Program-made: the position numbers and the translations under genes
From: a virus
IMG/VR virus record: IMGVR_UViG_3300027909_000035
DNA length: 46,186 nucleotides
Direction: 5' to 3' (one strand)
Part shown: positions 1-46,186 of the stretch, piece after piece
How positions within the stretch are numbered: the first letter of the stretch is position 1
Layout: the number at the start of each line of letters is the position of its first letter
Notes under the pieces: generated by a model
What the model saw: only the letters and a program-made list of their open reading frames with translations
Databases searched by the model: none
What the model was told of the DNA's origin: nothing

Positions 1-325
1 ATTTTCAAGATTCTTAGCTGATTGGTCCAAATCGGACAGTCACTCTGCGTATTGTAAAGTCTGTTTACTATTGCATTTTTATTCGTGGAGTATTAGTTAA
101 GGCAATTAATTGTTGCTCTAAACTAACTCGGCGTGCATCCATCGCGGCCTATTTTCCCTGGTCAAATGCCTGGAAGCATTGTAAAGAACCCTTACTTTTT
201 GGTAAACAGAGTTAGTTTTATGCATAAACTAAAGAATATTATTCCATTTACTCTGAGTAATGTCACACTGAGTAGTCGCGGTCTAAAGTGGACAGTCGAA
301 TTAATTATTGTGATAATTCTCACAC

Positions 326-357
326 AAATAAATAACCCTCCGGCCGGAACCGAAGGG
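326..357 (-). terminator. Rho-independent terminator (mirror of 45830..45861)
   Basis: Exact TIR mirror of the right-arm terminator. Confidence 0.5.
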
Positions 358-375
358 CTATCTAATTGGTTGCTG

Positions 376-600
376 TCAATCAGTGGCGTACTCGTCTCCG
401 GTCAGCTCCACACCCAAGGGTACCCATTCAACGCGGACGTGTTGGTTTGAGTCCTGCCAGCGAAATAGGGTGCTCAAAACCGTTTGCAGGTCAGGGTTTT
501 CGCCGAGAGAAGCTGTTCGGTCTATCCAGGGGTCGCCTGCCTTGGGGTCGGTGCCCCTCGACAGAATACGCCAGTCCCCTTGCCTACCAGGGATTACCAT
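376..600 (-). CDS. Hypothetical small protein (74 aa), TIR copy
   Basis: Exact mirror of 45587..45811 (+). Confidence 0.5.
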   Translation of the reverse strand: MVIPGRQGDWRILSRGTDPKAGDPWIDRTASLGENPDLQTVLSTLFRWQDSNQHVRVEWVPLGVELTGDEYATD

Positions 601-839
601 GGTTGCTCCCATACAGTCTTATAGATTGGTTCCTGCACTTTGCATGCGCCACAACGGTTTTCGGGTGTCTCATCGCGTACGGTAGTGGCGAATTCCTGCA
701 CCGCATCACACGCTGTCTGATAAAAAGCATCCCCGAACCCATACCCATCCACCACCAGGTGAGTGATTATAGGAGCGTCGGGGGGATTAATTGCCCCTCT
801 GCGCCAGGTGCCCTGTTCCATCGGCTTACTTTGTGGCAT
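594..839 (-). CDS. Small Cys-containing protein, GTWRR...RCxxC paralog B, TIR copy
   Basis: Exact mirror of 45348..45593 (+). Confidence 0.55.
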   Translation of the reverse strand: MPQSKPMEQGTWRRGAINPPDAPIITHLVVDGYGFGDAFYQTACDAVQEFATTVRDETPENRCGACKVQEPIYKTVWEQPW

Positions 840-1071
840 GCTTCCCACCGTCCTTAATCGCCTTGTAACAGCCAGGGCAACGCGGTGCGACGTCGTCCGG
901 CGTGGTGTCGTTGGTAATGAATTCCCTTCCACACTCAGCCAGCCAGGCTAGCCCGTCATTGAGGATGGCTCGGACCTTGTGAGCAACGTTGGCGGTGCCT
1001 GGTGCTGGTTTAAAGCAGGCTGTGAGCAGTCGTCGCCAGGTGCCCAACCGAACCCCATTCATTTCGACCAT
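826..1071 (-). CDS. Small Cys-containing protein, GTWRR...RCxxC paralog A, TIR copy
   Basis: Exact mirror of 45116..45361 (+). Confidence 0.55.
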   Translation of the reverse strand: MVEMNGVRLGTWRRLLTACFKPAPGTANVAHKVRAILNDGLAWLAECGREFITNDTTPDDVAPRCPGCYKAIKDGGKHATK

Positions 1072-1298
1072 CGTTTCCTCAGTCCCTCGATCTTCTCTCG
1101 ACCTTGCAGGATGTCTGAGCAGAGCCTGCACTTAACGGCAGCGTTTCCATTGTGTGGCAACAGATCTGCCCTCTCTGCCGATAGATGACTACAGATGGAT
1201 GTGTGCCAAGGCCCAGTGTGGTCAGCGGTAATCTCCATGTAGTGGGAAATGGTTTCCCGATTCGGTGACTGGTAACCGGCCTTGTACATCCACATCAT
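1059..1298 (-). CDS. Hypothetical small Cys/His-containing protein (79 aa), TIR copy
   Basis: Exact mirror of 44889..45128 (+). Confidence 0.5.
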   Translation of the reverse strand: MMWMYKAGYQSPNRETISHYMEITADHTGPWHTSICSHLSAERADLLPHNGNAAVKCRLCSDILQGREKIEGLRKRWSK

Positions 1299-1453
1299 TT
1301 TCTCCACAGCTTGAGGGCACTGGAGGTCAGCATGTAGACAGCCCAGCATTCCTCTTTCCCTCCCCATGAGTCGAGTGGGTAGGCTCCGGCAACTGCCGGT
1401 GAACCTAGAGCTTTCCGTTGTGCGGCAAGCTTTCTGGCCTCTGTCTGAGTCAT
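1295..1453 (-). CDS. Hypothetical small protein (52 aa), TIR copy
   Basis: Exact mirror of 44734..44892 (+). Confidence 0.4.
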   Translation of the reverse strand: MTQTEARKLAAQRKALGSPAVAGAYPLDSWGGKEECWAVYMLTSSALKLWRK

Positions 1454-1454
1454 A

Positions 1455-1691
1455 TCATTTCCTGCCCTCTGGCGTTGCCGTAGGAGCGGGTTGCCTGCCG
1501 GTCTGAAGCCCTGGTGAGGGTATGGGGCAGGTGTTCAGGTTAGGGTCTTCCGAGTAGCGGCATGTGGTGTGCTGAGGGGAGCGCTCGGGGTGCGCATCCC
1601 GTGGGATGGGACAACCGGCCAACAGCATGAGTAGCACCAGGGCAAAGGCGTAGGCCAGCAGGCGCAGCGTGAGATTGCATCGGAAACTCAT
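1455..1691 (-). CDS. Putative lipoprotein (78 aa), TIR copy
   Basis: Exact mirror of 44496..44732 (+). Confidence 0.6.
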   Translation of the reverse strand: MSFRCNLTLRLLAYAFALVLLMLLAGCPIPRDAHPERSPQHTTCRYSEDPNLNTCPIPSPGLQTGRQPAPTATPEGRK

Positions 1692-1840
1692 TTCTCTTCC
1701 TCCTGTTTGGCATAGCTGAGCGTGAGCACCTTTCCAGGGCACCATTTCCCCTGGTAGTAGTGCCGGTAGGGGTTGTAGACCTCAGTGCGACCGCAGTGGT
1801 TGCACCAAAAGATGTTGAGCGTGGCAGGCGGGACCCTCAC
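1688..1840 (-). CDS. Hypothetical zinc-ribbon-like mini-protein (50 aa), TIR copy
   Basis: Exact mirror of 44347..44499 (+). Confidence 0.35.
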   Translation of the reverse strand: MRVPPATLNIFWCNHCGRTEVYNPYRHYYQGKWCPGKVLTLSYAKQEEEK

Positions 1841-2031
1841 GACAGCTCGACCACCTTGTAAGCAACGGTACGGTTATCCATGCCTCGCGTGATGGATATT
1901 TCCTGCCGTATGGCGTCAACGGTCCTGTTGAGGGTCTGAGCGTCCGTGACCATCCCCTGAAACACCCAACCGTCCGGCAGGAACTCAGCAGCTCCACCTT
2001 TGAACTTGACGAACAATGCCCAGACTTTCAT
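1837..2031 (-). CDS. Hypothetical small protein (64 aa), first gene of the TIR operon, TIR copy
   Basis: Exact mirror of 44156..44350 (+); listed in the ORF track. Confidence 0.6.
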   Translation of the reverse strand: MKVWALFVKFKGGAAEFLPDGWVFQGMVTDAQTLNRTVDAIRQEISITRGMDNRTVAYKVVELS

Positions 2032-2071
2032 GTTGACCTCTTCCTCTGGAAACCTATTACAACCTAGTACC

Positions 2072-2101
2072 AGACTAGGTGACGTAGCTTATTCCTGTCA
2101 A
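2072..2101 (-). promoter_or_regulatory. Candidate sigma70-type promoter of the outward TIR operon (mirror)
   Basis: Mirror of 44086..44115 (TTGACA-N18-TAGTCT). Confidence 0.35.
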
Positions 2102-2357
2102 TGGATGATTGACCTAGTATTTCTGGGTGTCCAATGTGGACCCAGATTTTAATAGTTCGCCTCTGTGGGGGAGGAGCGAAACATCGAAGATCATCACTGG
2201 ACTTTTTCATTTAAGTTTATTTATTATTGCGCGCGTGATCTTGCACTAATAGTAAAGAGAATTAATTGTTGCTCCCAACGAAATAAATTGAGATATATAT
2301 CACAATATATATTAATCTAGCCGAATACATTTCGCAGAGTTGATCTTGGGGTGAGAT

Positions 2358-2491
2358 GGGTGTGCCAGGTGAGCACTTCCATATTGCTAGGGAACCAACG
2401 CATAGATGAGTATCAATTGTGTTTGTTTACCTCGTATCTAGCAGTTTGGTTTGCCTCACCTGGCGCACCCTCTCTCACCCCGATAGATGGT
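2358..2491. repeat. Long imperfect inverted repeat / 134-nt hairpin (mirror of 43696..43829)
   Basis: TIR mirror of the right-arm element. Confidence 0.6.
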
Positions 2492-2569
2492 CATCAATAA
2501 AATAGGGTATTAAAAATGAGGGTGCTCGAAATGAACACCCTCAAATTCATAACCGTCAAATTACCCCCG

Positions 2570-2651
2570 TCATTTTCTAATTCTTATGCCGCGCCAACCC
2601 TGATACCCGTGCCGGAGCGAGGCGGGTACGGGACGCTCAAGAGCGGGGACC
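2570..2651 (-). pseudogene. Orphan copy of the last 82 nt (27 codons plus stop) of the primase-helicase gene
   Basis: Mirror of 43536..43617, which is the 3' end of the intact 41320..43617 gene. The left arm has no gene body upstream of 2651. Confidence 0.85.
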
Positions 2652-2680
2652 TTTACCGGTACCCGGACCCATCGGGGCAT

Positions 2681-2704
2681 AGAAAAGCCTCCCCGTAGGG
2701 AGGC
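2681..2704 (-). terminator. Rho-independent terminator of the leftward operon
   Basis: GCCTCCC-CGTA-GGGAGGC hairpin (2687..2704), followed on the minus strand by TTTTCT. It lies 6 nt downstream of the stop of 2710..2880 (-). Confidence 0.6.
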
Positions 2705-2709
2705 AATTA

Positions 2710-2880
2710 TTAGTCTTCAATTTCCGCCATATCCCATGGCGGTTTGTTCATTGCCGCTCGATGTGCCATATGGGTTTTAGTATGTTTGTCAGCGTATTCA
2801 GTCGGAGCAAGCACGCCGCGATTTACCGCTTCCTGATAGTAGTCTCGCCATGTCTCGATGAAATATTCTTCGCGTGTCAT
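2710..2880 (-). CDS. Hypothetical small protein (56 aa; MTREEYFIETWRDYY...)
   Basis: Hand-translated ATG..TAA ORF below the track cutoff. It starts 2 nt after the stop of 2882..3367 and has a terminator just downstream. Confidence 0.45.
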   Translation of the reverse strand: MTREEYFIETWRDYYQEAVNRGVLAPTEYADKHTKTHMAHRAAMNKPPWDMAEIED

Positions 2881-2881
2881 C

Positions 2882-3367
2882 TCACATCCCCTTCAGAGCG
2901 TCGCTGGCAAGCTGACCGGTATATGGGTGACGTACACAAACCCGCTCGCTGTTCATCAGGCTACCGCGCGTCTGACCCTTGCCGACAACCTCAAACCAGC
3001 TATCGTCACCCAACTGGTCAAGGCTGACAAGGCCAGGCTTGACATTATAATCCCAGACAGCCAAGCCATGTGTGATTGGGTGACCATCGGAAGTGTACCC
3101 GTTGAAGTGAGCTACCAGCACAGCACAACCCTTGTAGTGGAAGATTTTCGGAGTAGGGCATGTGCAACCCTCTTCCGCCTCCTCTTGCGCCACAAGCTTC
3201 ATCAGCTCGAAAGGTGCCTTGCCGCTCAGGGCTTTGCCGATATCTTCAAGGATTGCCTCCACAACCATGGCGTCAGTAATGGGATTGTTCATTTTCTTGG
3301 GAGCATCCATTAGCTTGTTCGCGAGGTCGAGTACTGCCTGAAGGTTGGCGCGATCTATCTTGTTCAT
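2882..3367 (-). CDS. Hypothetical protein (161 aa)
   Basis: ORF track. AGGGAG RBS about 6 nt upstream of the ATG. Preceded by the conserved 18-bp motif. Confidence 0.7.
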   Translation of the reverse strand: MNKIDRANLQAVLDLANKLMDAPKKMNNPITDAMVVEAILEDIGKALSGKAPFELMKLVAQEEAEEGCTCPTPKIFHYKGCAVLVAHFNGYTSDGHPITHGLAVWDYNVKPGLVSLDQLGDDSWFEVVGKGQTRGSLMNSERVCVRHPYTGQLASDALKGM

Positions 3368-3379
3368 TTTGATCTCCCT

Positions 3380-3397
3380 AATTGTAAAGAAAGTTTT
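3380..3397 (-). promoter_or_regulatory. Conserved 18-bp motif AAAACTTTCTTTACAATT (copy 1 of 3)
   Basis: Perfect 18-mer also at 6592..6609 (+) and 13857..13874 (+). It contains TACAAT (-10-like) and lies directly upstream of the RBS of 2882..3367. Confidence 0.55.
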
Positions 3398-3409
3398 ATT
3401 TTTGATTAG

Positions 3410-3443
3410 GCAGGGGGCACATCGTCGAGCGGTGCACCCCTGC
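3410..3443. terminator. GC-rich hairpin (11 bp with one bulged A), possible bidirectional terminator
   Basis: GCAGGGGGCAC...GTGCACCCCTGC. TTTTAT follows on the plus strand. It lies 10 nt downstream of the stop of 3454..3750 (-). Confidence 0.45.
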
Positions 3444-3453
3444 TTTTATGAAA

Positions 3454-3750
3454 TTAGATCGCTGCGTGACCGGCGTAGACGTTGCCCTGCAAGATTGCCC
3501 AGTGCATGACACGATTCCATTCCTCACTGTGCGTTGCGTAGTTGTCGCACTCAAGAATCATGTTTTCCCAACGGCTGATGGCAAGCCCCCAACGGCGTGT
3601 CCGGCCAAGAGGCTTCAGGTTGCGGATCGCCTTGACCACCTTGCCGACCGTGATCTCTGGCCGGACTTGGTAGTCGTTGTCAGGGTCGATCGCAAGGTCG
3701 GTGATCGCTCTAATAGCGTCGAAGCGCTTCTGCTGGGCTGCTGTTGTCAT
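3454..3750 (-). CDS. Hypothetical protein (98 aa)
   Basis: ORF track. Possible TTGACA-N18-TATTGT promoter upstream on the minus strand (about 3755..3790). Confidence 0.6.
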   Translation of the reverse strand: MTTAAQQKRFDAIRAITDLAIDPDNDYQVRPEITVGKVVKAIRNLKPLGRTRRWGLAISRWENMILECDNYATHSEEWNRVMHWAILQGNVYAGHAAI

Positions 3751-3796
3751 GAAGAGAACAATACGGTTCTGTGAGCGATATTGTCAAGCCAAATCT

Positions 3797-3829
3797 ATAA
3801 AAAAGAGAAACCCCCTGCTAGAGGGGGTT
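3797..3829 (-). terminator. Rho-independent terminator
   Basis: AACCCCCT/AGGGGGTT 8-bp stem (3809..3829), followed on the minus strand by TTTCTCTTTTT. It lies 5 nt downstream of 3835..4005 (-). Confidence 0.6.
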
Positions 3830-3834
3830 ATCTC

Positions 3835-4005
3835 CTAGAAGCCTTCTCCGTCTTCCTTGGCTATCCGTTGGAGGGTGGCTGTTATCTTGGCCAAAACCAC
3901 TTCCGGCCGTTTGCCTGCCTCCCCGATGTAGTCCAGTAGGTCTGTGGCGAGCTTCCAGCGCGCATACCTGGCGACCAACTGTGTACGGGTTTCCTTGGTG
4001 CCCAT
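3835..4005 (-). CDS. Hypothetical small protein (56 aa; MGTKETRTQLVARYARWK...)
   Basis: Hand-translated ORF. Its ATG overlaps the TGA of 4005..4271 (ATGA coupling). Confidence 0.45.
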   Translation of the reverse strand: MGTKETRTQLVARYARWKLATDLLDYIGEAGKRPEVVLAKITATLQRIAKEDGEGF

Positions 4006-4271
4006 CACTTACCTTTCTTCTCCTTCAGCACCCGAGGCTTCCTGAGTATCTGTCGTGGTAGAACGAAGATCTCTATACCGACGTCCCCGTGTAAAAGCTC
4101 TCCTGACTCATCGAATTTCATGTCCTTGGTCGAGTGCCCCTCTGCTCGTGCTATCGCCTCAGCGGCGAACTCAGCCTGGCTACGGGTGCCGTATATCTCA
4201 ACCTCACCCAGTCCCTGTTCACCAGCGACCACTAGCACGTAAACCAACTCCTGCACTCCCGCTCTAGGCAT
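4005..4271 (-). CDS. Hypothetical protein (88 aa)
   Basis: ORF track. Overlaps the neighbouring genes at both ends. Confidence 0.6.
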   Translation of the reverse strand: MPRAGVQELVYVLVVAGEQGLGEVEIYGTRSQAEFAAEAIARAEGHSTKDMKFDESGELLHGDVGIEIFVLPRQILRKPRVLKEKKGK

Positions 4272-4482
4272 CGTGCTTACCTCGCTTCCAGTTTTTGCCT
4301 CTGTACCACTTGGATACCTGCTTACGACTGAAGACCGGTGCCCCGCTGATATGGGTCAGGGGTTCCGGGAAATCCGTATACCTGGTGCGCCAATTGCTGA
4401 TAGTGGCCGGAATGACCTTGTACTTCTTGGCCAGATCCCCCACTCCAACCATGTCCACCAGTGCCCATTCCTTGAGTGGCAT
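4264..4482 (-). CDS. Helix-turn-helix DNA-binding protein (72 aa; MerR/excisionase-like HTH)
   Basis: ORF track. The segment VGDLAKKYKVIPATISNWRTRY resembles a short HTH of Xis/MerR type. Confidence 0.55.
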   Translation of the reverse strand: MPLKEWALVDMVGVGDLAKKYKVIPATISNWRTRYTDFPEPLTHISGAPVFSRKQVSKWYRGKNWKRGKHDA

Positions 4483-4634
4483 TAATTTTCCCTCTCTGAG
4501 TGTTGGTGCCCACCAAGCCGCTTGAGTGCTCTGATGAGCTGATCACGCCTGCCGAGCCTGGTTATCGAGCTAGCACCTATCGCTCTGGCGTACTCCCTCA
4601 GTTGCTTGAACGTCATGTTGTCCAAGGGGTTCAT
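4482..4634 (-). CDS. Small protein (50 aa) with a Rho-N/SAP-like motif
   Basis: Hand-translated: MNPLDNMTFKQLREYARAIGASSITRLGRRDQLIRALKRLG... TAATG overlap with the next gene. First gene of the leftward operon. Confidence 0.45.
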   Translation of the reverse strand: MNPLDNMTFKQLREYARAIGASSITRLGRRDQLIRALKRLGGHQHSEREN

Positions 4635-4757
4635 GCTCTGTCCTCTCTGAAGTTGTCAACGATCGAGCTTGTAACCACCGTACACACATCCCGTTCAAGA
4701 TCGCAAACGTTACTTTCAGAAGTTGGGAAAGCGCTTCCCACTCGATAAATTACTTTA

Positions 4758-4774
4758 AGTCATGTCCGTTTTGT
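4758..4774. promoter_or_regulatory. Operator-like repeat AGTCATGTCCGTTTTGT (copy 1)
   Basis: Identical 17-mer at 4903..4919. Both are preceded by AATTA(A)CTT(T)A. The ATGTCC core also occurs at 4792, 4832 and inverted at 4977. Confidence 0.5.
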
Positions 4775-4902
4775 GAAAACGATCTTGCGAAATGTCCGAA
4801 TATTATAAAAGTTTTGCTTCACAACTCGAAAATGTCCAAATTAAATAGATTTGAGGCTAGTACTTTCGTTCAAGAAAATACGTTCCGGGAATGAATTAAC
4901 TT

Positions 4903-4919
4903 AGTCATGTCCGTTTTGT
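4903..4919. promoter_or_regulatory. Operator-like repeat AGTCATGTCCGTTTTGT (copy 2)
   Basis: See copy 1. It lies in the divergent intergenic region. Confidence 0.5.
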
Positions 4920-5063
4920 AATATCTAAAGATCGCTAACTCTCTGAGTAAATTACTTTAGAGTTCCTATCAAAATAGGACATACTGGGTTCGTTTTGAAT
5001 AGCAATTCCGAGGCTAATCAAATTCGAATTGAATTGCCTTATGAATTCCCTGGTAAAAGGCTA

Positions 5064-5092
5064 TTGCAATTACTACTCACAGACCCTATTAT
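5064..5092 (+). promoter_or_regulatory. Candidate sigma70-type rightward promoter
   Basis: TTGCAA (5064..5069) - 17 nt - TATTAT (5087..5092). Confidence 0.45.
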
Positions 5093-5395
5093 CTTCTTCA
5101 TAAGTTAATAGCGCGCGAGCCACTCCGCACTGGAGAAATGGCTAGGGAAGTTAAGGAAGCGTCGCCGAGTAAAGATCCCGAATCGTAGTGCTGGCAAGTG
5201 CCAGTGAATTAGAACTTGCGAGATATGGGCAGTGATACGGCGCGGTACCGGAAACGAAGCCCCTAGTGCACACCAGGAACCCGAGAGGGTTTGGCCGAGA
5301 AAACCTAGATCGCGGCAAACAGCAACATCCCCCAACAAAAGCTATTGCTTTGCACCTAAAACCTTCCCTGCACCAAACGTCCTAAGGAGACGGAA

Positions 5396-5977
5396 ATGAA
5401 CACTGCCAAGCTCATCACCAAGGCCTACTTCTTCGGCGCACTGTCCATCAGCTTCACGCACATCATCACCTCTGCTCACAAGATGGGCGGCGAGGGTTAC
5501 GAGCCATACATCGCGCCTTTCATGGTGGATGGCGTTGCCCTGCTGGGCATGCACATGCGGAACGAGAAATATGACGACCGTACCAACAAGATCGGTCTGT
5601 GGGCGCAGAGCACTGCTGGCCTGCTCTCGCTGGCCATGAACGTTCACGCCGCACACAGCCTCTTCGGAATGCTGCTGGGCATCGGCGTTGTGGTGCTCTT
5701 CCTGGTCACTGAGTGGATGGCCGGAAACATCAGGCTCCGCACGGATAGCGAGGCTGAGAAAGCCAAGGCTGCCAGTGCTGCCGCTGCCGCTCAGGCACAG
5801 GCGATCATCGACGCTGCCAACGCTTGGATGAGCGCTTGCACTCACCCGACCAAGTGTGACAGTGCCGACCGCTGCCAGACCAAGCGGGATGCTGCCGCGA
5901 AGCGCGCCAAGACGAACAAGCGCAACGCTCGCAAGGTTGCCGCTGAGAAGCGGGTACTTGAGGGAATGATGAACTGA
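5396..5977 (+). CDS. Membrane protein, DUF2637-like (193 aa)
   Basis: AAGGAGA RBS. Several hydrophobic helices, an APFMVDGVALLG motif, and an Ala/Lys-rich C-terminal tail. Confidence 0.7.
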   Translation: MNTAKLITKAYFFGALSISFTHIITSAHKMGGEGYEPYIAPFMVDGVALLGMHMRNEKYDDRTNKIGLWAQSTAGLLSLAMNVHAAHSLFGMLLGIGVVVLFLVTEWMAGNIRLRTDSEAEKAKAASAAAAAQAQAIIDAANAWMSACTHPTKCDSADRCQTKRDAAAKRAKTNKRNARKVAAEKRVLEGMMN

Positions 5978-5992
5978 GGCTGAAAGGAATTA

Positions 5993-6023
5993 CCCCCTGG
6001 ATTCGTCCGGGGGGTTTTTCTTT
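5993..6023 (+). terminator. Rho-independent terminator
   Basis: CCCCCTGG...CCGGGGGG stem followed by TTTTTCTTT. Confidence 0.65.
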
Positions 6024-6103
6024 GCCCTCATCTGGGAGCGCTCCCATGGCTTGCCCTAATCAAGGCTTCCAAGAGGACGATCGACAATTGATGTTGGTCT
6101 GAA

Positions 6104-6577
6104 ATGGCCTGTACACTCCCCGCCATGCCGAAGAAGAAAGCCAAGGGTGCGAGTGCGGCAAATCTTGAGTTGATTACTGCTATTGCCAGTCGTCAATGGA
6201 CCGCCAAGGAACTATCAAAGATTTTCAATATGAGCGTGCCGGAGCTAAAGGTATTCGTTGAAGCACATCTTGATCGAATTGAGGAAGCCAGGGAGGTTTA
6301 CGATGCGCTTGAGGCTGAGGCGCCTGCCGACATCGGCGAGCTATGGATAGCGCAGAAGCTAGAGCGTCTGAGAAGGCTTCAGAGCGTCGCAGAGGTACTT
6401 TACGAGGGTGCCATAAGGACATACGACGCTACGATCCTCAGGGAGCTTAGAAGCTATCTAGCGCTCGCCTCCAATGAGCTTGGCCAACTGATGCACAGAG
6501 GGTCCGGCGAAAACGCCGATGGCGCGGTAGCAAATTACTTGATCGATGGTGTGGACGTGAACGCGGATCTTAAATAA
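6104..6577 (+). CDS. Putative terminase small subunit / HTH DNA-binding protein
   Basis: ORF track (alternative start 6125, MPKKKAKG). N-terminal HTH-like segment WTAKELSKIFNMSVPELKVF plus a helical region. Sits upstream of the large terminase. Confidence 0.45.
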   Translation: MACTLPAMPKKKAKGASAANLELITAIASRQWTAKELSKIFNMSVPELKVFVEAHLDRIEEAREVYDALEAEAPADIGELWIAQKLERLRRLQSVAEVLYEGAIRTYDATILRELRSYLALASNELGQLMHRGSGENADGAVANYLIDGVDVNADLK

Positions 6578-6591
6578 AATTAACTGTAAAT

Positions 6592-6609
6592 AAAACTTTC
6601 TTTACAATT
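6592..6609 (+). promoter_or_regulatory. Conserved 18-bp motif AAAACTTTCTTTACAATT (copy 2 of 3)
   Basis: Perfect copy 15 nt upstream of ATG 6625. Confidence 0.55.
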
Positions 6610-6624
6610 TCCGGAGTGGACCTA

Positions 6625-6954
6625 ATGGTAAAGAGAATTAACAGAAACCCTGACGCCAAGTCACGTTTCAACGCATTCATGCACTTACGGATCAACTTAC
6701 CAGCCAGGGTGGAAATCATTACCGCTGAGGAAGGCACGTATTTCCGCATTAAAGTCGAGGCTGGTCCCGCTCAGATAGTCACGCTTGAACTGACCAACGT
6801 TAGGGACACCCAAGTACGTGAGCATGTCGGCACGTTCACGGAAGGGGAGGATACTGAGCACACTAACGACTCACAGCCTAAAAAAGTTCAACCTCCTACA
6901 CGACCCGATAAATTGCCGGAAGCACCACCCTCACCTAGAGGGGCAACGAAGTAG
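6625..6954 (+). CDS. Hypothetical protein (109 aa)
   Basis: ORF track frame (6616 is GTG). ATG 6625 has a GGAG 8 nt upstream. Confidence 0.6.
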   Translation: MVKRINRNPDAKSRFNAFMHLRINLPARVEIITAEEGTYFRIKVEAGPAQIVTLELTNVRDTQVREHVGTFTEGEDTEHTNDSQPKKVQPPTRPDKLPEAPPSPRGATK

Positions 6955-6966
6955 GAGGGGAAGACA

Positions 6967-8448
6967 ATGAGCGCGCCAACGGTGCCGAAATCCAGACACC
7001 AGCAACGAAGAGAGCGTGACGCACGCCGGAAAATCATTCAACACAGGTATTCACCGCGTGGCGCCTGTAAAGAGATATTTCACATCAAGGATGCTGAGCT
7101 TCTGATCTCTGGTCCGGCTGGTACGGGTAAAAGCCGTGCCTGTTTGGAAAAGATGCTCATGGTGTGCCTGGCAACAGCAGGAGTGCGTGCGCTCATAGTC
7201 CGGAAAACGCTTTCCTCACTTGCTTCAACAGCCTTGGTCACCTGGCGAAAATACGTGGCCAAAGAAGCCATAGCCGTTGGGGATGTTCATTACTACGGTG
7301 GCTCAAGGGAAGAGGCGCCACAGTACCGCTTCAAGAATGGGTCTTCCATCACCATTGGCGGCATGAACCATGCCGACCGCATCATGTCTTCCGAATACGA
7401 CATTATCTATGTCCAGGAAGCAACAGAGCTTTTGGTGGATGACTTGGAAGCTCTCAATACCCGTTTGCGTAACTGGCAGATAGGTTTCCAGCAGCTCATC
7501 ATGGACTGTAACCCTGCTGGCGCAACGCACTGGCTCAAGCTCCGTTGTAACGAGGGCAAGACAACACTCATCGAGTCCCGCCATGAGGACAATCCTGTTC
7601 TCTTCGACGAAACCACCACACCTGATGGTGTCACATACAAGCTCACGGACAAGGGTACAACTTACATCTCCAAGCTGGACAACCTGACCGGCGTTCGCAA
7701 GCAAAGATTGCGTTATGGCAAATGGGTTTCCGCCGAAGGGCAGATATACGAAGAGTTCGATCCCGCATACCACGTGCTTGAGTGGAGCTATGACGAAGAC
7801 GGCAACCGCCTTCCTCTTCCTGAGTCATGGGAACGCTACTGGGTAATAGATTTCGGTATGGCACATCCGTTTGTCTGCAAGTGGTATGCGCTCGATGAAG
7901 ACGGCGTTGCCTACATGTATCGAGAAATATACATGACCAACCGCACTATCGCTGAGCACGCAGTGACCATCATGGAGCAAGTCACAAAACAGGTGGCGGT
8001 TGAGTGGTACGACCATTTCAACAGGGTCACACGTAAGCGGGTGGAAACCGTTTGGACAGAACCGAAACCAACCGCCATAATCTGCGATCATGACTTGCAG
8101 GCCAGGCGGACCTTTGAGCGCGCAACGGGTTTGGGCACAACAGCCGCTGTGAAAGACGTTGCAGAGGGAATAGACCTCACAAAGCAACGGTGGAAACTGA
8201 ATGCTGAAAGCGAATCCAAGTTGTATTACATGGAAGACACGTTGGTAGAGCGTGATCCCGAGTTGGTGGACAAGGTGTTGCCGACGTGTTCAATGGAAGA
8301 GGTCTCTTCCTATGTTTGGAAGAAAACCAATGATGGCAAGATAAAAGACGAACCGGTGAAGGAAAACGATCACGGTATGGACACAGATCGATATTTCACC
8401 ATGCACATAGACTTCAAAGGCAAAGCAAGGTTTACCGTACTCGACTAG
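6967..8448 (+). CDS. terL: Terminase large subunit
   Basis: 493 aa. Walker A at ISGPAGTGKS, Walker B-like IIYVQEA, and a C-terminal nuclease-like region ending ...DHGMDTDRY. Confidence 0.9.
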   Translation: MSAPTVPKSRHQQRRERDARRKIIQHRYSPRGACKEIFHIKDAELLISGPAGTGKSRACLEKMLMVCLATAGVRALIVRKTLSSLASTALVTWRKYVAKEAIAVGDVHYYGGSREEAPQYRFKNGSSITIGGMNHADRIMSSEYDIIYVQEATELLVDDLEALNTRLRNWQIGFQQLIMDCNPAGATHWLKLRCNEGKTTLIESRHEDNPVLFDETTTPDGVTYKLTDKGTTYISKLDNLTGVRKQRLRYGKWVSAEGQIYEEFDPAYHVLEWSYDEDGNRLPLPESWERYWVIDFGMAHPFVCKWYALDEDGVAYMYREIYMTNRTIAEHAVTIMEQVTKQVAVEWYDHFNRVTRKRVETVWTEPKPTAIICDHDLQARRTFERATGLGTTAAVKDVAEGIDLTKQRWKLNAESESKLYYMEDTLVERDPELVDKVLPTCSMEEVSSYVWKKTNDGKIKDEPVKENDHGMDTDRYFTMHIDFKGKARFTVLD

Positions 8449-8461
8449 GAGAAGATCGACG

Positions 8462-8746
8462 ATGCACAAACGACCCAGTATGCATAGAGTCGCGTTAATG
8501 AACTTGGCCAAACTCCTTATGGAGTACGCCGACAATTCCCAAGCAACCACGGGTGCAAGCCTTCTAAGGAATATAGTGCGCATCCTGTTTGACCTCGCTG
8601 GATTTGCCCTCTTGACCATAGCGGGTTTTACCGTATCCTCCCTGGCAGGCTTCATCGTGGCTGGTCTTTCGTGCTTTCTGCTGGCACGGCACCTGACCAC
8701 CAAGGAAAAAGCAACAGATGTAGATCCATTGATGAGACGTACCTAA
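8462..8746 (+). CDS. Small membrane protein (94 aa, about 2 TM)
   Basis: ORF track. AGGAGAAG RBS and two hydrophobic stretches. Confidence 0.6.
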   Translation: MHKRPSMHRVALMNLAKLLMEYADNSQATTGASLLRNIVRILFDLAGFALLTIAGFTVSSLAGFIVAGLSCFLLARHLTTKEKATDVDPLMRRT

Positions 8747-8756
8747 AGGGGTGATC

Positions 8757-10055
8757 ATGCGAAGTTTCGCAGACCGTGTGATTGATGGGGGGTTGCGTGC
8801 GCTCAGAAACCTAGCTGGTCCCCCGGTACCGTTCAGCGGTAGAAGGCAAGGCTTTTCAAGCATGTTGGACGGTGGGGACACGGGAATCATGGAGCGTGCT
8901 TACGACGCTTATGGTTCCGTGGGAACACTTTTCGCCATCGTCAGCCAGTTGGGAAACGCTTTTGCCAGTACGCAATGGCACTTGTATCGGAAAAGCTCTG
9001 TGCGAGATCTGGCACGCCGTAAGGAAGTCACCGACCACGCGCTAGTCACCGTTTGGAACCGACCGAATAGGTTCTACACGGGAAGGCTTTTCAGGGAAAC
9101 CGTTCAGCAGCACATCGATTTGGTGGGCGAGGGTGTGATCGTGCTGACGATGATTGGTAACCTTGTGGTTGAGATGTGGCCGGTTAGACCTGACCGTATC
9201 CATCCTGTGAAGCACCCAACCAAATTCCTCACTGGGTACATCTATCGTGCTGACGATGGTGAGGAAGTGCCACTCACGCTAGACCAAGTGATTCACATCA
9301 AGCTCCCGAATCCACGTGACCCCTACAGGGGCATGGGTCCGGTGCAAGCTGTGTTGGCGGACATTGACGCTGCAAGGTTCTCAGCCGCTTGGAATCGTAA
9401 TTTCTTCATCAATGGTGCCAGGCCAGGTGGCATCATCGAAGTTGATTATAAAATGAACGATACCGAATTCAATGACTTCCTCCGGCGTTGGCGCCAGCAA
9501 CATCAAGGGGTTGCCAATGCTCATCGTGTGGCAGTGCTAGAAAACGCCAAGTGGCATGATACCAATTTCTCCATGGCAGACATGCAGTTTGTCGAGTTGC
9601 GTAATCTACCAAGGGAACTGATTCGGGAAGCGTATGCGTTCCCTAAGCCAATGCTTGGCACTGTGGATGATGTCAACCGCGCGAATGCCGATGCTGGCAA
9701 AGAAGTGATGGCGGAGAACCACACGATCCCGCGCTTGGAACGTTGGTCGGACATGATTAACGCGGAGTTGCTTCCGCTGTTTAGCAATGGTCCCAATTTG
9801 GTGTTCGAACCGGATGATCCTACGCCGGTCAATCATGAAGCAAAGGACAGAGAGCGCGACAGCAAGACCAAGGGAGCGCTCAATCTCGTTAACGCAGGAT
9901 TCAATGGGTCTGATGCTGCTGAAGCTATGGGACTTCCTGAAATGCGTTGGGAGAAACTAGTTAAGGCACCACCAACAGCACCAAAACCAAGTCCGTCCAG
10001 TGAGGACAGTGATGCTGGTGCCCGTGCTGTGATCGCGCACGCCGGAACACATTAG
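8757..10055 (+). CDS. Portal protein (HK97-type family)
   Basis: Track ORF 8751..10055 (8751 is GTG; the in-frame ATG 8757 follows AAAGGGG). Size and position between terminase and protease fit a portal. Confidence 0.85.
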   Translation: MRSFADRVIDGGLRALRNLAGPPVPFSGRRQGFSSMLDGGDTGIMERAYDAYGSVGTLFAIVSQLGNAFASTQWHLYRKSSVRDLARRKEVTDHALVTVWNRPNRFYTGRLFRETVQQHIDLVGEGVIVLTMIGNLVVEMWPVRPDRIHPVKHPTKFLTGYIYRADDGEEVPLTLDQVIHIKLPNPRDPYRGMGPVQAVLADIDAARFSAAWNRNFFINGARPGGIIEVDYKMNDTEFNDFLRRWRQQHQGVANAHRVAVLENAKWHDTNFSMADMQFVELRNLPRELIREAYAFPKPMLGTVDDVNRANADAGKEVMAENHTIPRLERWSDMINAELLPLFSNGPNLVFEPDDPTPVNHEAKDRERDSKTKGALNLVNAGFNGSDAAEAMGLPEMRWEKLVKAPPTAPKPSPSSEDSDAGARAVIAHAGTH

Positions 10056-10064
10056 GAGGGGAGA

Positions 10065-10919
10065 GTGATGATAAACAAGCACACACGGGCATTGCTGGAT
10101 TTCAAATCCAAGTTGTTTGACCGAGTCCAGTTGCGTAATGCTGACCTGGCACACGCGTTGAGGGATATTCGCCTTGACTGGTACCGAATTTCCAACGTGG
10201 CAGAGGATGAGGAAAAGGCAGAGGTCTTCATCTATGATGAAATCGGCGGATCGTTCGGTGTGGACGCAACCGAATTCGTTACGGAGCTTAAGGCCCTGGA
10301 CGTGAAGGAAATCACGGTTCGCATCAATTCACCAGGCGGAAGCCTGTTTGACAGCATCGCAATTCACAACGCATTGGTGCAGCACAAGGCGAAAATCATT
10401 ACTCGCATAGATGCGCTGGCAGCCTCGGGAGCGTCAATCATTGCTATGGCCGGTGATGAAGTCGAGATGATGAACGGCTCACAGCTCATGATTCATGACG
10501 CGTTGGGTTTTGAGCTTGGTAACGCCGCTGCTTTCGAGGCCATGGCAAGGTTCCTGAACTTGCAATCAGACAACATTGCCGATATGTACAAGGCAAGGGC
10601 AGGCGGGACACGTGAGGAATGGCGCTCTCGCATGCTGGCGGAAACGTGGATGTTTGCCGATGAAGCAATTGAACTTGGATTGGCTGACAAGGTGTACGTG
10701 AAGCCTGCCCCACCCGATGACGGTGAAGAAGAAATCGTTACGGAGGTCGAGAACACGGTATCTGAGGAATTGGATATCTCAGCGCTCATCATCCGACCGC
10801 ATCGTGTTGACAATCGTGGGTTCAAGTACGCGGGTCGTGAGGATGCCCCATCCCCTGTCAACTCATCAGATCCATGGAATGAAGTTCGTGCCCTAGTGGC
10901 CACTTGGAAAGAAAGGTAA
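10065..10919 (+). CDS. Prohead protease, ClpP/S14-like
   Basis: INSPGGSLFDSIAIHNAL, AASGASIIAMAGDE and MIHDA are ClpP-family signatures. AGGAGGGGAG RBS. Confidence 0.85.
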   Translation: MMINKHTRALLDFKSKLFDRVQLRNADLAHALRDIRLDWYRISNVAEDEEKAEVFIYDEIGGSFGVDATEFVTELKALDVKEITVRINSPGGSLFDSIAIHNALVQHKAKIITRIDALAASGASIIAMAGDEVEMMNGSQLMIHDALGFELGNAAAFEAMARFLNLQSDNIADMYKARAGGTREEWRSRMLAETWMFADEAIELGLADKVYVKPAPPDDGEEEIVTEVENTVSEELDISALIIRPHRVDNRGFKYAGREDAPSPVNSSDPWNEVRALVATWKER

Positions 10920-10927
10920 AACACATC

Positions 10928-12262
10928 ATGGCAAAACGAGTTGCTATGCCGACCACGGGTGAGGAACTTCGCGAAGTTCTCATGGACCCTAAGGCAATGA
11001 AGGAATTGATGGCCGATCCCGAGGCGCACGCCGACTTCATCGAGGATCACATCAACCTTCGGCTCAAGTACGACCCTTCGCTGCTGGACCAGAACAAGGA
11101 AGCGCACGAGAAATTCATGGTGGAGTGGTTGCGGGACAATGGCGCAACTGAGCATAACCCACTGAACTTCGATCCGAACTCGCGTCGTCCTGTGAAGACA
11201 AACACGCTCTACAACAAAGGCGCTACTGGTGCGAAGTTCGACAAGACATTTGATTCATTGGCTCAGTTCACCTTTGATCTCAGTAATCACAGTCTGAGGA
11301 CACCCGAACTGTCTCAGAAGCTCATCGGCTTGCAGAACGTGGCAAGCTCACTTGAACCTTCTGACGGTGGGTTCCTGATTCCGGAAGACTTGCGCGCGAT
11401 GGTGCTTCAAATCGCGCTTGAGACAGCAATCGTTCGTTCGCGTGCGCGGGTCATCCCCATGGATTCGCTTCGCGTCCCGATTCCCTCAGTGGACTCTACG
11501 TCCAACGTGTCTTCGGTCTTTGGCGGAATAATCGGTTTCTGGACGGAGGAAGGCGCAACGCTCACTGAGTCCAAGCCTCGCTTCGGTCGGATTGTGCTTG
11601 AGGCGCACAAACTCACGTTGTACGTGGAAGTTCCCAATGAACTGATGCGGGATTCACGTCCGGCGTACACCACTTTCATTGACACCATGTTCCCCGAGGC
11701 GATTGCTTGGTTTGAGGATGTGGCGTTTTTCGTAGGTGGTGGTGTCGGTGAGCCGTTGGGCTTCCTGAACGCGCCTGCCGCGATCTCAACGACCCGCACA
11801 GGTGCTTCTACCGTCGATTGGGAGGAAGTTGTATCCATATACGCGCGCATGCTGCCTCAGTCACTTGGGCGTGCCGTATGGGTGGTTTCTCCAGACGTGC
11901 TTCCGGAACTTCTTACCATGGTTATTTCCGGCGGCACTTCGCCAATCTGGATTGGTGGAGGCGGTTTCCCCAACGCGTCCATGGCGCCTCCAATGTCGAT
12001 GCTCGGCGCACCTTTGATCGTGTCTGAAAAGGCGCGTGCACTGGGCACCGCTGGTGACATCAACTTTGTTGATTTCGGGCACTACCTGATCGGTGACCGT
12101 CAGGCCATGTCCGCGCGGCAGAGTGAGGATTTCCGCTTCAATCAGGACGTGACTGCAATTCGTGTCATCGAAAGGCTTGACGGCCGTCCCTGGCTTCAGG
12201 CTCCCATCACTCCGCAAAACGGTGGCGCGACGCTTTCCCCGTTCGTTCGCCTTGCCGCATAA
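10928..12262 (+). CDS. Major capsid protein, HK97-fold type, with N-terminal delta-like region
   Basis: Track ORF 10904..12262; the ATG at 10928 starts MAKRVAMPTTGEEL. Follows the protease. About 445 aa. Confidence 0.85.
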   Translation: MAKRVAMPTTGEELREVLMDPKAMKELMADPEAHADFIEDHINLRLKYDPSLLDQNKEAHEKFMVEWLRDNGATEHNPLNFDPNSRRPVKTNTLYNKGATGAKFDKTFDSLAQFTFDLSNHSLRTPELSQKLIGLQNVASSLEPSDGGFLIPEDLRAMVLQIALETAIVRSRARVIPMDSLRVPIPSVDSTSNVSSVFGGIIGFWTEEGATLTESKPRFGRIVLEAHKLTLYVEVPNELMRDSRPAYTTFIDTMFPEAIAWFEDVAFFVGGGVGEPLGFLNAPAAISTTRTGASTVDWEEVVSIYARMLPQSLGRAVWVVSPDVLPELLTMVISGGTSPIWIGGGGFPNASMAPPMSMLGAPLIVSEKARALGTAGDINFVDFGHYLIGDRQAMSARQSEDFRFNQDVTAIRVIERLDGRPWLQAPITPQNGGATLSPFVRLAA

Positions 12263-12272
12263 GGATTCTTTC

Positions 12273-12356
12273 ATGCTCGGAATGGTATTCCTGACACTCC
12301 ATCTTCTAATTGGATCGTCGCTCCTTTACGGGATCAAGATTGGTAGGCGAGAATGA
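12273..12356 (+). CDS. Possible hydrophobic micro-protein (27 aa)
   Basis: MLGMVFLTLHLLIGSSLLYGIKIGRRE. Its stop overlaps the ATG of 12353 (ATGA). AAGGA lies upstream. Confidence 0.25.
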   Translation: MLGMVFLTLHLLIGSSLLYGIKIGRRE

Positions 12357-12871
12357 GAGCACTTGGCAGGTTGCTTGACATCAGCGTTGGCATCAACAAT
12401 GTCGCAGATCTAGCGGCTGGTGCCAACACTGGCAAGCGTATCCACATGCGAAACTACGAAACCCTTGGCATTCTGTTCATGAAGAACGCCGCTTCAGCGG
12501 GTGCCGATGATGTCGTTATCACTCTGCAAGAGCACAACGCCAACACAGCGGGTACGTCACAGAACCTTGCGGCTATCACCAAGTGGTACCGCAAGAATGT
12601 GGCTTCCCCATTGCTGGGTACTGAAACATGGACTGAGACCACGCAAGCGGCAGGCGCGACTCTGACGTTGGCTGGTGCCACGTTCGCAACGCATCAGATG
12701 CTTGTCTTCTTCGAGATCGAGGCAGCATCGATGAGCGCAACCTTCGAATGGCTTTCCATCAACATTGCCGATCCTGGCGTTGGTGGAACAATTCTGGGTG
12801 GTGCTATATACGTTCCGCACGGTCTGAAGATTCAGCGTCGGCCAGACCTGCTAGCACAGCCGAATGCGTGA
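12353..12871 (+). CDS. Hypothetical head-module protein (possible decoration protein)
   Basis: ORF track. Position is immediately after the capsid gene. Confidence 0.65.
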   Translation: MRALGRLLDISVGINNVADLAAGANTGKRIHMRNYETLGILFMKNAASAGADDVVITLQEHNANTAGTSQNLAAITKWYRKNVASPLLGTETWTETTQAAGATLTLAGATFATHQMLVFFEIEAASMSATFEWLSINIADPGVGGTILGGAIYVPHGLKIQRRPDLLAQPNA

Positions 12872-12876
12872 GTGCC

Positions 12877-13167
12877 ATGGCGAAAATTACCAAGGCTGGC
12901 GGACCCTCCTACGATCCCGAACCTGAGGAACCCAAACGGGTACCCATCAACCGGCCGATGCTCGGCGTGGTGCCTGAGAAGGTCGAAACCGTTTCTCCGG
13001 AAGCGTTTGACAAGTTCGTCCGTGAAGCTGAGTCCGTCGAAATCGTTTCCACTGAACTGGATTCGGAACCTGAGAACGGCAAGAAGGAAGAGAAGGACGA
13101 GTTTGCCGACTTCGACGAAAAGCCGAAGACAACAGCAGTGAAGAAGTCCGCTACCAAGAAGAAGTGA
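12877..13167 (+). CDS. Hypothetical acidic/lysine-tailed protein (96 aa)
   Basis: ATG 12877 within track ORF 12748..13167; starts MAKITKAGGPSYDPEPEE... Confidence 0.55.
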   Translation: MAKITKAGGPSYDPEPEEPKRVPINRPMLGVVPEKVETVSPEAFDKFVREAESVEIVSTELDSEPENGKKEEKDEFADFDEKPKTTAVKKSATKKK

Positions 13168-13173
13168 GCAGCC

Positions 13174-13854
13174 ATGACCACCATTCAAGCCTTTGATGCG
13201 CCAACCAACACAGACTTCAATGGTGGTCCCGCTGTGTTCGGAAACGACTTCAGTGCCAACGCACCAGGGTTGTTGACCGGAGTGTGGTACTACCATGAGA
13301 GCGACAACGAACCCTCTTCGGTAACAGCCCTGGTGCATCGCGAGTCAAATCATCAATTGCTAAGTCAGAAAACAAGTTCCACCGTTGCCATGGCAAACGA
13401 TGCCTACAATCTCATAACCCTTGATCAGGCTGTGGAGTACGCAACGCCGGACGAAGTTCTGACCGTTAGTGTGTATTGGCCACTAGGCGGTTTCTCGTTC
13501 GCTACCGGCGTAGGCGAGCGCTCGACTGAGGGACTGTCGATAAACATTGGGGACATAGGCCGCTTCAAGAATTCCGCTGTGACACTTGGGGATTATCCCA
13601 CTCAGACGCTTGCTTTGCTGGCCTGTCCCGTAGGTGTGGAATTCACTTTCACGGGCGAGGCTGCCCCTACTGTAGGTGGCTGGTACCAACTGCTTTCCAT
13701 CAGGAGGGAGCAGCAGGAGATCATAAGGCAGAACCAGGCAACACCCCCTCAAGCGTGTCCGAACGACGGTGAGCCGTTGCAGCGTATAGGCTCTGTGCTT
13801 CATTGCCCCTTCGATGGCTGGCAGTGGCCTAGAGATGGCGACGGCATTAAGTAA
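13174..13854 (+). CDS. Hypothetical protein (226 aa) with a C-terminal Cys-pair zinc-ribbon-like tail
   Basis: ORF track. C-terminal segment ACPNDGEPLQRIGSVLHCPFDGWQWP. Confidence 0.65.
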   Translation: MTTIQAFDAPTNTDFNGGPAVFGNDFSANAPGLLTGVWYYHESDNEPSSVTALVHRESNHQLLSQKTSSTVAMANDAYNLITLDQAVEYATPDEVLTVSVYWPLGGFSFATGVGERSTEGLSINIGDIGRFKNSAVTLGDYPTQTLALLACPVGVEFTFTGEAAPTVGGWYQLLSIRREQQEIIRQNQATPPQACPNDGEPLQRIGSVLHCPFDGWQWPRDGDGIK

Positions 13855-13856
13855 AC

Positions 13857-13874
13857 AAAACTTTCTTTACAATT
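13857..13874 (+). promoter_or_regulatory. Conserved 18-bp motif AAAACTTTCTTTACAATT (copy 3 of 3)
   Basis: Perfect copy 33 nt upstream of ATG 13908. Confidence 0.55.
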
Positions 13875-13907
13875 AAATATCCGTCTAGTCAGAAAGCAGA
13901 CTAAGAA

Positions 13908-14945
13908 ATGACGATTTCCACTCCCGTTTACGCTACCCGTGAAGCGGTCAGAGAGGCTGTCGATTTCAAGGATGCCTTGTTTTCCAACGCCAGGATAGAC
14001 CGTGCTCTAGAGGCATCAGCACGCACTGTGGAAGGGGATTTGAAGCGACGCTTCTACCCCGAGGTAGCCACGCGTAAGTTCGATTGGCCTAACTACTCAC
14101 TCAGCGCTACGTGGGAGCTTGACCTAGGGGACAACGAAGTGATTGAAGTCGTGTCCCTTACGGCAGGTGGTAACACGATACCCGTTGCTGATATCAAGCT
14201 TCGGCGTGGTGACGACAAGTCAGAGCCACCCTACAACCGAATTGAAATCGACCTATCGACCTCTTCGGCTTTTTCGTCTGGCTCGACATTCCAGCAGGCA
14301 ATAGAAGTTGAGGCACTATACGGGTACCAGAACACGACAACTCCCGCTGGTGCTACAGCTCAGCTCATCAACGGCTCTGTGACCTCGCTTCAGGTTACCG
14401 ACTCTGGCAGCGTCGGCGTTGGTGCGATCATGAAAATCGACAATGAGCGAATCTTGGTCACCAATAAAAGCATGCTGGACACCACACAGAACCTTCAAAC
14501 ATCCCTTGACGCTCGCCAAAACAGTGAGTCCGTCGTGGTGCAGAACGGCGCAGCCTTCTTCGTGGATGAAATAATTCTCATCGACGCTGAGCGTATGAAA
14601 ATCGTTGATATCGCGGGTAACACTCTCATCGTTAAGCGCGCTTGGGATGGCACCACGCTAGCCGCTCACACAGCCCCTACGGCGGATATCTACGCTCCCC
14701 GTACCCTGACCATCGTCAGGGCTTTTCTGGGCACTACAGCGGCATCACACAGCAGCGCAACGGCGATCGTGTGTCAATCCTTTCCTGGATTGGTCACGGA
14801 ATATTCTTTGGCGCTTGCCCTAGCGGATACGCGCTTAGGGTCGGCTAGTTACGTACCGGAGACGTTCGACAACAAAGCCTTGAGAGATCTGTGTGAGAAG
14901 GCTTACAGCGCTTATGGTCGTAAGCTCCGGACGGGAGCTATCTGA
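13908..14945 (+). CDS. Putative head-tail connector/adaptor protein (345 aa)
   Basis: ORF track. Position between the head and tail genes. The N-terminus loosely resembles gp6-like adaptors. Confidence 0.5.
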   Translation: MTISTPVYATREAVREAVDFKDALFSNARIDRALEASARTVEGDLKRRFYPEVATRKFDWPNYSLSATWELDLGDNEVIEVVSLTAGGNTIPVADIKLRRGDDKSEPPYNRIEIDLSTSSAFSSGSTFQQAIEVEALYGYQNTTTPAGATAQLINGSVTSLQVTDSGSVGVGAIMKIDNERILVTNKSMLDTTQNLQTSLDARQNSESVVVQNGAAFFVDEIILIDAERMKIVDIAGNTLIVKRAWDGTTLAAHTAPTADIYAPRTLTIVRAFLGTTAASHSSATAIVCQSFPGLVTEYSLALALADTRLGSASYVPETFDNKALRDLCEKAYSAYGRKLRTGAI

Positions 14946-15334
14946 TGCCTAACATCAATGTTACCGCGAAGCTGAAGGGACCGTTCTTTGGTGCCAACCT
15001 AAACGCGTGGATGGATGCTGCCGCGCAGGACGCTAAGGAGGCGGTAGCTCAAGAGGCAGTTGACCTCATGCACATCCAATTGGATCGAGTGCTGAAGAAT
15101 CCTACGGGGTACTACAGGTCACATATCCAAAAAGAACGCCAGGGCAAGGATTGGCATGTGCATGATGACAATGTTGTTTACGGTGGATGGCTTGAGGGTG
15201 TGTCAAGTAGAAATCAGTCCACCAGGTTCAAGGGGTACCACTCGTTTCGGTTGGTGCTTCAGGACATTCGAAAAGTCGCAATAGACATTGCAGCGAAAGT
15301 GTTCTCACAACACGTAGACAGGCTGAACCGATGA
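14945..15334 (+). CDS. Head-tail joining protein, HK97 gp10-like
   Basis: 129 aa. ATGA coupling. NPTGYYRSHI... and WLEG patterns resemble the gp10 family. Confidence 0.55.
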   Translation: MPNINVTAKLKGPFFGANLNAWMDAAAQDAKEAVAQEAVDLMHIQLDRVLKNPTGYYRSHIQKERQGKDWHVHDDNVVYGGWLEGVSSRNQSTRFKGYHSFRLVLQDIRKVAIDIAAKVFSQHVDRLNR

Positions 15335-15807
15335 CGCAACCAAGCCATCTTGAAACAATCATTGACACGCTCATAGACGCTGTGTTGAGCCATGCTCTGG
15401 CAAGCGGATATTTTGACGCTGTCAATGGGCATGAACCAAAGAACCCACCAGGGCACCGTATAACCGCTGCCGTATGGCAGCAACGCATTCGACCGGTACC
15501 AGCTAGAAGTGGACTGAACAAGACAAGCGGTTTGGTGGTGATGAACGTACGCATTTACACGAGCATGCTTTCAGAACCACTGGACATGATAGACCCAAAT
15601 ATAACCAAAGCTACCAGTGCCTTGATGGCTGCCTACTCAAGTGATTTCACATTGGATGGTTTGATATCGAACGTGGATTTGCTTGGTGCGCATGGGTTTG
15701 CACTCGAATCACTGGCTGGATATGTGACTCTTAACAATACGATATACCGCACCATGACGATTACGGTTCCATGCGTCATAAATGATTTGTTCGAGCAAGC
15801 TCCGTAG
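15331..15807 (+). CDS. Putative tail terminator / neck protein
   Basis: 158 aa, coupled by an ATGA overlap, immediately upstream of the tail tube gene. Confidence 0.5.
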   Translation: MTQPSHLETIIDTLIDAVLSHALASGYFDAVNGHEPKNPPGHRITAAVWQQRIRPVPARSGLNKTSGLVVMNVRIYTSMLSEPLDMIDPNITKATSALMAAYSSDFTLDGLISNVDLLGAHGFALESLAGYVTLNNTIYRTMTITVPCVINDLFEQAP

Positions 15808-15820
15808 GAGGTGAAAGCTA

Positions 15821-16582
15821 ATGGCGAAGGAATCCGGTCTAGGACAAGAGTTTTACTTCGACGGAGTAGACCTGTCAGGGGACACCGGTTCGGCGCAAAG
15901 CATCAAAGGCGGGTTGACCACAGTCCTACCTGTGGCAGGCATCAACCGCCTTGCACATGAAAGGATAGGCGGAGGTAGAGACGGATCACTCACCTGGCAG
16001 TCATGGTTCAACCCTGCCTTGGGACAGTCGCACAAGACATTGTCAACGCTTCCGTATACCGACCGTGTCGGGTCGTGGGTCCACCGTCCAGTGCTTGGAG
16101 GGTCAGCCGCTTGCATTGTCGGCAAGCAATCGAATTATGACGGTACCCGAGAGGCTAACGGCAACTTTCCTTTCGCTATTCAGGTGCTGGGAAACCAATT
16201 TGGCCTTGAATGGACGGACCAATTGACGGCCGGATTGGATGTCTTCAGCGGTACTGGTGCCGGTACTGGGCTCGATTACGGCGCAGCAATCGGGACAACG
16301 GCTTTTGGCCTACAGGCCTATCTTCAGGTGAACGCGTTCACCGGAGCCAATGCCACCGTGACCATTCAACACTCACAGGACAACGGAGCAGGCGATGCAT
16401 ACACCAATGTGACAGGTGGGGCATTCGCTCAGATCACAACCGCGCCAGGATCACAGCGTATTCAGACGTCACGTACTGAATCCATTGAAAGGTGGTTGCG
16501 CATCAACATAACCGGCACGTTCAGCAGCTTGACAATAGCTGTGTTTGTCTTGAAGAACCTTGTCGCTACGGTGGTGCCGTGA
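15821..16582 (+). CDS. Major tail (tube) protein, long paralog (253 aa)
   Basis: GGAGG RBS and position. The N-terminal ~70 aa are homologous to 17287..17706 (MAKESGL..., GI(N/D)R.A.ER, D.S.TW..FN). Confidence 0.65.
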   Translation: MAKESGLGQEFYFDGVDLSGDTGSAQSIKGGLTTVLPVAGINRLAHERIGGGRDGSLTWQSWFNPALGQSHKTLSTLPYTDRVGSWVHRPVLGGSAACIVGKQSNYDGTREANGNFPFAIQVLGNQFGLEWTDQLTAGLDVFSGTGAGTGLDYGAAIGTTAFGLQAYLQVNAFTGANATVTIQHSQDNGAGDAYTNVTGGAFAQITTAPGSQRIQTSRTESIERWLRINITGTFSSLTIAVFVLKNLVATVVP

Positions 16583-17064
16583 TGGCGCAAAGAATGGTGC
16601 TACAACAAATTACAGGACAACGACCGATCAGTCGTGTGGAGCCTGCCGCGCCAGCACACTTCTACAAGACGTATGGCATCGAGTCTCCGATCACGACACA
16701 CTTTAAGCGTGTCACGTGCCATCAGGCCGAGTGTCCCAACTATCTGAAGGGTTGGTCCACTCCACTAGACGTGAGCACGGTCAAGGGCGCCAGCACGGCG
16801 GAATGGATTCGGATGAAGTCGGGACGCTCGTTCACATTCGTGCAGGCTGGTCCTATTGTGACATTCCATTTCCCACCAGGGCAGAAATGCTTTATACCCC
16901 ATCAGGTTTCACTGCAACGTCCCGAGAATTTCATTGTCAGAGGCGGGGATTGGAGAGGCAACCCTCAGGGTATTCAAACGTACAAGCATGTTCGGGCAGA
17001 AGATTGGGTTGACGATTGCTCGACCCATCAAGACATGGTCGCGAAAATATTCAACAGGGGATGA
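16582..17064 (+). CDS. Hypothetical protein (160 aa) with a CHQAEC motif
   Basis: ATG 16582 overlaps the preceding TGA. Lies in track ORF 16492..17064. Confidence 0.6.
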   Translation: MAQRMVLQQITGQRPISRVEPAAPAHFYKTYGIESPITTHFKRVTCHQAECPNYLKGWSTPLDVSTVKGASTAEWIRMKSGRSFTFVQAGPIVTFHFPPGQKCFIPHQVSLQRPENFIVRGGDWRGNPQGIQTYKHVRAEDWVDDCSTHQDMVAKIFNRG

Positions 17065-17065
17065 G

Positions 17066-17281
17066 ATGGCGAAGAATTCAGCCGTAGGTCAGGAGTTGGC
17101 CGATGCCTTGCGAGCGTTAAACATCGGTGATCCGCACAGCATCAAGCGTGTGGTCATCGATATTGATATGGCCAAGGCAGGGCTTCCTGAGATCTACGTA
17201 GAACACTACAGCGGGACAGAGGTAATTGATGTTGTGAAAGCGCTTTCCAGCGTCACGGTAACTGTCAAGGAAAAGGAGTAA
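17066..17281 (+). CDS. Hypothetical small protein (71 aa)
   Basis: ATG 17066 lies 1 nt after the preceding stop. Lies in track ORF 16934..17281. Confidence 0.5.
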   Translation: MAKNSAVGQELADALRALNIGDPHSIKRVVIDIDMAKAGLPEIYVEHYSGTEVIDVVKALSSVTVTVKEKE

Positions 17282-17286
17282 CCACA

Positions 17287-17706
17287 ATGGCAAAAGAGTC
17301 TGGTCTTGCATGGACCACGATGGACATCGACGACGCTACCGGAACCCTACGGGACATTCGGAATGACATCACCAACATGAACTTCGCCACTCCCAGGGGT
17401 GTGCAGGACACAACGGGAATCGACCGGTCAGCCATGGAGCGGTTGCTTCTGCTGGCGGACATGAGCTTTACGTGGAACGGCGTTTTCAACGATGCTGCCA
17501 ACGCATCGCACACCGTATTCAGGACCGTTTCGTCAACTTCTGTGGCGCGTGAGATTGCTTTGGTGGTGTCCGGCCAGACGTTGGGAGTTACCCCTCAAAC
17601 TTCGGTGCTGCTCACGGATTACTCCCTGGCGCGTCCACAGACAGGCGAATTCACTTGGTCTGTGCCTGGCGTACTCGCCAACGGCATCGTGCCCACCTGG
17701 ACGTGA
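17287..17706 (+). CDS. Tail-tube-like protein, short paralog (139 aa)
   Basis: ORF track. Starts MAKESGL like 15821. The shared motifs are encoded by different codons. Confidence 0.65.
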   Translation: MAKESGLAWTTMDIDDATGTLRDIRNDITNMNFATPRGVQDTTGIDRSAMERLLLLADMSFTWNGVFNDAANASHTVFRTVSSTSVAREIALVVSGQTLGVTPQTSVLLTDYSLARPQTGEFTWSVPGVLANGIVPTWT

Positions 17707-17710
17707 TGAG

Positions 17711-18124
17711 ATGGGTTTCCTGGTACCTACAGATGTTGTCCCGCTTTCCTTCTCCCATCCATCTCTAGAAGGTTTTGAGGTTTGGATGGGAAGGCCACCC
17801 ATAGAGGCAATTGGCGACATGATGCTCATGGGTGGAATAGATTCGGGCAGCATGACTGAGGACGATGTCAAACGACTGGTCCGCGTATTCAATGCATTCG
17901 CTCTCTGCCTAAAGCGATGGAACGCCGAAGTCCAAGTGTTGGATGAGCACGGCGTACCCACAGGGGAAAAGATACCCGTACCAGCAACGGCGGAGGGAAT
18001 CCGTTCACTGGATGGGAATTTCATGCTACTGGTGATACTCGGTTGGATAGAGACTGTAACCGGTCTGTCATGGAAAATCAAAGATACCAAAGACATTCCG
18101 ATGATTACCAACGACGGAAACTAG
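17711..18124 (+). CDS. Putative tail assembly chaperone (137 aa)
   Basis: ATG 17711 within track ORF 17492..18124. Acidic protein directly upstream of the tape measure gene. Confidence 0.5.
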   Translation: MGFLVPTDVVPLSFSHPSLEGFEVWMGRPPIEAIGDMMLMGGIDSGSMTEDDVKRLVRVFNAFALCLKRWNAEVQVLDEHGVPTGEKIPVPATAEGIRSLDGNFMLLVILGWIETVTGLSWKIKDTKDIPMITNDGN

Positions 18125-18143
18125 AAGGGAGGTCGGCAGAGAG

Positions 18144-20351
18144 ATGTCCAATGAGGTTGAAATCACAGTTGTAACCAGTGGCGAAGAAAAGGCCAATACG
18201 GCCCTTAAGAGCGTTCAAAAAGAGGGCACCAAAGCGGCTGACAGTATCAACGGCATTGGCACTACAGCACGCGGGATTCTCTCTGCCGACATCATCGGTC
18301 AAATTGGTGATGTCGCCAGGAACAGCTTTGTATCCGCCAGGGTTGCCGCAACCGACCTAGGCGAATCCATGAACGCTGTCAACAAAATCTTTGGAGACAG
18401 TGCCGACGTTATCAACGAATGGGGGGACGAACAGGCTAATGCATATGGTTTGAGCCAGCGAGCATTCAATCAAATGGCCGTGCCTATTGGTGCCAGCTTG
18501 AAAAACGTTGGCCTGGAAATGAACGAGGTAGCTCGCCTCACGCTGTTGCTAACAGAACGTGCGGCTGACATGGGGTCAGTGTTCAATCAAGACGTAGCAA
18601 CGGTTTTACAGGACATACAGGCTGCTTTGCGTGGTGAGGCTGACCCCATCGAGAAATACGGCGTTGGCCTTCAGGCTGCCGCTGTTGAGCAACAGGCGTT
18701 GGCCGAGTCAGGCAAGGAATCAGTTTCCCAACTGACCAACCAAGACAAGATGCTCGCACGAGTCAACTTGCTGATAAAGCAAACTGCCGACTCAGCAGGC
18801 GATTTCAAAGACACAACGGATCAATATGCAAATGCTCAGCGAGTGGCTAACGCACAAATCGAAGAGGCGCAAGCAAAGATTGGGCAAGCGTTCCTCCCTC
18901 TACTGGCGGAAGTCGCTCAGGTTGGGGGCAGGGTGGCTGATGTCTTCAGCGGTTTGCCTGGTCCCGTTCAGACAACCACGGCGGTTGTGCTTGGGCTAGG
19001 CGCAGCCTTCATATTCCTTGCACCCAAATTGGTTGCCGCTGTTGATGCGTTCCGAGAAATCCGCACCAGCCTCCCTGATGCCGACAGCAAAATGGGCAAG
19101 ATGGCTGCCACAGCAGGAAAAACGGCAGGGGTCATAGGAGCGTTGGCGATAGCCGGACAGATAGCAAGCGCGGTATTCGGCACCCAATTGAACCCTCAAG
19201 TTGAGGAACTGGCTGCCAACCTTGAGAAGTTGGGCAAGGATGGAGAGCTGACGGGGGAAGCCGCACGCGTGCTTGGCAAGGATGCCGAGCAACTTAAGCG
19301 CGCTCTGGTACTGCTGCATGATGACGGATTTGCCGACATCCCCGACGATACCGCCGAGGCTATCGAAGGGTTCCTAGGGCTATCTGATGCCTTGGGAGAC
19401 AGCAGCTTTGGCCATGCTCGTGAACGTATTGCCGCTGTTGATGCTGCCATGGCGAAATTGGTTGAGGACGGCAAGACCCAAGAGGCTGCCGCTGCATTCA
19501 AGCTGTTAGCTGAGATGGGCAAGGAATCTGGTGTCACTACAGAGGATTTGATAGCTGGTCTACCACAATACGCGGCTGCACAAGAGAAAGCCAACCGTAA
19601 GACATCGGAAGCCAAGACACAGATTCAGGGTCAGGTAATTGCCCTCAAGGATTTGCACGATGCGTTGCGCGCGCAGAGTGATCCATTGTTTGCATTGATC
19701 GATGCTCAACAAAACCTTGCTGAGAAACAAAAAGAGCTTAAAGAGGCAACCGAGAAACATGGTAAGACTTCCCAAGAGGTGAAGGATGCCACGATTGAAC
19801 TAGCCAAGGCAGGCATTGAATTGTCAGGTGCTGTGTCTGACGCACAAGGGAAGTTTGATGGGAAGCTTACTCCCGCCATGAAAGCAGCGCTGACAGCAGC
19901 AGGATTGACTGAGAGGCAAATAGCCGAACTGGAAACAGGTTTCAGAAATGCTACGGCAGCAGGAGACGCGTTCGCCAAGAATTACAGCGCAACAGTGACT
20001 GTGACCTATCGGGAGAAGGGTCGCGCTATTGCCATTAGTGATGAATTCCAATCAGGTGTAGGTGGAAGACAGTCAGGCGGTTACGGCTCAGGTTGGGTTG
20101 TGGCAGGTGAGCATGGGCAACCGGAACTGGTCAACCTTGGTGCCTCGGGACGTGTTTACAACAGCGTTGAATCACGCGGTAAAGCCGCTGAGCTGGCACA
20201 GGGAACCGGTATGGGGATGGGGATGTCAGGTCCCCTGCAAGTGGATGTGAACTTGAATATCCAAGGGGCTGAACGAGAGTTCGTGTCGTTCTTCAAGAAA
20301 ATCATTGACACAGAAGGTGGCGGGGACGTTACCAACTTGAACACCAACTAG
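18144..20351 (+). CDS. Tape measure protein
   Basis: 735 aa, Ala/Gly/Gln-rich and predicted helical, with a central hydrophobic segment. Canonical position. Confidence 0.85.
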   Translation: MSNEVEITVVTSGEEKANTALKSVQKEGTKAADSINGIGTTARGILSADIIGQIGDVARNSFVSARVAATDLGESMNAVNKIFGDSADVINEWGDEQANAYGLSQRAFNQMAVPIGASLKNVGLEMNEVARLTLLLTERAADMGSVFNQDVATVLQDIQAALRGEADPIEKYGVGLQAAAVEQQALAESGKESVSQLTNQDKMLARVNLLIKQTADSAGDFKDTTDQYANAQRVANAQIEEAQAKIGQAFLPLLAEVAQVGGRVADVFSGLPGPVQTTTAVVLGLGAAFIFLAPKLVAAVDAFREIRTSLPDADSKMGKMAATAGKTAGVIGALAIAGQIASAVFGTQLNPQVEELAANLEKLGKDGELTGEAARVLGKDAEQLKRALVLLHDDGFADIPDDTAEAIEGFLGLSDALGDSSFGHARERIAAVDAAMAKLVEDGKTQEAAAAFKLLAEMGKESGVTTEDLIAGLPQYAAAQEKANRKTSEAKTQIQGQVIALKDLHDALRAQSDPLFALIDAQQNLAEKQKELKEATEKHGKTSQEVKDATIELAKAGIELSGAVSDAQGKFDGKLTPAMKAALTAAGLTERQIAELETGFRNATAAGDAFAKNYSATVTVTYREKGRAIAISDEFQSGVGGRQSGGYGSGWVVAGEHGQPELVNLGASGRVYNSVESRGKAAELAQGTGMGMGMSGPLQVDVNLNIQGAEREFVSFFKKIIDTEGGGDVTNLNTN

Positions 20352-20881
20352 TGAGGGCAATCATGTTCGGACATCGTTACGTCGCATACAATCACGGGAT
20401 GGTGACAACAGCGGCATTCGTTCCTGTGGCATTCACAACCAACCTCAGGACGCAACTGCAAATCGCTGTGCCTTCAACGCGTAAGCTGTACATCCTTGAA
20501 TGGGGATACAGGCTGGACGCCGCTCCTAGTGCGGCTTCTAAAATTGAATTGCTTGACACTGATGTGGCTGCAACAACCGGCACGGCCCACATTGCGTCAG
20601 GAGTGCAGCCACTTGACCCTGATTTGCCTGCCTCCCTTGTGACGCTCGGCACTGGCGCTACCGGCTACACGTTTACCGCCGAAGGCGCCACAACCGCCTC
20701 ACGTAGCCATGATGAGATCGAGCTGCCTGCCAACTGCACCACGGCGTTTGGTGGTACCACATATAAGGAGACATGGCTTCCACACACTGCGCCTGTGGTG
20801 GACACAGGACGATTCCTAAGGGTCCGCACGCACATGGGTTCAGCTGTCAATGGTATTTGCTGGGTTAAATGGGGCGAGTGA
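20351..20881 (+). CDS. Putative distal tail protein (176 aa)
   Basis: ORF track (GTG start; alternative ATG 20363). Position is right after the tape measure gene. Confidence 0.45.
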   Translation: MRAIMFGHRYVAYNHGMVTTAAFVPVAFTTNLRTQLQIAVPSTRKLYILEWGYRLDAAPSAASKIELLDTDVAATTGTAHIASGVQPLDPDLPASLVTLGTGATGYTFTAEGATTASRSHDEIELPANCTTAFGGTTYKETWLPHTAPVVDTGRFLRVRTHMGSAVNGICWVKWGE

Positions 20882-23800
20882 TGGTCAGCAAACCAGCAGC
20901 GGAAGAAATGTGGAGGGCAGCCTACGGCTACACTGACACACTACATACGTTCGTACCTGTGCTTGTCGGATCACATAGAACTGTAACGTTTCCAACGACC
21001 GGACTAGGCACCAAATGCCGTATTGCGTTGAGTGCCAACCTGTCTGAAGACTGGCGGTCATGGAACTGGCTTGACATCAGCGATCGTGTCCGTTGGCAGG
21101 ATGGTGTCACGGTCGTCTCCGGCAAGCGGGATCGTGACCCCAACGTCCCCGCCTCCACAGCTACATTCACCGTGGAGAACATAGACGGAGAGTTGTCCAG
21201 ACAGAATGTGTATAGCACGTTGTACGGCTTGCTGTTCAAGCACAACCCTATCTGGCTGACGGTTGACGCAGGTAACGGGGACTTTGATGAGTTCTTTGGG
21301 TTCACTCAAGAGCTACCGAAACGCTCTGACCGGTCAGGCACTGACGGACGAATCAATATGGTGTGCAAGGGTCCGCTAGATCACATCTTCAGGAGCAAGG
21401 AAGTTGAGAGTCCACTACGGACGGCGTGTATTGCTGCCGCGCCAACGCATCTGTGGACTCTTGAAGAGGAAGCTTCTGCCGACCAAGCCGCATCAGCGCT
21501 GACTGATGGTGTGGCAATGACTCAGTCAGGCACGATCGATTGGGCAGCGTCATCGACGATAGTCGGAGCAAAACCGTTGCCTAACTTACGTTCCGGTTCT
21601 GGCACACTGACAGGTGCATTGGACCAAGGGATTCCAGGCGGGGCACCTGGATATGCGTTCGACCACAACTACATCGTGAGTGTGGTCACCAATCCGGAAG
21701 ATTTCGCTTCGGGGTCGGCAACACTGTTCCATATAGGCACTGAGAATCAAAACTCAATTTCCGGATGGGACCTGAACGTTACCAACACTGGCACCCTGCA
21801 ACTGATTTCATATGACTACAGTGCTATCCCAGTGCCGACAACGCAACTGACCTCCGCCGTGATAGATGGCATCTTCACAGAACCAAAGCTCATATCAATG
21901 ACTGGCGAGCTTATCGACCACACCACAGGAGACGCTGAGTTTCGCATCTTGGTTAACAACGTGGAAGTGGCAACCGTGTCGCTTGTTCAATATACCGGTA
22001 ACCTGATGACCGGCAGGCTGACCGCTTCCAGTGCCTCAGAGGCCTTACCGCTTGGGTTCTTTATGGTGCATCATCTTGATTATTTTGATGATGGAGACTA
22101 CTTGAGGAACGTGGATGAGGTACCAAACGCGGATGAAATTATTGCTGCGCTTACGGGTCACACGGGGGAAATGATTCATGAGCGTATCAGACGAGTGTGC
22201 CGACAAAAGAACATCACGTTCTATACCTCAGCGGGAGTAAGTCAGGCCCTTGGACCGCAACCGATTGACACACCCATCAACATCATTCGCGATGCTGAGA
22301 AGATTGAAGGTACGGTATACGAAAAGGAGTTTGGTCTGGCGTATAAATCGCTGAATGAGTACTACCGGCAACCTGTTTCACTACCGCTCGATATAGCGGA
22401 AGGCCACATTGTAGGCGAGTTGGCACCCGTTGACGACACCACCAAGTTCTACAACCAATGGACGATATCCAGGTCTGGTGGTTCAAGCTCGACTCAACAG
22501 AAGGACGGTGGTATATCCGCCAACGAAGAGACATTTGCAAACCAAGAGACACTGAACCTTGAAAACGATGTGCAAACAGCCTGGCTGGCTTCCTACCGTG
22601 CGAATAGGGACGCCTCTGAGGCTGATCGCTGGCCATCCGTGAAAATCCTCTTGGAGAAGAACCCAGAGTTGATCCTTACTTATCAAGCAATGCCATATGG
22701 GGCACGTGTCACAGTGGACAACATGAAAACCCGTTGGGGTGTGATAGCCCTGGATTTGATCGTAGAAGGCAAGGTTGTCTTCTTCAACTCCAAGCAATAC
22801 CAGGTGACGCTCAACTCATCTGATGCAACCATTCACAGAATAGGTGAAGTCGAAGGCGACCAATCCCTTGATTCCAATAGCCTTTTCCTAAACGCTGCGT
22901 TGGATGAAACGGTAAGGCTCAAGGAAACTTTCGATCGAGACAACATCGTAGGCGCCTGGAATGATCCTGATATAGGTCCGTCATGGTCACAGACAGGCTC
23001 AGGAACAGGCAGTATCAGTGTCACTGATGGTGTTGGGGTGCAATCGATTACATCCGGTACAGGTTCCATGACAAGCGTGCTAGCTAACTCGCAGCTTAAT
23101 TCCAGTATCCTGGCTGACTTCCGATGTACGGTACTGCCCAACGTGAATAACGTTGAATGCAAAGTGATACTACGGTTTGTGGATGCAAACAACCTAATCG
23201 ATGCTCGGGTGTTTGCGCGCTCCTCCAATGATTGCACTATCGCTATCCGGCAAATCGTTGCAGGTGTGGAAACAGTGTCCGCCTTTCCTGTAGTGGCAGG
23301 GGTCGCGGCAACGGATTGGATACGCATTCTAGTTGTTGCGCAAGGCAGTTTCTTTGCCGCAAAGGCCTGGAATCGTGATACCGCTATAGAGCCTTCCACC
23401 TGGACTGTTCAGATGGTCACCACGCATTTGACAGCAGGCGCAACACATCTGGAGGAATTGCTAGGCGGAGGGTTCACAGGTCCATATCCCACGATCATAA
23501 ACTGGGATAACGTATATGAGCCTGGAACGCTTGAAGTCATCTCGACCGATGCACATGAGCGCGTGACAACCGATGCTGACGACTTCCCCGTAGACATAAA
23601 CATCTTGGGTGAGCAGATAACCGCCGTGTCAGTGGGTGAAATAGGTTTCGACTTGTTCGGTCGTACAGCCGTTGACACATGGAGTACTTCGGACAGCGGT
23701 ATTGCCATCGTCAGCCTAGGCGGGGCAGGAACAGACTACGATGTGAATGGCGGTACTGGAAAACAGTTGCTCACTTCTGTAAACGTCATGCGCCACAGCG

Positions 23801-24399
23801 TTTATGCGCTTCAATCCGGTCTTGAACCCACCGCGTACCATAACATAGAGTTTTACGTTGATGTGAAGATTTCCGTTACCCCAACGGGAAATGCAATCTC
23901 ATGTTGGTTGACTCACCGGTTCATAGATGTCGATAACTACTACGATATCGCTCTGCTGTTCAACACTGACCTCAGTGTCAACATGGTTGCTGGTATTCGT
24001 GCAGGTGGAACCCACACATTGTTGTCAGGTAACGGTCTTCAGACCGGCATAGGAAACTTCACTGTAGGGCAGTTCTGGCGCATGCAAATGCGAGTCATGG
24101 GAAACCTTATCAGTGGCAAAGGGTGGGAAGTAAGCACGATGGTTGAGCCATCAGAGTACCAAGTGAGTGGCGATCCCTCACTGAGCGAGGGACTGGCACA
24201 CCCTATCGGGTCTGATTTCGCGCTACAGTCCAGATTGGAACCTGGTAACACCAACATAAACCCCACCGTCGAATGGGATAACCTGCACATCATAAATCCG
24301 CAAAGGCTTGCGGTGCATAGGCATATCAATGATGTCGAACGCGCTCATCCTAAGGGCAGGCAAGTAACCGCTTACGATCCTTTCATTCTAGGACTGTGA
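20869..24399 (+). CDS. Large tail tip / receptor-binding protein (1176 aa)
   Basis: ORF track (alternative start 20881 overlapping the preceding TGA). Contains two internally repeated lectin-like modules in the C-terminal half. Confidence 0.8.
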   Translation: MGRVMVSKPAAEEMWRAAYGYTDTLHTFVPVLVGSHRTVTFPTTGLGTKCRIALSANLSEDWRSWNWLDISDRVRWQDGVTVVSGKRDRDPNVPASTATFTVENIDGELSRQNVYSTLYGLLFKHNPIWLTVDAGNGDFDEFFGFTQELPKRSDRSGTDGRINMVCKGPLDHIFRSKEVESPLRTACIAAAPTHLWTLEEEASADQAASALTDGVAMTQSGTIDWAASSTIVGAKPLPNLRSGSGTLTGALDQGIPGGAPGYAFDHNYIVSVVTNPEDFASGSATLFHIGTENQNSISGWDLNVTNTGTLQLISYDYSAIPVPTTQLTSAVIDGIFTEPKLISMTGELIDHTTGDAEFRILVNNVEVATVSLVQYTGNLMTGRLTASSASEALPLGFFMVHHLDYFDDGDYLRNVDEVPNADEIIAALTGHTGEMIHERIRRVCRQKNITFYTSAGVSQALGPQPIDTPINIIRDAEKIEGTVYEKEFGLAYKSLNEYYRQPVSLPLDIAEGHIVGELAPVDDTTKFYNQWTISRSGGSSSTQQKDGGISANEETFANQETLNLENDVQTAWLASYRANRDASEADRWPSVKILLEKNPELILTYQAMPYGARVTVDNMKTRWGVIALDLIVEGKVVFFNSKQYQVTLNSSDATIHRIGEVEGDQSLDSNSLFLNAALDETVRLKETFDRDNIVGAWNDPDIGPSWSQTGSGTGSISVTDGVGVQSITSGTGSMTSVLANSQLNSSILADFRCTVLPNVNNVECKVILRFVDANNLIDARVFARSSNDCTIAIRQIVAGVETVSAFPVVAGVAATDWIRILVVAQGSFFAAKAWNRDTAIEPSTWTVQMVTTHLTAGATHLEELLGGGFTGPYPTIINWDNVYEPGTLEVISTDAHERVTTDADDFPVDINILGEQITAVSVGEIGFDLFGRTAVDTWSTSDSGIAIVSLGGAGTDYDVNGGTGKQLLTSVNVMRHSVYALQSGLEPTAYHNIEFYVDVKISVTPTGNAISCWLTHRFIDVDNYYDIALLFNTDLSVNMVAGIRAGGTHTLLSGNGLQTGIGNFTVGQFWRMQMRVMGNLISGKGWEVSTMVEPSEYQVSGDPSLSEGLAHPIGSDFALQSRLEPGNTNINPTVEWDNLHIINPQRLAVHRHINDVERAHPKGRQVTAYDPFILGL

Positions 24400-24400
24400 C

Positions 24401-24859
24401 ATGGCCGTTTTTCGCACATTGCAACGTCTCAGAGTCGCTGATCTCATCGACTTGCAGAGGCTGACCGAGGCTTGGGAGACATACGATTTGGAGTGGACAT
24501 CCGATGGTGTCGCTCCAGTGATTGGAAATGGCGTACTTACCGGAAAGAAACTCACTGTCGGAAAGACAGTTTACAATTACATAGATGCGGCCATGGGTTC
24601 GACAACCACATTTGGTTCTGGTACGTATTTTTTCTCGCTGTCACAAACTGCCAAGTCGGGACAGCTGCCCATAGGTGCGATGTATATGGCGGACTTCAGT
24701 GCTGGCACCAATAAGTCAGGCATCCTGGCTGGGTTTGGTTCACCATCAACCGATGTGATCGGCGTGTCCTCTGCCGATACCACAATAGCGGCAACAGTTC
24801 CGCACACTTGGGCTGTCTCTGACAGACTCGCTGGAATAGTCATGTTTGAGGTGACGTAA
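24401..24859 (+). CDS. Hypothetical minor tail protein (152 aa)
   Basis: ORF track. Starts 1 nt after the preceding stop. Confidence 0.6.
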   Translation: MAVFRTLQRLRVADLIDLQRLTEAWETYDLEWTSDGVAPVIGNGVLTGKKLTVGKTVYNYIDAAMGSTTTFGSGTYFFSLSQTAKSGQLPIGAMYMADFSAGTNKSGILAGFGSPSTDVIGVSSADTTIAATVPHTWAVSDRLAGIVMFEVT

Positions 24860-25182
24860 TGAATATCTACCGACTCGCACCCGGTCAAGTCCTGTTTGAG
24901 GGCACCAACTTTACACGAAGGATGGTGCTGGACAGGGTCCGTGAACTACTTGAAGAGAAAGGAATCCATCCTATTGAGGCTGAAGGCGCGATAATCGACA
25001 ATCATCCTCCCAAGGTTGCGCTGGCTTGGTGGGATGAAGAAGCTGGCTTTGTTCAGGAAGACTATGAAGGCGCAACCGCCGTGACGGTGGTAAGCGTTCC
25101 GGATGATCCAAGGGTGTTCGATGATCCAAGGGTCACACGGAACAGGCGAAGGAACGGCAACGGTAACGACAATATAAGTTAG
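24859..25182 (+). CDS. Hypothetical protein (107 aa)
   Basis: ORF track. ATG overlaps the preceding stop. Confidence 0.55.
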   Translation: MNIYRLAPGQVLFEGTNFTRRMVLDRVRELLEEKGIHPIEAEGAIIDNHPPKVALAWWDEEAGFVQEDYEGATAVTVVSVPDDPRVFDDPRVTRNRRRNGNGNDNIS

Positions 25183-25193
25183 GAGGTGACCAA

Positions 25194-26030
25194 ATGCGTT
25201 CAGCGGCAATGCAATCCTTGACAAACGACATCGAGGCACGGCACCCCGGGGTGACCATTTGGGGGATCGGAGACGATGCCCACAAGACACACCCGTCCGA
25301 CCACAACGAAGACGATACGGCCGGAAGCAAGGCAGCACAGTCGGACTCAGACAGCGTGCCGGAACATCGTGCAATTGATGTGAAGGTAGACGGAACATAC
25401 ATCACTGATACTGAAATGCAGGCCATCATTGATGAAATCCTTGCCGACCCGTACGACTTGGCGAGATTGATTTACATCAATTACAAAAACTGGCAATGGT
25501 CGGCATCAACCGGTTGGGGCAGTGGGCACGACAACAGCGACGATCCGCACCCGACACACGCTCATTTCTCCGGCAAGGCATCAAAAGATGAAGATGGCGC
25601 ACCATGGCTTACAGGAGGTACGGAAGTGGAACTGAGGGCAACACGCGGCATGGGTCAAAACGGTGCCCCGCCGAGTGACAACACAAAGCTATTGCAGCGA
25701 CTGCTGAACATTATCGTCGCGGGTGATCCTCGCCTGACTGACACTACCCATCCTGCATATCATCCTTTGACGGTTGACGGTAACTACGGCGGAAATACCG
25801 CCTATTGGGTTTCGGTTCAGGGTCCTGGCGGAAATGGTGACATCGTGGATGGTGATTGGTTCGGTAAATTCATGGCGATGGCTACCGACCGCACTACCCG
25901 CGATGCCATGGCCGCGCACCTGACGAACACTGAGCATGGCGGAGGGGAGCTACCCGCTACCGTCGAGCTAACGATTCCCGAACAGTCATACACGATTCCC
26001 GCACAGACCGTTATAGCAACTATCATTTAA
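25194..26030 (+). CDS. Endolysin: LAS/M23-like metallopeptidase domain plus peptidoglycan-binding domain
   Basis: EHRAID (HxxxD) and THAHF (HxH) spaced like lysostaphin-type peptidases. LLQRLLN...LTVDGNYGGNTAYWV resembles PG_binding_1. AGGAGG RBS. Confidence 0.65.
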   Translation: MRSAAMQSLTNDIEARHPGVTIWGIGDDAHKTHPSDHNEDDTAGSKAAQSDSDSVPEHRAIDVKVDGTYITDTEMQAIIDEILADPYDLARLIYINYKNWQWSASTGWGSGHDNSDDPHPTHAHFSGKASKDEDGAPWLTGGTEVELRATRGMGQNGAPPSDNTKLLQRLLNIIVAGDPRLTDTTHPAYHPLTVDGNYGGNTAYWVSVQGPGGNGDIVDGDWFGKFMAMATDRTTRDAMAAHLTNTEHGGGELPATVELTIPEQSYTIPAQTVIATII

Positions 26031-26046
26031 AAGGATGTGATGACAA

Positions 26047-26409
26047 TTGAATGATTTAAAGGCAATACACAAAACAGTGATTGCTGTCTTCTTCCTAGGC
26101 ACCATCGCTCTCTTGCAGGCATTGGGCAAGCAGACAGAAAGCTTTGTCACGGTGGGTTTGCTTGTGCTTGCAGGGCTCGGTTTTGTGATCGGAAAAGTCG
26201 AGGCGGTACAGAAGCAAACCAACGGTGGGCAAGAAAAACTGATTCAGGTAATAGAGGATCGCAATAGACGTGACGGTGAGATCCTAAAATTGGTTGCTGG
26301 CATGACGCCAGCACCTACCGTGCTCGACGGAACCGTTACGACAACAACCACAACTGCCACGGAAGGGGCTATTGATGGTGGTGAAAAATCCTTGGTTGAG
26401 TCGCGCTAG
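26047..26409 (+). CDS. Holin-like membrane protein (120 aa, 2 TM)
   Basis: TTG start after AGGA. Hydrophobic segments VIAVFFLGTIALLQALG and FVTVGLLVLAGLGFVIG. Sits next to the endolysin. Confidence 0.55.
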   Translation: MNDLKAIHKTVIAVFFLGTIALLQALGKQTESFVTVGLLVLAGLGFVIGKVEAVQKQTNGGQEKLIQVIEDRNRRDGEILKLVAGMTPAPTVLDGTVTTTTTTATEGAIDGGEKSLVESR

Positions 26410-26581
26410 GAAATTCCTTATCGCGGCTGCCGTTGCAGCAGTGGAGATTGCCAATGTTTGGACGAACGGCCCGGACTGGCTATATGCCGCTGCACCCGTG
26501 GTTGGTGCTCTCTTGGTTTACACCGTGGGCAACGCTCCGGAGTACGCCGACCCGCGCAAGGGTGAGCATCACGTACATTAA
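26372..26581 (+). CDS. Second small membrane protein (69 aa, 2 TM), holin/antiholin-like
   Basis: ORF track. Hydrophobic segments FLIAAAVAAVEIANVW and LYAAAPVVGALLVYTVG. Confidence 0.5.
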   Translation: MMVVKNPWLSRARKFLIAAAVAAVEIANVWTNGPDWLYAAAPVVGALLVYTVGNAPEYADPRKGEHHVH

Positions 26582-26598
26582 TTGAAGAGCATAAATTG

Positions 26599-26640
26599 CT
26601 GCCTGATCATAGTTTCTGCTGGTCAGGCAGTAATCTATTT
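26599..26640 (+). terminator. Terminator of the late operon
   Basis: CTGCCTGA...TCAGGCAG 8-bp stem followed by a T-rich TAATCTATTT. Confidence 0.5.
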
Positions 26641-26648
26641 ACGTCAAG

Positions 26649-26664
26649 TGTGACGTACGTCACA
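26649..26664. promoter_or_regulatory. 16-bp perfect palindrome TGTGACGTACGTCACA (CRP/FNR-type TGTGA-N6-TCACA)
   Basis: Perfect dyad. TTGACA lies 5 nt downstream (26670..26675). A sister site is at 40479..40494. Confidence 0.6.
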
Positions 26665-26760
26665 GATCTTGACAAGTTTTTCGGCCAAGGCATACCCTCA
26701 GGGGCAAAACTGCATAGCTTAGAAGGGGGATCATGTACCCGGTACGTGGTCCCTCAGCTT

Positions 26761-26860
26761 GGGGAAGTAGCTCAGTGGTAGAGCAGATATGACCTGGTGC
26801 CCATATCGTCAAGGTTTTTGGGAAGGGACCTTGAGCTAGGTTCGATTCCTAGCTTCCCCA
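26761..26860 (+). tRNA. tRNA-like element with an aberrant, expanded anticodon/variable region (isotype undetermined)
   Basis: Perfect 7-bp acceptor stem GGGGAAG/CTTCCCC, D arm GCTC-AGTGGTA-GAGC, T arm CTAGG-TTCGATT-CCTAG, discriminator A. The 50 nt in between form two hairpins (GATATG/CATATC with a 10-nt loop; TCAAGGT/ACCTTGA with a 12-nt loop). Confidence 0.5.
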
Positions 26861-26893
26861 CTCATTAATTGATTCGAGAGGATAAACCCCAAG

Positions 26894-27676
26894 ATGAGTA
26901 AAAGGATTTCATGCCGTACCCACCACGGCGGAGTGTTCACGGTTACTGCCAAGCGTGGCAGGCCACCAGTTCGTTGTACTGAGGAAAACCCTTGCACAGC
27001 TTCAGGCGCACGCAAGCCGACCCGCGAAGAGGTTTCCGCCAAGGTGCTTGCAGCGAATGAGAAAGCTAGGAAACGGCAGGCCAAGCCAACTAAAAAGGAT
27101 TTAGCCGCTGAGCGCGCCCTTCTGGAAGCCAAGGATAACGCCTCTAGGACTGAGCAGAAGGTGAAGGGTGCCCCTACCCCTCAGGAAGGCATGAACGGCC
27201 GTCAGCTTTCACTACAGCAGGCGCAGAAGGCCAAAGCTCAGCTTGTCGAGCAAGGCTGGGAGGTCAAGGGTGAAGCGAAGGGGGACACGGTCACCGTTAC
27301 CGGCCATCGTGGTGAGGAATTGATTTGCCTGACCTGGCGTGAAGGGGTGTTGGTCAGCCAGGAATATTCCCTCTGGTCCGTTGACAAGGCTTCCCGTAAC
27401 GGCATGGTCCCGCCTCACAGCCTGCCGTTTGATCCTGAATGGGTTTCCGACAGAGAGCTTGCCGCTCATATCGTCGGCAACAAAATCACTTGGTGGAATC
27501 GGATTTCCGGCAAAGAAGAGCATGGAACCTGTGGAAAAGATACCGTTGCCATAGAGCATCGCTTCGATGGTGCCGGACATGAGATCCCCTCTGAGCGGCT
27601 GATTAAATTCAACATGGACGGTACGGGAAATATGCGCCTGGTGCAGCTAGGCCAACTTCTCAAGATTGGAAAGTGA
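26894..27676 (+). CDS. Hypothetical protein (260 aa) with an N-terminal AT-hook-like KRGRPP motif
   Basis: ORF track. First gene of the replication block. Basic N-terminal third. Confidence 0.7.
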   Translation: MSKRISCRTHHGGVFTVTAKRGRPPVRCTEENPCTASGARKPTREEVSAKVLAANEKARKRQAKPTKKDLAAERALLEAKDNASRTEQKVKGAPTPQEGMNGRQLSLQQAQKAKAQLVEQGWEVKGEAKGDTVTVTGHRGEELICLTWREGVLVSQEYSLWSVDKASRNGMVPPHSLPFDPEWVSDRELAAHIVGNKITWWNRISGKEEHGTCGKDTVAIEHRFDGAGHEIPSERLIKFNMDGTGNMRLVQLGQLLKIGK

Positions 27677-27677
27677 C

Positions 27678-27794
27678 ATGTGGAAGCTGATTAACGCCAA
27701 CGTGAAGGCAGCGCGGTACGTGCTGAACACCGTCCTGCTGACTGGCCTGCTTTACGCGATCATTGCCACCCTTCCGGCACAGGTCGATTTCTAG
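27678..27794 (+). CDS. Hydrophobic micro-protein (38 aa)
   Basis: MWKLINANVKAARYVLNTVLLTGLLYAIIATLPAQVDF. Fills the gap exactly between the neighbouring genes; TAG is followed directly by ATG 27795. Confidence 0.35.
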   Translation: MWKLINANVKAARYVLNTVLLTGLLYAIIATLPAQVDF

Positions 27795-29726
27795 ATGACT
27801 CCAATACATATCGAGAAAAAAGGTAAGCGGATCGTCCTCAAAACGGATGGTCCGCTTCCTGGTATTCGCTCCGCGATACCTGGTGCTTATGAGTCGGCCA
27901 CAGGGCAATGGACTGTGCCCCTGAACTATGAGACATGCAAACTACTTCAAGCCAAATACAAAAAGCGTTTGCGTGTCGGCATGGAGTTACGCCGTTGGGC
28001 AACTGGTGTCCGCAACTCTCGGGACTCCATGTCCACCTTGGCTGCCTCTAAAAATGCCAAGCTCGATCACGTAAAGGATGAGGCACCCGTTCTCTTCAGA
28101 CTCATGAAGCAACGCAAGTATCAGAAGGTTGGCGCGCGTTTCGTTGCCGACAATCCCGCTACCGGTATTTTCGATGAGCCTGGTTTGGGCAAGACGTTGA
28201 TAGCCATCGGCGGAATTATCGAGGCGCAAATACCCGGACCCTACGTAGTCATTGCCCCTAAGACAGCCGCTAAGCCTGTCTGGCAGCGTGAAATCCGTCG
28301 GCTACTTCCTAGGTGGCACAAGCCGGTTACGTTCCCTGACGGATGGTCTCAACGGGATTGGAAGCTACGCCGGACAGTGATGGACGAACACACATGGATA
28401 ATCGTTCACCCGGAAATGGTCATGGTCCGGACCATGCTTATCTGCCATCGTTGCGGTAAGAGTTGCCAGCTAACCAATAAGACGAAACGCAAGTTGGCAT
28501 GCAACCACAAGAAGGATCGAAAAACCAAAAAGATTGACGTACCAACCTTCAAGCGGCTGTTCGAGATCGATTGGGGTGCAGTCATTATCGATGAATCCCA
28601 TGACAGCCTCATTCACAGAGGGAGCATCCCGACATTACGCCGCAACGGAATGGACAAGCTCAGACTTCGATCGGACGGTATCAAGCTGGCCATGTCCGGC
28701 ACGCCCATGAACAGCATGCCTCATCACCTGTGGGGTACGCTCAACTGGCTCGACCCTATTGCATATCCGGCGTTCCACCGTTGGGCGGAACTGTTCTGGA
28801 AAAAGGGTGGCTACACAGGTTGGGCTATAGGGGATTTCATCAAGGAACGTGAGCCTTTGCTATGGGACTCTTTAGCTTCCATTTCCCTTCGGCGGACGAA
28901 GCTTGAAGTTGCAAAAGATTTGCCACCCAAGATGGAAATAGGCACGCCACTCGACCCCCACGACGAAGACAGCCCAATAGGTATTTGGCTTGAGATGGAA
29001 GGGAAGCAAGCCAAGGCATACAATCAAATGTTTGAAACCTCAGTATCAGAGCTTAAATCCGGCCGGTTGATGGCGACAACCGCACTGGCTGAACTGACCA
29101 GGCTGAAGCAATTTGCAAGCTCATACGGTAACGTCACATGGCTAGACAAGGCTGACGGCACGCGCAAACAGAAGTTCTACCCTACACTTCCATCCAATAA
29201 ATTCCGTTGGGTGGTCGAGACATTGGAAGAGTGGGGGTACCCGAAAGACCCTATAGACAAAGTGGTGTTCGTCAGTTTCTATACTGGACTGCTAGAAATG
29301 TTCATGGCAGCATTGGAAAAGCATTTCAAGACCAAACCAGGTAAACCGCTATGTTCTGCAATCACGGGCAAGGTCGGCTCTTCCACCAAGCGCGCCAAGA
29401 TAATTGAACGCTTCAACAGCAGTGGCCATGAGCACCTGTTGATGCTGAATGTGAAAGCAGGCGGGACAGCAATTACAATCGACAGCGCTTCACGAACTAT
29501 TTTCCTAAGTGAGACAAGGATTCCTGACCAACAAATACAAGCAGAGGATAGGACCCACAGGGTCAGCAACCCAAGGCAATGCATGTATTACTACCTTCGT
29601 TCCCTTGGCACAGTTGACGTTGGTACCGCAATAGCTAACAAGGAACTGGCGCACGATTCATTTCGATTACTCGATGAAAGGCGGGGAGTCGAGTACCTAC
29701 GATATGTGATTGACCACAGTAAATAG
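27795..29726 (+). CDS. SNF2-family helicase/ATPase
   Basis: Motifs GLGKT, IIDESHD and AGGTAITIDSA...QAEDRTHR. Carries a Cys-rich insert CHRCGKSC...CNH. Confidence 0.85.
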   Translation: MTPIHIEKKGKRIVLKTDGPLPGIRSAIPGAYESATGQWTVPLNYETCKLLQAKYKKRLRVGMELRRWATGVRNSRDSMSTLAASKNAKLDHVKDEAPVLFRLMKQRKYQKVGARFVADNPATGIFDEPGLGKTLIAIGGIIEAQIPGPYVVIAPKTAAKPVWQREIRRLLPRWHKPVTFPDGWSQRDWKLRRTVMDEHTWIIVHPEMVMVRTMLICHRCGKSCQLTNKTKRKLACNHKKDRKTKKIDVPTFKRLFEIDWGAVIIDESHDSLIHRGSIPTLRRNGMDKLRLRSDGIKLAMSGTPMNSMPHHLWGTLNWLDPIAYPAFHRWAELFWKKGGYTGWAIGDFIKEREPLLWDSLASISLRRTKLEVAKDLPPKMEIGTPLDPHDEDSPIGIWLEMEGKQAKAYNQMFETSVSELKSGRLMATTALAELTRLKQFASSYGNVTWLDKADGTRKQKFYPTLPSNKFRWVVETLEEWGYPKDPIDKVVFVSFYTGLLEMFMAALEKHFKTKPGKPLCSAITGKVGSSTKRAKIIERFNSSGHEHLLMLNVKAGGTAITIDSASRTIFLSETRIPDQQIQAEDRTHRVSNPRQCMYYYLRSLGTVDVGTAIANKELAHDSFRLLDERRGVEYLRYVIDHSK

Positions 29727-29817
29727 CACCAGGTAAACACCATGTTGACAGCAATTCGGGCAGCCTGTAGCGTCGTTGCCCACCTGCACCAAACCGATTT
29801 TAGGAGGATGTACCCCG

Positions 29818-30528
29818 ATGGCGAAGACAAACCCCAAGGCAAGTAAAAAGCCGAAGCGTGACCCGAAACTCACTGCCCTGGCGGACAAGGAAGCCACTCA
29901 GTATCAGAAGTGGTTTGCCCGCTGGATCACTACGGAGGTTGGCTACGATCCAGCTTCGGCGGACTCGAAGAAGGCAGCCTTCCTGGCGGGTATCCGGTTG
30001 GCGCTCACGAGCCGGTCGGCCTTCATGGAAAGTGATTTCCTTGAGGAAATGCGGGAGAAGCACGGCGTTCAGAAGCGCGGTCCCAAGCCCAAGGCCAAGG
30101 ATGAGGACGACGCACCCAAGGGGAAGAAGTCGAAAAAGAAGAAGTCCAAGGATGAGGACGACGAAGAGGAAGACTTCGAAGAGGATGAGGACGAAGACTT
30201 CGAAGAGGATGATGAGGAAGAGGACGACGAAGACACAGAAGACGATGACGAGGAAGAGGACGAAGAGGAAGACGACGAAGACGAGGACGACGAAGAAGAA
30301 GAGGATGACGAGGAAGAGGACGACGAAGAGCCTGCCCCGCCTAAGAAATCCAAGGGAAAGAAGGCTGTAGCGAAGAAAGCTCCGGCCAAGAAACCCGCAA
30401 AGAAGGCTGACAAGCCTGTCAAGAAAGCCGCACCAGCAAAGAAGGCAACTTCCAAAGGGAAGAAGGCTGACACAGCCAAGAAAGGCAAGAAAAAGCCGAA
30501 GGAAGACGACGACGATTTCGTTTTCTGA
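29818..30528 (+). CDS. Poly-acidic / poly-lysine protein with an SSB-tip-like C-terminus (236 aa)
   Basis: AGGAGG RBS 10 nt upstream. A ~60-residue run of almost pure D/E (30151..30330) is flanked by K-rich segments (PAKK/AKKA repeats). The protein ends ...EDDDDFVF. Confidence 0.8.
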   Translation: MAKTNPKASKKPKRDPKLTALADKEATQYQKWFARWITTEVGYDPASADSKKAAFLAGIRLALTSRSAFMESDFLEEMREKHGVQKRGPKPKAKDEDDAPKGKKSKKKKSKDEDDEEEDFEEDEDEDFEEDDEEEDDEDTEDDDEEEDEEEDDEDEDDEEEEDDEEEDDEEPAPPKKSKGKKAVAKKAPAKKPAKKADKPVKKAAPAKKATSKGKKADTAKKGKKKPKEDDDDFVF

Positions 30529-30567
30529 GCTAACATCTAAGTTCGCAAATGTGGTAAATCAATAGCT

Positions 30568-30625
30568 CCCACGGTTGGATTAATCATCGGAAGCTTCCCC
30601 GTCTTCCTTTGGTTCCAACCGTGGG
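30568..30625 (+). other. Large stem-loop (12-bp perfect stem)
   Basis: CCCACGGTTGGA (30568..30579) pairs with TCCAACCGTGGG (30614..30625). The loop contains the palindrome GGAAGCTTCC. Confidence 0.55.
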
Positions 30626-30634
30626 TTAAATACT

Positions 30635-30696
30635 CTTGGCAGGGTTCAAGCTGGAAGGCATAGGTCCCCTACTCGCTTACCTGCCAAGGGTTTTTT
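30635..30696 (+). terminator. Stem-loop with U-tract (terminator-like)
   Basis: CTTGGCAGG (30635..30643) pairs with CCTGCCAAG (30680..30688), followed by GGTTTTTT. The loop is unusually long at 36 nt. Confidence 0.45.
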
Positions 30697-30715
30697 AGTA
30701 GAAGGAAACCCCAAG

Positions 30716-31741
30716 ATGCGCAACTCACTCCCGCTTCTTCGCAGTCACGAAATAATGGATCTCAAGCGTTGCCCCAAAAAATGGTATTGGAAATGGCGCC
30801 TAGGCTTGGTACCCAAGACTAAGTCATTCGGCGCACTCGATCTAGGCACATGGGTTCATGATGCACTGGCTCACTGGTACACAACCTCAGGAAAGAAACG
30901 CACCATGGCAGGCTTGCTATGGTGCTTCGACCATTTTGCCCTGACGGCAATAAAGCAGGCGCACGGCTCTACCCCTGACCATGTGATCGCACAAGCTCAC
31001 GAGCTTCACACACTGGGTAGAGCGATGCTCGCTGCCTACGGCAAGCACTATCGGGGGGATCGTGGCTGGGATGTGGTCGGGGCAGAGATACCCCTAGAAG
31101 TCGAAATCACGGACGAACAGGGGGAGTCCAAGGGTTTGTACCGCATGAAGCTAGATCTTGCCGTACGGGAGCGTACAACGGGCGAAATATGGATCGTCGA
31201 GCACAAGACAGCCAAGGCAATTAGAACCGATCACCTCACGATCGATGGTCAGGCACGCCCGTACGGAACGCTGGCAGAGATAGCCATGAAAAGGTTGGGG
31301 ATCATCGAGCGCAAGGAATTCATTTCCGGAATCCTCTACAACTTCATTCGGAAGGCGATGCCTGATATTCGGGATGTTGATGCAAAGGGCTTGGCGCTCA
31401 ACAAAGACGGCACAGTCTCCAAGCGCCAACCATCCGCCATGTTCCTCCGCCATCGGGTGACCCTCACCAGGCGTGCCAAAGTAGTTGCCCTCAAACGGAT
31501 TCGCCATGATGTGATGACCCTCACAGACCTACGCGAGCAAGTGATATATCAGAAGGGATTTGCCGACACGTTGTCAAAAACCCCTCACTGGTCGTGCCCG
31601 AAGTTCTGTGACTTCTTCACGATGTGCGAGCTTGAGGAACAGGGCGGGAATATCACACAGCTAAGGCGGGGTACGTTCATCAAGCAGAACCCTTACGACT
31701 ATGAAACAACCGATGAGGCAATGACTTTTGAGATGGGGTAA
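30716..31741 (+). CDS. PD-(D/E)XK exonuclease, Cas4/RecB-like, with Cys cluster
   Basis: D...EIWIVEHKT core. One N-terminal Cys (LKRCPKKWYW) plus C-terminal CPKFCDFFTMC, as in Cas4/AddB Fe-S nucleases. Confidence 0.75.
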   Translation: MRNSLPLLRSHEIMDLKRCPKKWYWKWRLGLVPKTKSFGALDLGTWVHDALAHWYTTSGKKRTMAGLLWCFDHFALTAIKQAHGSTPDHVIAQAHELHTLGRAMLAAYGKHYRGDRGWDVVGAEIPLEVEITDEQGESKGLYRMKLDLAVRERTTGEIWIVEHKTAKAIRTDHLTIDGQARPYGTLAEIAMKRLGIIERKEFISGILYNFIRKAMPDIRDVDAKGLALNKDGTVSKRQPSAMFLRHRVTLTRRAKVVALKRIRHDVMTLTDLREQVIYQKGFADTLSKTPHWSCPKFCDFFTMCELEEQGGNITQLRRGTFIKQNPYDYETTDEAMTFEMG

Positions 31742-31745
31742 TGCC

Positions 31746-31856
31746 ATGGGATGGAGGCGCGCAAGCATTAGACTATTGCTTATCACGGGCGCAGTCATAG
31801 TTGCATTCGTTGCATATGTATGCGCCACAACAGGAGTACCAATTCCAGCACTATAG
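31746..31856 (+). CDS. Hydrophobic micro-protein (36 aa)
   Basis: MGWRRASIRLLLITGAVIVAFVAYVCATTGVPIPAL. Fills the intergenic gap. Confidence 0.3.
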   Translation: MGWRRASIRLLLITGAVIVAFVAYVCATTGVPIPAL

Positions 31857-31866
31857 GAGGAAGGCA

Positions 31867-32250
31867 ATGTCTACTGACGAAGCACCAGACACATTGGACG
31901 TCTTGCTCGATGTTCCGACTGACTCACTCAGAAAGGTTGCATCTTGGATGGCCAATGAAGCCAGGGTATTGCGTCGAAACACAGGAAACATACTTAACGC
32001 CTCAGCAGTATCAGTCATGCTTCAGACGATTGTAGACTCTCGTGAGCAAACGCTACGCCTCTCAGCAGAATGGGAAGTGCTTGATAGCGTTCGTGTGATC
32101 GACCCCGATGGTTGGCGCGATGAGTTTGAAGCGGACGGTAAGCACTACTCGCCTCAGCCGTGGGGGACTCCAATCAATCACATCGAGTGGCGTGCCAGGC
32201 TAGTGCGCTCCACTATGGAGCCTAGAAGGTTCGATGAGCACAGCGGGTAA
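31867..32250 (+). CDS. Hypothetical protein (127 aa)
   Basis: AGGAGG RBS. ATG 31867 within track ORF 31801..32250. Confidence 0.65.
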   Translation: MSTDEAPDTLDVLLDVPTDSLRKVASWMANEARVLRRNTGNILNASAVSVMLQTIVDSREQTLRLSAEWEVLDSVRVIDPDGWRDEFEADGKHYSPQPWGTPINHIEWRARLVRSTMEPRRFDEHSG

Positions 32251-33064
32251 GCGATCGAGACGGGTGGCAACCGAACGGACTGAAATGAGCTTGGGCGAAT
32301 TCGAGGCTGAGATATTCCGCCTTGACAGCTCATCTGAGTCGAAAAACCTATTGGTGTTCGGACGTTCCAACGCTGGTAAAACTGTACTGGCAGGCACTAT
32401 ACCAGGTAAGAATTTCTGGCTGGTAGGCGAACCTGGGTACAAGACAGCGGCGAGGGTGGCCAAGGCGAAGGGGCACGGTAGGCGCATTAGGTCAACATCA
32501 GCCGCTATGGCTTCACTTGACTGGCTCATGCACAAAAACCGTTACGAGCGTTACAACTTCATCATTGTTGATGGCTTTACTTGGATGCAAGAGCACTGGC
32601 GGTTGGGTTACACGGCTGAGGCTTTCGACATCGACTCGACCAAACGCCAGCATAGGAACCTGCCGGATAAACCCGACTACTTCAATACTCAGAACTTTGC
32701 CAAGTCTTGGATGTCCGCGTTGGTAGACATGCCAGTAAACCTGTTGGTCACTGCGCATGCTTGGAAGACGGACGAAATGGAGGTTGGCACTTACATATTC
32801 CCTGGCATACAAGGAAAGGAAACAGAGGTAGCACAGACCATCGTTGGTCTGATGGACGCAACCGGTTATTTGGAAATGAAGACGCTCAAGAGCAAAAAGA
32901 CCGGAAAGGTAAGGCACATAAGGCGCATCAACTGGCAACAGCCTGATGATCCCGACGTGCAATACTTGGTAGGGGACAAGTTCAACTGTCTAGGTCAGTA
33001 CATGGACGATCCAACGATGCCAACGATCCTCGCCAGGATCGATGAGAGCGCAAGCTCGGACTAG
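32234..33064 (+). CDS. RecA-fold ATPase, AAA_24/Sak4-like
   Basis: Walker A at FGRSNAGKT and Walker B-like FIIVDGF. Typical partner of a DUF669-type SSB downstream. Confidence 0.7.
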   Translation: MSTAGKRSRRVATERTEMSLGEFEAEIFRLDSSSESKNLLVFGRSNAGKTVLAGTIPGKNFWLVGEPGYKTAARVAKAKGHGRRIRSTSAAMASLDWLMHKNRYERYNFIIVDGFTWMQEHWRLGYTAEAFDIDSTKRQHRNLPDKPDYFNTQNFAKSWMSALVDMPVNLLVTAHAWKTDEMEVGTYIFPGIQGKETEVAQTIVGLMDATGYLEMKTLKSKKTGKVRHIRRINWQQPDDPDVQYLVGDKFNCLGQYMDDPTMPTILARIDESASSD

Positions 33065-33078
33065 GAAAGGATGCTCAC

Positions 33079-33630
33079 GTGCCTACCGTGGACTGGGGAC
33101 TCTCTAAAGGAGTCATCGACGATTACGACCGGGAAAGCCAGTACAAGCCTTACACTGGCAAGCTTCCTGACAACGGCGTTTACCAATGGAAAGTCACCAA
33201 GGCGGTTTACGTCTCTGGTGGAAAGAAGAAGAACCCTCAATTGCGTGTGTCGCTGCGCCTTGACCCGCGTGACAAGTCGGAAAAGAAGTTTTCCGGATAC
33301 ACCATGATGAAGTTCATGGTCATTGCCGACACCACACCCTTTCAATATGTTCCCTTCCTTGACGCCGTTGGCGTTACTGAAGCCGACTTCAAGAAACGCA
33401 CCAAGACAGACCAGGAAGGTAACATCAGGCGCATCGGACCGTGGGTGAACGATGGCCAGACGCTCATTCTTGGTCAGCTCCAAGACAATCGGGGTGACAA
33501 CGCCGACAAGTACCCCAAGGAAATTGGGTGGGTCGGAGCGATCGATGATGCCGAAGAAGATGATGAGGAAGACTACGAAGAAGACGATGAGGAATCCGAA
33601 GACGATGACGAAGAAGAGGACGAAGACTGA
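33079..33630 (+). CDS. Putative ssDNA-binding protein (DUF669-like) with an acidic C-terminal tail
   Basis: GTG start after AAAGGA. The C-terminal ~40 residues are almost all D/E. Position is after the AAA_24-like ATPase. Confidence 0.55.
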   Translation: MPTVDWGLSKGVIDDYDRESQYKPYTGKLPDNGVYQWKVTKAVYVSGGKKKNPQLRVSLRLDPRDKSEKKFSGYTMMKFMVIADTTPFQYVPFLDAVGVTEADFKKRTKTDQEGNIRRIGPWVNDGQTLILGQLQDNRGDNADKYPKEIGWVGAIDDAEEDDEEDYEEDDEESEDDDEEEDED

Positions 33631-33962
33631 TGGCCAAGGCAGACAAGGGAAAGCCTGAAATCGATCTCAAGACCACAGGAGAAGATCTGGCAAGCGACAT
33701 GCTGACCGGCGTTGCCGCACAAGCCGAAGAGACAGCCGCGCTCATCGACACACAACCGATCGAAGTCGATAACACGAACGAATTCGGTTTGGGTGGCCAA
33801 GCTGGCACCATCCGGCCGATTCGCTATCCGGAGTTCACTACCAGGCAACAGGCCTGGCGCTTCGCAGCGTGGCTCAAGCTCATGGCGAGGACACTTCCGG
33901 AAGAGCCACTTGATCACACATTCGAAGAGATTGAAGATGCAATAAAGAATCCGCGTTCATGA
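33630..33962 (+). CDS. Hypothetical protein (110 aa)
   Basis: ORF track. TGATG overlap with the upstream gene. Confidence 0.6.
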   Translation: MAKADKGKPEIDLKTTGEDLASDMLTGVAAQAEETAALIDTQPIEVDNTNEFGLGGQAGTIRPIRYPEFTTRQQAWRFAAWLKLMARTLPEEPLDHTFEEIEDAIKNPRS

Positions 33963-34084
33963 CACAACGGGAAGCGTACGGCGGTTGACTTGGGGTTGCT
34001 GCTTAGGAGTGGGGTACGCGAGTGAGGGGAAGTGGGTTGCCCTCTCACAAAATATTTACACATCAATGGAAATGGAGAATTGGA

Positions 34085-34534
34085 ATGCTTATCCTCTGGC
34101 TCGCGGTAGTGCTGGCACTGCTGTTCGCTTATTGGTTCCTTATCAAGATGACTCACCCTTACCAGGGCAGGCATCACTACAACCGCGTGGCAACGGTGCC
34201 ACAGACCTATCATCCAAGTGATTCGGCATGGGTAGCTGTGCCGGTCAAAAACCGTGCCTGGTGGGATGCTCGTATGACGCGCCTGAGGAAGGTTGACTTC
34301 CTAGCCTTGCCCATTCCAGAGCTTTTAGAAAGGAGCGCAGCCAAAGCAGAAGCGTTGGTGGAGGAAGCCAAATCATGGCTAGCGCGGGATTACCGATGGA
34401 TGGACATTCCTTTAGCCGAATGGCCTAAGGCATGGTTGGAAAGGCAAGCTCACGTAATTGAATTACCGGTCAAGATTGGCGGGAGTGACTTGCCGACACG
34501 AGCAAACGAAATGAATTGGAGTGTGGCAGCATGA
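34085..34534 (+). CDS. Hypothetical membrane-anchored protein (149 aa)
   Basis: GGAG RBS. N-terminal TM segment MLILWLAVVLALLFAYWFLI. Lies in track ORF 34022..34534. Confidence 0.6.
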   Translation: MLILWLAVVLALLFAYWFLIKMTHPYQGRHHYNRVATVPQTYHPSDSAWVAVPVKNRAWWDARMTRLRKVDFLALPIPELLERSAAKAEALVEEAKSWLARDYRWMDIPLAEWPKAWLERQAHVIELPVKIGGSDLPTRANEMNWSVAA

Positions 34535-35085
34535 CGACATTCGAGCAGGGACAATGGGTCCGCCTACCTAGAACGTTGGGTTACGCAGAGGGGTACATAC
34601 GACTGGTTAGCCTTGCCGCGAACATGTGCAAGGTAGTGATTCCTGGTGCAGGTGAGCTGACCTGTGACACGGACAAGCTAACGCCGATCGAGGGTCCATC
34701 GGTTCCGGATGACGCACCACAGAAGAACCCTGACGCCAGTGAGCATCCAACCATCGAACGGCGCCCGGCGGAGGTTGACTTGGTGGTGACGTACATTCGC
34801 AACATCGAGACCGGTATCGATGTCTGCTGGTGCCCTTGGACACCCATGATGGTATCGGGACGGATGGGAAGGCTACGCACTGGCGAGCATCCCCAATGTC
34901 CGGCGCACACCAAAGAGGGATACCTGTTCAGTTTCATTGACCACGTACGGCAAGCCTTTTCGGGCAAGAAACTGATAGAGGGGAAGGGAACTGGTGCTTT
35001 GAAAGACTGGCTTGAGCAGAAAGGAGCGTTGATTGAGGAATACACGACTGAGGAAGGAAAGGCCAGTGTCCGATGGGTGGAATAG
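34531..35085 (+). CDS. Hypothetical protein (184 aa)
   Basis: ATGA overlap. Lies in track ORF 34516..35085. Confidence 0.6.
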   Translation: MTTFEQGQWVRLPRTLGYAEGYIRLVSLAANMCKVVIPGAGELTCDTDKLTPIEGPSVPDDAPQKNPDASEHPTIERRPAEVDLVVTYIRNIETGIDVCWCPWTPMMVSGRMGRLRTGEHPQCPAHTKEGYLFSFIDHVRQAFSGKKLIEGKGTGALKDWLEQKGALIEEYTTEEGKASVRWVE

Positions 35086-35669
35086 CGCTTAACGTTGACG
35101 ACGTTTACGACAGAATCCTACGGGACAAAGCGTTTTACCATTGGCAACCTGCCAAATTGGTTCCGGGGGAAGGGTCTGAAGCTAATGCTTCCGCCTTCAT
35201 CGTGGGCAGCTCACCAAGTGCGACAGACGTTGTGAATGGCAGACCGTTCACAGATGACATTGGGGCAATCCTCCGCCAGCTCATGGAGCTTGCCAACCTG
35301 CACAGTTATTTCAATGAAGGCAAGCAATACCGGCCGAACTGCTGGCTAACCCTGGTCAGCAAATACCGATCAAGCGGTATGCCATGGGAGGCAATAGAAC
35401 TATGGCGACCCTACCTCAGACAGGAGTGGTGCGCGGTAGACAACCCAATGGTGCTCATTCCCGTTGGCATGCTGGCATTCTCAGCGTGCATGGGTGAATG
35501 GCGGGACATATCAAAGTCAGCAGGATTTCCATTCAAGCGCATGACATTCTTTGGTTGGGTGTGGGTTTGGCCTATGTTCCATCCCAAAGACGGAATCAAA
35601 TTTCCGAAGCTCCGTCCAGTCATGGAAACACATTGGTCGAAGCTAGGTGAGTGGCTTGATAACCATTAA
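35073..35669 (+). CDS. Uracil-DNA-glycosylase-superfamily-like protein (family 4/5-like)
   Basis: FIVGSSPSATDVVNGRPFTDDIGAILRQLM resembles the UDG family 4 motif region (GE.PG...G.PF.G..G..L). Sits directly upstream of PolA, as in many phages. Confidence 0.55.
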   Translation: MGGIALNVDDVYDRILRDKAFYHWQPAKLVPGEGSEANASAFIVGSSPSATDVVNGRPFTDDIGAILRQLMELANLHSYFNEGKQYRPNCWLTLVSKYRSSGMPWEAIELWRPYLRQEWCAVDNPMVLIPVGMLAFSACMGEWRDISKSAGFPFKRMTFFGWVWVWPMFHPKDGIKFPKLRPVMETHWSKLGEWLDNH

Positions 35670-36825
35670 GGATACGCTACAGGGTGACCAAATCTATTTT
35701 CACTTTGTGGAGAACAAAGACGATGCCAAACGCGCTCTGCGTTGGGCGAAACGGTTCGTCGGGCAAGAACTGGGCATGGACACAGAATCAACAGGACTCG
35801 ACTGCTACCTACCCCATTGGAGGCTGCGAACCTTTCAGATTGGTAACGACATTCGAGCATTCGTCATTCCCGCCAAGTGGCGCAAGACAATTACAAATAT
35901 CTGGTCACTCGGCATCGACTGGATTGGATACAACGGACCGCATGACGTGCGTTGTGTAGACGCGTATCTCGGCTATGAGTCCGACGTGGTTTGCAAGTAC
36001 GAGGCTTACATCACAGCTCACCATCGCGAGCCACGAAAGGCGGAGGAAGGCGGCGCAGACCTTGGACTGAAAGAGCAATGCACAGCGCATATCGATCCAG
36101 CGGCCGGTAAGTGGGAAGTGGCGCTCAAGCTTGGCTTTAAGCAACTTACGGTGCCGATGCCAGGTGAGTATTACAAATCCGGACCTCGCAAGGGACAACC
36201 CAAGGTACGCAAGGCTTTGATATCTGAAGGCTGGGCAATGCAAGACATCAAGCACCCTACCTACATTGCCTACGCTGGTGCCGACCCCATACTCACATAT
36301 CGGCTCTGGCGCTTCAATGGGACCACCTACAGTCGTGCCAATGGTTTGTACGACAGGGATTTACAAATTGACTTGCTCTGTGACCGGTTGCAACGTCGGG
36401 GCATGCTCGTAGATGTGCGGTACCTTCAGCAATACCAAGCCGCACTCACGCGGCGTGCCGACCATCTGATAGAGCTGGCAGCTGTCTTGGGTTGCAATAA
36501 CATAAATTCCGGCCAACAAATTGCCGTAACCCTTTTAGAGCTAGGCGCCAAGCTGAGACTAAAAACCCCATCCGGCAAGTGGCAAATGGATAACACGGTT
36601 CTGGAAAGCTTGGCGGAAACGGGCAACCGTCCAGTGCGGAAGTTGGTCCGCTACATACTCACGGCTAGAAGGCTCAACAAACGCGCTCAGGTTTACGCAG
36701 AGGGGATGTTGAGGGCAAGGGATAGTCAGGGCAGGGTCCACCCGTCAATCAATTCTCTAGCGGCTAGAACGGGTCGCATGAGTGCCGGTATTTTCCAGCA
36801 ACTACCGACTAAGGATCAAGAGTGA
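35647..36825 (+). CDS. Family A DNA polymerase, N-terminal gene (3'-5' exonuclease plus thumb, up to the TGR(L/M)S...LP segment)
   Basis: Exo motifs DTESTGL, NGPHDVRC and YAGADPILTYRL. Ends ...HPSINSLAARTGRMSAGIFQQLPTKDQE-stop. Confidence 0.85.
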   Translation: MSGLITIKDTLQGDQIYFHFVENKDDAKRALRWAKRFVGQELGMDTESTGLDCYLPHWRLRTFQIGNDIRAFVIPAKWRKTITNIWSLGIDWIGYNGPHDVRCVDAYLGYESDVVCKYEAYITAHHREPRKAEEGGADLGLKEQCTAHIDPAAGKWEVALKLGFKQLTVPMPGEYYKSGPRKGQPKVRKALISEGWAMQDIKHPTYIAYAGADPILTYRLWRFNGTTYSRANGLYDRDLQIDLLCDRLQRRGMLVDVRYLQQYQAALTRRADHLIELAAVLGCNNINSGQQIAVTLLELGAKLRLKTPSGKWQMDNTVLESLAETGNRPVRKLVRYILTARRLNKRAQVYAEGMLRARDSQGRVHPSINSLAARTGRMSAGIFQQLPTKDQE

Positions 36826-36974
36826 TGGAGGAAGCTATAAGACTGCTCGAATCCCTGTTCATGACAATCAAAGCCGAGCATTGGAAGAACCCGAGAGGAC
36901 AGTTAGGCGTTCTGACGGGGATCAAGATGAGCATCATGGTACTGAAAATCGCACTATCGAAGAAAGGCCAGTGA
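36825..36974 (+). CDS. Hypothetical mini-protein (49 aa), cassette ORF 1
   Basis: Hand-translated MEEAIRLLESLF... TGATG overlap with the pol N-gene and ATGA-type overlap with the next ORF. Confidence 0.4.
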   Translation: MEEAIRLLESLFMTIKAEHWKNPRGQLGVLTGIKMSIMVLKIALSKKGQ

Positions 36975-37462
36975 TGGAAATAGGTTTCACAGGGTCAAGA
37001 CACGGAATGTCGGCTAGCGCACGCGCCAAGGTGCAGGCATTGTTCATGATCCATTGGACAATAAATAGTGCCAACACACTACGCCATGGCGATTGTACGG
37101 GAAGCGATGAGGAAGCCTTCAAGATAGCCAAAGCCCTTGGATTCCTTACATACGCTTACCCCGCCTCAAACGTTAGTGAGCGTTGGCTTGCCAAGACTAA
37201 AAGTGATCTAGTCATGGTCCCCTTGCCAGCATTGGAACGTAACACAATCATCGTCAGTGAAAGCACTATCCTTATTGCAACAGTTCAGGGTTTCACATCA
37301 AATCAAGCACAAATGCGTTCCGGCACGTGGGCAACCGTTCGATACGCGAAGAAGGAAGGAATACCTTTCTGGCTTGTCAATCCATTGGGACAAGCACAGT
37401 TCTACCCGATGGCCGAACATCGTCAAAGCCTAGGCATCACAAGCCTAAATTGGAATGACTGA
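36974..37462 (+). CDS. SLOG/DprA-like Rossmann-fold protein (DUF2493-like), cassette ORF 2 (162 aa)
   Basis: GFTGSRHG...LRHGDCTGSDEEAFKIAKALG...RSGTWATVRYAKKEGIPFWLV matches the SLOG-type pattern (GxR, G..G.D, SxGT...A...G.P). Confidence 0.55.
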   Translation: MEIGFTGSRHGMSASARAKVQALFMIHWTINSANTLRHGDCTGSDEEAFKIAKALGFLTYAYPASNVSERWLAKTKSDLVMVPLPALERNTIIVSESTILIATVQGFTSNQAQMRSGTWATVRYAKKEGIPFWLVNPLGQAQFYPMAEHRQSLGITSLNWND

Positions 37463-37463
37463 A

Positions 37464-37622
37464 ATGGTTCTAGCTAGTAAAGAGAAGCGATTGGCGCGAA
37501 TCCTCATGGCACACCTAGAAATCGCTTACGTCCATGCTTTGCGCTTGCTGAGGGAAGGCAAGTATGAAGTGAGCGACGACGGGAAAGTAACGAAGGTGAA
37601 AGATGATGACGAAGATGATTGA
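37464..37622 (+). CDS. Hypothetical mini-protein (52 aa), cassette ORF 3
   Basis: Hand-translated MVLASKEKRLARILMAHLEI... Starts 1 nt after the preceding stop. Confidence 0.35.
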   Translation: MVLASKEKRLARILMAHLEIAYVHALRLLREGKYEVSDDGKVTKVKDDDEDD

Positions 37623-37749
37623 CATCAAACTGTGCCGTGATCCTGCACTAGTAGTTGGATGGTGTTTGCGTTTGAAAACACGAACACATGAATACTTCCT
37701 CTGGCGCAACGGTTGGAAGCTAAAGATGGAGGTTTGGAGGAATGATTGA
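37615..37749 (+). CDS. Hypothetical mini-protein (44 aa), cassette ORF 4
   Basis: Hand-translated MIDIKLCRDPALVVGWCLRL... Overlaps both neighbours. Confidence 0.3.
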   Translation: MIDIKLCRDPALVVGWCLRLKTRTHEYFLWRNGWKLKMEVWRND

Positions 37750-38119
37750 ATTCATTCCAGAGGATGGTGAGCCAATTGATCTCAGTAAGTTCAGTTGGTC
37801 ATTGACTGACCCCAAGTACAGTGATGAAGCTAGAGAGAAGCTAGGCGGATTGCAGGATGCGAGCTTCACACTGGACGGGATCCTCAGTGAGCGTGTCGCA
37901 CGGATATCCGACACAGGGTACTTCGCCAAGAGTCGACCTACTTCCTACTATGAGAGGTTTCGCCGTTACCAGAATCGCGTAGATGAAATGCGTCATCTTG
38001 AAGTGCTCATGCTGGCAATGGGCAGGATGTCTCGAATGAATTTCTTCCAGCAACTGGACCCAAACACCAGAATACAAATCGCACTCTTCCATTCCTACAA
38101 CCGCGCTTGCATGAACTGA
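37742..38119 (+). CDS. Hypothetical protein (125 aa), cassette ORF 5
   Basis: ORF track. GGAGG RBS. Confidence 0.6.
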   Translation: MIEFIPEDGEPIDLSKFSWSLTDPKYSDEAREKLGGLQDASFTLDGILSERVARISDTGYFAKSRPTSYYERFRRYQNRVDEMRHLEVLMLAMGRMSRMNFFQQLDPNTRIQIALFHSYNRACMN

Positions 38120-38132
38120 GGGGGGAAATGAA

Positions 38133-38249
38133 ATGAGATTGCATATCTGGCGATGGCTGTTTCGCTGCATTGATTGCGGCGAAAGATGCTGCCCCGTTAT
38201 GCGATACGGGAATCCAGAGCTAGATCACAAAGGTTGGTATGACAAGTGA
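38133..38249 (+). CDS. Cys-rich mini-protein (38 aa), cassette ORF 6
   Basis: Hand-translated MRLHIWRWLFRCIDCGERCCPV... GGGGGAAA lies upstream. Confidence 0.3.
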   Translation: MRLHIWRWLFRCIDCGERCCPVMRYGNPELDHKGWYDK

Positions 38250-38428
38250 AGCTGAAACTAGAGCTATGTGCAGGCGTTGACTGGCGTGACGTTAGAGTCA
38301 CCTCTGACCCTTCACTGCTGATCTACTGTAACCATCTGTGGTTTGACACTACCGGGTTCATACACCTTTGCTCGGACTATAAAGAGCACCCTAGAGAGCA
38401 CATATGCCAATGCTGTGAGCAATCATGA
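38246..38428 (+). CDS. Cys/His-rich small protein (60 aa), cassette ORF 7
   Basis: ORF track (GTG start overlapping the preceding TGA). Its stop overlaps the ATG of the pol C-gene. Confidence 0.45.
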   Translation: MKLKLELCAGVDWRDVRVTSDPSLLIYCNHLWFDTTGFIHLCSDYKEHPREHICQCCEQS

Positions 38429-39273
38429 AACTCCTTTCCAGTGCGGCAGTCAGGCGAGCCATCGTCGCAGAGGTTGGTCACGCCATCATCTCGTGTGACT
38501 ATGACCAAATTGAATTGCGTGTGGCAGCCGCTTTGGCAAGGGAGCAAGCACTTATAGAAGCGGCTGAGCGCGGGGAGTCTCTTCACAAGATTGCAGCCGT
38601 AAAACTCTTCGGAGAGGATTACACGCCAGACCAGTACCGCTATACCAAAAATGTCAACTTCGGTTGGCTCTATGGAGGCGGGGCATTCACGCTCTCACAG
38701 CAGGCGGGTATTCCCTTTGAAGTGGCTCAAGAAATCATCGTGCAATACCGCGAAGAATTCCCCGCGCTCACAAGGTACAAGCGCCAGCAGCAAGACAAGC
38801 TGATTCGCGGTGCACTGACCCCAAACGAATACAGGCTTTACCGCTCACTACGTTCAGAGATGTTCGAATACCGGCAAGACACTCCGTCAGGCAGGTTGGC
38901 AATAGCCAAGGTGCGGCACCGCATTAACAACCTGATGGAGTGGAAAGTCGGTTACATCACAACGGATTACGGCCGTAGGTTGCCGGTCGAATTGATGAAG
39001 GCTTACAGGGTCGTGAACTACGAAATACAGTCCACAGCAAGGGATATCATGTGTGATGGGCTGATCGCTGTCATGGCCGATCCTGAGCTAGCGTCAACCG
39101 TTCTACTTCCCATCCACGATGAATTGCTAGGCCAGGCTCCAAGGTGGAAAGCCAAGCGCGTTGCCAGACGGTACGGCGAGGTTATGAGCACCCAATTCCG
39201 AGGCGTGCCGATTACGGCTAGCGGCAAAGTGTACGGCGACTCTTGGGGACATGGATACATGAGGGCAGCATGA
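38425..39273 (+). CDS. Family A DNA polymerase, C-terminal gene (palm/fingers, motifs A, B, C)
   Basis: Motif A at SCDYDQIELRVAA, motif B at RYTKNVNFGWLYGGG, VNYEIQSTARD, motif C at LPIHDELL. Confidence 0.9.
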   Translation: MKLLSSAAVRRAIVAEVGHAIISCDYDQIELRVAAALAREQALIEAAERGESLHKIAAVKLFGEDYTPDQYRYTKNVNFGWLYGGGAFTLSQQAGIPFEVAQEIIVQYREEFPALTRYKRQQQDKLIRGALTPNEYRLYRSLRSEMFEYRQDTPSGRLAIAKVRHRINNLMEWKVGYITTDYGRRLPVELMKAYRVVNYEIQSTARDIMCDGLIAVMADPELASTVLLPIHDELLGQAPRWKAKRVARRYGEVMSTQFRGVPITASGKVYGDSWGHGYMRAA

Positions 39274-39308
39274 AAGACAACGCACAGTAAAGGATATGGA
39301 GCATTAGC

Positions 39309-39584
39309 ATGACCTGTAAGCGAATCGCGGTAATCGTCACTAGTGATATGGGAATTGTGTTTAAGGATCCCAACGTCTCCCTGCTACACCCGGTGACTCA
39401 GACCCACGAGTGTTCAGGGCTTCACACCACCATTGCAGGACTGATCATACACCATTGTGAGTGCGGGACAACGTTCTACGTCCTAGGCGAAGCACTGAAC
39501 AAGCTTGTGGTTATGTCACCCGACCTCGCTGCCCTCATTTCAAAGGCAATCAAGGATGGCAAGGGTGACGAGCCGAAAGAATGA
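39309..39584 (+). CDS. Hypothetical protein (91 aa)
   Basis: ORF track. GGAG RBS. Confidence 0.55.
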   Translation: MTCKRIAVIVTSDMGIVFKDPNVSLLHPVTQTHECSGLHTTIAGLIIHHCECGTTFYVLGEALNKLVVMSPDLAALISKAIKDGKGDEPKE

Positions 39585-40188
39585 GTTGCATGTAATCGCT
39601 TTTGATCCTGGTGGAGTCATGGGATGGGCTCACTTTGTTGTGCACATCCGTGCGTTCAGTCACCCACGAGAGAAGGTGCTGAGCAACCTTCTAGGATGGC
39701 GCTGTGGCGAGTTTGAGGGCACAGAGCATGACAAGGTGAGGGCAGCACTGGATATGATCCGTAAAAGCCGCTACAGGAACGGGAAGCTGTTCACAGCAAG
39801 ATACGAGATAGTCACTGAGGACTTCGACCTGACACAGCTTATCGGCGGTAAGGATTTGCTGATACCGACTCGACTGAACGCAATTCTGGAATATCAATTA
39901 GCGGTAGGGTTTCAACTACCGTTGGCCTATCAAAATCGTGCTCTTCGAACGGGTGTCACCAAGCCTAGGCTCAAACGAATGAAACTATGGCCGGTACGGG
40001 GCAAAGATGCCTATGCAGCGGTACAGCATGGTGTTACCTACCTGAAGCGACTGAAACAGAGGGCGGACGAAGTCACATGGGAAAAGCTAATACAGCTAAA
40101 CGAAAAGCGGCCATTACTAGAAAAGCAACTGAAGCCCCAACGGAAGCAACGGACACTCCCATATATGCAGGGCTTGTCATTGAGCTAG
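39556..40188 (+). CDS. RuvC-like Holliday junction resolvase
   Basis: LHVIAFDPGGVMGWAHF is the N-terminal catalytic Asp motif of phage RuvC-like resolvases; EDFD lies later. ATG 39556 lies within track ORF 39505..40188. Confidence 0.65.
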   Translation: MARVTSRKNELHVIAFDPGGVMGWAHFVVHIRAFSHPREKVLSNLLGWRCGEFEGTEHDKVRAALDMIRKSRYRNGKLFTARYEIVTEDFDLTQLIGGKDLLIPTRLNAILEYQLAVGFQLPLAYQNRALRTGVTKPRLKRMKLWPVRGKDAYAAVQHGVTYLKRLKQRADEVTWEKLIQLNEKRPLLEKQLKPQRKQRTLPYMQGLSLS

Positions 40189-40248
40189 GCAACCCTGTGC
40201 AGGTTGGCAGAGAAGTTCTCAGGCTCATCAACGAGATTGGTGGATAAC

Positions 40249-40488
40249 ATGCCAGTAGGACAAACGTTTACTCACAATGAGGTTGTCAAGCTCCCGAGCT
40301 ACATCACGCCCCAACGCGGGATCGTTCAGCTTGGTATGGAATCATTTCAGTATGAGGGTAAGCACTTCGTCGCTGTCAAGCTGAACACTGGTGAGATAGT
40401 CGTATTGAGCGCAGCAGACCTAATTAAATCTCCCAAGCATGCGGAGTGCCCTTCCTGTAAATGCATCAACATCGATAATGTGACCTAG
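40249..40488 (+). CDS. Hypothetical protein (79 aa) with C-terminal CPSCKC
   Basis: ATG 40249 within track ORF 40204..40488. Confidence 0.5.
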   Translation: MPVGQTFTHNEVVKLPSYITPQRGIVQLGMESFQYEGKHFVAVKLNTGEIVVLSAADLIKSPKHAECPSCKCINIDNVT

Positions 40489-40494
40489 GTCACA
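40479..40494. promoter_or_regulatory. 16-bp perfect palindrome TGTGACCTAGGTCACA (second TGTGA-N6-TCACA site)
   Basis: Perfect dyad overlapping the stop of 40249..40488. TTGACA lies 6 nt downstream (40501..40506). Confidence 0.6.
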
Positions 40495-40579
40495 CACACC
40501 TTGACAGAAAATAAGCTGCTCCTGAAGGCTCATCCCTTGAATTGAATGACTTCCTAGCAAGGGATAGAGGTTGAAGGAA

Positions 40580-40879
40580 ATGCCGACCACAGAGACACGC
40601 CCGACGAAGAAGCGCTCCACCAAGGCCAAGACGGATGAGACCAAGGCGCCTAAGAAGGCTGCCAAGGCTCCGAAAACTATCAAGGGTGAGCAGGACGGAC
40701 CTCTGATCGAGGCGAGCGCTACGAATGGCGTCACAGTTGACAAGCTCAGACTTGAGCTTGACCACGTGGCCACAACGTCTGGTTATGAGAAATACTCTCC
40801 GCCAAGTGGCACAGGTTGCGTTGGTCAGCTGTACGTCCCGCATGGTGCGAAGTCGGTCAAGGTGCTTGTCGAGTACTGA
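40580..40879 (+). CDS. Small protein (99 aa) with a Lys/Thr/Ala-rich basic N-terminus
   Basis: GAAGGA RBS. Starts MPTTETRPTKKRSTKAKTDETKAPKKAAKAPK... Lies in track ORF 40571..40879. Confidence 0.6.
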   Translation: MPTTETRPTKKRSTKAKTDETKAPKKAAKAPKTIKGEQDGPLIEASATNGVTVDKLRLELDHVATTSGYEKYSPPSGTGCVGQLYVPHGAKSVKVLVEY

Positions 40880-40925
40880 TGTGACCTTCCCTTGGGGTCA
40901 GGGGTGCCACCCAAGGGATAGGGGA

Positions 40926-40960
40926 GGGGATCTCACACGCGGGTGAGGTCCCCTTCTTTC
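40926..40960 (+). terminator. Rho-independent terminator
   Basis: GGGGATCTCAC/GTGAGGTCCCC 11-bp stem followed by TTCTTTC. A second hairpin, CCCTTGGG...CCCAAGGG, lies just upstream. Confidence 0.6.
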
Positions 40961-41037
40961 GTACCCTATTGTCGGCAAGGCTGGGCAGGGGATATGATCA
41001 AGGATCCATCGTTTGGTAGGAAGCGAGGCGTTTGCAT

Positions 41038-41298
41038 ATGGCATTACTTGAGGGTGTCGCCATTGGCGGACCACGGGACGGAGCTAAATTATCTTGCCCT
41101 AGCAACTGGGATGGCCGGATATTGAAGCGAGGTCCTAATACCTATTTCAAAGGGCACTATCGTTACAACGCCGAGACATCATCTTGGGTGTGGAATGATC
41201 GTCCGGCCGAGCTACCCTTGCCCCCCAAGGGAAACAACGTCGGTAGGCCACGTAAGCGTAAGCCGTTCGCTGGCTACCAGTATGGCAAAAATGCTTGA
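41038..41298 (+). CDS. Small protein (86 aa) with an AT-hook-like GRPRKRKP motif
   Basis: ATG 41038 within track ORF 41032..41298. Confidence 0.55.
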   Translation: MALLEGVAIGGPRDGAKLSCPSNWDGRILKRGPNTYFKGHYRYNAETSSWVWNDRPAELPLPPKGNNVGRPRKRKPFAGYQYGKNA

Positions 41299-41319
41299 CA
41301 CATAAAGAAATCCCCCGGG

Positions 41320-43617
41320 TTGCCTAGGTCCGGAGGATTCCTCTACAGCTCTTCAGTTTTTTCGAAAGGATGTGCTCTCACCGTGGGCGGCCAGAATAGC
41401 ACGAGCAGCCAACACGACCAAATCTCGCCTTGGCACTTAGCCGCTGAGGATTACCTTTCTGCTGGATACATGCCGTTTCCCCTGCCCCTTGGGCGGAAGT
41501 CACCTCCACCTAAGAACGTGACCGGAGGTATCGAACACAATTTCGAACAGCATACACAGTTGGTTGCCGGATGGTTACAGGATGATGAACCGAGAAACAT
41601 CGGGATCGTGATTCCTTCCAACATGGTCGTACTCGATGTGGATGGGGCTGAGGCAGAGAAACGGCTTACCGACTACCTTGGTGACATCCCGACCACATGG
41701 GCAAGCTCAAGCGGACGCGAGAACCGGTATCACCTCTGGTACCAAACACCGAACGATCGAACATGGCCAGGGAAAATTGTTGCTGGCGTCGATGTACTGC
41801 AACACCATCATCGTTACCTGGTGGTACCGCCTAGCGTGCACCCTTCCGGCAAGCTGTATCGATTTCTGAGCCCACGTAAAAGCGTGGCCTGGCACATCCC
41901 CACCCTTGAGGAATTAAACATCGTCAGCAACCGTCTCCTACGGGAAACCAGACGGGGCAAATTCGTTCCATACGAGCGCGCTCAACTGGATACCCGGTTA
42001 TGGCTGACTGAACACGGTAAGGGGAAGCTGTGCCCTGAGCTAAGGCGGGTAGTGTCCCAACACCAACGGCTTTTGAGGAAACATGCTGCACTGGGCGGAA
42101 TGCATGACGCCATGACAAACGGTGTGTGGGCAATCCTGGCTGAAATTTCCCATGGCCACCTTGGCGGGTACCAAGCTCTCAAGCGCTTCAAGGAAACCTT
42201 CCTAGAGCAGGCTGCCGAAACCGGCCGTAGGTCCGGCTACGAATCAAAGGCTGAGTGGGGTAGGGCATGCGTTGGTGCCATTGAAAAAACCGCAATCGAG
42301 CGGGTACGGATCGGTGACCCTTGCCTGATCGAGGAAGAGGAAAGAGATAAAGACCCTGACCGATTCTTTGACGGCAAGCACGGCATCAAAGCTATTTCGC
42401 TGCAAAGGGCAGTGGAGCGCACAGGCAGGCTAGAGCCTGGTCCGGGCAAAGCTATTTACCGGCACTATGACGGTGTGTGGTCACCGGACGGTGAGTCTGA
42501 GATTTACCGTAGGGTTCAAAAACTTTTGAAGGAACGTGCTCGACCTAACCACGCGACCATGGTGAAAACCTTTGTAGAGCATAGGGAACCGTTCATCACC
42601 GATGAGCGAGAGGACACCCGTTACCTCAACCTACCCAATGGTCTATTGGACTGGCGCACAGGGAGACTTGAGCCACACAACGCCAATATCGTTACCACCA
42701 TTAGGATTCCGGTTGCTTGGGATGAGGACGCTGAGTGCCCCTTGATCCTAGATTGGCTGAGGGATGTATTCGCTTATGACGCAACAGAATTTGCTCTCGA
42801 AGTATTGGGATACATGTTATACAACGCTAATCCCTTGCACAAAGCCATATTGCTTTACGGCACTGGACGAAATGGAAAATCGACCTTCCTCAAACTCGCT
42901 ACAATGCTTGCCGGACATAACAATGTGTCTGCCGTTACACCCCAAGCAATCGATGATAATAGATTCGCTGCTGCCCAGATACACGGAAAGCTTGCAAATC
43001 TGGCCGGGGACGTCGATCCTCGTATCTTCAAGTCAACGGAACGCTTTAAACAACTTACTGGGGGAGATTGGATGATGGTCGAGCATAAAAACCGTGACCC
43101 GTTTACGTTTGTGTGCCGTGCCCTCATGATTGCTTCCTTCAATGCCTTGCCTCGCACGGCGGACACCACAGACGCTTTCTTCTCACGCTGGCTGGTGCTG
43201 CCCTTCCCCAAGACGTTCACAAATCCCGACATCCACCTTATTCACAGATTGGCACCCGAGATACCAGGGTTGCTGAGAATGGCGGTAGAGCGGCTGAAGA
43301 ACGTCATTGAGCGCGGTCATTTCGTCTTGCCGGTAACCGTGAAGGAAGCCACGGATAGGTTCCGTGCCGAGGCTGACCCGTTGCGAGCGTTCATAGCCGA
43401 AAGAATAGAGTGGACTGGCTTACCCGAATTCATTTCTAGGAATGACGTCTACGCCGAATATGCAATGTGGGCAGCGCAGAATGGGTTCTCTGCAATGTCG
43501 TCCATGCGCTTTTATGAGGCTGTTGGCCACACTTTGGTCCCCGCTCTTGAGCGTCCCGTACCCGCCTCGCTCCGGCACGGGTATCAGGGTTGGCGCGGCA
43601 TAAGAATTAGAAAATGA
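41320..43617 (+). CDS. Bifunctional primase-polymerase (Prim-Pol) / D5-P4-type SF3 helicase
   Basis: N-terminal Prim-Pol motifs (VVLDVDG, YHLWYQ, LVVPPSVHPSGKLYRF) and C-terminal Walker A GTGRNGKST. The start is uncertain (41320 is TTG; an in-frame GTG lies at 41383). The last 82 nt lie inside TIR-R. Confidence 0.85.
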   Translation: MPRSGGFLYSSSVFSKGCALTVGGQNSTSSQHDQISPWHLAAEDYLSAGYMPFPLPLGRKSPPPKNVTGGIEHNFEQHTQLVAGWLQDDEPRNIGIVIPSNMVVLDVDGAEAEKRLTDYLGDIPTTWASSSGRENRYHLWYQTPNDRTWPGKIVAGVDVLQHHHRYLVVPPSVHPSGKLYRFLSPRKSVAWHIPTLEELNIVSNRLLRETRRGKFVPYERAQLDTRLWLTEHGKGKLCPELRRVVSQHQRLLRKHAALGGMHDAMTNGVWAILAEISHGHLGGYQALKRFKETFLEQAAETGRRSGYESKAEWGRACVGAIEKTAIERVRIGDPCLIEEEERDKDPDRFFDGKHGIKAISLQRAVERTGRLEPGPGKAIYRHYDGVWSPDGESEIYRRVQKLLKERARPNHATMVKTFVEHREPFITDEREDTRYLNLPNGLLDWRTGRLEPHNANIVTTIRIPVAWDEDAECPLILDWLRDVFAYDATEFALEVLGYMLYNANPLHKAILLYGTGRNGKSTFLKLATMLAGHNNVSAVTPQAIDDNRFAAAQIHGKLANLAGDVDPRIFKSTERFKQLTGGDWMMVEHKNRDPFTFVCRALMIASFNALPRTADTTDAFFSRWLVLPFPKTFTNPDIHLIHRLAPEIPGLLRMAVERLKNVIERGHFVLPVTVKEATDRFRAEADPLRAFIAERIEWTGLPEFISRNDVYAEYAMWAAQNGFSAMSSMRFYEAVGHTLVPALERPVPASLRHGYQGWRGIRIRK

Positions 43618-43695
43618 CGGGGGTAATTTGACGGTTATGAATTTGAGGGTGTTCATTTCGAGCACCCTCATTTTTAATACCCTATTTTATTGATG

Positions 43696-43829
43696 ACCAT
43701 CTATCGGGGTGAGAGAGGGTGCGCCAGGTGAGGCAAACCAAACTGCTAGATACGAGGTAAACAAACACAATTGATACTCATCTATGCGTTGGTTCCCTAG
43801 CAATATGGAAGTGCTCACCTGGCACACCC
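43696..43829. repeat. Long imperfect inverted repeat / 134-nt hairpin
   Basis: GGGGTGAGAGAGGGTGCGCCAGGTGAG (43696..43722) against CTCACCTGGCACACCCATCTCACCCC (43804..43829): 24 pairs, 2 mismatches and 1 unpaired base. Further pairing is possible inside the 81-nt spacer (AACCAA/TTGGTT). Confidence 0.6.
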
Positions 43830-44085
43830 ATCTCACCCCAAGATCAACTCTGCGAAATGTATTCGGCTAGATTAATATATATTGTGATATATATCTCAAT
43901 TTATTTCGTTGGGAGCAACAATTAATTCTCTTTACTATTAGTGCAAGATCACGCGCGCAATAATAAATAAACTTAAATGAAAAAGTCCAGTGATGATCTT
44001 CGATGTTTCGCTCCTCCCCCACAGAGGCGAACTATTAAAATCTGGGTCCACATTGGACACCCAGAAATACTAGGTCAATCATCCA

Positions 44086-44115
44086 TTGACAGGAATAAGC
44101 TACGTCACCTAGTCT
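44086..44115 (+). promoter_or_regulatory. Candidate promoter of the outward TIR operon
   Basis: TTGACA (44086..44091) - 18 nt - TAGTCT (44110..44115). Bracketed by TACTAGGT at 44068..44075 and 44118..44125. Confidence 0.35.
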
Positions 44116-44155
44116 GGTACTAGGTTGTAATAGGTTTCCAGAGGAAGAGGTCAAC

Positions 44156-44350
44156 ATGAAAGTCTGGGCATTGTTCGTCAAGTTCAAAGGTGGAGCTGCT
44201 GAGTTCCTGCCGGACGGTTGGGTGTTTCAGGGGATGGTCACGGACGCTCAGACCCTCAACAGGACCGTTGACGCCATACGGCAGGAAATATCCATCACGC
44301 GAGGCATGGATAACCGTACCGTTGCTTACAAGGTGGTCGAGCTGTCGTGA
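44156..44350 (+). CDS. Hypothetical small protein (64 aa)
   Basis: ORF track. GAGGAAGAGG RBS. Confidence 0.6.
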   Translation: MKVWALFVKFKGGAAEFLPDGWVFQGMVTDAQTLNRTVDAIRQEISITRGMDNRTVAYKVVELS

Positions 44351-44499
44351 GGGTCCCGCCTGCCACGCTCAACATCTTTTGGTGCAACCACTGCGGTCGC
44401 ACTGAGGTCTACAACCCCTACCGGCACTACTACCAGGGGAAATGGTGCCCTGGAAAGGTGCTCACGCTCAGCTATGCCAAACAGGAGGAAGAGAAATGA
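44347..44499 (+). CDS. Zinc-ribbon-like mini-protein (50 aa)
   Basis: GTG start overlapping the preceding TGA. Contains WCNHCGRTEVYNP...KWCPG. Its stop overlaps the next ATG. Confidence 0.35.
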   Translation: MRVPPATLNIFWCNHCGRTEVYNPYRHYYQGKWCPGKVLTLSYAKQEEEK

Positions 44500-44732
44500 G
44501 TTTCCGATGCAATCTCACGCTGCGCCTGCTGGCCTACGCCTTTGCCCTGGTGCTACTCATGCTGTTGGCCGGTTGTCCCATCCCACGGGATGCGCACCCC
44601 GAGCGCTCCCCTCAGCACACCACATGCCGCTACTCGGAAGACCCTAACCTGAACACCTGCCCCATACCCTCACCAGGGCTTCAGACCGGCAGGCAACCCG
44701 CTCCTACGGCAACGCCAGAGGGCAGGAAATGA
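44496..44732 (+). CDS. Putative lipoprotein (78 aa)
   Basis: AGGAGG RBS. Signal peptide with lipobox: MSFRCNLTLRLLAYAFALVLLMLLAGC. Lies in track ORF 44442..44732. Confidence 0.6.
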   Translation: MSFRCNLTLRLLAYAFALVLLMLLAGCPIPRDAHPERSPQHTTCRYSEDPNLNTCPIPSPGLQTGRQPAPTATPEGRK

Positions 44733-44733
44733 T

Positions 44734-44892
44734 ATGACTCAGACAGAGGCCAGAAAGCTTGCCGCACAACGGAAAGCTCTAGGTTCACCGGCAGTTGCCG
44801 GAGCCTACCCACTCGACTCATGGGGAGGGAAAGAGGAATGCTGGGCTGTCTACATGCTGACCTCCAGTGCCCTCAAGCTGTGGAGAAAATGA
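44734..44892 (+). CDS. Hypothetical small protein (52 aa)
   Basis: Hand-translated MTQTEARKLAAQRKALG... Starts 1 nt after the preceding stop; its stop overlaps the next ATG. Confidence 0.4.
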   Translation: MTQTEARKLAAQRKALGSPAVAGAYPLDSWGGKEECWAVYMLTSSALKLWRK

Positions 44893-45128
44893 TGTGGATG
44901 TACAAGGCCGGTTACCAGTCACCGAATCGGGAAACCATTTCCCACTACATGGAGATTACCGCTGACCACACTGGGCCTTGGCACACATCCATCTGTAGTC
45001 ATCTATCGGCAGAGAGGGCAGATCTGTTGCCACACAATGGAAACGCTGCCGTTAAGTGCAGGCTCTGCTCAGACATCCTGCAAGGTCGAGAGAAGATCGA
45101 GGGACTGAGGAAACGATGGTCGAAATGA
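44889..45128 (+). CDS. Hypothetical Cys/His-containing protein (79 aa)
   Basis: ATGA overlap start within track ORF 44820..45128. Contains ...SICSH...KCRLCSD... Confidence 0.5.
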   Translation: MMWMYKAGYQSPNRETISHYMEITADHTGPWHTSICSHLSAERADLLPHNGNAAVKCRLCSDILQGREKIEGLRKRWSK

Positions 45129-45361
45129 ATGGGGTTCGGTTGGGCACCTGGCGACGACTGCTCACAGCCTGCTTTAAACCAGCACCAGGCACCGCCAACG
45201 TTGCTCACAAGGTCCGAGCCATCCTCAATGACGGGCTAGCCTGGCTGGCTGAGTGTGGAAGGGAATTCATTACCAACGACACCACGCCGGACGACGTCGC
45301 ACCGCGTTGCCCTGGCTGTTACAAGGCGATTAAGGACGGTGGGAAGCATGCCACAAAGTAA
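45116..45361 (+). CDS. Small protein, GTWRR...RCPGC (paralog A, 81 aa)
   Basis: Start within track ORF 45056..45361. Shares GTWRR, (E/Q)EF.T, TP(D/E) and RCxxC with the next gene. Confidence 0.55.
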   Translation: MVEMNGVRLGTWRRLLTACFKPAPGTANVAHKVRAILNDGLAWLAECGREFITNDTTPDDVAPRCPGCYKAIKDGGKHATK

Positions 45362-45593
45362 GCCGATGGAACAGGGCACCTGGCGCAGAGGGGCAATTAA
45401 TCCCCCCGACGCTCCTATAATCACTCACCTGGTGGTGGATGGGTATGGGTTCGGGGATGCTTTTTATCAGACAGCGTGTGATGCGGTGCAGGAATTCGCC
45501 ACTACCGTACGCGATGAGACACCCGAAAACCGTTGTGGCGCATGCAAAGTGCAGGAACCAATCTATAAGACTGTATGGGAGCAACCATGGTAA
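45348..45593 (+). CDS. Small protein, GTWRR...RCGAC (paralog B, 81 aa)
   Basis: Start within track ORF 45255..45593. Tandem paralog of 45116..45361. Confidence 0.55.
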   Translation: MPQSKPMEQGTWRRGAINPPDAPIITHLVVDGYGFGDAFYQTACDAVQEFATTVRDETPENRCGACKVQEPIYKTVWEQPW

Positions 45594-45811
45594 TCCCTGG
45601 TAGGCAAGGGGACTGGCGTATTCTGTCGAGGGGCACCGACCCCAAGGCAGGCGACCCCTGGATAGACCGAACAGCTTCTCTCGGCGAAAACCCTGACCTG
45701 CAAACGGTTTTGAGCACCCTATTTCGCTGGCAGGACTCAAACCAACACGTCCGCGTTGAATGGGTACCCTTGGGTGTGGAGCTGACCGGAGACGAGTACG
45801 CCACTGATTGA
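45587..45811 (+). CDS. Hypothetical small protein (74 aa)
   Basis: GGGAG RBS. ATG 45587 within track ORF 45575..45811. Last gene before the terminus. Confidence 0.5.
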   Translation: MVIPGRQGDWRILSRGTDPKAGDPWIDRTASLGENPDLQTVLSTLFRWQDSNQHVRVEWVPLGVELTGDEYATD

Positions 45812-45829
45812 CAGCAACCAATTAGATAG

Positions 45830-45861
45830 CCCTTCGGTTCCGGCCGGAGGGTTATTTATTT
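45830..45861 (+). terminator. Rho-independent terminator of the TIR operon
   Basis: CCCTTCGG/CCGGAGGG stem followed by TTATTTATTT. Confidence 0.55.
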
Positions 45862-46186
45862 GTGTGAGAATTATCACAATAATTAATTCGACTGTCCACT
45901 TTAGACCGCGACTACTCAGTGTGACATTACTCAGAGTAAATGGAATAATATTCTTTAGTTTATGCATAAAACTAACTCTGTTTACCAAAAAGTAAGGGTT
46001 CTTTACAATGCTTCCAGGCATTTGACCAGGGAAAATAGGCCGCGATGGATGCACGCCGAGTTAGTTTAGAGCAACAATTAATTGCCTTAACTAATACTCC
46101 ACGAATAAAAATGCAATAGTAAACAGACTTTACAATACGCAGAGTGACTGTCCGATTTGGACCAATCAGCTAAGAATCTTGAAAAT

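Follow-up and report, generated by a model that had tools for sequence, protein, structure and literature searches.

The window, i.e., the whole 46,186-nt stretch of viral DNA analyzed here (IMGVR_UViG_3300027909_000035), is probably the complete or near-complete genome of an uncultured soil siphovirus: a linear molecule with kilobase-scale terminal inverted repeats (TIRs) whose tips are hairpin or palindrome axes, replicated via tip-to-tip junctions in the manner of poxviruses, rudiviruses, and N15.

Extent and boundaries of the terminal inverted repeat

The initial annotation had described a perfect 2,651-bp TIR and proposed that the window be compared with its own reverse complement. Direct comparison showed that the left arm (1-2651) is the exact reverse complement of the right arm (43536-46186), with 0 mismatches over the whole of both arms, a match that cannot arise by chance. 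The inner boundary is sharp, as 154 of 200 positions past the repeat differ. Because the window repeat is inverted, direct terminal repeats of the T7/Dagobah type are ruled against, while a perfect TIR, here of 2,651 bp, is as expected of protein-primed invertrons.

The right boundary falls within the gene for a PrimPol/D5 primase-helicase (41383-43617, + strand; Pfam PrimPol, D5_N, and DUF5906, E = 4e-21, 3e-16, and 2e-18, respectively), the last gene of the unique region, whose protein is on record exactly (P0001). The intact gene spans junction 43535|43536, with its final 82 nt (26 codons and the stop) inside the TIR. Since the boundary cuts this gene, the left arm holds a dead 82-nt primase 3' fragment at its inner edge (2570-2651, - strand). 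When tblastn was performed with the primase C-terminus, the last 26 residues were found inverted at the start of another contig of the same phage (L003), mapping to 2570-2651. The inner end of the right arm (the primase 3' end), reverse-complemented, thus abuts the left unique region.

Recurrence of the architecture in other assemblies and in relatives

Assemblies with 99.9-100% identity to the window were taken to be the same phage; those from ENA are possibly re-assemblies of JGI reads. Both junctions between unique and repeated DNA recurred among them, the left (2651|2652) in L003 and L006 and the right (43535|43536) in L001, L007, and L009. The ENA ERZ27257771 k141 contig is 41,166 bp long, a length consistent with window 2511-43676 (141 nt of each arm and all unique DNA between them); the sequence compared was its left part (L003), equal to window 2511-18448. 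L006 (JGI 3300006880) runs from window position 4075 through the left junction to 16, L007 (ENA ERZ27257739) covers 43337-46183 and thereby the right junction through to the tip, and L009 (JGI 3300006969) also covers the right junction. The repeat was recovered by itself as well (L008, window 2651 to 3), and is on record from three samples across ENA, JGI, and Logan. Contigs that reached the tip terminated at window positions 1, 3, 4, and 16; all of these same-phage contigs stop at most 16 nt from position 1 without reading through the tip. Contigs of a variant strain share SNPs between arms, at TIR positions 614 and 2305 in both L006 (left arm) and L007 (right arm), and L009 carries the SNP at 2305. 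Within a single assembly, the identity of the arms is due in part to the collapse of repeats. An exact scan for the tip sequence in IMG/VR and JGI metagenome contigs, collections that do not hold the source and sister contigs, gave no match, and BLAST against GenBank phages with the TIR and 24 kb of the genome gave no nucleotide match.

The same architecture was found in relatives. Whereas a scan of IMG/VR with the single primase protein returned nothing, an alignment-based scan succeeded. Ga0193741_1000023 (IMGVR_UViG_3300019884_000003) is 41,130 bp long and has a perfect 1,121-bp TIR, at 55% primase identity. In an 81% relative from sample 3300019884, L025 begins with 110 nt reverse-complementary to L104, placing the TIR boundary 83 nt ahead of the primase stop. 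Inverted primase 3' fragments lie upstream of the terminase at the left contig ends of nine other relatives (L025, L027, L032, L033, L035, L039, L040, L042, and L043), while the relatives' right-end contigs stop ~120-150 nt beyond the inferred junction. In matched left and right contig pairs the shared inverted segments are 100% identical, and for the phage of L166 both junctions were found (L042 and L158), giving a TIR of ~1.84 kb. The TIR architecture therefore spans a family with only ~55% primase identity, whose genomes were repeatedly found in pieces: the break falls at the repeat boundary, leaving unique contigs of 38-42 kb and separate repeat contigs of 1-4 kb. Given that the junctions recur across assemblies and in relatives, the TIR is not a one-off assembly artefact.

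The C-terminal half of the primase is 43-50% identical to sequences from Saccharopolyspora, Kitasatospora, Nocardioidaceae, Mycolicibacterium, and an unclassified Actinomycetota MAG. A large terminase (TerL) of 43% identity also occurs on Streptomyces "plasmids", which proved to be unrelated, circular, 100-kb phage-like records and were set aside.

Gene content

Gene content bore out the initial annotation's view of the replicon as a tailed phage with terminase, portal, and HK97-type capsid, and the genes it had listed were recovered, as was a ClpP-like protease. A candidate small terminase (6125-6577, + strand) lies immediately upstream of TerL and is syntenic by tblastx with positions 1366-1650 of Streptomyces phage Dagobah; its Pfam similarity is HTH-like and below threshold. 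TerL itself (6967-8448, + strand; Pfam Terminase_3 and Terminase_6N) has ATPase and nuclease regions. Its family profile matches the PDB large terminases 5oe8 and 5oea to profile position 465 (E = 8e-16 and 3e-15), Asp 295, 374/376, and 468/472 are invariant, and the enzyme appears from its sequence to retain the nuclease domain. More than 5,000 TerL homologues were found at E < 1e-30, a number that does not imply how many share the architecture. The sole large unassigned proteins are structural, namely one of 345 aa in the head-tail region and a 1,172-aa tail protein.

The replication and recombination module (26894-39273, + strand) is headed by a conserved 260-aa Zn-ribbon protein and encodes SNF2 (27795-29726), a highly acidic 236-aa protein, a PD-(D/E)XK nuclease (30716-31741), AAA_24 (32234-33064), an SSB-like protein with an acidic tail, UDG (35073-35669), and a split PolA (35647-36825 and 38425-39273). 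The 260-aa protein has an invariant Tyr and was considered as a terminal or telomere protein. Its model is good locally (pLDDT 86.6) with a pTM of only 0.40, and it was rejected for want of an informative PDB match (best E = 0.018, to a SAWADEE domain).

Downstream, the product of 39556-40188 (+ strand), previously annotated as RuvC-like, was predicted by AlphaFold (pLDDT 84.9) to have the fold of RuvC Holliday-junction resolvases. The top Foldseek matches were RuvC of Deinococcus, Thermus, and Lactococcus phage 67 and the MOC1 resolvase, with E values as low as 1e-5, and we read D14, E85, and the nearly invariant D148/H155 as lying where RuvC catalytic residues would be expected. This enzyme or, as an equally good candidate, the terminase nuclease could process tip junctions; RuvC-like resolvases are common in ordinary phages.

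As in the initial annotation, no PolB, terminal protein, or protelomerase was recognized. Pfam and PHROG scans returned no family B polymerase, the only polymerase being the split family A enzyme, no protelomerase of the TelN/TelK/ResT type, and no HUH Rep. Terminal-protein families were not recognized either; these proteins are poorly conserved, so their absence weighs little. No tap or tpg genes were recognized in the window, and a host could supply them.

Tips of the repeat

The outermost 328 nt of the TIR (1-328; mirror 45859-46186) are AT-rich (36% GC over 1-330), contain no convincing ORF, and are presumed to form the hairpin terminus. At the outward end of the repeat, contigs of four independent relatives fold back on themselves with TA-rich stems; the arms measure 27-95 nt and the loops 0, 3, 4, or 8 nt. 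L035 has an arm of 27 nt and no loop, L142 an arm of 95 nt with the 8-nt loop TGAACTTC, L166 an arm of 48 nt with loop ATAC, and L146 an arm of 36 nt with loop GAA and a C-G closing pair; C-GAA-G is a classic stable DNA mini-hairpin. Of the ~200 locus ends examined, none but these had a fold-back of at least 20 nt. Since these four relatives fold back exactly at the outward repeat end, the tips are likely hairpin or palindrome axes. The window phage's own contigs (MEGAHIT k141, JGI assembler, and Logan) showed no fold-back, and we therefore infer its hairpin ends from relatives with 55-64% identity. The motif AAATCGGACA lies at window positions 29-38 and, in L035, ~39 nt from the axis; the window contig probably lacks the last ~10-30 nt of the tip.

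Single-stranded tip DNA folded only modestly better than shuffled sequence (z = -1.75 and -2.45), and a GGACAGT motif near several tips was not enriched (9 found vs. 6 +/- 2.5 expected). The fold-back contigs could stem from replicative junctions only, the virion ends being open, or from self-complementary ends that snapped back and primed themselves while libraries were being prepared.

Elements inside and beside the repeat

Most of the arm is taken up by an outward operon of about eight small ORFs of 50-96 aa (376-2031, - strand; mirror 44156-45811, + strand), evident from the ORF chain and codon scores and called alike by JGI and ENA. Its products include a proline-rich lipoprotein (mirror 44496-44732) whose lipobox reads LLAGC, and the operon is closed by an intrinsic-terminator-like hairpin with a 16-bp stem followed by a T run (329-364, - strand; mirror 45823-45858, + strand). 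Pfam and PHROG searches with its ORFs gave nothing informative, the only match being a weak, Rz-like spanin (E = 0.006). No such ORF chain is evident in the TIRs of three examined relatives of 55-64% identity (L035, L040, and L010), which are 1.1-1.2 kb long and consist of the primase 3' end and apparently noncoding DNA. The 2-kb operon is thus a lineage-specific insert and not the purpose of the TIR, and the earlier suggestion that whichever end enters the cell presents the same operon is speculation.

A noncoding element at 2120-2210 (+ strand; mirror 43977-44067) is conserved. Its 25-nt core, ATCGAAGATCATCACTGGACTTTTT (2183-2207), has 0-3 mismatches in eight relatives and five in a ninth (L030), despite primase identities of only ~55%. 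RNAalifold detected next to no consensus structure for either strand, and an RNA gene at this site is accordingly unsupported. A diverged direct copy of 2183-2282 occurs at 31-126 (+ strand; local alignment score 64 vs. 25 +/- 4 for shuffles), extending repeat D1, and the ~2-kb operon insert lies between the two copies. A terminator follows the primase gene inside the TIR (2517-2543, - strand; mirror 43644-43670, + strand). Just outside the left arm is a lineage-specific operon of seven small genes (2687-4634, - strand), whose terminator (2687-2704) stops 36 nt short of the TIR junction; in the 55-64% clade the junction is merely ~0.4-0.5 kb upstream of terS. In 1-5500, an Rfam scan gave only one match, which was below threshold, and scanning for tRNAs found none anywhere in the window.

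Proposed mechanism and alternatives

Under the hairpin reading, replication would start from internal or TIR-borne origins with the PrimPol-D5 helicase and split PolA. Since the ends would be hairpins or self-complementary, its products would be dimers or concatemers in which genomes meet tip to tip in inverted orientation, as happens with poxviruses, rudiviruses, Borrelia, and N15. Each junction would be a palindrome with two inverted copies of the terminal region, and cutting at the axis would free unit genomes. The cutter might be the nuclease of the terminase, with a symmetric cos-like site as its target, or the RuvC-like resolvase, acting on an extruded cruciform with a TA-rich center. 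Identical arms would present the same recognition site at both types of junction, which would be the reason for the TIR, and recombination between arms could maintain their identity. The inner boundary could creep only into the primase 3' end, leaving a harmless fragment at the left end. Creep the other way would destroy the primase, which would explain why every boundary seen falls inside that gene. More tentatively, we suggest that the window represents a large, widespread, probably actinobacterial family of soil siphoviruses with hairpin ends and kilobase TIRs but no protelomerase, PolB, or terminal protein, whose ends would be made from palindromic junctions by the terminase (as telomere resolvase or symmetric cos cutter) or by the RuvC-like resolvase.

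A lambda-like variant, which we regard as unlikely, would have a circle or head-to-tail concatemer carrying one giant perfect palindrome, with terminase cutting a symmetric cos at its axis; ends would be open or self-cohesive, and neither hairpin-ended molecules nor inverted concatemers would form. The nuclease region of the terminase, the location of terS/terL beside the left arm, an arrangement shared with cos and DTR phages, and tips that are dead ends in all assemblies fit this scheme, and the relatives' tip-to-tip reads would also be expected from such a junction. However, perfect palindromes of 2-5 kb are badly tolerated in bacterial replicons owing to SbcCD, and the asymmetric 3-, 4-, and 8-nt centers resemble hairpin loops, though a fixed asymmetric center is possible. 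Moreover, no contig crosses the axis far enough to reveal sequence past the second arm.

Less probable still is a true invertron, its ends capped by a covalent terminal protein, either phage-encoded and unrecognizable or the Tap/Tpg of an actinobacterial host, and patched by PolA. Such a replicon would be consistent with the kilobase-scale TIR, the lack of fold-back in the window's own contigs, the many uncharacterized ORFs (including the 260-aa protein with its invariant Tyr), and the actinobacterial affinity of the primase C-terminal half and of TerL and the major capsid protein (MCP), both nearest Dagobah. Small-loop fold-backs in four relatives would, however, be unexpected for protein-capped ends, no PolB, terminal protein, Tap, or Tpg was recognized, and the 260-aa protein gave no informative fold match. 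Archetypal Streptomyces telomere palindromes are GC-rich, unlike the AT-rich tips here with their modest folding. Of the two routes offered by the initial annotation, the poxvirus/rudivirus-like, head-to-head one thus gains indirect support from the fold-backs, while its headline of an "invertron" in the terminal-protein sense is unsupported.

Finally, a product of assembly, be it a fold-back chimera or a circular genome with a chloroplast-like internal repeat (IR-LSC-IR) missing its small single-copy segment, would account for arm identity through repeat collapse, and assemblers do emit an inverted repeat at both contig ends of an IR-flanked segment, but this is very improbable and was rejected, since several samples and several assemblers yielded both junctions, the architecture is shared by divergent relatives found in other studies, the tip is always a dead end within 16 nt, and where contigs pass the tip the "single-copy segment" amounts to 0-8 nt.

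Significance and comparison with known systems

Casjens and Gilcrease, as cited in PMC4569894, distinguish six kinds of tailed-phage chromosome ends, i.e., cohesive ends, circularly permuted direct repeats, short exact direct repeats, long exact direct repeats, host DNA ends, and terminal protein. A terminase-packaged genome with kilobase-scale inverted repeats and hairpin-type tips would lie outside all six as given there and, if the hairpin reading is true, would constitute a seventh class and a bacterial counterpart to poxvirus/rudivirus replication. Our literature search found no described terminase-type tailed phage with kilobase-scale TIRs, its "long ITR" matches being phi29-like Rountreeviridae (~100-bp repeats), Borgs, and eukaryotic viruses. 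Confirmation would connect ordinary HK97-type phages with the way in which poxviruses, rudiviruses, and Borrelia/N15 replicate and pose the question of which enzyme makes the ends without a protelomerase. In practical terms, the completeness and abundance of genomes of this family are easily misjudged because they break at the repeat boundary into unique and repeat contigs.

Like phi29, PRD1, and the terminal-protein-capped replicons of Streptomyces, the window has TIRs and an apparently linear map, and Streptomyces TIRs can reach kilobases. Protein-primed invertron TIRs are typically 6-300 bp, far shorter than the 2,651 bp here. Unlike invertrons, the window yielded no PolB, terminal protein, Tap, or Tpg, and its relatives fold back at their ends; phi29-type packaging also differs in lacking a nuclease-bearing terminase. 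The N15/PY54/phiKO2/VP882 phages are likewise terminase tailed phages, and their DNA can be linear with hairpin ends derived from a palindromic site. They encode a protelomerase, however, whereas none is recognizable here. The two halves of their telomeres have only tens of bp in common, vs. repeats of 1.1-2.65 kb here, and the DNA in their virions ends in cos sites at a position permuted with respect to the telomeres, whereas the assembled linear map here ends at the axis. By virion module, the closest cultured relative is Dagobah (MT711977), with 47.5% identity in TerL, 44.9% in MCP, and a syntenic module. Dagobah also carries a ~1.2-kb terminal repeat with small genes immediately upstream of terS/terL, but its repeats are direct, not inverted, and its replication module is different.

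Poxviridae and Rudiviridae have linear dsDNA with kilobase-scale ITRs and covalently closed hairpin termini. Here, in contrast, the virion genes are those of a tailed phage (terminase, portal, and HK97), and a split family A polymerase with a PrimPol-D5 helicase takes the place of the PolB of poxviruses or the HUH Rep of rudiviruses. The likenesses are perfect, kilobase-scale TIRs whose inner boundaries vary, small AT-rich loops at the termini (observed in the sequences of relatives), and an encoded resolvase with a predicted RuvC fold, together with the tip-to-tip junctions that the fold-backs imply.

Terminal Inverted Repeats of the Window

The window begins with 2,651 bases that recur at its far end as their exact reverse complement; 154 of the next 200 positions inward differ, so the boundary of this terminal inverted repeat (TIR) is sharp. 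Direct base comparison thus confirmed the perfect inverted repeat that the initial annotation had described at both ends, and the architecture was found to extend to the whole family. The right boundary (43535/43536) falls inside the gene for a PrimPol/D5_N/DUF5906 primase-helicase (41383-43617; hereafter, the primase), which closes the unique region. The gene's final 82 nt therefore lie within the repeat and recur in the left arm as a dead 3' fragment (2570-2651, minus strand). Outward from the junction, in left-arm coordinates, this primase 3' end is followed by the primase terminator (2517-2543), an AT-rich spacer containing a conserved element (2120-2210), an outward operon of ~8 small ORFs including a lipoprotein (2031 to 376), a strong terminator (364 to 329), and AT-rich noncoding DNA that makes up the outermost 328 nt. 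A separate leftward operon (4634 to 2710) occupies the left unique region, with its own terminator 36 nt short of the junction. Several sigma-70-like promoter matches occur in the noncoding tip (178-317), past the operon terminator, and two of them (266 to 238 and 206 to 178) face outward, where there is no gene; the matches number only ~2x the chance expectation.

TIR Architecture in Relatives

Homologues of the primase number in the hundreds and those of the terminase exceed 5,000 (E < 1e-30), many of them on contigs of 37-43 kb. In a relative with 81% amino-acid identity (sample 3300019884), the left contig (L025) opens with 110 nt that match the right contig (L104) in reverse complement, and the boundary lies 83 nt from the end of the primase gene, versus 82 nt in the window. 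Ga0193741_1000023 (IMGVR_UViG_3300019884_000003; 41,130 bp), with a primase 55% identical, carries a perfect 1,121-bp TIR in which the final ~457 nt of the primase gene are joined to 664 nt of apparently noncoding DNA. In eight further relatives, contigs that run on into the terminase genes terS and terL carry a 3' piece of the primase gene, inverted, at their far left, and many right-end contigs end ~120-150 nt past the matching point of the primase gene, which in that clade is ~150 aa ahead of the stop codon. The inverted segments are 100% identical in four left/right contig pairs. Two relatives of 38.7-38.8 kb (L028/L017, IMGVR_UViG_3300046719_000006; L036/L011, IMGVR_UViG_3300032144_000031) end ≤3 nt from the homologue of the right TIR junction and start ~60-90 nt before a leftward terminator, resembling the window's left junction; inverted overlap between the two ends is absent in both.

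In the relatives that carry it, the TIR measures 1.1-1.8 kb. The TIRs examined (those of L010, L035, and L040) hold no counterpart of the window's TIR operon, and the junction there is only ~0.4-0.5 kb upstream of terS. A diverged direct repeat of 96 nt (31-126 versus 2183-2282) lies on either side of the ~2-kb operon in each arm of the window, and its near-tip copy (31-126) contains a degenerate version of the conserved core motif described below. Because it is so flanked and lacks a counterpart in the examined relatives, the operon looks like a lineage-specific insertion into an ancestral short TIR resembling theirs.

The conserved element itself is a noncoding stretch of ~90 nt (2120-2210; mirrored at 43977-44067) with a 25-nt core, ATCGAAGATCATCACTGGACTTTTT. 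Besides the window it was present in nine loci (L010, L030, L035, L130, L131, L139, L144, L159, and L167); the core shows 0-3 mismatches in eight of these relatives and 5 in the ninth (L030), with primases only ~55% identical. Its orientation relative to the primase is constant in all loci, it lies downstream of the stop codon wherever the primase gene is present, and by RNAalifold it has almost no consensus structure. The element may serve as an origin, as a packaging site, or in regulation.

Tips and Terminal Fold-Backs

Contigs of the same phage that reach a tip all end at position 1, 3, 4, or 16 and none goes further, as contigs would at a physical end or at a hairpin that cannot be read. 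A repeat boundary lacking its single-copy segment would not behave in this way. When both ends of ~200 fetched loci were scanned for terminal fold-backs, counting arms of at least 20 nt, only four distinct contigs from four different datasets were recovered, and in every one the fold-back was at the repeat's outward end. L035 has 27-nt arms and no loop, TCTATATATAATA directly abutting TATTATATATAGA; L146 has 36-nt arms closing on a GAA loop (TATATAC-GAA-GTATATA); in L166, 48-nt arms ending in GTGTAGTA and TACTACAC enclose the loop ATAC; and in L142, 95-nt arms with one mismatch enclose TGAACTTC between TATTATA and TATAATA. The phage of L166 also yielded contigs for both TIR junctions (L042 and L158), from which its TIR is ~1.84 kb long. 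C-GAA-G is a classic, very stable DNA mini-hairpin. Loops of 3 nt, or asymmetric ones of 4 or 8 nt, could not result from blunt tip-to-tip ligation of identical ends; the loop sequences look like those of a terminal hairpin or of its replicated inverted-dimer junction. Snap-back self-priming during library preparation is a possible source of the fold-backs, and it would need self-complementary ends anyway. A shared motif, AAATCGGACA, occurs at 29-38 of the window, whereas in L035 its distance from the axis is ~39 nt; by this offset the window seems to be short of its outer end, which suggests that roughly ten or more terminal bases are missing from it.

The reading best supported by these observations has a linear genome with hairpin-forming axes as its tips, replicated via palindromic junctions and matured by a cut at the axis. 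Replication would pass through junctions joining tip to tip, the cut would be made by the terminase or a RuvC-like protein, and the virion ends could be closed hairpins or open. With one arm sequence at both ends, left-left and right-right junctions would carry the same recognition site, and this shared site could plausibly be why the TIR exists. The arms would be kept identical by recombination with each other, and their boundary could grow only into the primase 3' end, leaving a harmless fragment at the left; such one-way extension would account for the finding that all located boundaries lie inside the primase gene, at two positions. The initial annotation had offered pox/rudivirus-like replication through head-to-head and tail-to-tail concatemers as an alternative, and this gained indirect support from the fold-backs in four relatives, though none was found in the window's own contigs. 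A circular form with a giant palindrome and a symmetric cos site is a rather unlikely rival.

Replication and Virion Proteins

The proteins scanned against Pfam and PHROG were those of replication, of the left arm, and of the TIR, together with most structural ones; for portal, protease, and capsid, precomputed Pfam assignments were used. SNF2, PD-(D/E)XK, AAA_24, UDG, split PolA, and PrimPol-D5 proteins were recognized, as were TerL (large terminase), portal, ClpP-like protease (10068-10919), and, behind the latter, the HK97-type major capsid protein (PF05065; 10928-12262). No PolB, terminal protein, protelomerase, or HUH Rep was recognized among the proteins scanned, so the earlier statement that the phage has no recognizable end enzyme holds. 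An invertron capped by a terminal protein, the label first applied to this genome, was not borne out, given the fold-backs at relatives' tips and the lack of a recognized PolB or terminal protein, and is quite improbable.

Two predicted enzymes are candidates for the cut at the axis. The predicted model of the protein at 39556-40188 (pLDDT 84.9) matches RuvC of Deinococcus and Thermus, RuvC of Lactococcus phage 67, and the MOC1 resolvase with E down to 1e-5, in agreement with its first designation as RuvC-like, and its conserved acidic residues D14, E85, and D148 would suit a RuvC-type active site. The TerL family has invariant Asp residues, and its profile aligns to solved large terminases as far as profile position 465, nuclease region included; DNA cleavage by the predicted TerL nuclease is therefore expected during packaging.

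Other proteins deserve mention. The family A polymerase is in two parts, exonuclease/N-terminal (35647-36825) and C-terminal (38425-39273), separated by five or six small ORFs, one encoding a SLOG/DprA-like protein of 162 aa; the same split occurs in L001, L002, and L104. A conserved 260-aa Zn-ribbon protein heads the replication module, and a fold search with it gave no informative match. A 236-aa protein (29818-30528) with lysine-rich ends, an Asp/Glu-rich block of ~80 residues, and a pI of 4.6 outranks every other in the genome in codon score per length; it matched no family and may be a DNA mimic or chaperone-like. The 345-aa protein at 13908-14945, also without a family match, is probably a tail or head-tail protein.

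The Repeat in Other Assemblies

Contigs of the same phage, 99.9-100% identical to the window, were found in other assemblies. The left junction (2651/2652) is spanned by L006 (JGI 3300006880; window 4075 to 16) and the right junction by L007 (ENA ERZ27257739; 43337-46183) and L009 (JGI 3300006969). Both junctions are therefore real in several libraries, with the qualification that ENA sets may re-assemble JGI reads, and it is hardly credible that the repeat is an assembly product. The repeat alone (L008; 2651 to 3) is on record for three samples over ENA, JGI, and Logan. A 41,166-bp MEGAHIT k141 contig from ENA, of which only the left part was fetched (window 2511-18448), has a length consistent with window 2511-43676, which would comprise the unique region and 141 nt from either arm, and a JGI contig from sample 3300006845 stops 120 nt inside the right arm. 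A variant strain has SNPs at TIR positions 614 and 2305 (mirrored at 45573 and 43882), both in the left arm (L006) and in the right (L007); L009 carries the one at 2305. The paired SNPs fit identical arms in this strain as well, although repeat collapse limits their weight; either concerted evolution of the arms or such collapse in assembly could produce them. Another contig of the phage, JGI Ga0075421_100000615, begins at window 5620, within the gene at 5396-5977 and not at the TIR; strain variation in the intergenic/left-operon region (4635-5600) is one possible cause.

Host and Comparison with Known Systems

Over its C-terminal half, the primase shares 43-50% identity with sequences of actinobacterial genomes, so a host among the Actinomycetota is likely; labels from MAGs (e.g., Binatia, Eisenbacteria) are probably binning noise. 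The virion module from terS to tail fiber (6100-24400) is syntenic with positions 1366-19142 of Streptomyces phage Dagobah (MT711977), a cultured siphovirus, with identities of 47.5% for TerL and 44.9% for the major capsid protein. Dagobah has a 1,187-bp direct terminal repeat with small genes immediately upstream of terS/terL; the window's family has its repeat in the same position relative to terS/terL, but the right repeat is inverted. None of the standard six end types of tailed phages has kb-scale TIRs (PMC4569894), and no description of a terminase-type tailed phage with such repeats was found in the searched literature. The kind of replicon, a linear DNA with hairpins and TIRs, is known, and it is the virion class carrying it that is unexpected. 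The outward promoter-like matches at the window's tip recall the promoter-like telomere resolution sequences of poxviruses.

Follow-up and report, generated by a model that had tools for sequence, protein, structure and literature searches.

The window (the whole stretch of phage DNA that was analysed, 46,186 nt) carries at 26761-26860, on the plus strand, a tRNA-like RNA gene of 100 bases, called the element below. The sequence confirmed it, and the letters matched exactly those given in an earlier note that had been made from the sequence alone. The element lies between the lysis cassette and a gene for a 260-aa protein, among the following features.

26599..26640, plus strand: terminator-like hairpin (11 bp, 10-nt loop, T-rich tail), read from the sequence, which closes the lysis cassette upstream of the element
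26649..26664, no strand: perfect 16-bp palindrome TGTGACGTACGTCACA, read from the sequence, directly upstream of the -35 box
26669..26698, plus strand: promoter-like site, TTGACA, 18 nt, TACCCT (TAnnnT type), read from the sequence
26725..26755, plus strand: leader hairpin GGGGGAUCAUGUACC / GGUACGUGGUCCCUC, read from the sequence, ending 5 nt before the element
26761..26784, plus strand: 5' acceptor strand GGGGAAG, U8 A9 and D arm GCUC-AGUGGUA-GAGC (Rfam alignment)
26786..26807, plus strand: hairpin in the anticodon position, 6 bp (GAUAUG/CAUAUC) with the 10-nt loop ACCUGGUGCC (folds)
26809..26834, plus strand: hairpin in the variable-arm position, 11 bp with a GGGA tetraloop (folds)
26836..26860, plus strand: T arm CUAGG-UUCGAUU-CCUAG, 3' acceptor strand CUUCCCC and discriminator A (Rfam alignment)
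26876..27676, plus strand: ribosome-binding site GAGAGGA and the 260-aa gene, with its ATG at 26894 (ORFs)
27795-29726, plus strand: SNF2 helicase gene, after the 260-aa gene

Both arms of the terminator-like hairpin, which the hairpin scan gave in a shorter form, were kept in the relatives L048, L050, L051 and L052 (alignment A1). The core of the palindrome (GTGA..TA.G.CACA) was invariant in six related loci, and the palindrome is probably the operator of an early promoter. In the promoter-like site, TTGACA and TA...T were invariant in relatives as well; the sigma-70 scan did not report this site. The site would start a transcript bearing both the element and the replication genes. An equivalent of the leader hairpin was present in relatives with and without the element.

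The element ends 33 nt upstream of the 260-aa gene, and this gene (homologues P0001-P0024) sits after the element in every relative. Its protein had no Pfam family, fell into a PHROG without functional annotation (5307) and gave an AlphaFold model (pLDDT 79) with no PDB match at E <= 0.001. A polymerase, a primase and a helicase are encoded by the phage itself, and the ORFs tested included no integrase. We observed a tRNA or tRNA-like gene 30-100 nt upstream of the 260-aa gene in the window, L050, L052, L089, L116, L058, L063, L066, L067, L073 and L076, among others. In more distant relatives this slot holds either ordinary 73-nt tRNAs (anticodons UAA and UAG) or other aberrant tRNA look-alikes. 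Further aberrant look-alikes were located between genes of the same operon (L062 3969-4167 and L055 3029-3151), and other look-alikes of the clade have 4-nt and 6-nt loops.

When the whole window was searched, the Rfam tRNA model RF00005 matched the element over model positions 1-71 with 47 bits (E = 4.8e-07), compared to a gathering score of 29 bits. The textbook tRNA frame described in the earlier note is thereby borne out across the full model. The anticodon arm was skipped in the alignment, which placed a 46-nt local insert there. The element was the sole Rfam match in the 46 kb window, and a scan of the element even at E <= 10 returned the tRNA family alone, with no Y RNA-like or tmRNA match. 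The same note had proposed running Infernal with Rfam models and ARAGORN; the former matched the tRNA model and not the tmRNA model, while ARAGORN with default settings called neither a tRNA nor a tmRNA.

The tRNA body is complete, with a 7-bp acceptor stem, a D arm with G18 and G19, a T arm with UUCGAUU, and A73. The element therefore has the full cloverleaf frame of a canonical elongator tRNA (acceptor, GG-bearing D arm, UUCRA T arm and discriminator). Its D arm, which includes C11-G24, has a 4-bp stem and the 7-nt loop AGUGGUA and is thus of the class I type. CCA is not encoded at the 3' end, where CTC comes next. The minimum free energy fold was a cloverleaf frame with two hairpins in the middle, at -41.4 kcal/mol compared to -30.0 +/- 3.7 kcal/mol for shuffled sequences (z = -3.1).

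The first of the two hairpins (GAUAUG/CAUAUC, 10-nt loop) folded as it had been drawn earlier by eye. The second had been drawn with 7 bp and a 12-nt loop; a hairpin is indeed present at this place, but the fold gave it 11 bp and a GGGA tetraloop, the extension beyond 7 bp consisting of one U-A, three U-G and a closing U-A pair. This hairpin is far longer than the variable arm of a class II tRNA. The earlier observation that the element has no normal anticodon loop also stood, and a 7-nt loop with U33 and purine 37 cannot be drawn. Where a canonical anticodon arm has a 5-bp stem and a 7-nt loop with these two bases, the element has a 6-bp stem and a 10-nt loop.

Five distinct orthologues were found at one site in related uncultivated actinophage-like phages: the window element and those of L089, L050, L052 and L116 (L049 carries a copy identical to that of the window, and L131 one identical to that of L116). 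The four orthologues outside the window are 96-105 nt long and lie just upstream of a homologue of the 260-aa gene. Nothing was present at this site in the close relatives L048, L051, L053, L054 and L088; since several close relatives do without any element, it is dispensable. Wider searches added little. No matches to the DNA of the region were found among 50,697 phage records, and the element alone as a query produced generic D-arm matches only. A strict family pattern had no matches in a metagenome collection, while a relaxed one retrieved there mostly eukaryote-type intron-containing tRNA-Ala and tRNA-Phe along with one true relative, L116.

The frame was nearly invariant among the five orthologues. 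Conserved in all were 22 of the 24 positions of 26761-26784, and there was no sequence variation at all in the T loop, anywhere in the D arm or in six of seven acceptor pairs; the invariant set includes G1-C72 to A6-U67 and the discriminator A73. In a direct sequence comparison, the frames of the window and L116 differed at only 3 of 49 positions (~94% identity). On the other hand, the identity of the 260-aa protein among the element-bearing phages was only 34-65%, and it was 34% where the frame was ~94% identical.

Within this frame the middle was hypervariable in sequence, stem length and loop size, with its stems staying paired. The variable-position arm of L089 has 4+9 bp and a GGGA loop as in the window, and the corresponding stem of L050 has 10 bp. 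The middle of L052 is a pair of hairpins of 14 bp and 5 bp; the 14-bp hairpin is preferred, absorbs the conserved loop motif and places a long hairpin in the anticodon position. On its own, L116 does not fold cleanly into two hairpins (z = -0.3). The loops in the anticodon position are 7, 8, 10, 11 or 12 nt long across the five orthologues (for example, 7 in L116, 8 in L089 and 10 in the window) and have in common the motif U-R-G-(U)-S-C-M.

Compensatory changes were assessed in a trimmed alignment, A4, with the stem register set from each sequence's own fold, a procedure that favours pairing. All 105 of 105 pair cells were standard, and the 21 frame and stem pairs were intact in all five orthologues. 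Nine pairs were changed on both sides, compared to 4.5 +/- 1.4 in shuffled alignments, none of 500 of which reached nine; pairing in slid-register controls was only 30-52%. The T stem had three covarying pairs. The stem of the anticodon position had a different sequence in each of the five orthologues; all five of its inner pairs covaried and none was unpaired, as seen from A4 and single-sequence folds of n = 5 distinct members. A full-sequence MAFFT alignment (A3) and a model-based alignment (A5) misalign the middle. Across ten related sequences every pair of the acceptor, D and T helices was formed (100%), and 13 of the pairs had both partners changed. The comparison of related phages that the earlier note had suggested thus produced both a conserved frame and compensatory pairs. 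With four other distinct sequences at a syntenic site and with compensatory base changes, the element is not a product of chance; the recurrence of such an architecture is far beyond it.

These observations bear directly on whether the element could be a decaying tRNA pseudogene, as the earlier note allowed, or an attP-type fragment of a host tRNA. Such an origin would be in line with the ordinary tRNAs in the slot of distant relatives, with the absence of the element from some close relatives and with its rejection by ARAGORN. However, the intact pairs and the nine compensatory ones in five orthologues, and a frame so much better conserved than the neighbouring protein, argue strongly against decay, and the relatives showed neither the stem mismatches nor the lost T- or D-loop bases of a pseudogene. 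An attP fragment is at odds with the presence of both tRNA halves, with the lack of an integrase among the ORFs tested and with the phage's own replication enzymes. We consider this origin to have hardly any credibility. Nor did relatives carry a normal tRNA that is simply disrupted in the window, an outcome that the note had named as fatal to its proposal: close relatives have either the aberrant design or nothing, and the normal tRNAs of distant relatives have an unrelated frame sequence.

The canonical 73-nt tRNAs of the slot (UAA and UAG) resemble the element in lying upstream of the 260-aa homologue, in their transcript context and in not encoding CCA. They differ from it in the frame, with a D arm of the form GCCC-AAUGGCAGA-GGC, and are not orthologous to it. 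Their 7-nt loops obey the rules for position 37 (A37 with UAA and G37 with UAG), while their acceptor stems vary freely.

It is very unlikely that the element is a conventional decoder. Decoding with an expanded anticodon loop is known from frameshift suppressors. The earlier note had put forward a non-canonical decoder, which could be a suppressor or could read frameshifts, quadruplets or quintuplets. In its favour, the loop of L089 measures 8 nt, that of L116 is 7 nt long with a U in position 33, and four of the five loops allow GGU or AGU to be placed after a U. Still, loop length varies between 7 and 12 nt and neither U33 nor purine 37 is conserved, whereas a frameshift-suppressor tRNA has an 8-nt loop in an otherwise canonical context; the likeness is limited to the enlarged loop. 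Position 37 would be G or C after an anticodon that ends in U36, where tRNAs reading ANN codons carry A37. ARAGORN in intron mode assigned Gly-CCC, SeC-UCA, Stop-UUA, Glu-UUC and Pyl-CUA to the five orthologues, so that no anticodon or isotype was shared and all five differed. Sites complementary to the loop occurred in the window at chance frequency, and the 4-nt and 6-nt loops of other look-alikes in the clade also speak against decoding. We regard such a decoder as highly improbable. A Thr-type anticodon (GGU or AGU after U) was rejected separately; L116 does not allow it, and the base at position 37 is other than A.

An intron does not account for the middle either. There are two separate expansions, one in the loop and one in the extra arm, and the 'introns' reported by ARAGORN differ between orthologues in position (32-38) and length (4-17 nt). 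A group I intron was rejected because the ~29 extra nt are too short.

Among known RNAs, class II tRNAs (bacterial Leu, Ser and Tyr) and tRNA-Sec share with the element a paired extra arm between the anticodon and T arms, and the 7/5 acceptor/T geometry of the element is that of the Leu, Ser and Tyr tRNAs. The extra arm of the element family, however, has 10-13 bp compared to about 3-7 bp in class II tRNAs and tRNA-Sec. In the element itself this arm (11 bp) occurs without the normal anticodon loop of a Leu, Ser or Tyr tRNA, and ARAGORN made no call. The D arm of class II tRNAs combines a short stem with an enlarged D loop and orients the extra arm; the D arm of the element, with its 4-bp stem and 7-nt loop, is not of this form. 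Likewise, where tRNA-Sec has 8/5 or 9/4 geometry, a 6-bp D stem and UCA, the element has 7/5 geometry and a 4-bp D stem.

Another possibility is that the element is an aminoacylated tRNA look-alike with no part in decoding. The anticodon is not read by SerRS or LeuRS, and an anticodon-blind synthetase (for example SerRS via the extra arm or LeuRS via A73) might charge the element, which would then drain the synthetase or donate its amino acid outside the ribosome. The invariant G1-C72 to A6-U67 and A73, the long extra arm and C11-G24 are consistent with charging. Against it, the D arm is of the class I type, unlike those of bacterial Ser and Leu tRNAs; the discriminator is A, whereas Ser tRNAs usually have G; and the extra arm is not of one length or in one place across the orthologues, L052 even having its long hairpin in the anticodon position. 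Charging seems improbable to us.

Bacillus cereus tRNA-Other and the tRNA-like domains of the YrlA Y RNA and of tmRNA are cases where a partial tRNA body is used for something other than ordinary decoding. YrlA and tmRNA are unlike the element in that their ends and connectivity are arranged otherwise and a normal D arm is missing; tRNA-Other is unlike it in keeping a normal size. In a tmRNA the tRNA-like domain is joined to pseudoknots and a reading frame for a tag; ARAGORN in tmRNA mode had no match at the element, where Rfam reported the tRNA family alone. The 5' and 3' ends of the element form the acceptor stem itself, which separates it from YrlA, where the two ends make a Ro-binding stem and the tRNA-like module is closed at its acceptor end, and there was no such Rfam match. 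The T4 RNAs rnaC (species 1) and rnaD (species 2) are phage-encoded stable small RNAs of 119-139 nt that lie alongside tRNA genes and are reportedly processed together with the tRNAs. The rnaC RNA ends in a T-arm-like segment, GGGUUCGAAUCCC, in which it resembles the window element. In other respects the two T4 RNAs are unlike it: they did not match the tRNA model at E <= 0.01, lack a D arm and a full acceptor frame, have no sequence similarity to the element and are situated in a tRNA cluster rather than at the start of an operon. No homology of the element to species 1 or species 2 was found beyond the T-arm-like segment of rnaC.

A close likeness was found in the long 'tRNA' genes of Aeromonas T4-like phages (Aeh1t001 of Aeh1, PX29 and relatives) and in similar elements of the jumbo-phage and marine contigs L092, L099, L101 and L126, where the 5' frame (GGGGAAGTAGCTCAGTGGTAGAGCA) is identical to that of the element. 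As in the window, these elements are phage-encoded and stand-alone and have a canonical T arm and the acceptor CTTCCCC-A. They match the full Rfam tRNA model (53 bits for Aeh1) and have a long middle that is not an anticodon arm, for a total of 111-122 nt. Annotation of the Aeh1-type and jumbo elements is inconsistent (tRNA-Val, tRNA-Leu or nothing). The construction of the middle differs, though. As parsed, the Aeromonas elements and L126 have an extra 50-70 nt inside an otherwise normal anticodon stem and an ordinary 5-nt variable loop (UGGUC), and the remaining jumbo-contig elements have an extra 60-plus nt somewhere between the D arm and the T arm. The window element exceeds the normal anticodon loop length by just 3-5 nt, and most of what it has in addition is the 26-nt hairpin in the variable-arm position. 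The middles have no sequence similarity, and the hosts and phage types are unrelated.

The element belongs with an informal phage group, 'tRNA frame with replaced anticodon domain', that also takes in the Aeh1-type and jumbo-type elements and the aberrant look-alikes of the clade. Membership is defined by a full tRNA frame according to a covariance model, a middle too long or too short for an anticodon arm, and a phage-encoded gene. Our literature search found no description of the architecture of the element and no published definition of this group.

As only the tRNA body is under strong selection and the anticodon has been discarded, the selected function cannot be codon supply. We conclude that the element is probably a working tRNA mimic, neither a broken tRNA nor a codon reader.

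A possible function is cis-acting punctuation, with the body serving only to recruit RNase P and the enzymes that process tRNA 3' ends. The cut 33 nt upstream of the 260-aa gene would decide where the replication-operon mRNA begins, how stable it is or how it is translated, and the middle, left untouched by RNase P, would drift freely. The pattern seen here, in which the acceptor, T and D parts of the body are kept and the anticodon domain is unconstrained, is what recognition by RNase P alone would preserve. The presence of a tRNA or tRNA-like gene 30-100 nt before the 260-aa gene in many relatives points the same way, as do the aberrant look-alikes between operon genes in L062 and L055. What tells against punctuation is that RNase P needs shape and not sequence, yet the acceptor pairs (six of seven), the D arm and the T loop are invariant in sequence, while the canonical tRNAs of the same slot vary freely in these stems. 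Close relatives carry the operon with no element at all, and the long perfect stems and the shared loop motif exceed what passive drift would leave. On balance we think punctuation unlikely, though it deserves to be taken seriously.

Alternatively, the element may be a regulatory RNA on a tRNA scaffold, with the body providing processing and stability and the two hairpins pairing with, or being bound along with, an RNA or protein of phage or host that is not the same from one phage to another. A hypervariable middle inside an invariant frame and the loop motif U-R-G-(U)-S-C-M would fit such a role. So would the loop heptamer TGGTGCC: counted in the sense in which the loop has it, it ranks 7th among over-represented heptamers on the window's coding strand (17 occurrences compared to 4.3 under a codon-shuffle null). 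However, this enrichment may reflect a clade-wide NNT-GGT-GNN codon context, and no enrichment of the TGGTGCC type was seen in L050 and L116. The complement of the 12-nt loop had five matches with at most two mismatches, compared to 4.7 expected by chance, and around the best 9-nt match (29726) no co-variation with the loop was seen in L050, L052 or L048. We judge a regulatory scaffold of this sort to be distinctly unlikely.

Several specific roles of the loops were considered as well. An antisense target was dismissed given matches at the chance rate (5 compared to 4.7) and a site at 29726 that lies at the helicase stop, is promoter-proximal and shows no co-variation. A Chi-like role of (C)TGGTGCC was given little weight; the motif is over-represented, but TGGTG is common clade-wide in the NNT-GGT-GNN context. 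T-box-like pairing of UGGUG(C/G) with the CACCA at tRNA 3' ends agrees with the loops of the window element, L089 and L052, while L050 (UAGUCCA) and L116 (UAGCCA) do not allow it, and in L052 the motif is buried in the 14-bp stem.

Our leading explanation, which we hold at slightly less than an even chance, is that the element is a non-decoding tRNA-derived RNA of ~100 nt that would act in trans, via its tRNA body, as a mimic engaging a host factor. In the canonical tRNAs of this slot the acceptor stem is free to vary; that the element family keeps its acceptor and D sequences invariant therefore points to a partner that reads sequence, beyond a mere processing signal. A decoy role is for us the first choice and a processing signal the second, and both appear viable.

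As we picture it, a transcript from the early promoter at 26669-26698 would carry the element in its 5' part, followed by the 260-aa and helicase genes. RNase P would cut at G26761, and trimming of the 3' end after A26860 would be followed by CCA addition, as in other tRNA genes that do not encode CCA. The processed RNA would fold into an L shape, and its invariant acceptor, D and T surface would occupy a host factor that recognises tRNA bodies. In the preferred version, the RNA would serve as a decoy or competitor for a tRNA-targeting toxin, a defence enzyme or a synthetase, and its fast-evolving middle would lie open to enzymes that attack anticodon or variable loops, or would have been moulded by them. 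Parting of the leader from the downstream mRNA would be a side effect of excision.

Phage tRNA genes are now seen partly as counter-measures to tRNA-cleaving defences. To our knowledge, all the examples of such counter-measure tRNAs so far are working decoders with subtle changes in the loop. Published work describes tRNases that cut anticodon or variable loops and phage tRNAs that counter them (PMC10264068, PMC13273310, PMC13096335). The more specific proposal of an anti-defence RNA decoy is that the invariant body would pass as a tRNA to immune or toxin enzymes, for which the two-hairpin middle would be the bait or the jam. Candidate targets may include tRNases of the VapC or Septu type, which cut anticodon or variable loops, and nucleotidyltransferase toxins acting on the acceptor end. 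We rate this version as unlikely too, marginally more so than punctuation.

If the anti-defence decoy were true, the early-operon slot would be a hotspot where tRNAs for rare codons and tRNA decoys are swapped according to the arsenal of the host. The design in which only the tRNA body is kept appears independently in Aeromonas T4-like phages and in jumbo phages. The set of orthologues offers defined sequences for experiments. Should these RNAs be decoys, sponges or scaffolds, they would constitute a novel class of non-coding effectors in phages; were they processing signals and no more, they would still show that programs for finding tRNAs miss or mislabel a recurrent type of phage RNA.

The 100-nt tRNA look-alike pointed out in the earlier note has the following position and sequence.

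26761-26860, + strand, tRNA look-alike: GGGGAAG-UA-GCUC-AGUGGUA-GAGC-A-(GAUAUG-ACCUGGUGCC-CAUAUC)-G-(UCAAGGUUUUU-GGGA-AGGGACCUUGA)-G-CUAGG-UUCGAUU-CCUAG-CUUCCCC-A

The Rfam tRNA model matched this element end to end (positions 1-71, 47 bits with a gathering score of 29, E = 4.8e-07), the anticodon arm being a 46-nt insert in the match. No other Rfam match above threshold was found anywhere in the 46 kb window, and a permissive scan of 26550-26950 produced only noise beyond the element. ARAGORN found neither a tRNA nor a tmRNA in the window. The minimum-free-energy fold (-41.4 kcal/mol, z = -3.1 compared to shuffles) was a tRNA frame with two hairpins. The anatomy described from the sequence alone was therefore confirmed, including the presence of two hairpins in the middle; the second one, however, has 11 bp and a GGGA tetraloop rather than 7 bp and a 12-nt loop.

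Related contigs were retrieved via homologues of the 260-aa protein encoded directly downstream. The same kind of element was observed at the same site in the following contigs.

L049: same phage, other sample
L050: 101 nt
L052: 100 nt
L089: 105 nt
L116, identical to L131: 96 nt; the 260-aa protein of this phage is only 34% identical

A covariance model made from five element sequences scored those five at 64-71 bits. The site was empty in the close relatives L048, L051, L053, L054 and L088; therefore, the element is accessory.

The five distinct orthologues (window, L089, L050, L052 and L116) were aligned with the loops and the extra arm trimmed away by hand. The stem register was taken from each sequence's own fold, a choice that favours pairing; this fold was the minimum-energy structure in 4 of 5 isolated middles. 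We observed that 40 of 50 frame columns (acceptor, D and T parts) were invariant, compared to 0 of 10 anticodon-stem columns, while standard pairs filled 105 of 105 pair cells. Nine pairs changed on both sides, compared to 4.5 ± 1.4 in shuffles (0 of 500 reached nine). In the anticodon-position stem, each of the five pairs covaried (GAUAU/AUAUC, AACGC/GCGUU, CACAG/CUGUG, ACGGU/ACCGU, GCGAU/AUCGU); with the partners slid by 1-3 columns as a control, pairing was only 30-52%. A model-based alignment of ten related sequences, which misaligns the middle and was used for the acceptor, D and T helices only, had these helices 100% paired, with 13 pairs changed on both sides. In a direct comparison, the frames of the window and L116 differed at 3 of 49 positions, though the neighbouring proteins are 34% identical. 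Judged from the sequences, this pattern is one of purifying selection on the RNA, not of decay.

The anticodon-position loop was 7 nt long in L116, 8 in L089, 10 in the window, 11 in L050 and 12 in L052 (where a 14-bp hairpin with a GGCG loop may absorb it instead). The sole motif common to the five loops was U-R-G-(U)-S-C-M, and no consistent U33 or purine 37 was present across them. ARAGORN in intron mode gave five discordant solutions (Gly-CCC, SeC-UCA, Stop-UUA, Glu-UUC, Pyl-CUA) with differing 'introns', and the extra arm varied among orthologues (11 bp, 4+9 bp, 10 bp, 5 bp). All of this speaks against a decoder. With loops so inconsistent and pairing fully kept, both the non-canonical decoder and the decayed tRNA gene suggested earlier are unlikely, and we regard the element as a genuine tRNA look-alike of phages, conserved and non-decoding.

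Such an RNA could also be a tRNA-scaffolded regulator; a search for a conserved target found none. The heptamer TGGTGCC of the element's loop had 17 further + strand occurrences in the window (for example, at 10016, 12418, 12673, 34828 and 36276), compared to 4.3 under the codon-shuffle null, and ranked 7th of 13,850 heptamers on this strand; GCTGGTGCC was found 5 times in the window. TGGTGGC had zero occurrences on the window + strand. In 7 kb of L052, whose loop has TGGTGGC, this heptamer occurred 4 times and TGGTGCC was absent. The TGGTGCC excess may be only the codon context NNT-GGT-GNN.

More distant members of the clade hold other genes in the slot upstream of the 260-aa-gene homologue. 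Ordinary 73-nt tRNAs (in L058, L063-L067, L069, L072 and L074-L076) had a Leu anticodon, either UAA within the loop CUUAAAA or UAG within the loop UUUAGGU, with freely differing acceptor stems and with the usual position-37 rules obeyed (UAA with A37, UAG with G37). Their shape is class I, without the long variable arm typical of bacterial Leu tRNAs. While these decoders tolerate acceptor-stem change, the element family has G1-C72 to A6-U67, A73 and the D arm all fixed. Other members had further aberrant look-alikes, with anticodon-position loops of 4, 6, 8 or 12 nt (L062 1617, L072 2213, L062 4074, L073, L078) or long irregular hairpins (L055 1184 and 3029, L062 3969, L077).

L062, 1617-1685, 3969-4069 and 4074-4167: tRNA look-alikes, two in tandem
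L055, 1184-1278 and 3029-3151: tRNA look-alikes
L072, 2213-2287; L073, 2390-2464; L077, ~2362-2452; L078, 2015-2092: tRNA look-alikes

Upstream of its 260-aa-gene homologue, L055 also has ~1.2 kb (269-1500) that is hairpin-rich, without a called gene and with no Rfam match except one tRNA look-alike; a large non-coding RNA may be encoded in this stretch.

The window appears to be the complete contig of a siphovirus that is uncultivated. Its DNA had no match among 50,697 phage records, and its SNF2 helicase is ~35% identical to helicases from phages of Gordonia, Mycobacterium, Rhodococcus and Nocardia. None of the ORFs tested was recognised as an integrase. The phage itself encodes both a DNA polymerase and a primase. 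The polymerase appears as two ORFs (35647-36825 and 38425-39273), whose matches follow one another on a single PHROG profile (positions 652-988 and 994-1234); the ~1.6 kb between them contains an ORF (36782-37462) with a GTP-binding-like match. The polymerase gene may be split, interrupted by an intein or intron, or invaded by a mobile gene. The element separates the lysis cassette from the replication genes and has the following features around it.

26599-26640: terminator-like hairpin upstream of the element, kept in relatives
26649-26664: perfect 16-bp palindrome TGTGACGTACGTCACA, just 5' of the early promoter's -35 box, kept in relatives
26669-26698: promoter-like TTGACA-18 nt-TACCCT upstream of the element, boxes kept in relatives
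26725-26755: leader hairpin, the last upstream feature before the element
26894: start of the 260-aa gene, 33 nt past the element; then helicase

The palindrome, with a core invariant in six related phages, looks like a candidate operator for a regulator of the early promoter. The leader hairpin has G-rich/C-rich arms (GGGGGA...UCCCUC), has equivalents in L048, L053, L089 and L116, and is conserved upstream of the 260-aa gene with or without a tRNA look-alike; it has no U tract behind it and so does not readily pass for a terminator. In most relatives (L048, L050-L054, L089), an ORF of 59-96 aa separates this hairpin from the early promoter. The window is without this ORF, and therefore its early promoter leads almost straight into the leader hairpin and the tRNA look-alike. 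Just past the helicase, 29776-30528 encodes a low-complexity, highly charged 250-aa protein (a long Asp/Glu run, then a Lys/Ala-rich tail), found at the same position in relatives.

The sequences show a structurally constrained tRNA body with a non-anticodon middle, in a conserved place where the early operon begins. The element would be co-transcribed from the early promoter, cut by RNase P at G26761, which is preceded by U, and cut at the 3' end after A73, with CCA then presumably added, as the element encodes none. The RNA would fold into an L shape and act in trans as a mimic engaging a factor that reads the acceptor, D and T surface, a role favoured since the frame has kept its sequence as well as its shape. 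tRNases with cleavage sites in anticodon or variable loops are documented, as are phage tRNAs countering such enzymes (PMC10264068, PMC13273310, PMC13096335), which makes a decoy role plausible; we favour a decoy with modest confidence. The main rival, in which the element would serve solely to have the downstream mRNA processed, would account for its position and free middle but leaves the invariant acceptor and D sequence unexplained. Charging by an anticodon-blind synthetase is possible.

The 5' frame GGGGAAnTAGCTCAGTGGyAGAGC was also found in IMG/VR, with 19 matches, most of which, as read from the printed sequences, have long middles and are not normal tRNAs. Among them were 118-122-nt elements of Aeromonas T4-like phages, annotated as tRNA-Val (CAC) in Aeh1, as tRNA-Leu in PX29 and not at all elsewhere, and 111-114-nt elements of jumbo-phage contigs. 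In Aeh1 the element stands alone and adjoins rI.1.

L091 and L137 (Aeromonas phage Aeh1, record 96384-96505), L096, L098: 111-122-nt tRNA frames, 50-70-nt middles
L092, L093, L099, L101, L103, L104, L126: 111-122-nt tRNA frames, 50-70-nt middles

These frames, from T4-like Aeromonas phages and jumbo/marine phage contigs, have their first 25 bases in common with the window element. Its architecture, however, differs from that of the Aeromonas elements and L126, because their insert lies inside a normal anticodon stem and their variable loop is normal. The classic stable RNAs of phages, T4 rnaC and rnaD, gave no match to the tRNA model. We found no description of the window element's architecture in the literature. 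The element is a new architectural variant in a loose group of phage RNAs in which a tRNA frame carries a replaced anticodon domain.

Follow-up and report, generated by a model that had tools for sequence, protein, structure and literature searches.

An unannotated family of phage proteins with a predicted helical head, a charge-segregated tail and an SSB-like acidic-aromatic end, encoded within a recombination module

The window, by which we mean the whole 46,186-nucleotide stretch of viral DNA analysed here (IMG/VR record IMGVR_UViG_3300027909_000035), carries on its plus strand a recombination module of five genes. The first, at 27795..29726, encodes an SNF2-family helicase (Pfam SNF2-rel_dom and Helicase_C; phrog_62 at 4e-82). 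It is followed by the coding sequence of the protein studied here, which we name protein X (29818..30528, 236 aa plus stop), by a PD-(D/E)XK (Cas4-like) exonuclease (30716..31741; Pfam PDDEXK_1; phrog_1218 at 1e-64), by an AAA_24/Sak4-like ATPase with a RecA core (32234..33064; Pfam AAA_24; phrog_124 at 9e-24) and, 3' of the latter, by a protein with a folded head of about 150 aa and an acidic tail that we call the partner (33079..33630). The label of phrog_124 is 'Sak4-like ssDNA annealing protein', and the ATPase is a candidate ssDNA annealase. The gene order SNF2 - X - PD-(D/E)XK - AAA_24/Sak4 - partner is the same in every locus checked, with the helicase directly 5' of X, the nuclease directly 3' of it, and the partner gene right after the Sak4-like gene. 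These loci are the window, L001, L004/5, L007-10 and L012-15, and the cultured phages checked for synteny are Streptomyces Wentworth, Microbacterium Krampus and Arthrobacter Wollypog. Some related phages, the Rhodococcus phage MacGully for one (three of its four small ORFs were read), have an SNF2/Cas4/RecA-like module apparently without X, so X may be dispensable for the core reaction. The window also encodes a UDG-family protein (35073..35669), PolA in two halves (35647..36825 and 38425..39273) and a prim-pol/D5 protein (41320..43617), and its ends carry an apparent inverted terminal repeat of 2,651 bp. No canonical SSB is recognised among the 18 window ORFs scanned, which are mostly from the replication region.

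The sequence-only reading of this DNA had given protein X a strong ribosome-binding site, and an AGGAGG Shine-Dalgarno box, read from the sequence, does lie at 29802..29807 on the plus strand, 10 nt 5' of the ATG. Relatives at L002 and L004 also have an AGGAGG box with similar spacing, and the plus frame of X is kept across 10 metagenomic loci and 154 cluster representatives. We rejected a poly-Ser ORF of 155 aa that runs across 30069..30536 on the other strand, since it mirrors the GAN-repeat codons of X and the homologs keep the plus frame.

Along the chain, protein X consists of a basic N-terminal tail, a helical domain, a K-rich linker, an acidic block, a PAKK-type block and an EDDDDFVF end, all given here with their plus-strand coordinates. 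The N-terminal tail (aa 1-15, MAKTNPKASKKPKRD; 29818..29862) has low pLDDT; the N-extensions of long-form relatives, those with an acidic block, have a median length of 33 aa and a net charge of +9. The helical N-domain plus a KRGPKPK motif (aa 16-92; 29863..30093) is the module that defines the family, as delimited by the AF2 model and the profile. The K-rich linker (aa 91-111; 30088..30150) includes a short DEDD, has net charge +6 and has pLDDT below 50. The acidic block (aa 112-171; 30151..30330), encoded by imperfect GAN repeats, is D/E at 57 of 60 positions (32 E and 25 D), and the other three are F120, F128 and T140. A Pro-x-Pro hinge (PAPP) then opens a Lys/Ala/Pro-rich basic block (aa 172-228; 30331..30501; net charge +23), in which 25 K, 13 A and 8 P among 57 residues are arranged as PAKK/AKKA repeats. 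The acidic-aromatic tip EDDDDFVF (30502..30525), defined by the long-form consensus and by family-wide counts of the terminal residue, ends the protein. The sequence-only reading had described the linker, the block of 60 residues all D or E but two F and one T, the PAKK repeats and the acidic end, and its counts for the block are exact. It had also taken residues 1-90 as a folded domain; this is right for aa ~16-85, and aa 1-15 are instead a basic tail of low confidence.

Protein X belongs to a large family. A profile seeded with the window protein finds the relative P0001 at E = 1.7e-44, and an exhaustive HMMER search with the N-domain profile finds 154 representatives of clusters set at 50% identity at E<=1e-3, and 52 at E<=1e-10. 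We used the exhaustive search because indexed protein search, which returns one homolog with a single sequence and five with a profile, is insensitive for this family. Homologs are carried by 43 cultured actinophages, where they are labelled 'hypothetical protein'; all homologs are so annotated, and none of the 154 representatives has a name. Protein X itself has no assignment in Pfam, PHROG, NCBIfam or PDB, in agreement with the earlier remark that no characterised phage protein has this layout. Scanning X with Pfam, PHROGs and NCBIfam returns low-complexity matches only (phrog_20988, phrog_10064 and the tail of RNase E). A megablast of the module against GenBank phages gives no match. In cellular genomes the long-form patterns give no match, and the short-form patterns find only two short contigs (one Acidobacteriota MAG). 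Judged by these sequence comparisons, the X family is real, large, conserved and phage-restricted.

The head is the best conserved part of the family. Its motifs are PT.Y[HQ]K.FA.W, GYDP, AF..G and R..F..S, and N-domain conservation between loci is 55-84%, comparable to the 57-77% of the SNF2 helicase and higher than the conservation of the exonuclease or the partner protein. The AF2 model, built from a 79-sequence MSA, folds the head confidently (pLDDT 92.2, pTM 0.76) into five helices with no strands. Foldseek, run with this model of the head, finds no neighbour below E = 2 in either PDB or BFVD, and an hmmsearch of PDB with the 79-sequence profile finds nothing credible, the best match being a designed protein at E = 0.01. 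The head is thus predicted to be a small all-helical domain of ~65 aa with an orphan fold.

The tail is of a different nature. Across aa 88-229 pLDDT is below 50, and the tail is predicted to be disordered. Taking the window's own proteome as background (12.3% D+E, 5.0% K), at least 57 D/E in 60 residues has a chance probability of 3.6e-48 and at least 25 K in 57 one of 5.7e-18, so that the D/E tract and the K tract are both far beyond chance. A six-frame translation of the window has just one further D/E tract, at 33520..33630. A kappa-like index of charge segregation is 0.70 for the tail of X, whereas shuffles average 0.18 and reach at most 0.32. Summed over its full length, X carries a net charge of -25; long forms have a median of -20. 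For the 61 long-form proteins counted, acidic blocks have a median length of 40 aa (range 26-61), and their commonest residue other than D/E is Phe (128 F, against 86 S and 60 A), with acidic residues on either side. The order acidic then basic is retained in 54/59 long-form proteins counted, and 42/59 have the PxP hinge motif. This conserved order of charge blocks would be compatible with the self-neutralising charge switch that the sequence-only reading had suggested. The acidic block is lacking in 86 of 147 complete proteins counted, the short forms, and therefore cannot belong to the core function of the family. Linkers across the family are blocky acid/base, PAKK-like or E/R/K-rich (Onyinye gp67, Krampus gp42). 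Varying linker chemistry with head, tip and position retained suggests a tether.

After the N-domain, the best conserved feature of the family is the end, which had been likened to the tip of SSB, and the family counts agree with that likeness. The terminal residue following the acidic run is aromatic in 143 of 151 proteins (131 F, 10 Y and 2 W), compared with an overall F/W/Y frequency of just 5.5%, and the non-aromatic exceptions are mostly fragments. Members without an aromatic end include Wentworth gp68 (...DEDDLG) and Wollypog gp45 (...AAAAEA). The long-form tip has the consensus A-D-D-D-[ED]-F-[LIV]-F, with a terminal F in 55/58, and the short-form tip has the consensus [DE]-A-P-F; the tip logos have zero K/R in the last 8 residues. 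Sliding clamps are bound through a QL[SD]LF motif, and we set this aside as an account of the [LIV]-F end, which has neither its Gln nor its second hydrophobic residue, and because the end of short forms is A-P-F. Short forms, ending [DE][DE]APF, come close to the mycobacterial SSB tip DDEPPF (PMC3575820).

A related end is found at the last gene of the module. Relatives of the partner end in DDDPF, PDPF, EDEPPF, DDETPF, GEPPF or EEDEY, usually an SSB-like ...PF. The partner of the window ends in EEEDED, having lost its terminal aromatic (Y to D) by a TAC-to-GAC change in the last codon, whereas protein X keeps FVF. A PDB profile search with the partner finds nothing, Pfam makes no assignment, PHROGs returns only unnamed families, and hhalign against T7 gp2.5 gives a probability of 3%, that is, no similarity. 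We regard the partner as a putative phage SSB. The tails of the two proteins have more in common than the acidic end, as an HeH/Rho_N module with the motif 'ILDxEFP' is common to X tails and partner tails. Pfam Rho_N is found above the Pfam threshold in the X relatives P0025, P0042 and P0035 (48.5, 40.4 and 29.1 bits), and by Pfam the Rho_N and SAP motifs (HeH; PF07498 or PF02037) are absent from protein X of the window. Masked blastp of X tails against the tail of Krampus gp46 gives E = 1.6e-7 to 3e-3. A candidate HeH motif in Wentworth gp63 was rejected, with no Pfam support and a marginal blastp (E = 0.06). From sequence similarity, then, one kind of tail is carried by two heads, X and the partner.

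Several known systems resemble protein X in part. As in bacterial SSB, whose acidic tip reads DDDIPF or DDEPPF, a disordered linker in X leads to acidic residues and a final Phe, no part of the tail is better conserved than the tip, and the gene is in a DNA recombination/replication context. Unlike SSB, the head is a predicted ~65-aa all-helical orphan fold and not an OB fold, the long-form tip is F-[LIV]-F where that of SSB is I/P-P-F, and the linker holds 60 aa of poly-D/E and a Lys-rich block of 57 aa. We know of no canonical SSB with such linker blocks. In phage T7, gp4 carries an acidic, Phe-terminated tail that docks on T7 DNA polymerase; as with T7 gp2.5 and gp4, more than one protein of the module studied here (X and the partner) has an acidic, aromatic-ended tail. 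According to work cited in PMC12339929, the acidic tail of gp2.5 touches a basic patch of the polymerase and cannot do without its C-terminal Phe. Protein X differs from gp2.5 in having no sequence or profile similarity to it and no OB fold. For the HK620 Sak4, annealing and binding to SSB-coated ssDNA need the last six residues of SSB, NDYPPF (PMC5928155). The module of X also encodes a Sak4-type ATPase, which is then a candidate receptor for the tip of X. The HK620 SSB, however, has an OB fold unlike the head of X and is encoded next to sak4, whereas a nuclease gene separates X from the Sak4-like gene. By analogy, X may also be compared with DSS1/Sem1, a cofactor of BRCA2, RPA and RAD52 that is disordered, highly acidic and studded with aromatics, as the acidic blocks of X are Phe-rich. 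DSS1 stimulates annealing by RAD52, and it has been proposed to act as a DNA mimic that weakens the hold of RPA on ssDNA (PMC6954417). There is no homology between the two, and DSS1 has no folded head, Lys-rich block or SSB-like tip. Finally, as in HMGB1, histone H1 and HupB, poly-D/E and Lys-rich tracts are held in one chain, which makes intramolecular masking plausible, and the PAKK composition is similar. The acidic tail of HMGB1 is autoinhibitory, and the tails of H1 and HupB are Lys-Ala-Pro and bind DNA. X differs from these proteins in its strongly negative charge and in having no HMG box, H1 winged helix or HU fold.

The sequences show a family and its architecture, an invariant tip, synteny, and tail modules common to X and the partner; from these we infer binding partners and a direction of regulation. 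Our preferred reading, held tentatively and at somewhat less than an even chance, is that X is an adaptor of the phage recombination/replication module, whose tip docks on tip readers and whose acidic, Phe-containing block mimics or autoinhibits. X would be an accessory 'hub' subunit of a recombination or replication-restart module that also comprises the SNF2 helicase, the Cas4-like exonuclease, the Sak4-like annealase ATPase and the acid-tailed SSB-like protein, and it would present an SSB-like C-terminal half (linker and Phe-ended acidic tip) on a helical head instead of an OB fold. The head would anchor X to one component, the first candidate being the SNF2 helicase encoded directly upstream; as the head has no detectable relative, this anchor role is a guess. 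EDDDDFVF would then dock in a basic/hydrophobic pocket of the kind that reads SSB-type tips, as HK620 Sak4 does with the SSB tip and T7 polymerase with the gp2.5 tail, and the Lys-rich segments may make non-specific contacts to DNA. The 60-residue D/E(F) block would be an intramolecular competitor or nucleic-acid mimic that keeps the Lys-rich segments, or the DNA-binding cleft of a protein bound by X, off DNA until X is engaged. Parallels for this last step are autoinhibition by the acidic tails of SSB, gp2.5 and HMGB1, and DSS1 as a proposed DNA mimic.

What is new is a large, phage-restricted and wholly unannotated family that belongs to a type of recombination module very common in actinophages (SNF2 helicase, Cas4-like nuclease, Sak4/RecA-like ATPase). 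The principle of the SSB-type tail is already known, and X is a variation on it. Should the tip act in the proposed way, the SSB-type tail is a portable module that phages put on different heads, and this would change both the annotation of such modules and the reconstitution of phage recombination systems. Recombineering makes use of phage annealases, those of the Sak4 type among them, whose efficiency depends on cognate SSB tails, and what actinobacterial recombineering lacks could be a further cofactor with a tail of this kind. With its extreme and conserved charge blocks, the tail of X also offers a clean natural system for asking whether disordered polyampholytes autoinhibit or mimic DNA.

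A more specific proposal, which we hold to be unlikely, makes X a 'trans-acting SSB tail'. The acidic/Phe block would mimic ssDNA and strip the SSB-like partner or the host SSB off resected DNA, after which the strand would be passed by the tip to either the Sak4-like annealase or the SNF2 helicase. If true, X would be a viral analogue of eukaryotic DSS1-type DNA mimicry on an orphan helical fold, with no known bacterial or phage counterpart, and it would provide the only tip of the module where the partner has lost its aromatic, as here.

X may instead be directed at the host, as a decoy whose SSB-like tip and repeated DDDF-like units sequester or redirect the clients of the host SSB tail (repair helicases, nucleases, primosome proteins, UDG, ClpX), resulting in takeover or in evasion of SSB-linked defence. 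Points in its favour are that the family is confined to phages, that D/E-flanked Phe residues are abundant in the acidic blocks and would give many tip-like units, that the short-form tips resemble the mycobacterial one (PMC3575820), and that the marker genes all indicate actinobacterial hosts. That X is strictly placed within a recombination module of the phage itself and has a conserved head favours an integrated phage function, and we consider the decoy doubtful. Most SSB-Ct pockets read a free carboxylate, which the internal DDDF units do not have. Nor do we know of an SSB tip that F[LIV]F, the end of the long forms, closely copies.

The basic tracts allow another reading, that of a nucleoid-associated, histone-like coat in which Lys/Ala/Pro tails bind replicating phage DNA and the acidic block tunes the affinity. 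The 25 K in the 57 aa of the PAKK-type block, the basic N-terminal tail and the bona fide Rho_N/SAP nucleic-acid-binding motifs in the tails of relatives all go in this direction, and the strong hairpin 3' of the gene (described below) is compatible with an abundant transcript. The net charge (-25 for X, long-form median -20) goes the other way. The likeness to HU and H1 raised by the sequence-only reading is compositional only: Pfam finds no HU/IHF (Bac_DNA_binding) match at E<=0.01 and no linker-histone globular domain in protein X, and the head has no PDB neighbour. With basic tracts that differ freely in length and are replaced in relatives by E/R/K-rich or Ala-rich linkers, and with the invariant acidic-aromatic tip left unexplained, we find a histone-like coat quite unlikely.

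X might itself be the phage SSB, its non-OB helical head binding ssDNA ahead of a classical linker and tip. Its organisation is SSB-like (a head, then a disordered linker, then an acidic tip), the head is strongly conserved, and the 18 window ORFs scanned yield no recognised canonical SSB. This reading is nonetheless very unlikely, as protein X has no Pfam or NCBIfam SSB match and its head is just ~65 aa, all-helical in the model and near-neutral or acidic in most members whose sequences were read. The genes of phage SSBs usually adjoin sak4 (PMC5928155), and here it is the partner gene, not X, that adjoins the Sak4-like ATPase.

We give as little credence to a condensate scaffold, in which the blocky polyampholyte tail would drive complex coacervation of replication/recombination proteins and DNA into a phage 'factory', much as the charge-patterned, disordered C-terminal region of RNase E does in BR-bodies. 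The extreme charge segregation and the conserved alternation of charge blocks speak for such a scaffold, and the tail is a weak compositional match to that of mycobacterial RNase E. It is the disordered region of RNase E through which BR-bodies form (PMC13405055). The support is compositional only, short forms have no charge blocks, and with so negative a net charge homotypic coacervation would be disfavoured unless a cationic partner were present. Phages are well known to use acidic DNA mimics, but an anti-restriction or anti-defence protein like Ocr or ArdA, with the 57/60 D/E block imitating the DNA backbone, is the least probable reading, as X has no Pfam, PHROG or fold match to either, the block is predicted to be disordered rather than a rigid B-DNA-shaped surface and is absent from more than half of the complete proteins counted (86/147), the gene is located among recombination/replication genes and not early anti-defence genes, and the conserved head and tip are left unexplained.

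One further feature lies 3' of the stop codon of protein X, where the plus strand has a strong stem-loop at 30568..30625. It was missed by a simple promoter/terminator scan, which found nothing useful around the gene, because its loop is too large for that scan. The 122-nt stretch that includes it has a folding energy of -38.9 kcal/mol (z = -4.3), and the stem-loop is likely a terminator or a transcript stabiliser. L002 and L001 have a strong hairpin of unrelated sequence at the equivalent position, followed in L002 by UUUU.

The ORF at 29818..30528 (+) encodes a 236-aa protein, X, and matches the description in the sequence-only reading. A Shine-Dalgarno AGGAGG lies at 29802-29807, and the ATG follows 10 nt further on. 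A K/R-rich, low-confidence N-terminal tail (aa 1-15) precedes a helical domain (aa ~16-85, the head) followed by KRGPKPK, so of the ordinary folded domain that residues 1-90 seemed to form, the helical part stands but the first 15 residues do not belong to it. Then come a K-rich linker (aa 91-111, net +6), an acidic block (aa 112-171, nt 30151..30330) of 32 E, 25 D, 2 F and 1 T, a basic block (aa 172-228) with 25 K, 13 A and 8 P that starts with PAPP, and the C-terminal tip EDDDDFVF (aa 229-236). Relative to the window's own proteome (12.3% D+E, 5.0% K), the binomial probabilities are 3.6e-48 for the acidic tract and 5.7e-18 for the Lys tract, and the charges in the tail are very strongly segregated, with a kappa-like index of 0.70 vs a mean of 0.18 and a maximum of 0.32 in shuffles. 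Besides this one, the six-frame translation of the window holds a single D/E tract, which forms the tail of a neighbouring protein. Imperfect GAN repeats code for the acidic block; an opposite-strand ORF with a long poly-Ser run (30069-30536 (-), 155 aa) is the reverse-complement reading of these codons, and is without independent support.

The X gene is real and belongs to a real family. A word-indexed search with X finds one homolog, P0001, with the same five-part layout, shorter tracts and the C-terminus DDDDDDDEFLF. Eight more distinct relatives, of soil and groundwater origin, come from scans of viral and metagenome collections; each is complete, has the layout of X and ends in DDD[DE]F[LVM]F. 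An exhaustive HMMER search with a profile of the N-domain gives 154 cluster representatives at E<=1e-3 (52 of them at E<=1e-10), none of them named in Pfam, NCBIfam or the source data, all being annotated "hypothetical protein". The long forms (61 proteins including X; median 236 aa, net charge -20) resemble X and come from contigs of 49-58% GC. The short forms (86 representatives, median 156 aa) keep the N-domain, have linkers rich in Ala/Pro/Lys or in Glu/Arg/Lys and C-termini [DE][DE]APF or AAF, and come from actinophage contigs of ~65% GC. A recognisable head occurs in 43 cultured actinophages, and Mycobacterium phage Onyinye gp67, with a reduced head, an E/R/K-rich linker and the C-terminus SAAEF, is apparently a distant member. 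Among 185,579 species-representative cellular genomes the family is all but missing: the sole head matches are two contigs of 4.6 and 1.5 kb (L020 and L021), both binned into one Acidobacteriota MAG, DATIPO01, and they may be phage DNA that was mis-binned or may point to hosts. Some short forms (P0098, P0126, P0127, P0130, P0141, P0146 and P0147) carry an extra ~100-aa N-terminal domain ahead of the head, with motifs such as "...A.RI..IA..HG....P...G.V.V.Y".

The head, the tip, the order of parts and the Phe residues of the acidic blocks are conserved. AlphaFold2 on a 79-sequence alignment models the head as a five-helix domain (mean pLDDT 92.2, pTM 0.76), for which Foldseek finds no neighbour in PDB (best E = 7) or BFVD (best E = 2), and a PDB profile search no credible match. 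Conservation of the head across loci matches that of the SNF2 helicase encoded upstream, and exceeds that of the nuclease and the acid-tailed partner protein encoded downstream. In 151 proteins (150 listed representatives and X), the terminal residue is F in 131, Y in 10 and W in 2, compared with an overall F/W/Y frequency of 5.5%; those without an aromatic end are mostly truncated fragments. The tip logos are A-D-D-D-[ED]-F-[LIV]-F for the long form and [AE]-E-A-P-F for the short form, and the last eight positions have a median of zero K or R. The order of parts is kept in 54/59 long forms: a basic N-extension (median 33 aa, +9), head, acidic block, hinge, basic segment (median 41 aa, +12) and tip, the hinge being Pro-x-Pro in 42/59. 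Phe is the commonest non-D/E residue of the acidic blocks (128 F, 86 S, 60 A), almost always with D/E neighbours on both sides. Tract lengths vary, and nearly all differences between two relatives with 96% identity are small in-frame indels within the acidic and basic tracts.

The genome in the window is siphovirus-like; its terminase shares 47% identity with the enzymes of Streptomyces phage Dagobah and Thermobifida phage P1312. Directly upstream of X lies an SNF2 helicase gene (27795..29726), with ~35% identity to genes annotated "DNA helicase" in Gordonia, Mycobacterium and Rhodococcus phages. X is followed by a PD-(D/E)XK (Cas4-like) exonuclease (30716..31741), an AAA_24/Sak4-like ATPase (32234..33064) and the 183-aa partner (33079..33630 (+)), beyond which are a UDG-family gene, a split family-A polymerase and a prim-pol/D5 primase-helicase. 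The order from SNF2 to the partner is found in all loci with enough sequence, extends to short-form members with a head only ~40% identical, and is present in the cultured Streptomyces phage Wentworth, Microbacterium phage Krampus and Arthrobacter phage Wollypog. A strong hairpin, conserved in position and not in sequence, lies just 3' of the X stop in the window (30568-30625, z-score -4.3) and in two other loci, L002 (about 8752-8797, -2.5, followed by UUUU) and L001 (about 10497-10546, -3.0); it is probably a terminator or a transcript-stabilising element that separates X from the nuclease gene. The polymerase is encoded by two ORFs (35647-36825, N-terminal and exonuclease parts; 38425-39273, palm/fingers), separated by a 226-aa ORF with a weak PHROG "GTP-binding domain" match and a 125-aa ORF, and is split alike in L001 and L019.

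The partner has a ~150-aa head and an acidic tail. Its relatives end in DDDPF, PDPF, PTPF, EDEPPF, DDETPF, GEPPF, EEDEY or DDDGF; the mycobacterial SSB tip is DDEPPF (PMC3575820). Annealing by the HK620 Sak4 and its loading on SSB-coated ssDNA need the C-terminal hexapeptide of the phage SSB, and this SSB gene is commonly found next to sak4 (PMC5928155). On these grounds, the partner is the best SSB candidate within the module. It has no PDB or PHROG assignment, and hhalign gives it a 3% probability against T7 gp2.5. Close relatives (72-83% identical) end in ...EEDEY, ...EDAF or ...DDGF, and the window's copy ends in ...EEEDED. Its last codon (33625-33627) is GAC (Asp) vs TAC (Tyr) in the relative L019, so a single T-to-G change removes the terminal aromatic and leaves X as the one module protein of this phage that still has an acidic-aromatic tip. 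The tails of X and the partner share a set of modules in some lineages, namely acidic blocks, Rho_N/SAP (HeH) motifs, stretches of basic residues and the aromatic tip. One or two HeH motifs sit inside the acidic tails of the X relatives P0025, P0042 and P0035 (Pfam Rho_N, 48.5, 40.4 and 29.1 bits), and the tail of the Krampus partner gp46 (L022, 7645-8682) has a very similar module with the same "ILDxEFP" flank. With low complexity masked, blastp between X tails and the gp46 tail returns E-values of 1.6e-7 to 3e-3, which are pairwise and from a small search space. From these sequence matches, the tail modules appear to be common to two unrelated heads.

In its build, the X family resembles an SSB tail placed on another head, with a folded part as anchor, a long linker whose chemistry varies, and an acidic-aromatic tip that is invariant. 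X is always encoded inside a recombination/replication module containing Sak4, a known class of tip reader. Because of this build and this constant place, we tentatively propose, at somewhat less than even odds, that X is an adaptor of the module, all binding steps being inferred. The tip would dock on a protein that reads SSB-type tails, and the head would bind another module component, for which the SNF2 helicase encoded directly upstream is the leading candidate. The Lys-rich segments of long forms would touch DNA, and the D/E(F) block would mask them or mimic nucleic acid. Established parallels are SSB, gp2.5 and HMGB1, whose acidic tails are autoinhibitory. Another is DSS1, an acidic, aromatic-rich disordered protein and proposed DNA mimic, which is proposed to lower RPA affinity for ssDNA and to stimulate RAD52 annealing (PMC6954417). 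The same tip could instead make X a host-directed decoy of the SSB interactome, which we consider rather unlikely. A histone-like protein that coats DNA fits the PAKK tracts and HeH inserts, but it is at odds with the net charge of -25 and the invariant tip, and is unlikely. That X is itself the phage SSB is improbable, given a small, near-neutral helical head, as is a condensate scaffold, whose sole basis is composition. Least probable is an Ocr/ArdA-type anti-restriction protein, as the acidic block is predicted to be disordered and is lost in most of the family, and the genomic position of X counts against it.

An acidic tail with a terminal aromatic as an interaction hub is a known principle. 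In the literature searched, we found no description of a phage protein with this layout, as the sequence-only reading had supposed, nor of the fold of the head, the family itself, its constant position in a common actinophage module, the tail modules common to two different heads, or the extreme charge-block version in the window.

The window, a whole 46,186-bp JGI contig, has a perfect (100%) inverted terminal repeat of 2,651 bp (1-2651 and 43536-46186). The last 82 nt of the prim-pol/D5 gene (41320..43617) fall within the right arm, and the 3' end of this gene is therefore repeated, inverted, in the left arm. The repeat may be a true long ITR, or an artefact of fold-back during assembly or amplification. 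At 26761-26860 (+), Rfam RF00005 (47 bits) identifies a tRNA-like gene with perfect acceptor, D and T arms and 46 nt in place of the 17-nt anticodon arm, which may be an intron-containing or disrupted tRNA; ARAGORN finds no tRNA anywhere in the window.

Follow-up and report, generated by a model that had tools for sequence, protein, structure and literature searches.

The window is a 46,186-nt stretch of DNA from an uncultured tailed phage; its split polymerase aside, it is a complete phage genome in which genes for terminase, portal and capsid are present. Its family A DNA polymerase (PolA) is split: two ORFs, polN and polC, with a stop and a start of their own, sum to one complete contiguous homologue and are separated by 1,599 nt filled with seven closely packed plus-strand ORFs (Table 1). 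Re-reading the sequence gave the same coordinates and sequences for both halves as an earlier, sequence-only reading of this DNA. We assigned family A membership by DNA_pol_A (PF00476) together with motifs A (DYSQIELR), B (RxxxKxxxFGxxYG) and C (HDE), and found the profile covered by polN and polC together and the three motifs in polC. In polC, motif A reads DYDQIELR (Asp25), motif B RYTKNVNFGWLYG and motif C HDE (231–233); these motifs and the catalytic residues are invariant among 41 homologues, as are L3 and L4 of the conserved polC N-terminus, MKLLS. Candidate exonuclease motifs of polN (Exo I, DxE, as DTE 45–47; Exo II, NxxxD, as N96...D100; Exo III, YxxxD, as Y209...D213) are conserved in two alignments, with the Pfam DNA_pol_A_exo1 match falling below cutoff (16.8 vs 23.6 bits).

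Table 1. Features of the split polymerase locus in the window
Feature	Position	Strand	Support or detail
UDG-superfamily gene	35073..35669	+	Pfam PF03167 UDG, E=1.4e-11; overlaps polN by 23 nt
polN, 392 aa: predicted 3'-5' exonuclease, thumb, motif 2 (ARTGRMSAGIFQQLP)	35647..36825	+	Pfam DNA_pol_A 3-133/381, E=3e-13
Cassette ORF 1, 49 aa (ATG 36825) or 50 aa (GTG 36822)	36825..36974	+	start overlaps polN stop (TGATG)
Cassette ORF 2, 162 aa, SLOG-like (YAcAr/DUF2493-type)	36974..37462	+	phrog_289, E=4.9e-6
Cassette ORF 3, 55 aa, acidic C-terminus	37455..37622	+	80% identity to L002:5074-5217, E=4e-24
Cassette ORF 4, 48 aa	37603..37749	+	no support
Cassette ORF 5, 125 aa, ORFan	37742..38119	+	strong GGAGG ribosome-binding site
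Cassette ORF 6, 38 aa, Cys-rich mini-protein (CxxC...CC)	38133..38249	+	74% identity to L001:5709-5825, E=4e-24
Cassette ORF 7, 60 aa, Cys/His-rich mini-protein	38246..38428	+	40% identity to L002:5828-6004, E=3e-14
polC, 282 aa: motifs A, B, C	38425..39273	+	Pfam DNA_pol_A 139-381, E=1e-40

The two halves of the polymerase

The break falls in the 4–5-residue linker that joins motif 2 to the motif A strand. The polN C-terminus reads ...GIFQQLPTKDQE-TGA, ending in a short, acidic tail (TKDQE-stop), and the polC N-terminus reads MKLLSSAAVRRAIVAEVGHAIISCDYDQIELRV; at this junction, contiguous relatives have ...PPLQQLPSGDWK followed directly by IRRA..., and the window has ...FQQLPTKDQE-stop and then MKLLSSAAVRRA.... 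polN stops 5 residues past motif 2 and polC starts 8 residues ahead of the conserved (I/V)RR, the new termini together contributing ~8 extra residues compared with contiguous relatives. In alignment with the Klenow fragment, polN residues 240–391 correspond to chain residues 209–361 and polC residues 8–122 to chain residues 365–482, and polC aligns with both Klentaq and Klenow starting at the residue after the break. By the Klenow alignments of polN and polC, no residues have been lost at the break; these alignments and the comparison with contiguous relatives bear out the earlier claim of a seamless break that keeps every motif. As judged from the alignments, polN and polC are the two halves of one Klenow-like PolA. 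With dN/dS values of 0.096 for polN (against the related locus L002) and 0.074 for polC, and an overall range of 0.07–0.16, both halves are by these measures intact, conserved and under purifying selection.

We modeled an artificial fusion of polN and polC, with 56 contiguous homologues, obtaining a pLDDT of 95.6 and a pTM of 0.92. The junction is predicted as coil, with a block pLDDT of 83 compared with at least 96 on both flanks. Foldseek comparison of the model with Klenow, Bst, and Klentaq (1kfs, 1xwl, 1ktq) gave TM scores of 0.64–0.77 over ~670–700 aligned columns, and the Klenow-like fold (exonuclease, thumb, palm, and fingers) is found in the model, which represents a single-chain fusion and not a two-chain complex. 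Together, purifying selection on both halves and the Klenow-like fusion model suggest that the polymerase works as a two-subunit enzyme.

Conservation of the split and turnover of its cargo

The best 120 polC homologues are all of split size (~280 aa, range 259–318 aa). At 14 of 14 related loci the split lies at the identical residue, across gaps of 157–1,977 nt whose gene content differs from locus to locus (one to seven ORFs), the shortest gap being itself occupied by an ORF. The upstream order of UDG gene and polN is also present in L002, L003, L004, L005, and L110. At ~75 more distant loci, PolA is contiguous and in frame. Contiguous enzymes of more distant relatives include P0121 and the D29-like actinophage PolAs, a subfamily listed as cluster 9 by Czernecki et al. 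2023 and defined by grouping with Actinomycetia phage PolAs. P0121 is the nearest contiguous PolA (665 aa, 55% identity) and sits in a syntenic PDDEXK-AAA_24-UDG-PolA module; the best cultured relatives, PolAs of Arthrobacter and Mycobacterium phages, reach only 27–38% identity. A neighbor-joining (NJ) tree places the window clade together with P0121, P0122, L086, and L109 in a group of its own, with 100% bootstrap. The split is thus common to a large uncultured phage clade and evolutionarily fixed, and the closest outgroups are contiguous.

The same junction is also split in a second, unrelated lineage, and L109 and L111, lineages that split independently, have unrelated cargo. Cassette families are shared between gaps, with 50 tblastn matches inside gaps and 1 outside. 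The fixed split site, the variable cargo and the concentration of cargo families at the gap fit the idea, put forward in the sequence-only reading, that the split site has become a landing pad for accessory genes.

Genes between the halves

From polN to polC, successive stop-to-start distances are -1, -1, -8, -20, -8, +13, -4, and -4 nt, the last reflecting the overlap of the ORF 7 stop with the polC start (ATGA); the seven same-strand ORFs with overlapping stops and starts are as first described, at distances of -20 to +13 nt. Close stop/start overlap is found throughout the replication module (-23 nt from the UDG gene to polN, for example), and such coupling is a habit of the whole module, not a peculiarity of the cassette. 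Promoter-like and plus-strand terminator-like sites between 35.6 and 39.3 kb are not above chance, which together with the overlapping stops and starts points to polN, cassette, and polC forming one operon. At 48.6% GC, the cassette is the lowest 1.6-kb window of the unique region (52.6 ± 1.4%).

Five of the seven cassette ORFs (those of 50, 162, 55, 38, and 60 aa) recur in the gaps of relatives, with E values from 2e-8 to 2e-36. For ORF 1, homologues occur in four of these gaps, those of L001, L006, L008, and L010 (E from 2e-9 to 7e-5), and family searches with Pfam and other profiles gave no match. ORF 3 is under a dN/dS of 0.044, and ORF 6 has further relatives among the ORFs of L003 and L005. 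In a search of 5.8 billion proteins ORF 5 had no match but itself; it is annotated as a gene in independent assemblies. ORF 4 has no homologue in related gaps and no family match and is absent from the gene calls of the source assemblies; it is possibly no gene.

ORF 2 is 45% identical to L001:5215-5712 (E=2e-36) and matches L013:6630-7004, a probable YAcAr member, by BLASTP at E=0.002; the region of phrog_289 that it matches is the same region that L013:6630-7004 matches at 1e-27. One relative's cassette ORF matches PF10686, the YAcAr/SLOG (Rossmann-like) profile, at 8e-15. The earlier call of an SLOG-fold protein in the cassette finds backing in the phrog_289 hit, which is itself weak, and ORF 2 has no Pfam match of its own, leaving its assignment as an SLOG protein plausible but weak.

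Alternative explanations for the split

One or more cassette proteins could be partners of the polymerase, such as a bridging, zinc-binding, or DNA-binding processivity subunit, making the locus a multi-subunit replicase operon. The clustering of cassette families at this gap would fit such a role, as would the Cys-rich mini-proteins encoded directly 5' of polC both here and in L001–L006 and a helix-rich ~75-aa family (one member with a Rho_N match) present in 9 of 14 relatives, the two sets being almost complementary in distribution; the split PolB of PhiKZ, moreover, recruits an extra processivity subunit (PMC13648687). However, no family is common to all gaps, L109 and L111 carry their unrelated cargo after splitting independently, and contiguous relatives lack all cassette genes, so that we regard a partner role as improbable.

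An ORF-carrying, self-splicing group I or II intron, whose splicing would restore a single PolA frame, is less probable still and in our view very unlikely. Group I introns are known in the PolA genes of SPO1-like and T7-like phages, to go by the summary in PMC10580990, and the authors of that study raised the same idea for the split polymerase of phage MEP401. Rfam group I and II models, which cover described families, gave no match at E<=10 in 36500–38700, and in 12 related loci no match reached the gathering score, in agreement with the sequence-only reading, which had favored co-translation over splicing. Several features speak against an intron: cassette ORFs overlap the stop of polN and the start of polC, a start codon of its own is conserved in polC along with the N-terminus, and the gaps vary widely in length with unrelated content, down to the shortest, coding one. 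Joining the exons would also require precise loss of the stop and of ~8 conserved extra codons.

A stop followed by 1.6 kb of unrelated ORFs inside an essential enzyme resembles damage: the gene could be a pseudogene of a defective phage, or the stop and insert could stem from misassembly, but three independent assemblies from different samples are 99.85–100% identical across the stop, cassette, and polC. With the split also present in every one of the related loci and best homologues, strong purifying selection on polN and polC, and a complete phage genome around them, we rejected a broken gene, whose probability is close to nil. Joining by split inteins is known for cyanobacterial DnaE and for the PolB of Nanoarchaeum. 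Although metagenomes contain "fractured genes" that carry split inteins (PMC2677866), joining of the halves by protein trans-splicing is negligibly probable here and was likewise rejected: the polN and polC termini lie only 5 and 8 residues from motifs and thus leave no room for a ~100-aa N-intein or a ~35-aa C-intein (~8 extra residues vs at least ~130 needed), and Pfam detected no intein/Hint domain, as expected from the earlier conclusion that the insert is not an intein.

Proposed origin and function of the split polymerase

We consider it very likely that the locus encodes a genuine, fixed "genes-in-pieces" family A polymerase, with separately translated halves that reassemble and a permissive cargo site between them. 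The cut sits in a short surface linker running from motif 2 (QQLP) to the beta-strand that bears the motif A aspartate. polN (exonuclease, thumb, and first part of the palm) and polC (the remaining palm and the fingers) would be translated separately from a single operon and assemble non-covalently into a Klenow-like heterodimer, its active site contributed by both chains. The gap acts like any permissive intergenic site of a phage early/replication operon, gathering small, co-transcribed, translationally coupled and probably accessory genes (the SLOG-like protein, Cys-rich mini-proteins, and ORFans). These genes turn over fast and, to judge from gene distribution, are probably exchanged among relatives by homologous recombination, with the polymerase halves as flanking arms.

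The original fission probably followed insertion of foreign DNA at the split site; no agent of it is recognizable in any gap. A model is offered by Aeh1 nrdA, split by mobE (Friedrich et al. 2007, by the account given in PMC2988022), in which foreign DNA inserts and the two polypeptides reassemble into an active enzyme. In Aeh1, as that account has it, the inserted homing endonuclease gene is still there, whereas the 17 gaps examined here contain no recognizable endonuclease. Domain searches of the window's seven ORFs and of 30 further cassette ORFs, from relatives, found no HNH, GIY-YIG, or LAGLIDADG, extending the motif-free impression of the sequence-only reading; the sole trace is a sub-threshold NUMOD4 match in ORF 3 (E=0.015, 15.9 bits vs a cutoff of 23.4). 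With no endonuclease gene recognizable in the gap, a split of the Aeh1 nrdA/mobE type, made by a homing endonuclease, is not supported.

Comparison with known split polymerases

The interpretation in the sequence-only reading held, but it had underrated precedent: split PolA and PolB enzymes with intervening ORFs are already published, and we therefore count the window's PolA as a further example of split phage polymerases already described. In MEP401-type (Zobellviridae-related) OM43 phages, PolA is encoded by ORF13 and ORF15 with the small ORF14 between (Microbiol Spectr 2023, PMC10580990); in the MEP401 record (OP830906), gp13 ends ...TGRLSSSSPNLQNFDGEIKTLFLSRYGE-stop and gp15 starts MILNADAKALEW. 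As in the window, the cut lies within the polymerase domain slightly 5' of motif A, the N gene encodes the exonuclease plus the initial part of DNA_pol_A and the C gene the remainder, an unrelated small ORF lies between the halves, and the split is kept in most relatives. MEP401 differs in PolA subfamily and phage family, in a cut ~15 residues further downstream, immediately before the motif A strand, and in its single inserted ORF (78 aa) as opposed to the one to seven variable ORFs of the window clade.

LUZ24-like Pseudomonas phages (Bruynoghevirus), with a "DNA polymerase part I" and "part II" (PMC3890496), are the closest known parallel to the multi-gene cassette: their two-gene PolA has a ~2-kb gap with ~10 small same-strand hypothetical ORFs, although the cut is at the exonuclease/polymerase boundary (part I, exonuclease only, 171 aa; part II, 546 aa). 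S-SBP1-like and related T7-like cyanophages carry exo and pol as two genes (Czernecki et al. 2023, PMC10201439; bioRxiv 10.1101/325100), another case in which fission of PolA has become fixed within a clade of phages, and reassembly of the halves with solvent-exposed new termini is predicted; here, unlike in the window, a 1-nt frameshift produced a domain-boundary split with overlapping genes and no cassette.

Cuts inside the catalytic core, as in the window, are found in two family B systems. gp43A and gp43B of the T4-related phages 25 and 44RR co-purify and are active, their genes being separated by an untranslated spacer or by a seg homing-endonuclease gene (PMC2988022), and the PhiKZ halves DNAP-N and DNAP-C, split in the palm, form a stable 1:1 active complex (PMC13648687). 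Neither has a variable multi-gene cassette, and the PhiKZ half-genes are distant from each other. By analogy with these experimental precedents, which are PolB only, the window's halves could associate and work.

A polymerase divided between two genes

The ORF listing and Pfam resolve the family A DNA polymerase (PolA) of the window into an N-terminal gene, polN, and a C-terminal gene, polC, so the two-gene split proposed in the sequence-only reading is accurate. Aligned to solved structures, Klenow chain residues 209-361 correspond to polN residues 240-391 and residues 365-482 to polC residues 8-122, and the motif A aspartate is Asp25 of polC, in DYDQIELR. Contiguous relatives read ...PPLQQLPSGDWK|IRRA... 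at the junction, whereas in the window polN ends ...FQQLPTKDQE-stop and polC starts MKLLSSAAVRRA...; the cut therefore lies within a 4-5-residue linker, with the new termini adding only about 8 residues.

The split is not an assembly artefact: the polN stop, the cassette between the genes and polC were reproduced in three independent assemblies (ENA ERZ27257771, JGI 3300006845 and ENA ERZ27257739) at 99.85-100% identity to the window, which answers the doubt about assembly error raised in the sequence-only reading, and the identical polC protein was found on seven contigs. A pseudogene is rejected on the low dN/dS of polN (0.096) and polC (0.074) against the relative L002, with 0.044 for the 55-aa cassette ORF in the same comparison; these values are rough because dS is near saturation. 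The window represents the complete genome of a tailed phage, encoding terminase, portal, HK97-type capsid, SNF2 helicase, PD-(D/E)XK nuclease and PrimPol-D5 helicase. Overall, the earlier interpretation is supported: the feature is real and fixed, and is well explained by a two-subunit polymerase with cargo genes.

Features of the window and of related loci (L-numbers, fetched loci; other positions are those of the window)
Feature	Position	Strand	Length	Basis or remark
polN	35647-36825		392 aa	DNA_pol_A profile positions 3-133, weak exonuclease match (ORF listing, Pfam)
polC	38425-39273		282 aa	DNA_pol_A profile positions 139-381 (ORF listing, Pfam)
Cassette ORF		+	50 aa	Homologues in relatives' gaps
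Cassette ORF, SLOG-like		+	162 aa	Homologues in relatives' gaps
Cassette ORF		+	55 aa	Homologues in relatives' gaps
Cassette ORF, Cys-rich		+	38 aa	Homologues in relatives' gaps
Cassette ORF, Cys-rich		+	60 aa	Homologues in relatives' gaps
Small Cys-rich (CxxC) ORF	L004:5844-6020			Directly upstream of polC
Small Cys-rich (CxxC) ORF	L006:6748-6999			Directly upstream of polC
Small Cys-rich (CxxC) ORF	L003:5759-6004			Directly upstream of polC
Small Cys-rich (CxxC) ORF	L005:5424-5537			Directly upstream of polC
YAcAr/SLOG gene	L010:4726-5058			Directly upstream of polN
Inverted terminal repeats	1-2651 and 43536-46186		2,651 nt	Perfect
tRNA-like gene	26761-26860	+		47 bits against Rfam tRNA
Asp/Glu codon runs (GAN repeats)	30127-30356 and 33526-33629			Inside + strand ORFs of the replication module
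UDG-superfamily gene	35073-35669	+		Overlaps polN start by 23 nt
ORF downstream of polC	39553-40188	+	211 aa	phrog_1981 (no function annotated), E=3e-24
PrimPol-D5 helicase gene	41320-43617			Right repeat arm starts 81 nt before its stop

To model the polymerase, we joined polN and polC and used an alignment of 56 contiguous homologues from a search of 50%-identity representatives. This artificial fusion reached a pLDDT of 95.6 and a pTM of 0.92 (single-sequence AlphaFold of the joined halves gave a pLDDT of 33) and superposes over its full length on Klenow, Bst and Klentaq (TM 0.64-0.77). The junction, at residues ~384-393 of the joined sequence, is coil, with a block pLDDT of 83 against at least 96 in the neighbouring blocks. 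In the model the palm and active site are made from both chains, so polN and polC would have to associate, each contributing to the active site. We infer this association for the window enzyme; for analogous split family B polymerases it has been shown. The T4-like halves gp43A and gp43B are active and were found to co-purify (PMC2988022), and PhiKZ DNAP-N and DNAP-C, whose division falls in the palm, assemble into a stable 1:1 complex that was solved by cryo-EM (PMC13648687).

The same cut across relatives

Each of the best 120 polC homologues among 5.8 billion proteins is 259-318 aa long, and at least 120 protein clusters (90% identity) have a split PolA. In all 14 related loci that we fetched (polC 55-79% identical to that of the window) the cut falls at the same residue, and the gap measures 157-1,977 nt; PolA is contiguous and in frame in about 75 loci at greater distance (≤42% identity), which comprise prophages and actinophage D29-like PolAs. 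The related IMG/VR loci were recovered by a profile scan; a single-protein scan of IMG/VR returned no match, and the region had no megablast match among 50,697 phage records.

When 50%-identity representatives were searched exhaustively, the whole window clade collapsed to one representative. The nearest contiguous form there, P0121 (665 aa, 55% identical), has the junction QQLPIGEHLIRSC and lies in a syntenic PDDEXK-AAA_24-UDG-PolA module. The same search found more two-gene lineages with the same junction cut. In one (protein P0126, locus L109), polN ends ...QQMPTIDQEGTE* and is followed by six ORFs before polC starts MDSLLGPASIRT; in the other (protein P0127, loci L111 and L112), polN ends ...QQLPSKKSSGLNMEEQEEVQ* and a single 77-aa ORF precedes the polC start VSEGLSGGALIRR. 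Many matches of ~230-300 aa to the C-terminal part suggested further splits, which we rejected; their start, MS(I/V)SxPPLQ, falls on the conserved motif 2 Met, and they were treated as truncated gene calls.

In a 590-column neighbour-joining tree of both halves, the window clade, L109, P0121, the PolA protein P0122 and locus L086 form a 100% group, within which L109 joins the window clade at 71%; L111 falls outside the group, and all split forms are monophyletic in 0 of 300 bootstraps. By contrast, the tree of the C half alone places contiguous P0121 beside the window clade (89%) with L109 outside, a conflict that may reflect recombination between the halves. Given the bootstrap result and this conflict, we claim independence for the L111 event only. 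From these sequence comparisons we conclude that at least two independent fissions occurred at this residue, or else re-fusions.

A gap with fast-turnover cargo

The 1,599-nt gap holds seven + strand ORFs, with stop-to-start distances, from polN through to polC, of -1, -1, -8, -20, -8, +13, -4 and -4 nt. These bear out the coupling and operon organization described from sequence alone; such overlaps are common throughout the replication module, so they mark an operon and are not specific to the cassette. Five of the seven ORFs have homologues in relatives' gaps, the 125-aa ORF matched nothing but itself in the homologue search, marking it as an ORFan, and the 48-aa ORF is without any support. 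Pfam, PHROGs and NCBIfam gave nothing usable for six of the seven. Cassette GC is 48.6%, compared with 52.6 +/- 1.4%, the lowest among 1.6-kb windows of the unique part of the genome.

The commonest cargo family in relatives, helix-rich and ~75 aa long, occurs in 9 of the 14 loci and is absent from the window; the one Rho_N match among relatives' cassette ORFs probably belongs to it. In roughly half the loci of the split clade, small Cys-rich ORFs adjoin polC on its upstream side, and the helix-rich family is present in most of the others, so that the two sets are nearly complementary. No cargo family is common to all the gaps compared, and the cargo of L109 and L111 is unrelated to that of the window clade. 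By tblastn, 50 matches to cassette families fall inside gaps and one outside, in L010 (the YAcAr/SLOG gene). The shortest gap, 157 nt in L004, was rejected as an "empty" split site: it is filled by a 58-aa CxxC...CxxC ORF that the gene caller missed. Such a pattern marks a site of rapid accessory-gene turnover between two highly conserved sequences, with families nearly confined to the gap, in keeping with the landing pad suggested earlier; the flanking polymerase sequences may serve as recombination arms for the cargo.

Other forms of insertion fared poorly. A search for flanking direct repeats able to excise the cassette precisely gave only short chance matches, the 11-nt match between polN (FQQL) and the 125-aa ORF being at chance expectation. 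Promoter and terminator scans inside the region gave no signal above shuffled background. For an intron, no Rfam family, group I and II models included, matches 36500-38700 at E≤10, and 12 related loci contain no intron at gathering score. Homing endonucleases, whose motifs the sequence-only reading had also failed to see, are absent from the seven window ORFs and from 30 cassette ORFs of relatives. An intein, already dismissed in that reading, is excluded because the ~8 added residues leave no room for one.

Precedents and a possible fission hotspot

Split PolAs have precedents, and the novelty here is accordingly modest; no new mechanism is revealed. The PolA of MEP401-type OM43 phages is broken immediately ahead of the motif A strand and has a single small ORF in the break (PMC10580990); gp13 ends ...NLQNFDGEIKTLFLSRYGE* and gp15 starts MILNADAKALEW, which puts the cut ~15 residues downstream of that in the window. 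LUZ24-like phages have separate exo and pol parts with ~10 small ORFs between them (PMC3890496), and the exo|pol split of S-SBP1-like cyanophages was called the first PolA split by the 2023 PolA reclassification, which includes domain-boundary (exo/pol) splits only (PMC10201439). The window PolA belongs to a different lineage, related to the D29-like group, and its slightly different cut site was apparently hit more than once. Among splits that fall within the polymerase domain, it carries the largest and most variable cargo yet described.

The analysis adds a large uncultured phage clade whose family A polymerase is split inside the catalytic domain, and provides a comparative system: contiguous P0121, at least one fission that arose independently at the residue cut in the window, and natural variants carrying 1-7 genes in the gap. 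Such a system lets one ask how a single-chain polymerase can survive being cut beside the active site, and for what reason cuts of this kind are maintained. Unless the enzyme is recognised as encoded by two genes, its halves will look like truncated fragments to gene callers and in PolA marker-gene surveys.

Tentatively, the linker between motif 2 and motif A of family A polymerases might be a recurrent fission hotspot, and the gap opened there a protected cargo bay. The window clade and the L111/L112 lineage would then have been cut separately, as would MEP401-type phages at a site ~15 residues away, with the window clade and L109 probably sharing one cut. Position inside an essential, highly conserved operon would guarantee cargo expression, and the operon flanks would offer ready-made homology arms for exchange among phages; a cargo bay would account for both the gap-confined families and their fast turnover. 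A bolder extension is that some cargo (Cys-rich and HeH-like mini-proteins) might have been recruited as polymerase accessory subunits.

Neighbouring features of the genome

An independent k141 assembly, L105, corresponds exactly to window 2511-43676, that is, the unique region plus 141 nt of each arm of the terminal repeats, as expected for a real repeat. A relative, IMGVR_UViG_3300019884_000003 (41,130 nt; polC 62% identical), has perfect 1,121-nt terminal inverted repeats, and in both genomes the repeat begins within the primase-helicase gene, at its 3' end. The contigs of several further relatives stop at homologous positions in this gene.

The order UDG then PolA is kept in relatives, split and contiguous alike. 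Phages of the N4-like and SPO1-like groups carry a family 4 UDG domain as an N-terminal fusion to PolA (PMC10201439); in the window the pair is encoded by separate genes, and the replicase may thus amount to three pieces. The UDG motifs appear divergent, with GSSPS instead of GEAPG. The 211-aa ORF just downstream of polC matches phrog_1981 alone and has no Pfam match; on visual inspection, its N-terminal "VIAFDPGG" is reminiscent of the first catalytic motif in RuvC-type resolvases. Speculatively, this ORF, the UDG, the PrimPol-D5 helicase and the long inverted terminal repeats loosely recall poxvirus-type replication.

The tRNA-like gene has perfect acceptor, D and T arms and 46 nt in place of a 17-nt anticodon arm; ARAGORN made no tRNA call across the window. 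Two readings are conceivable: a tRNA whose anticodon loop is odd and whose variable arm is long, or a tRNA carrying a short insertion. The two long GAN-repeat runs encode very acidic tails.
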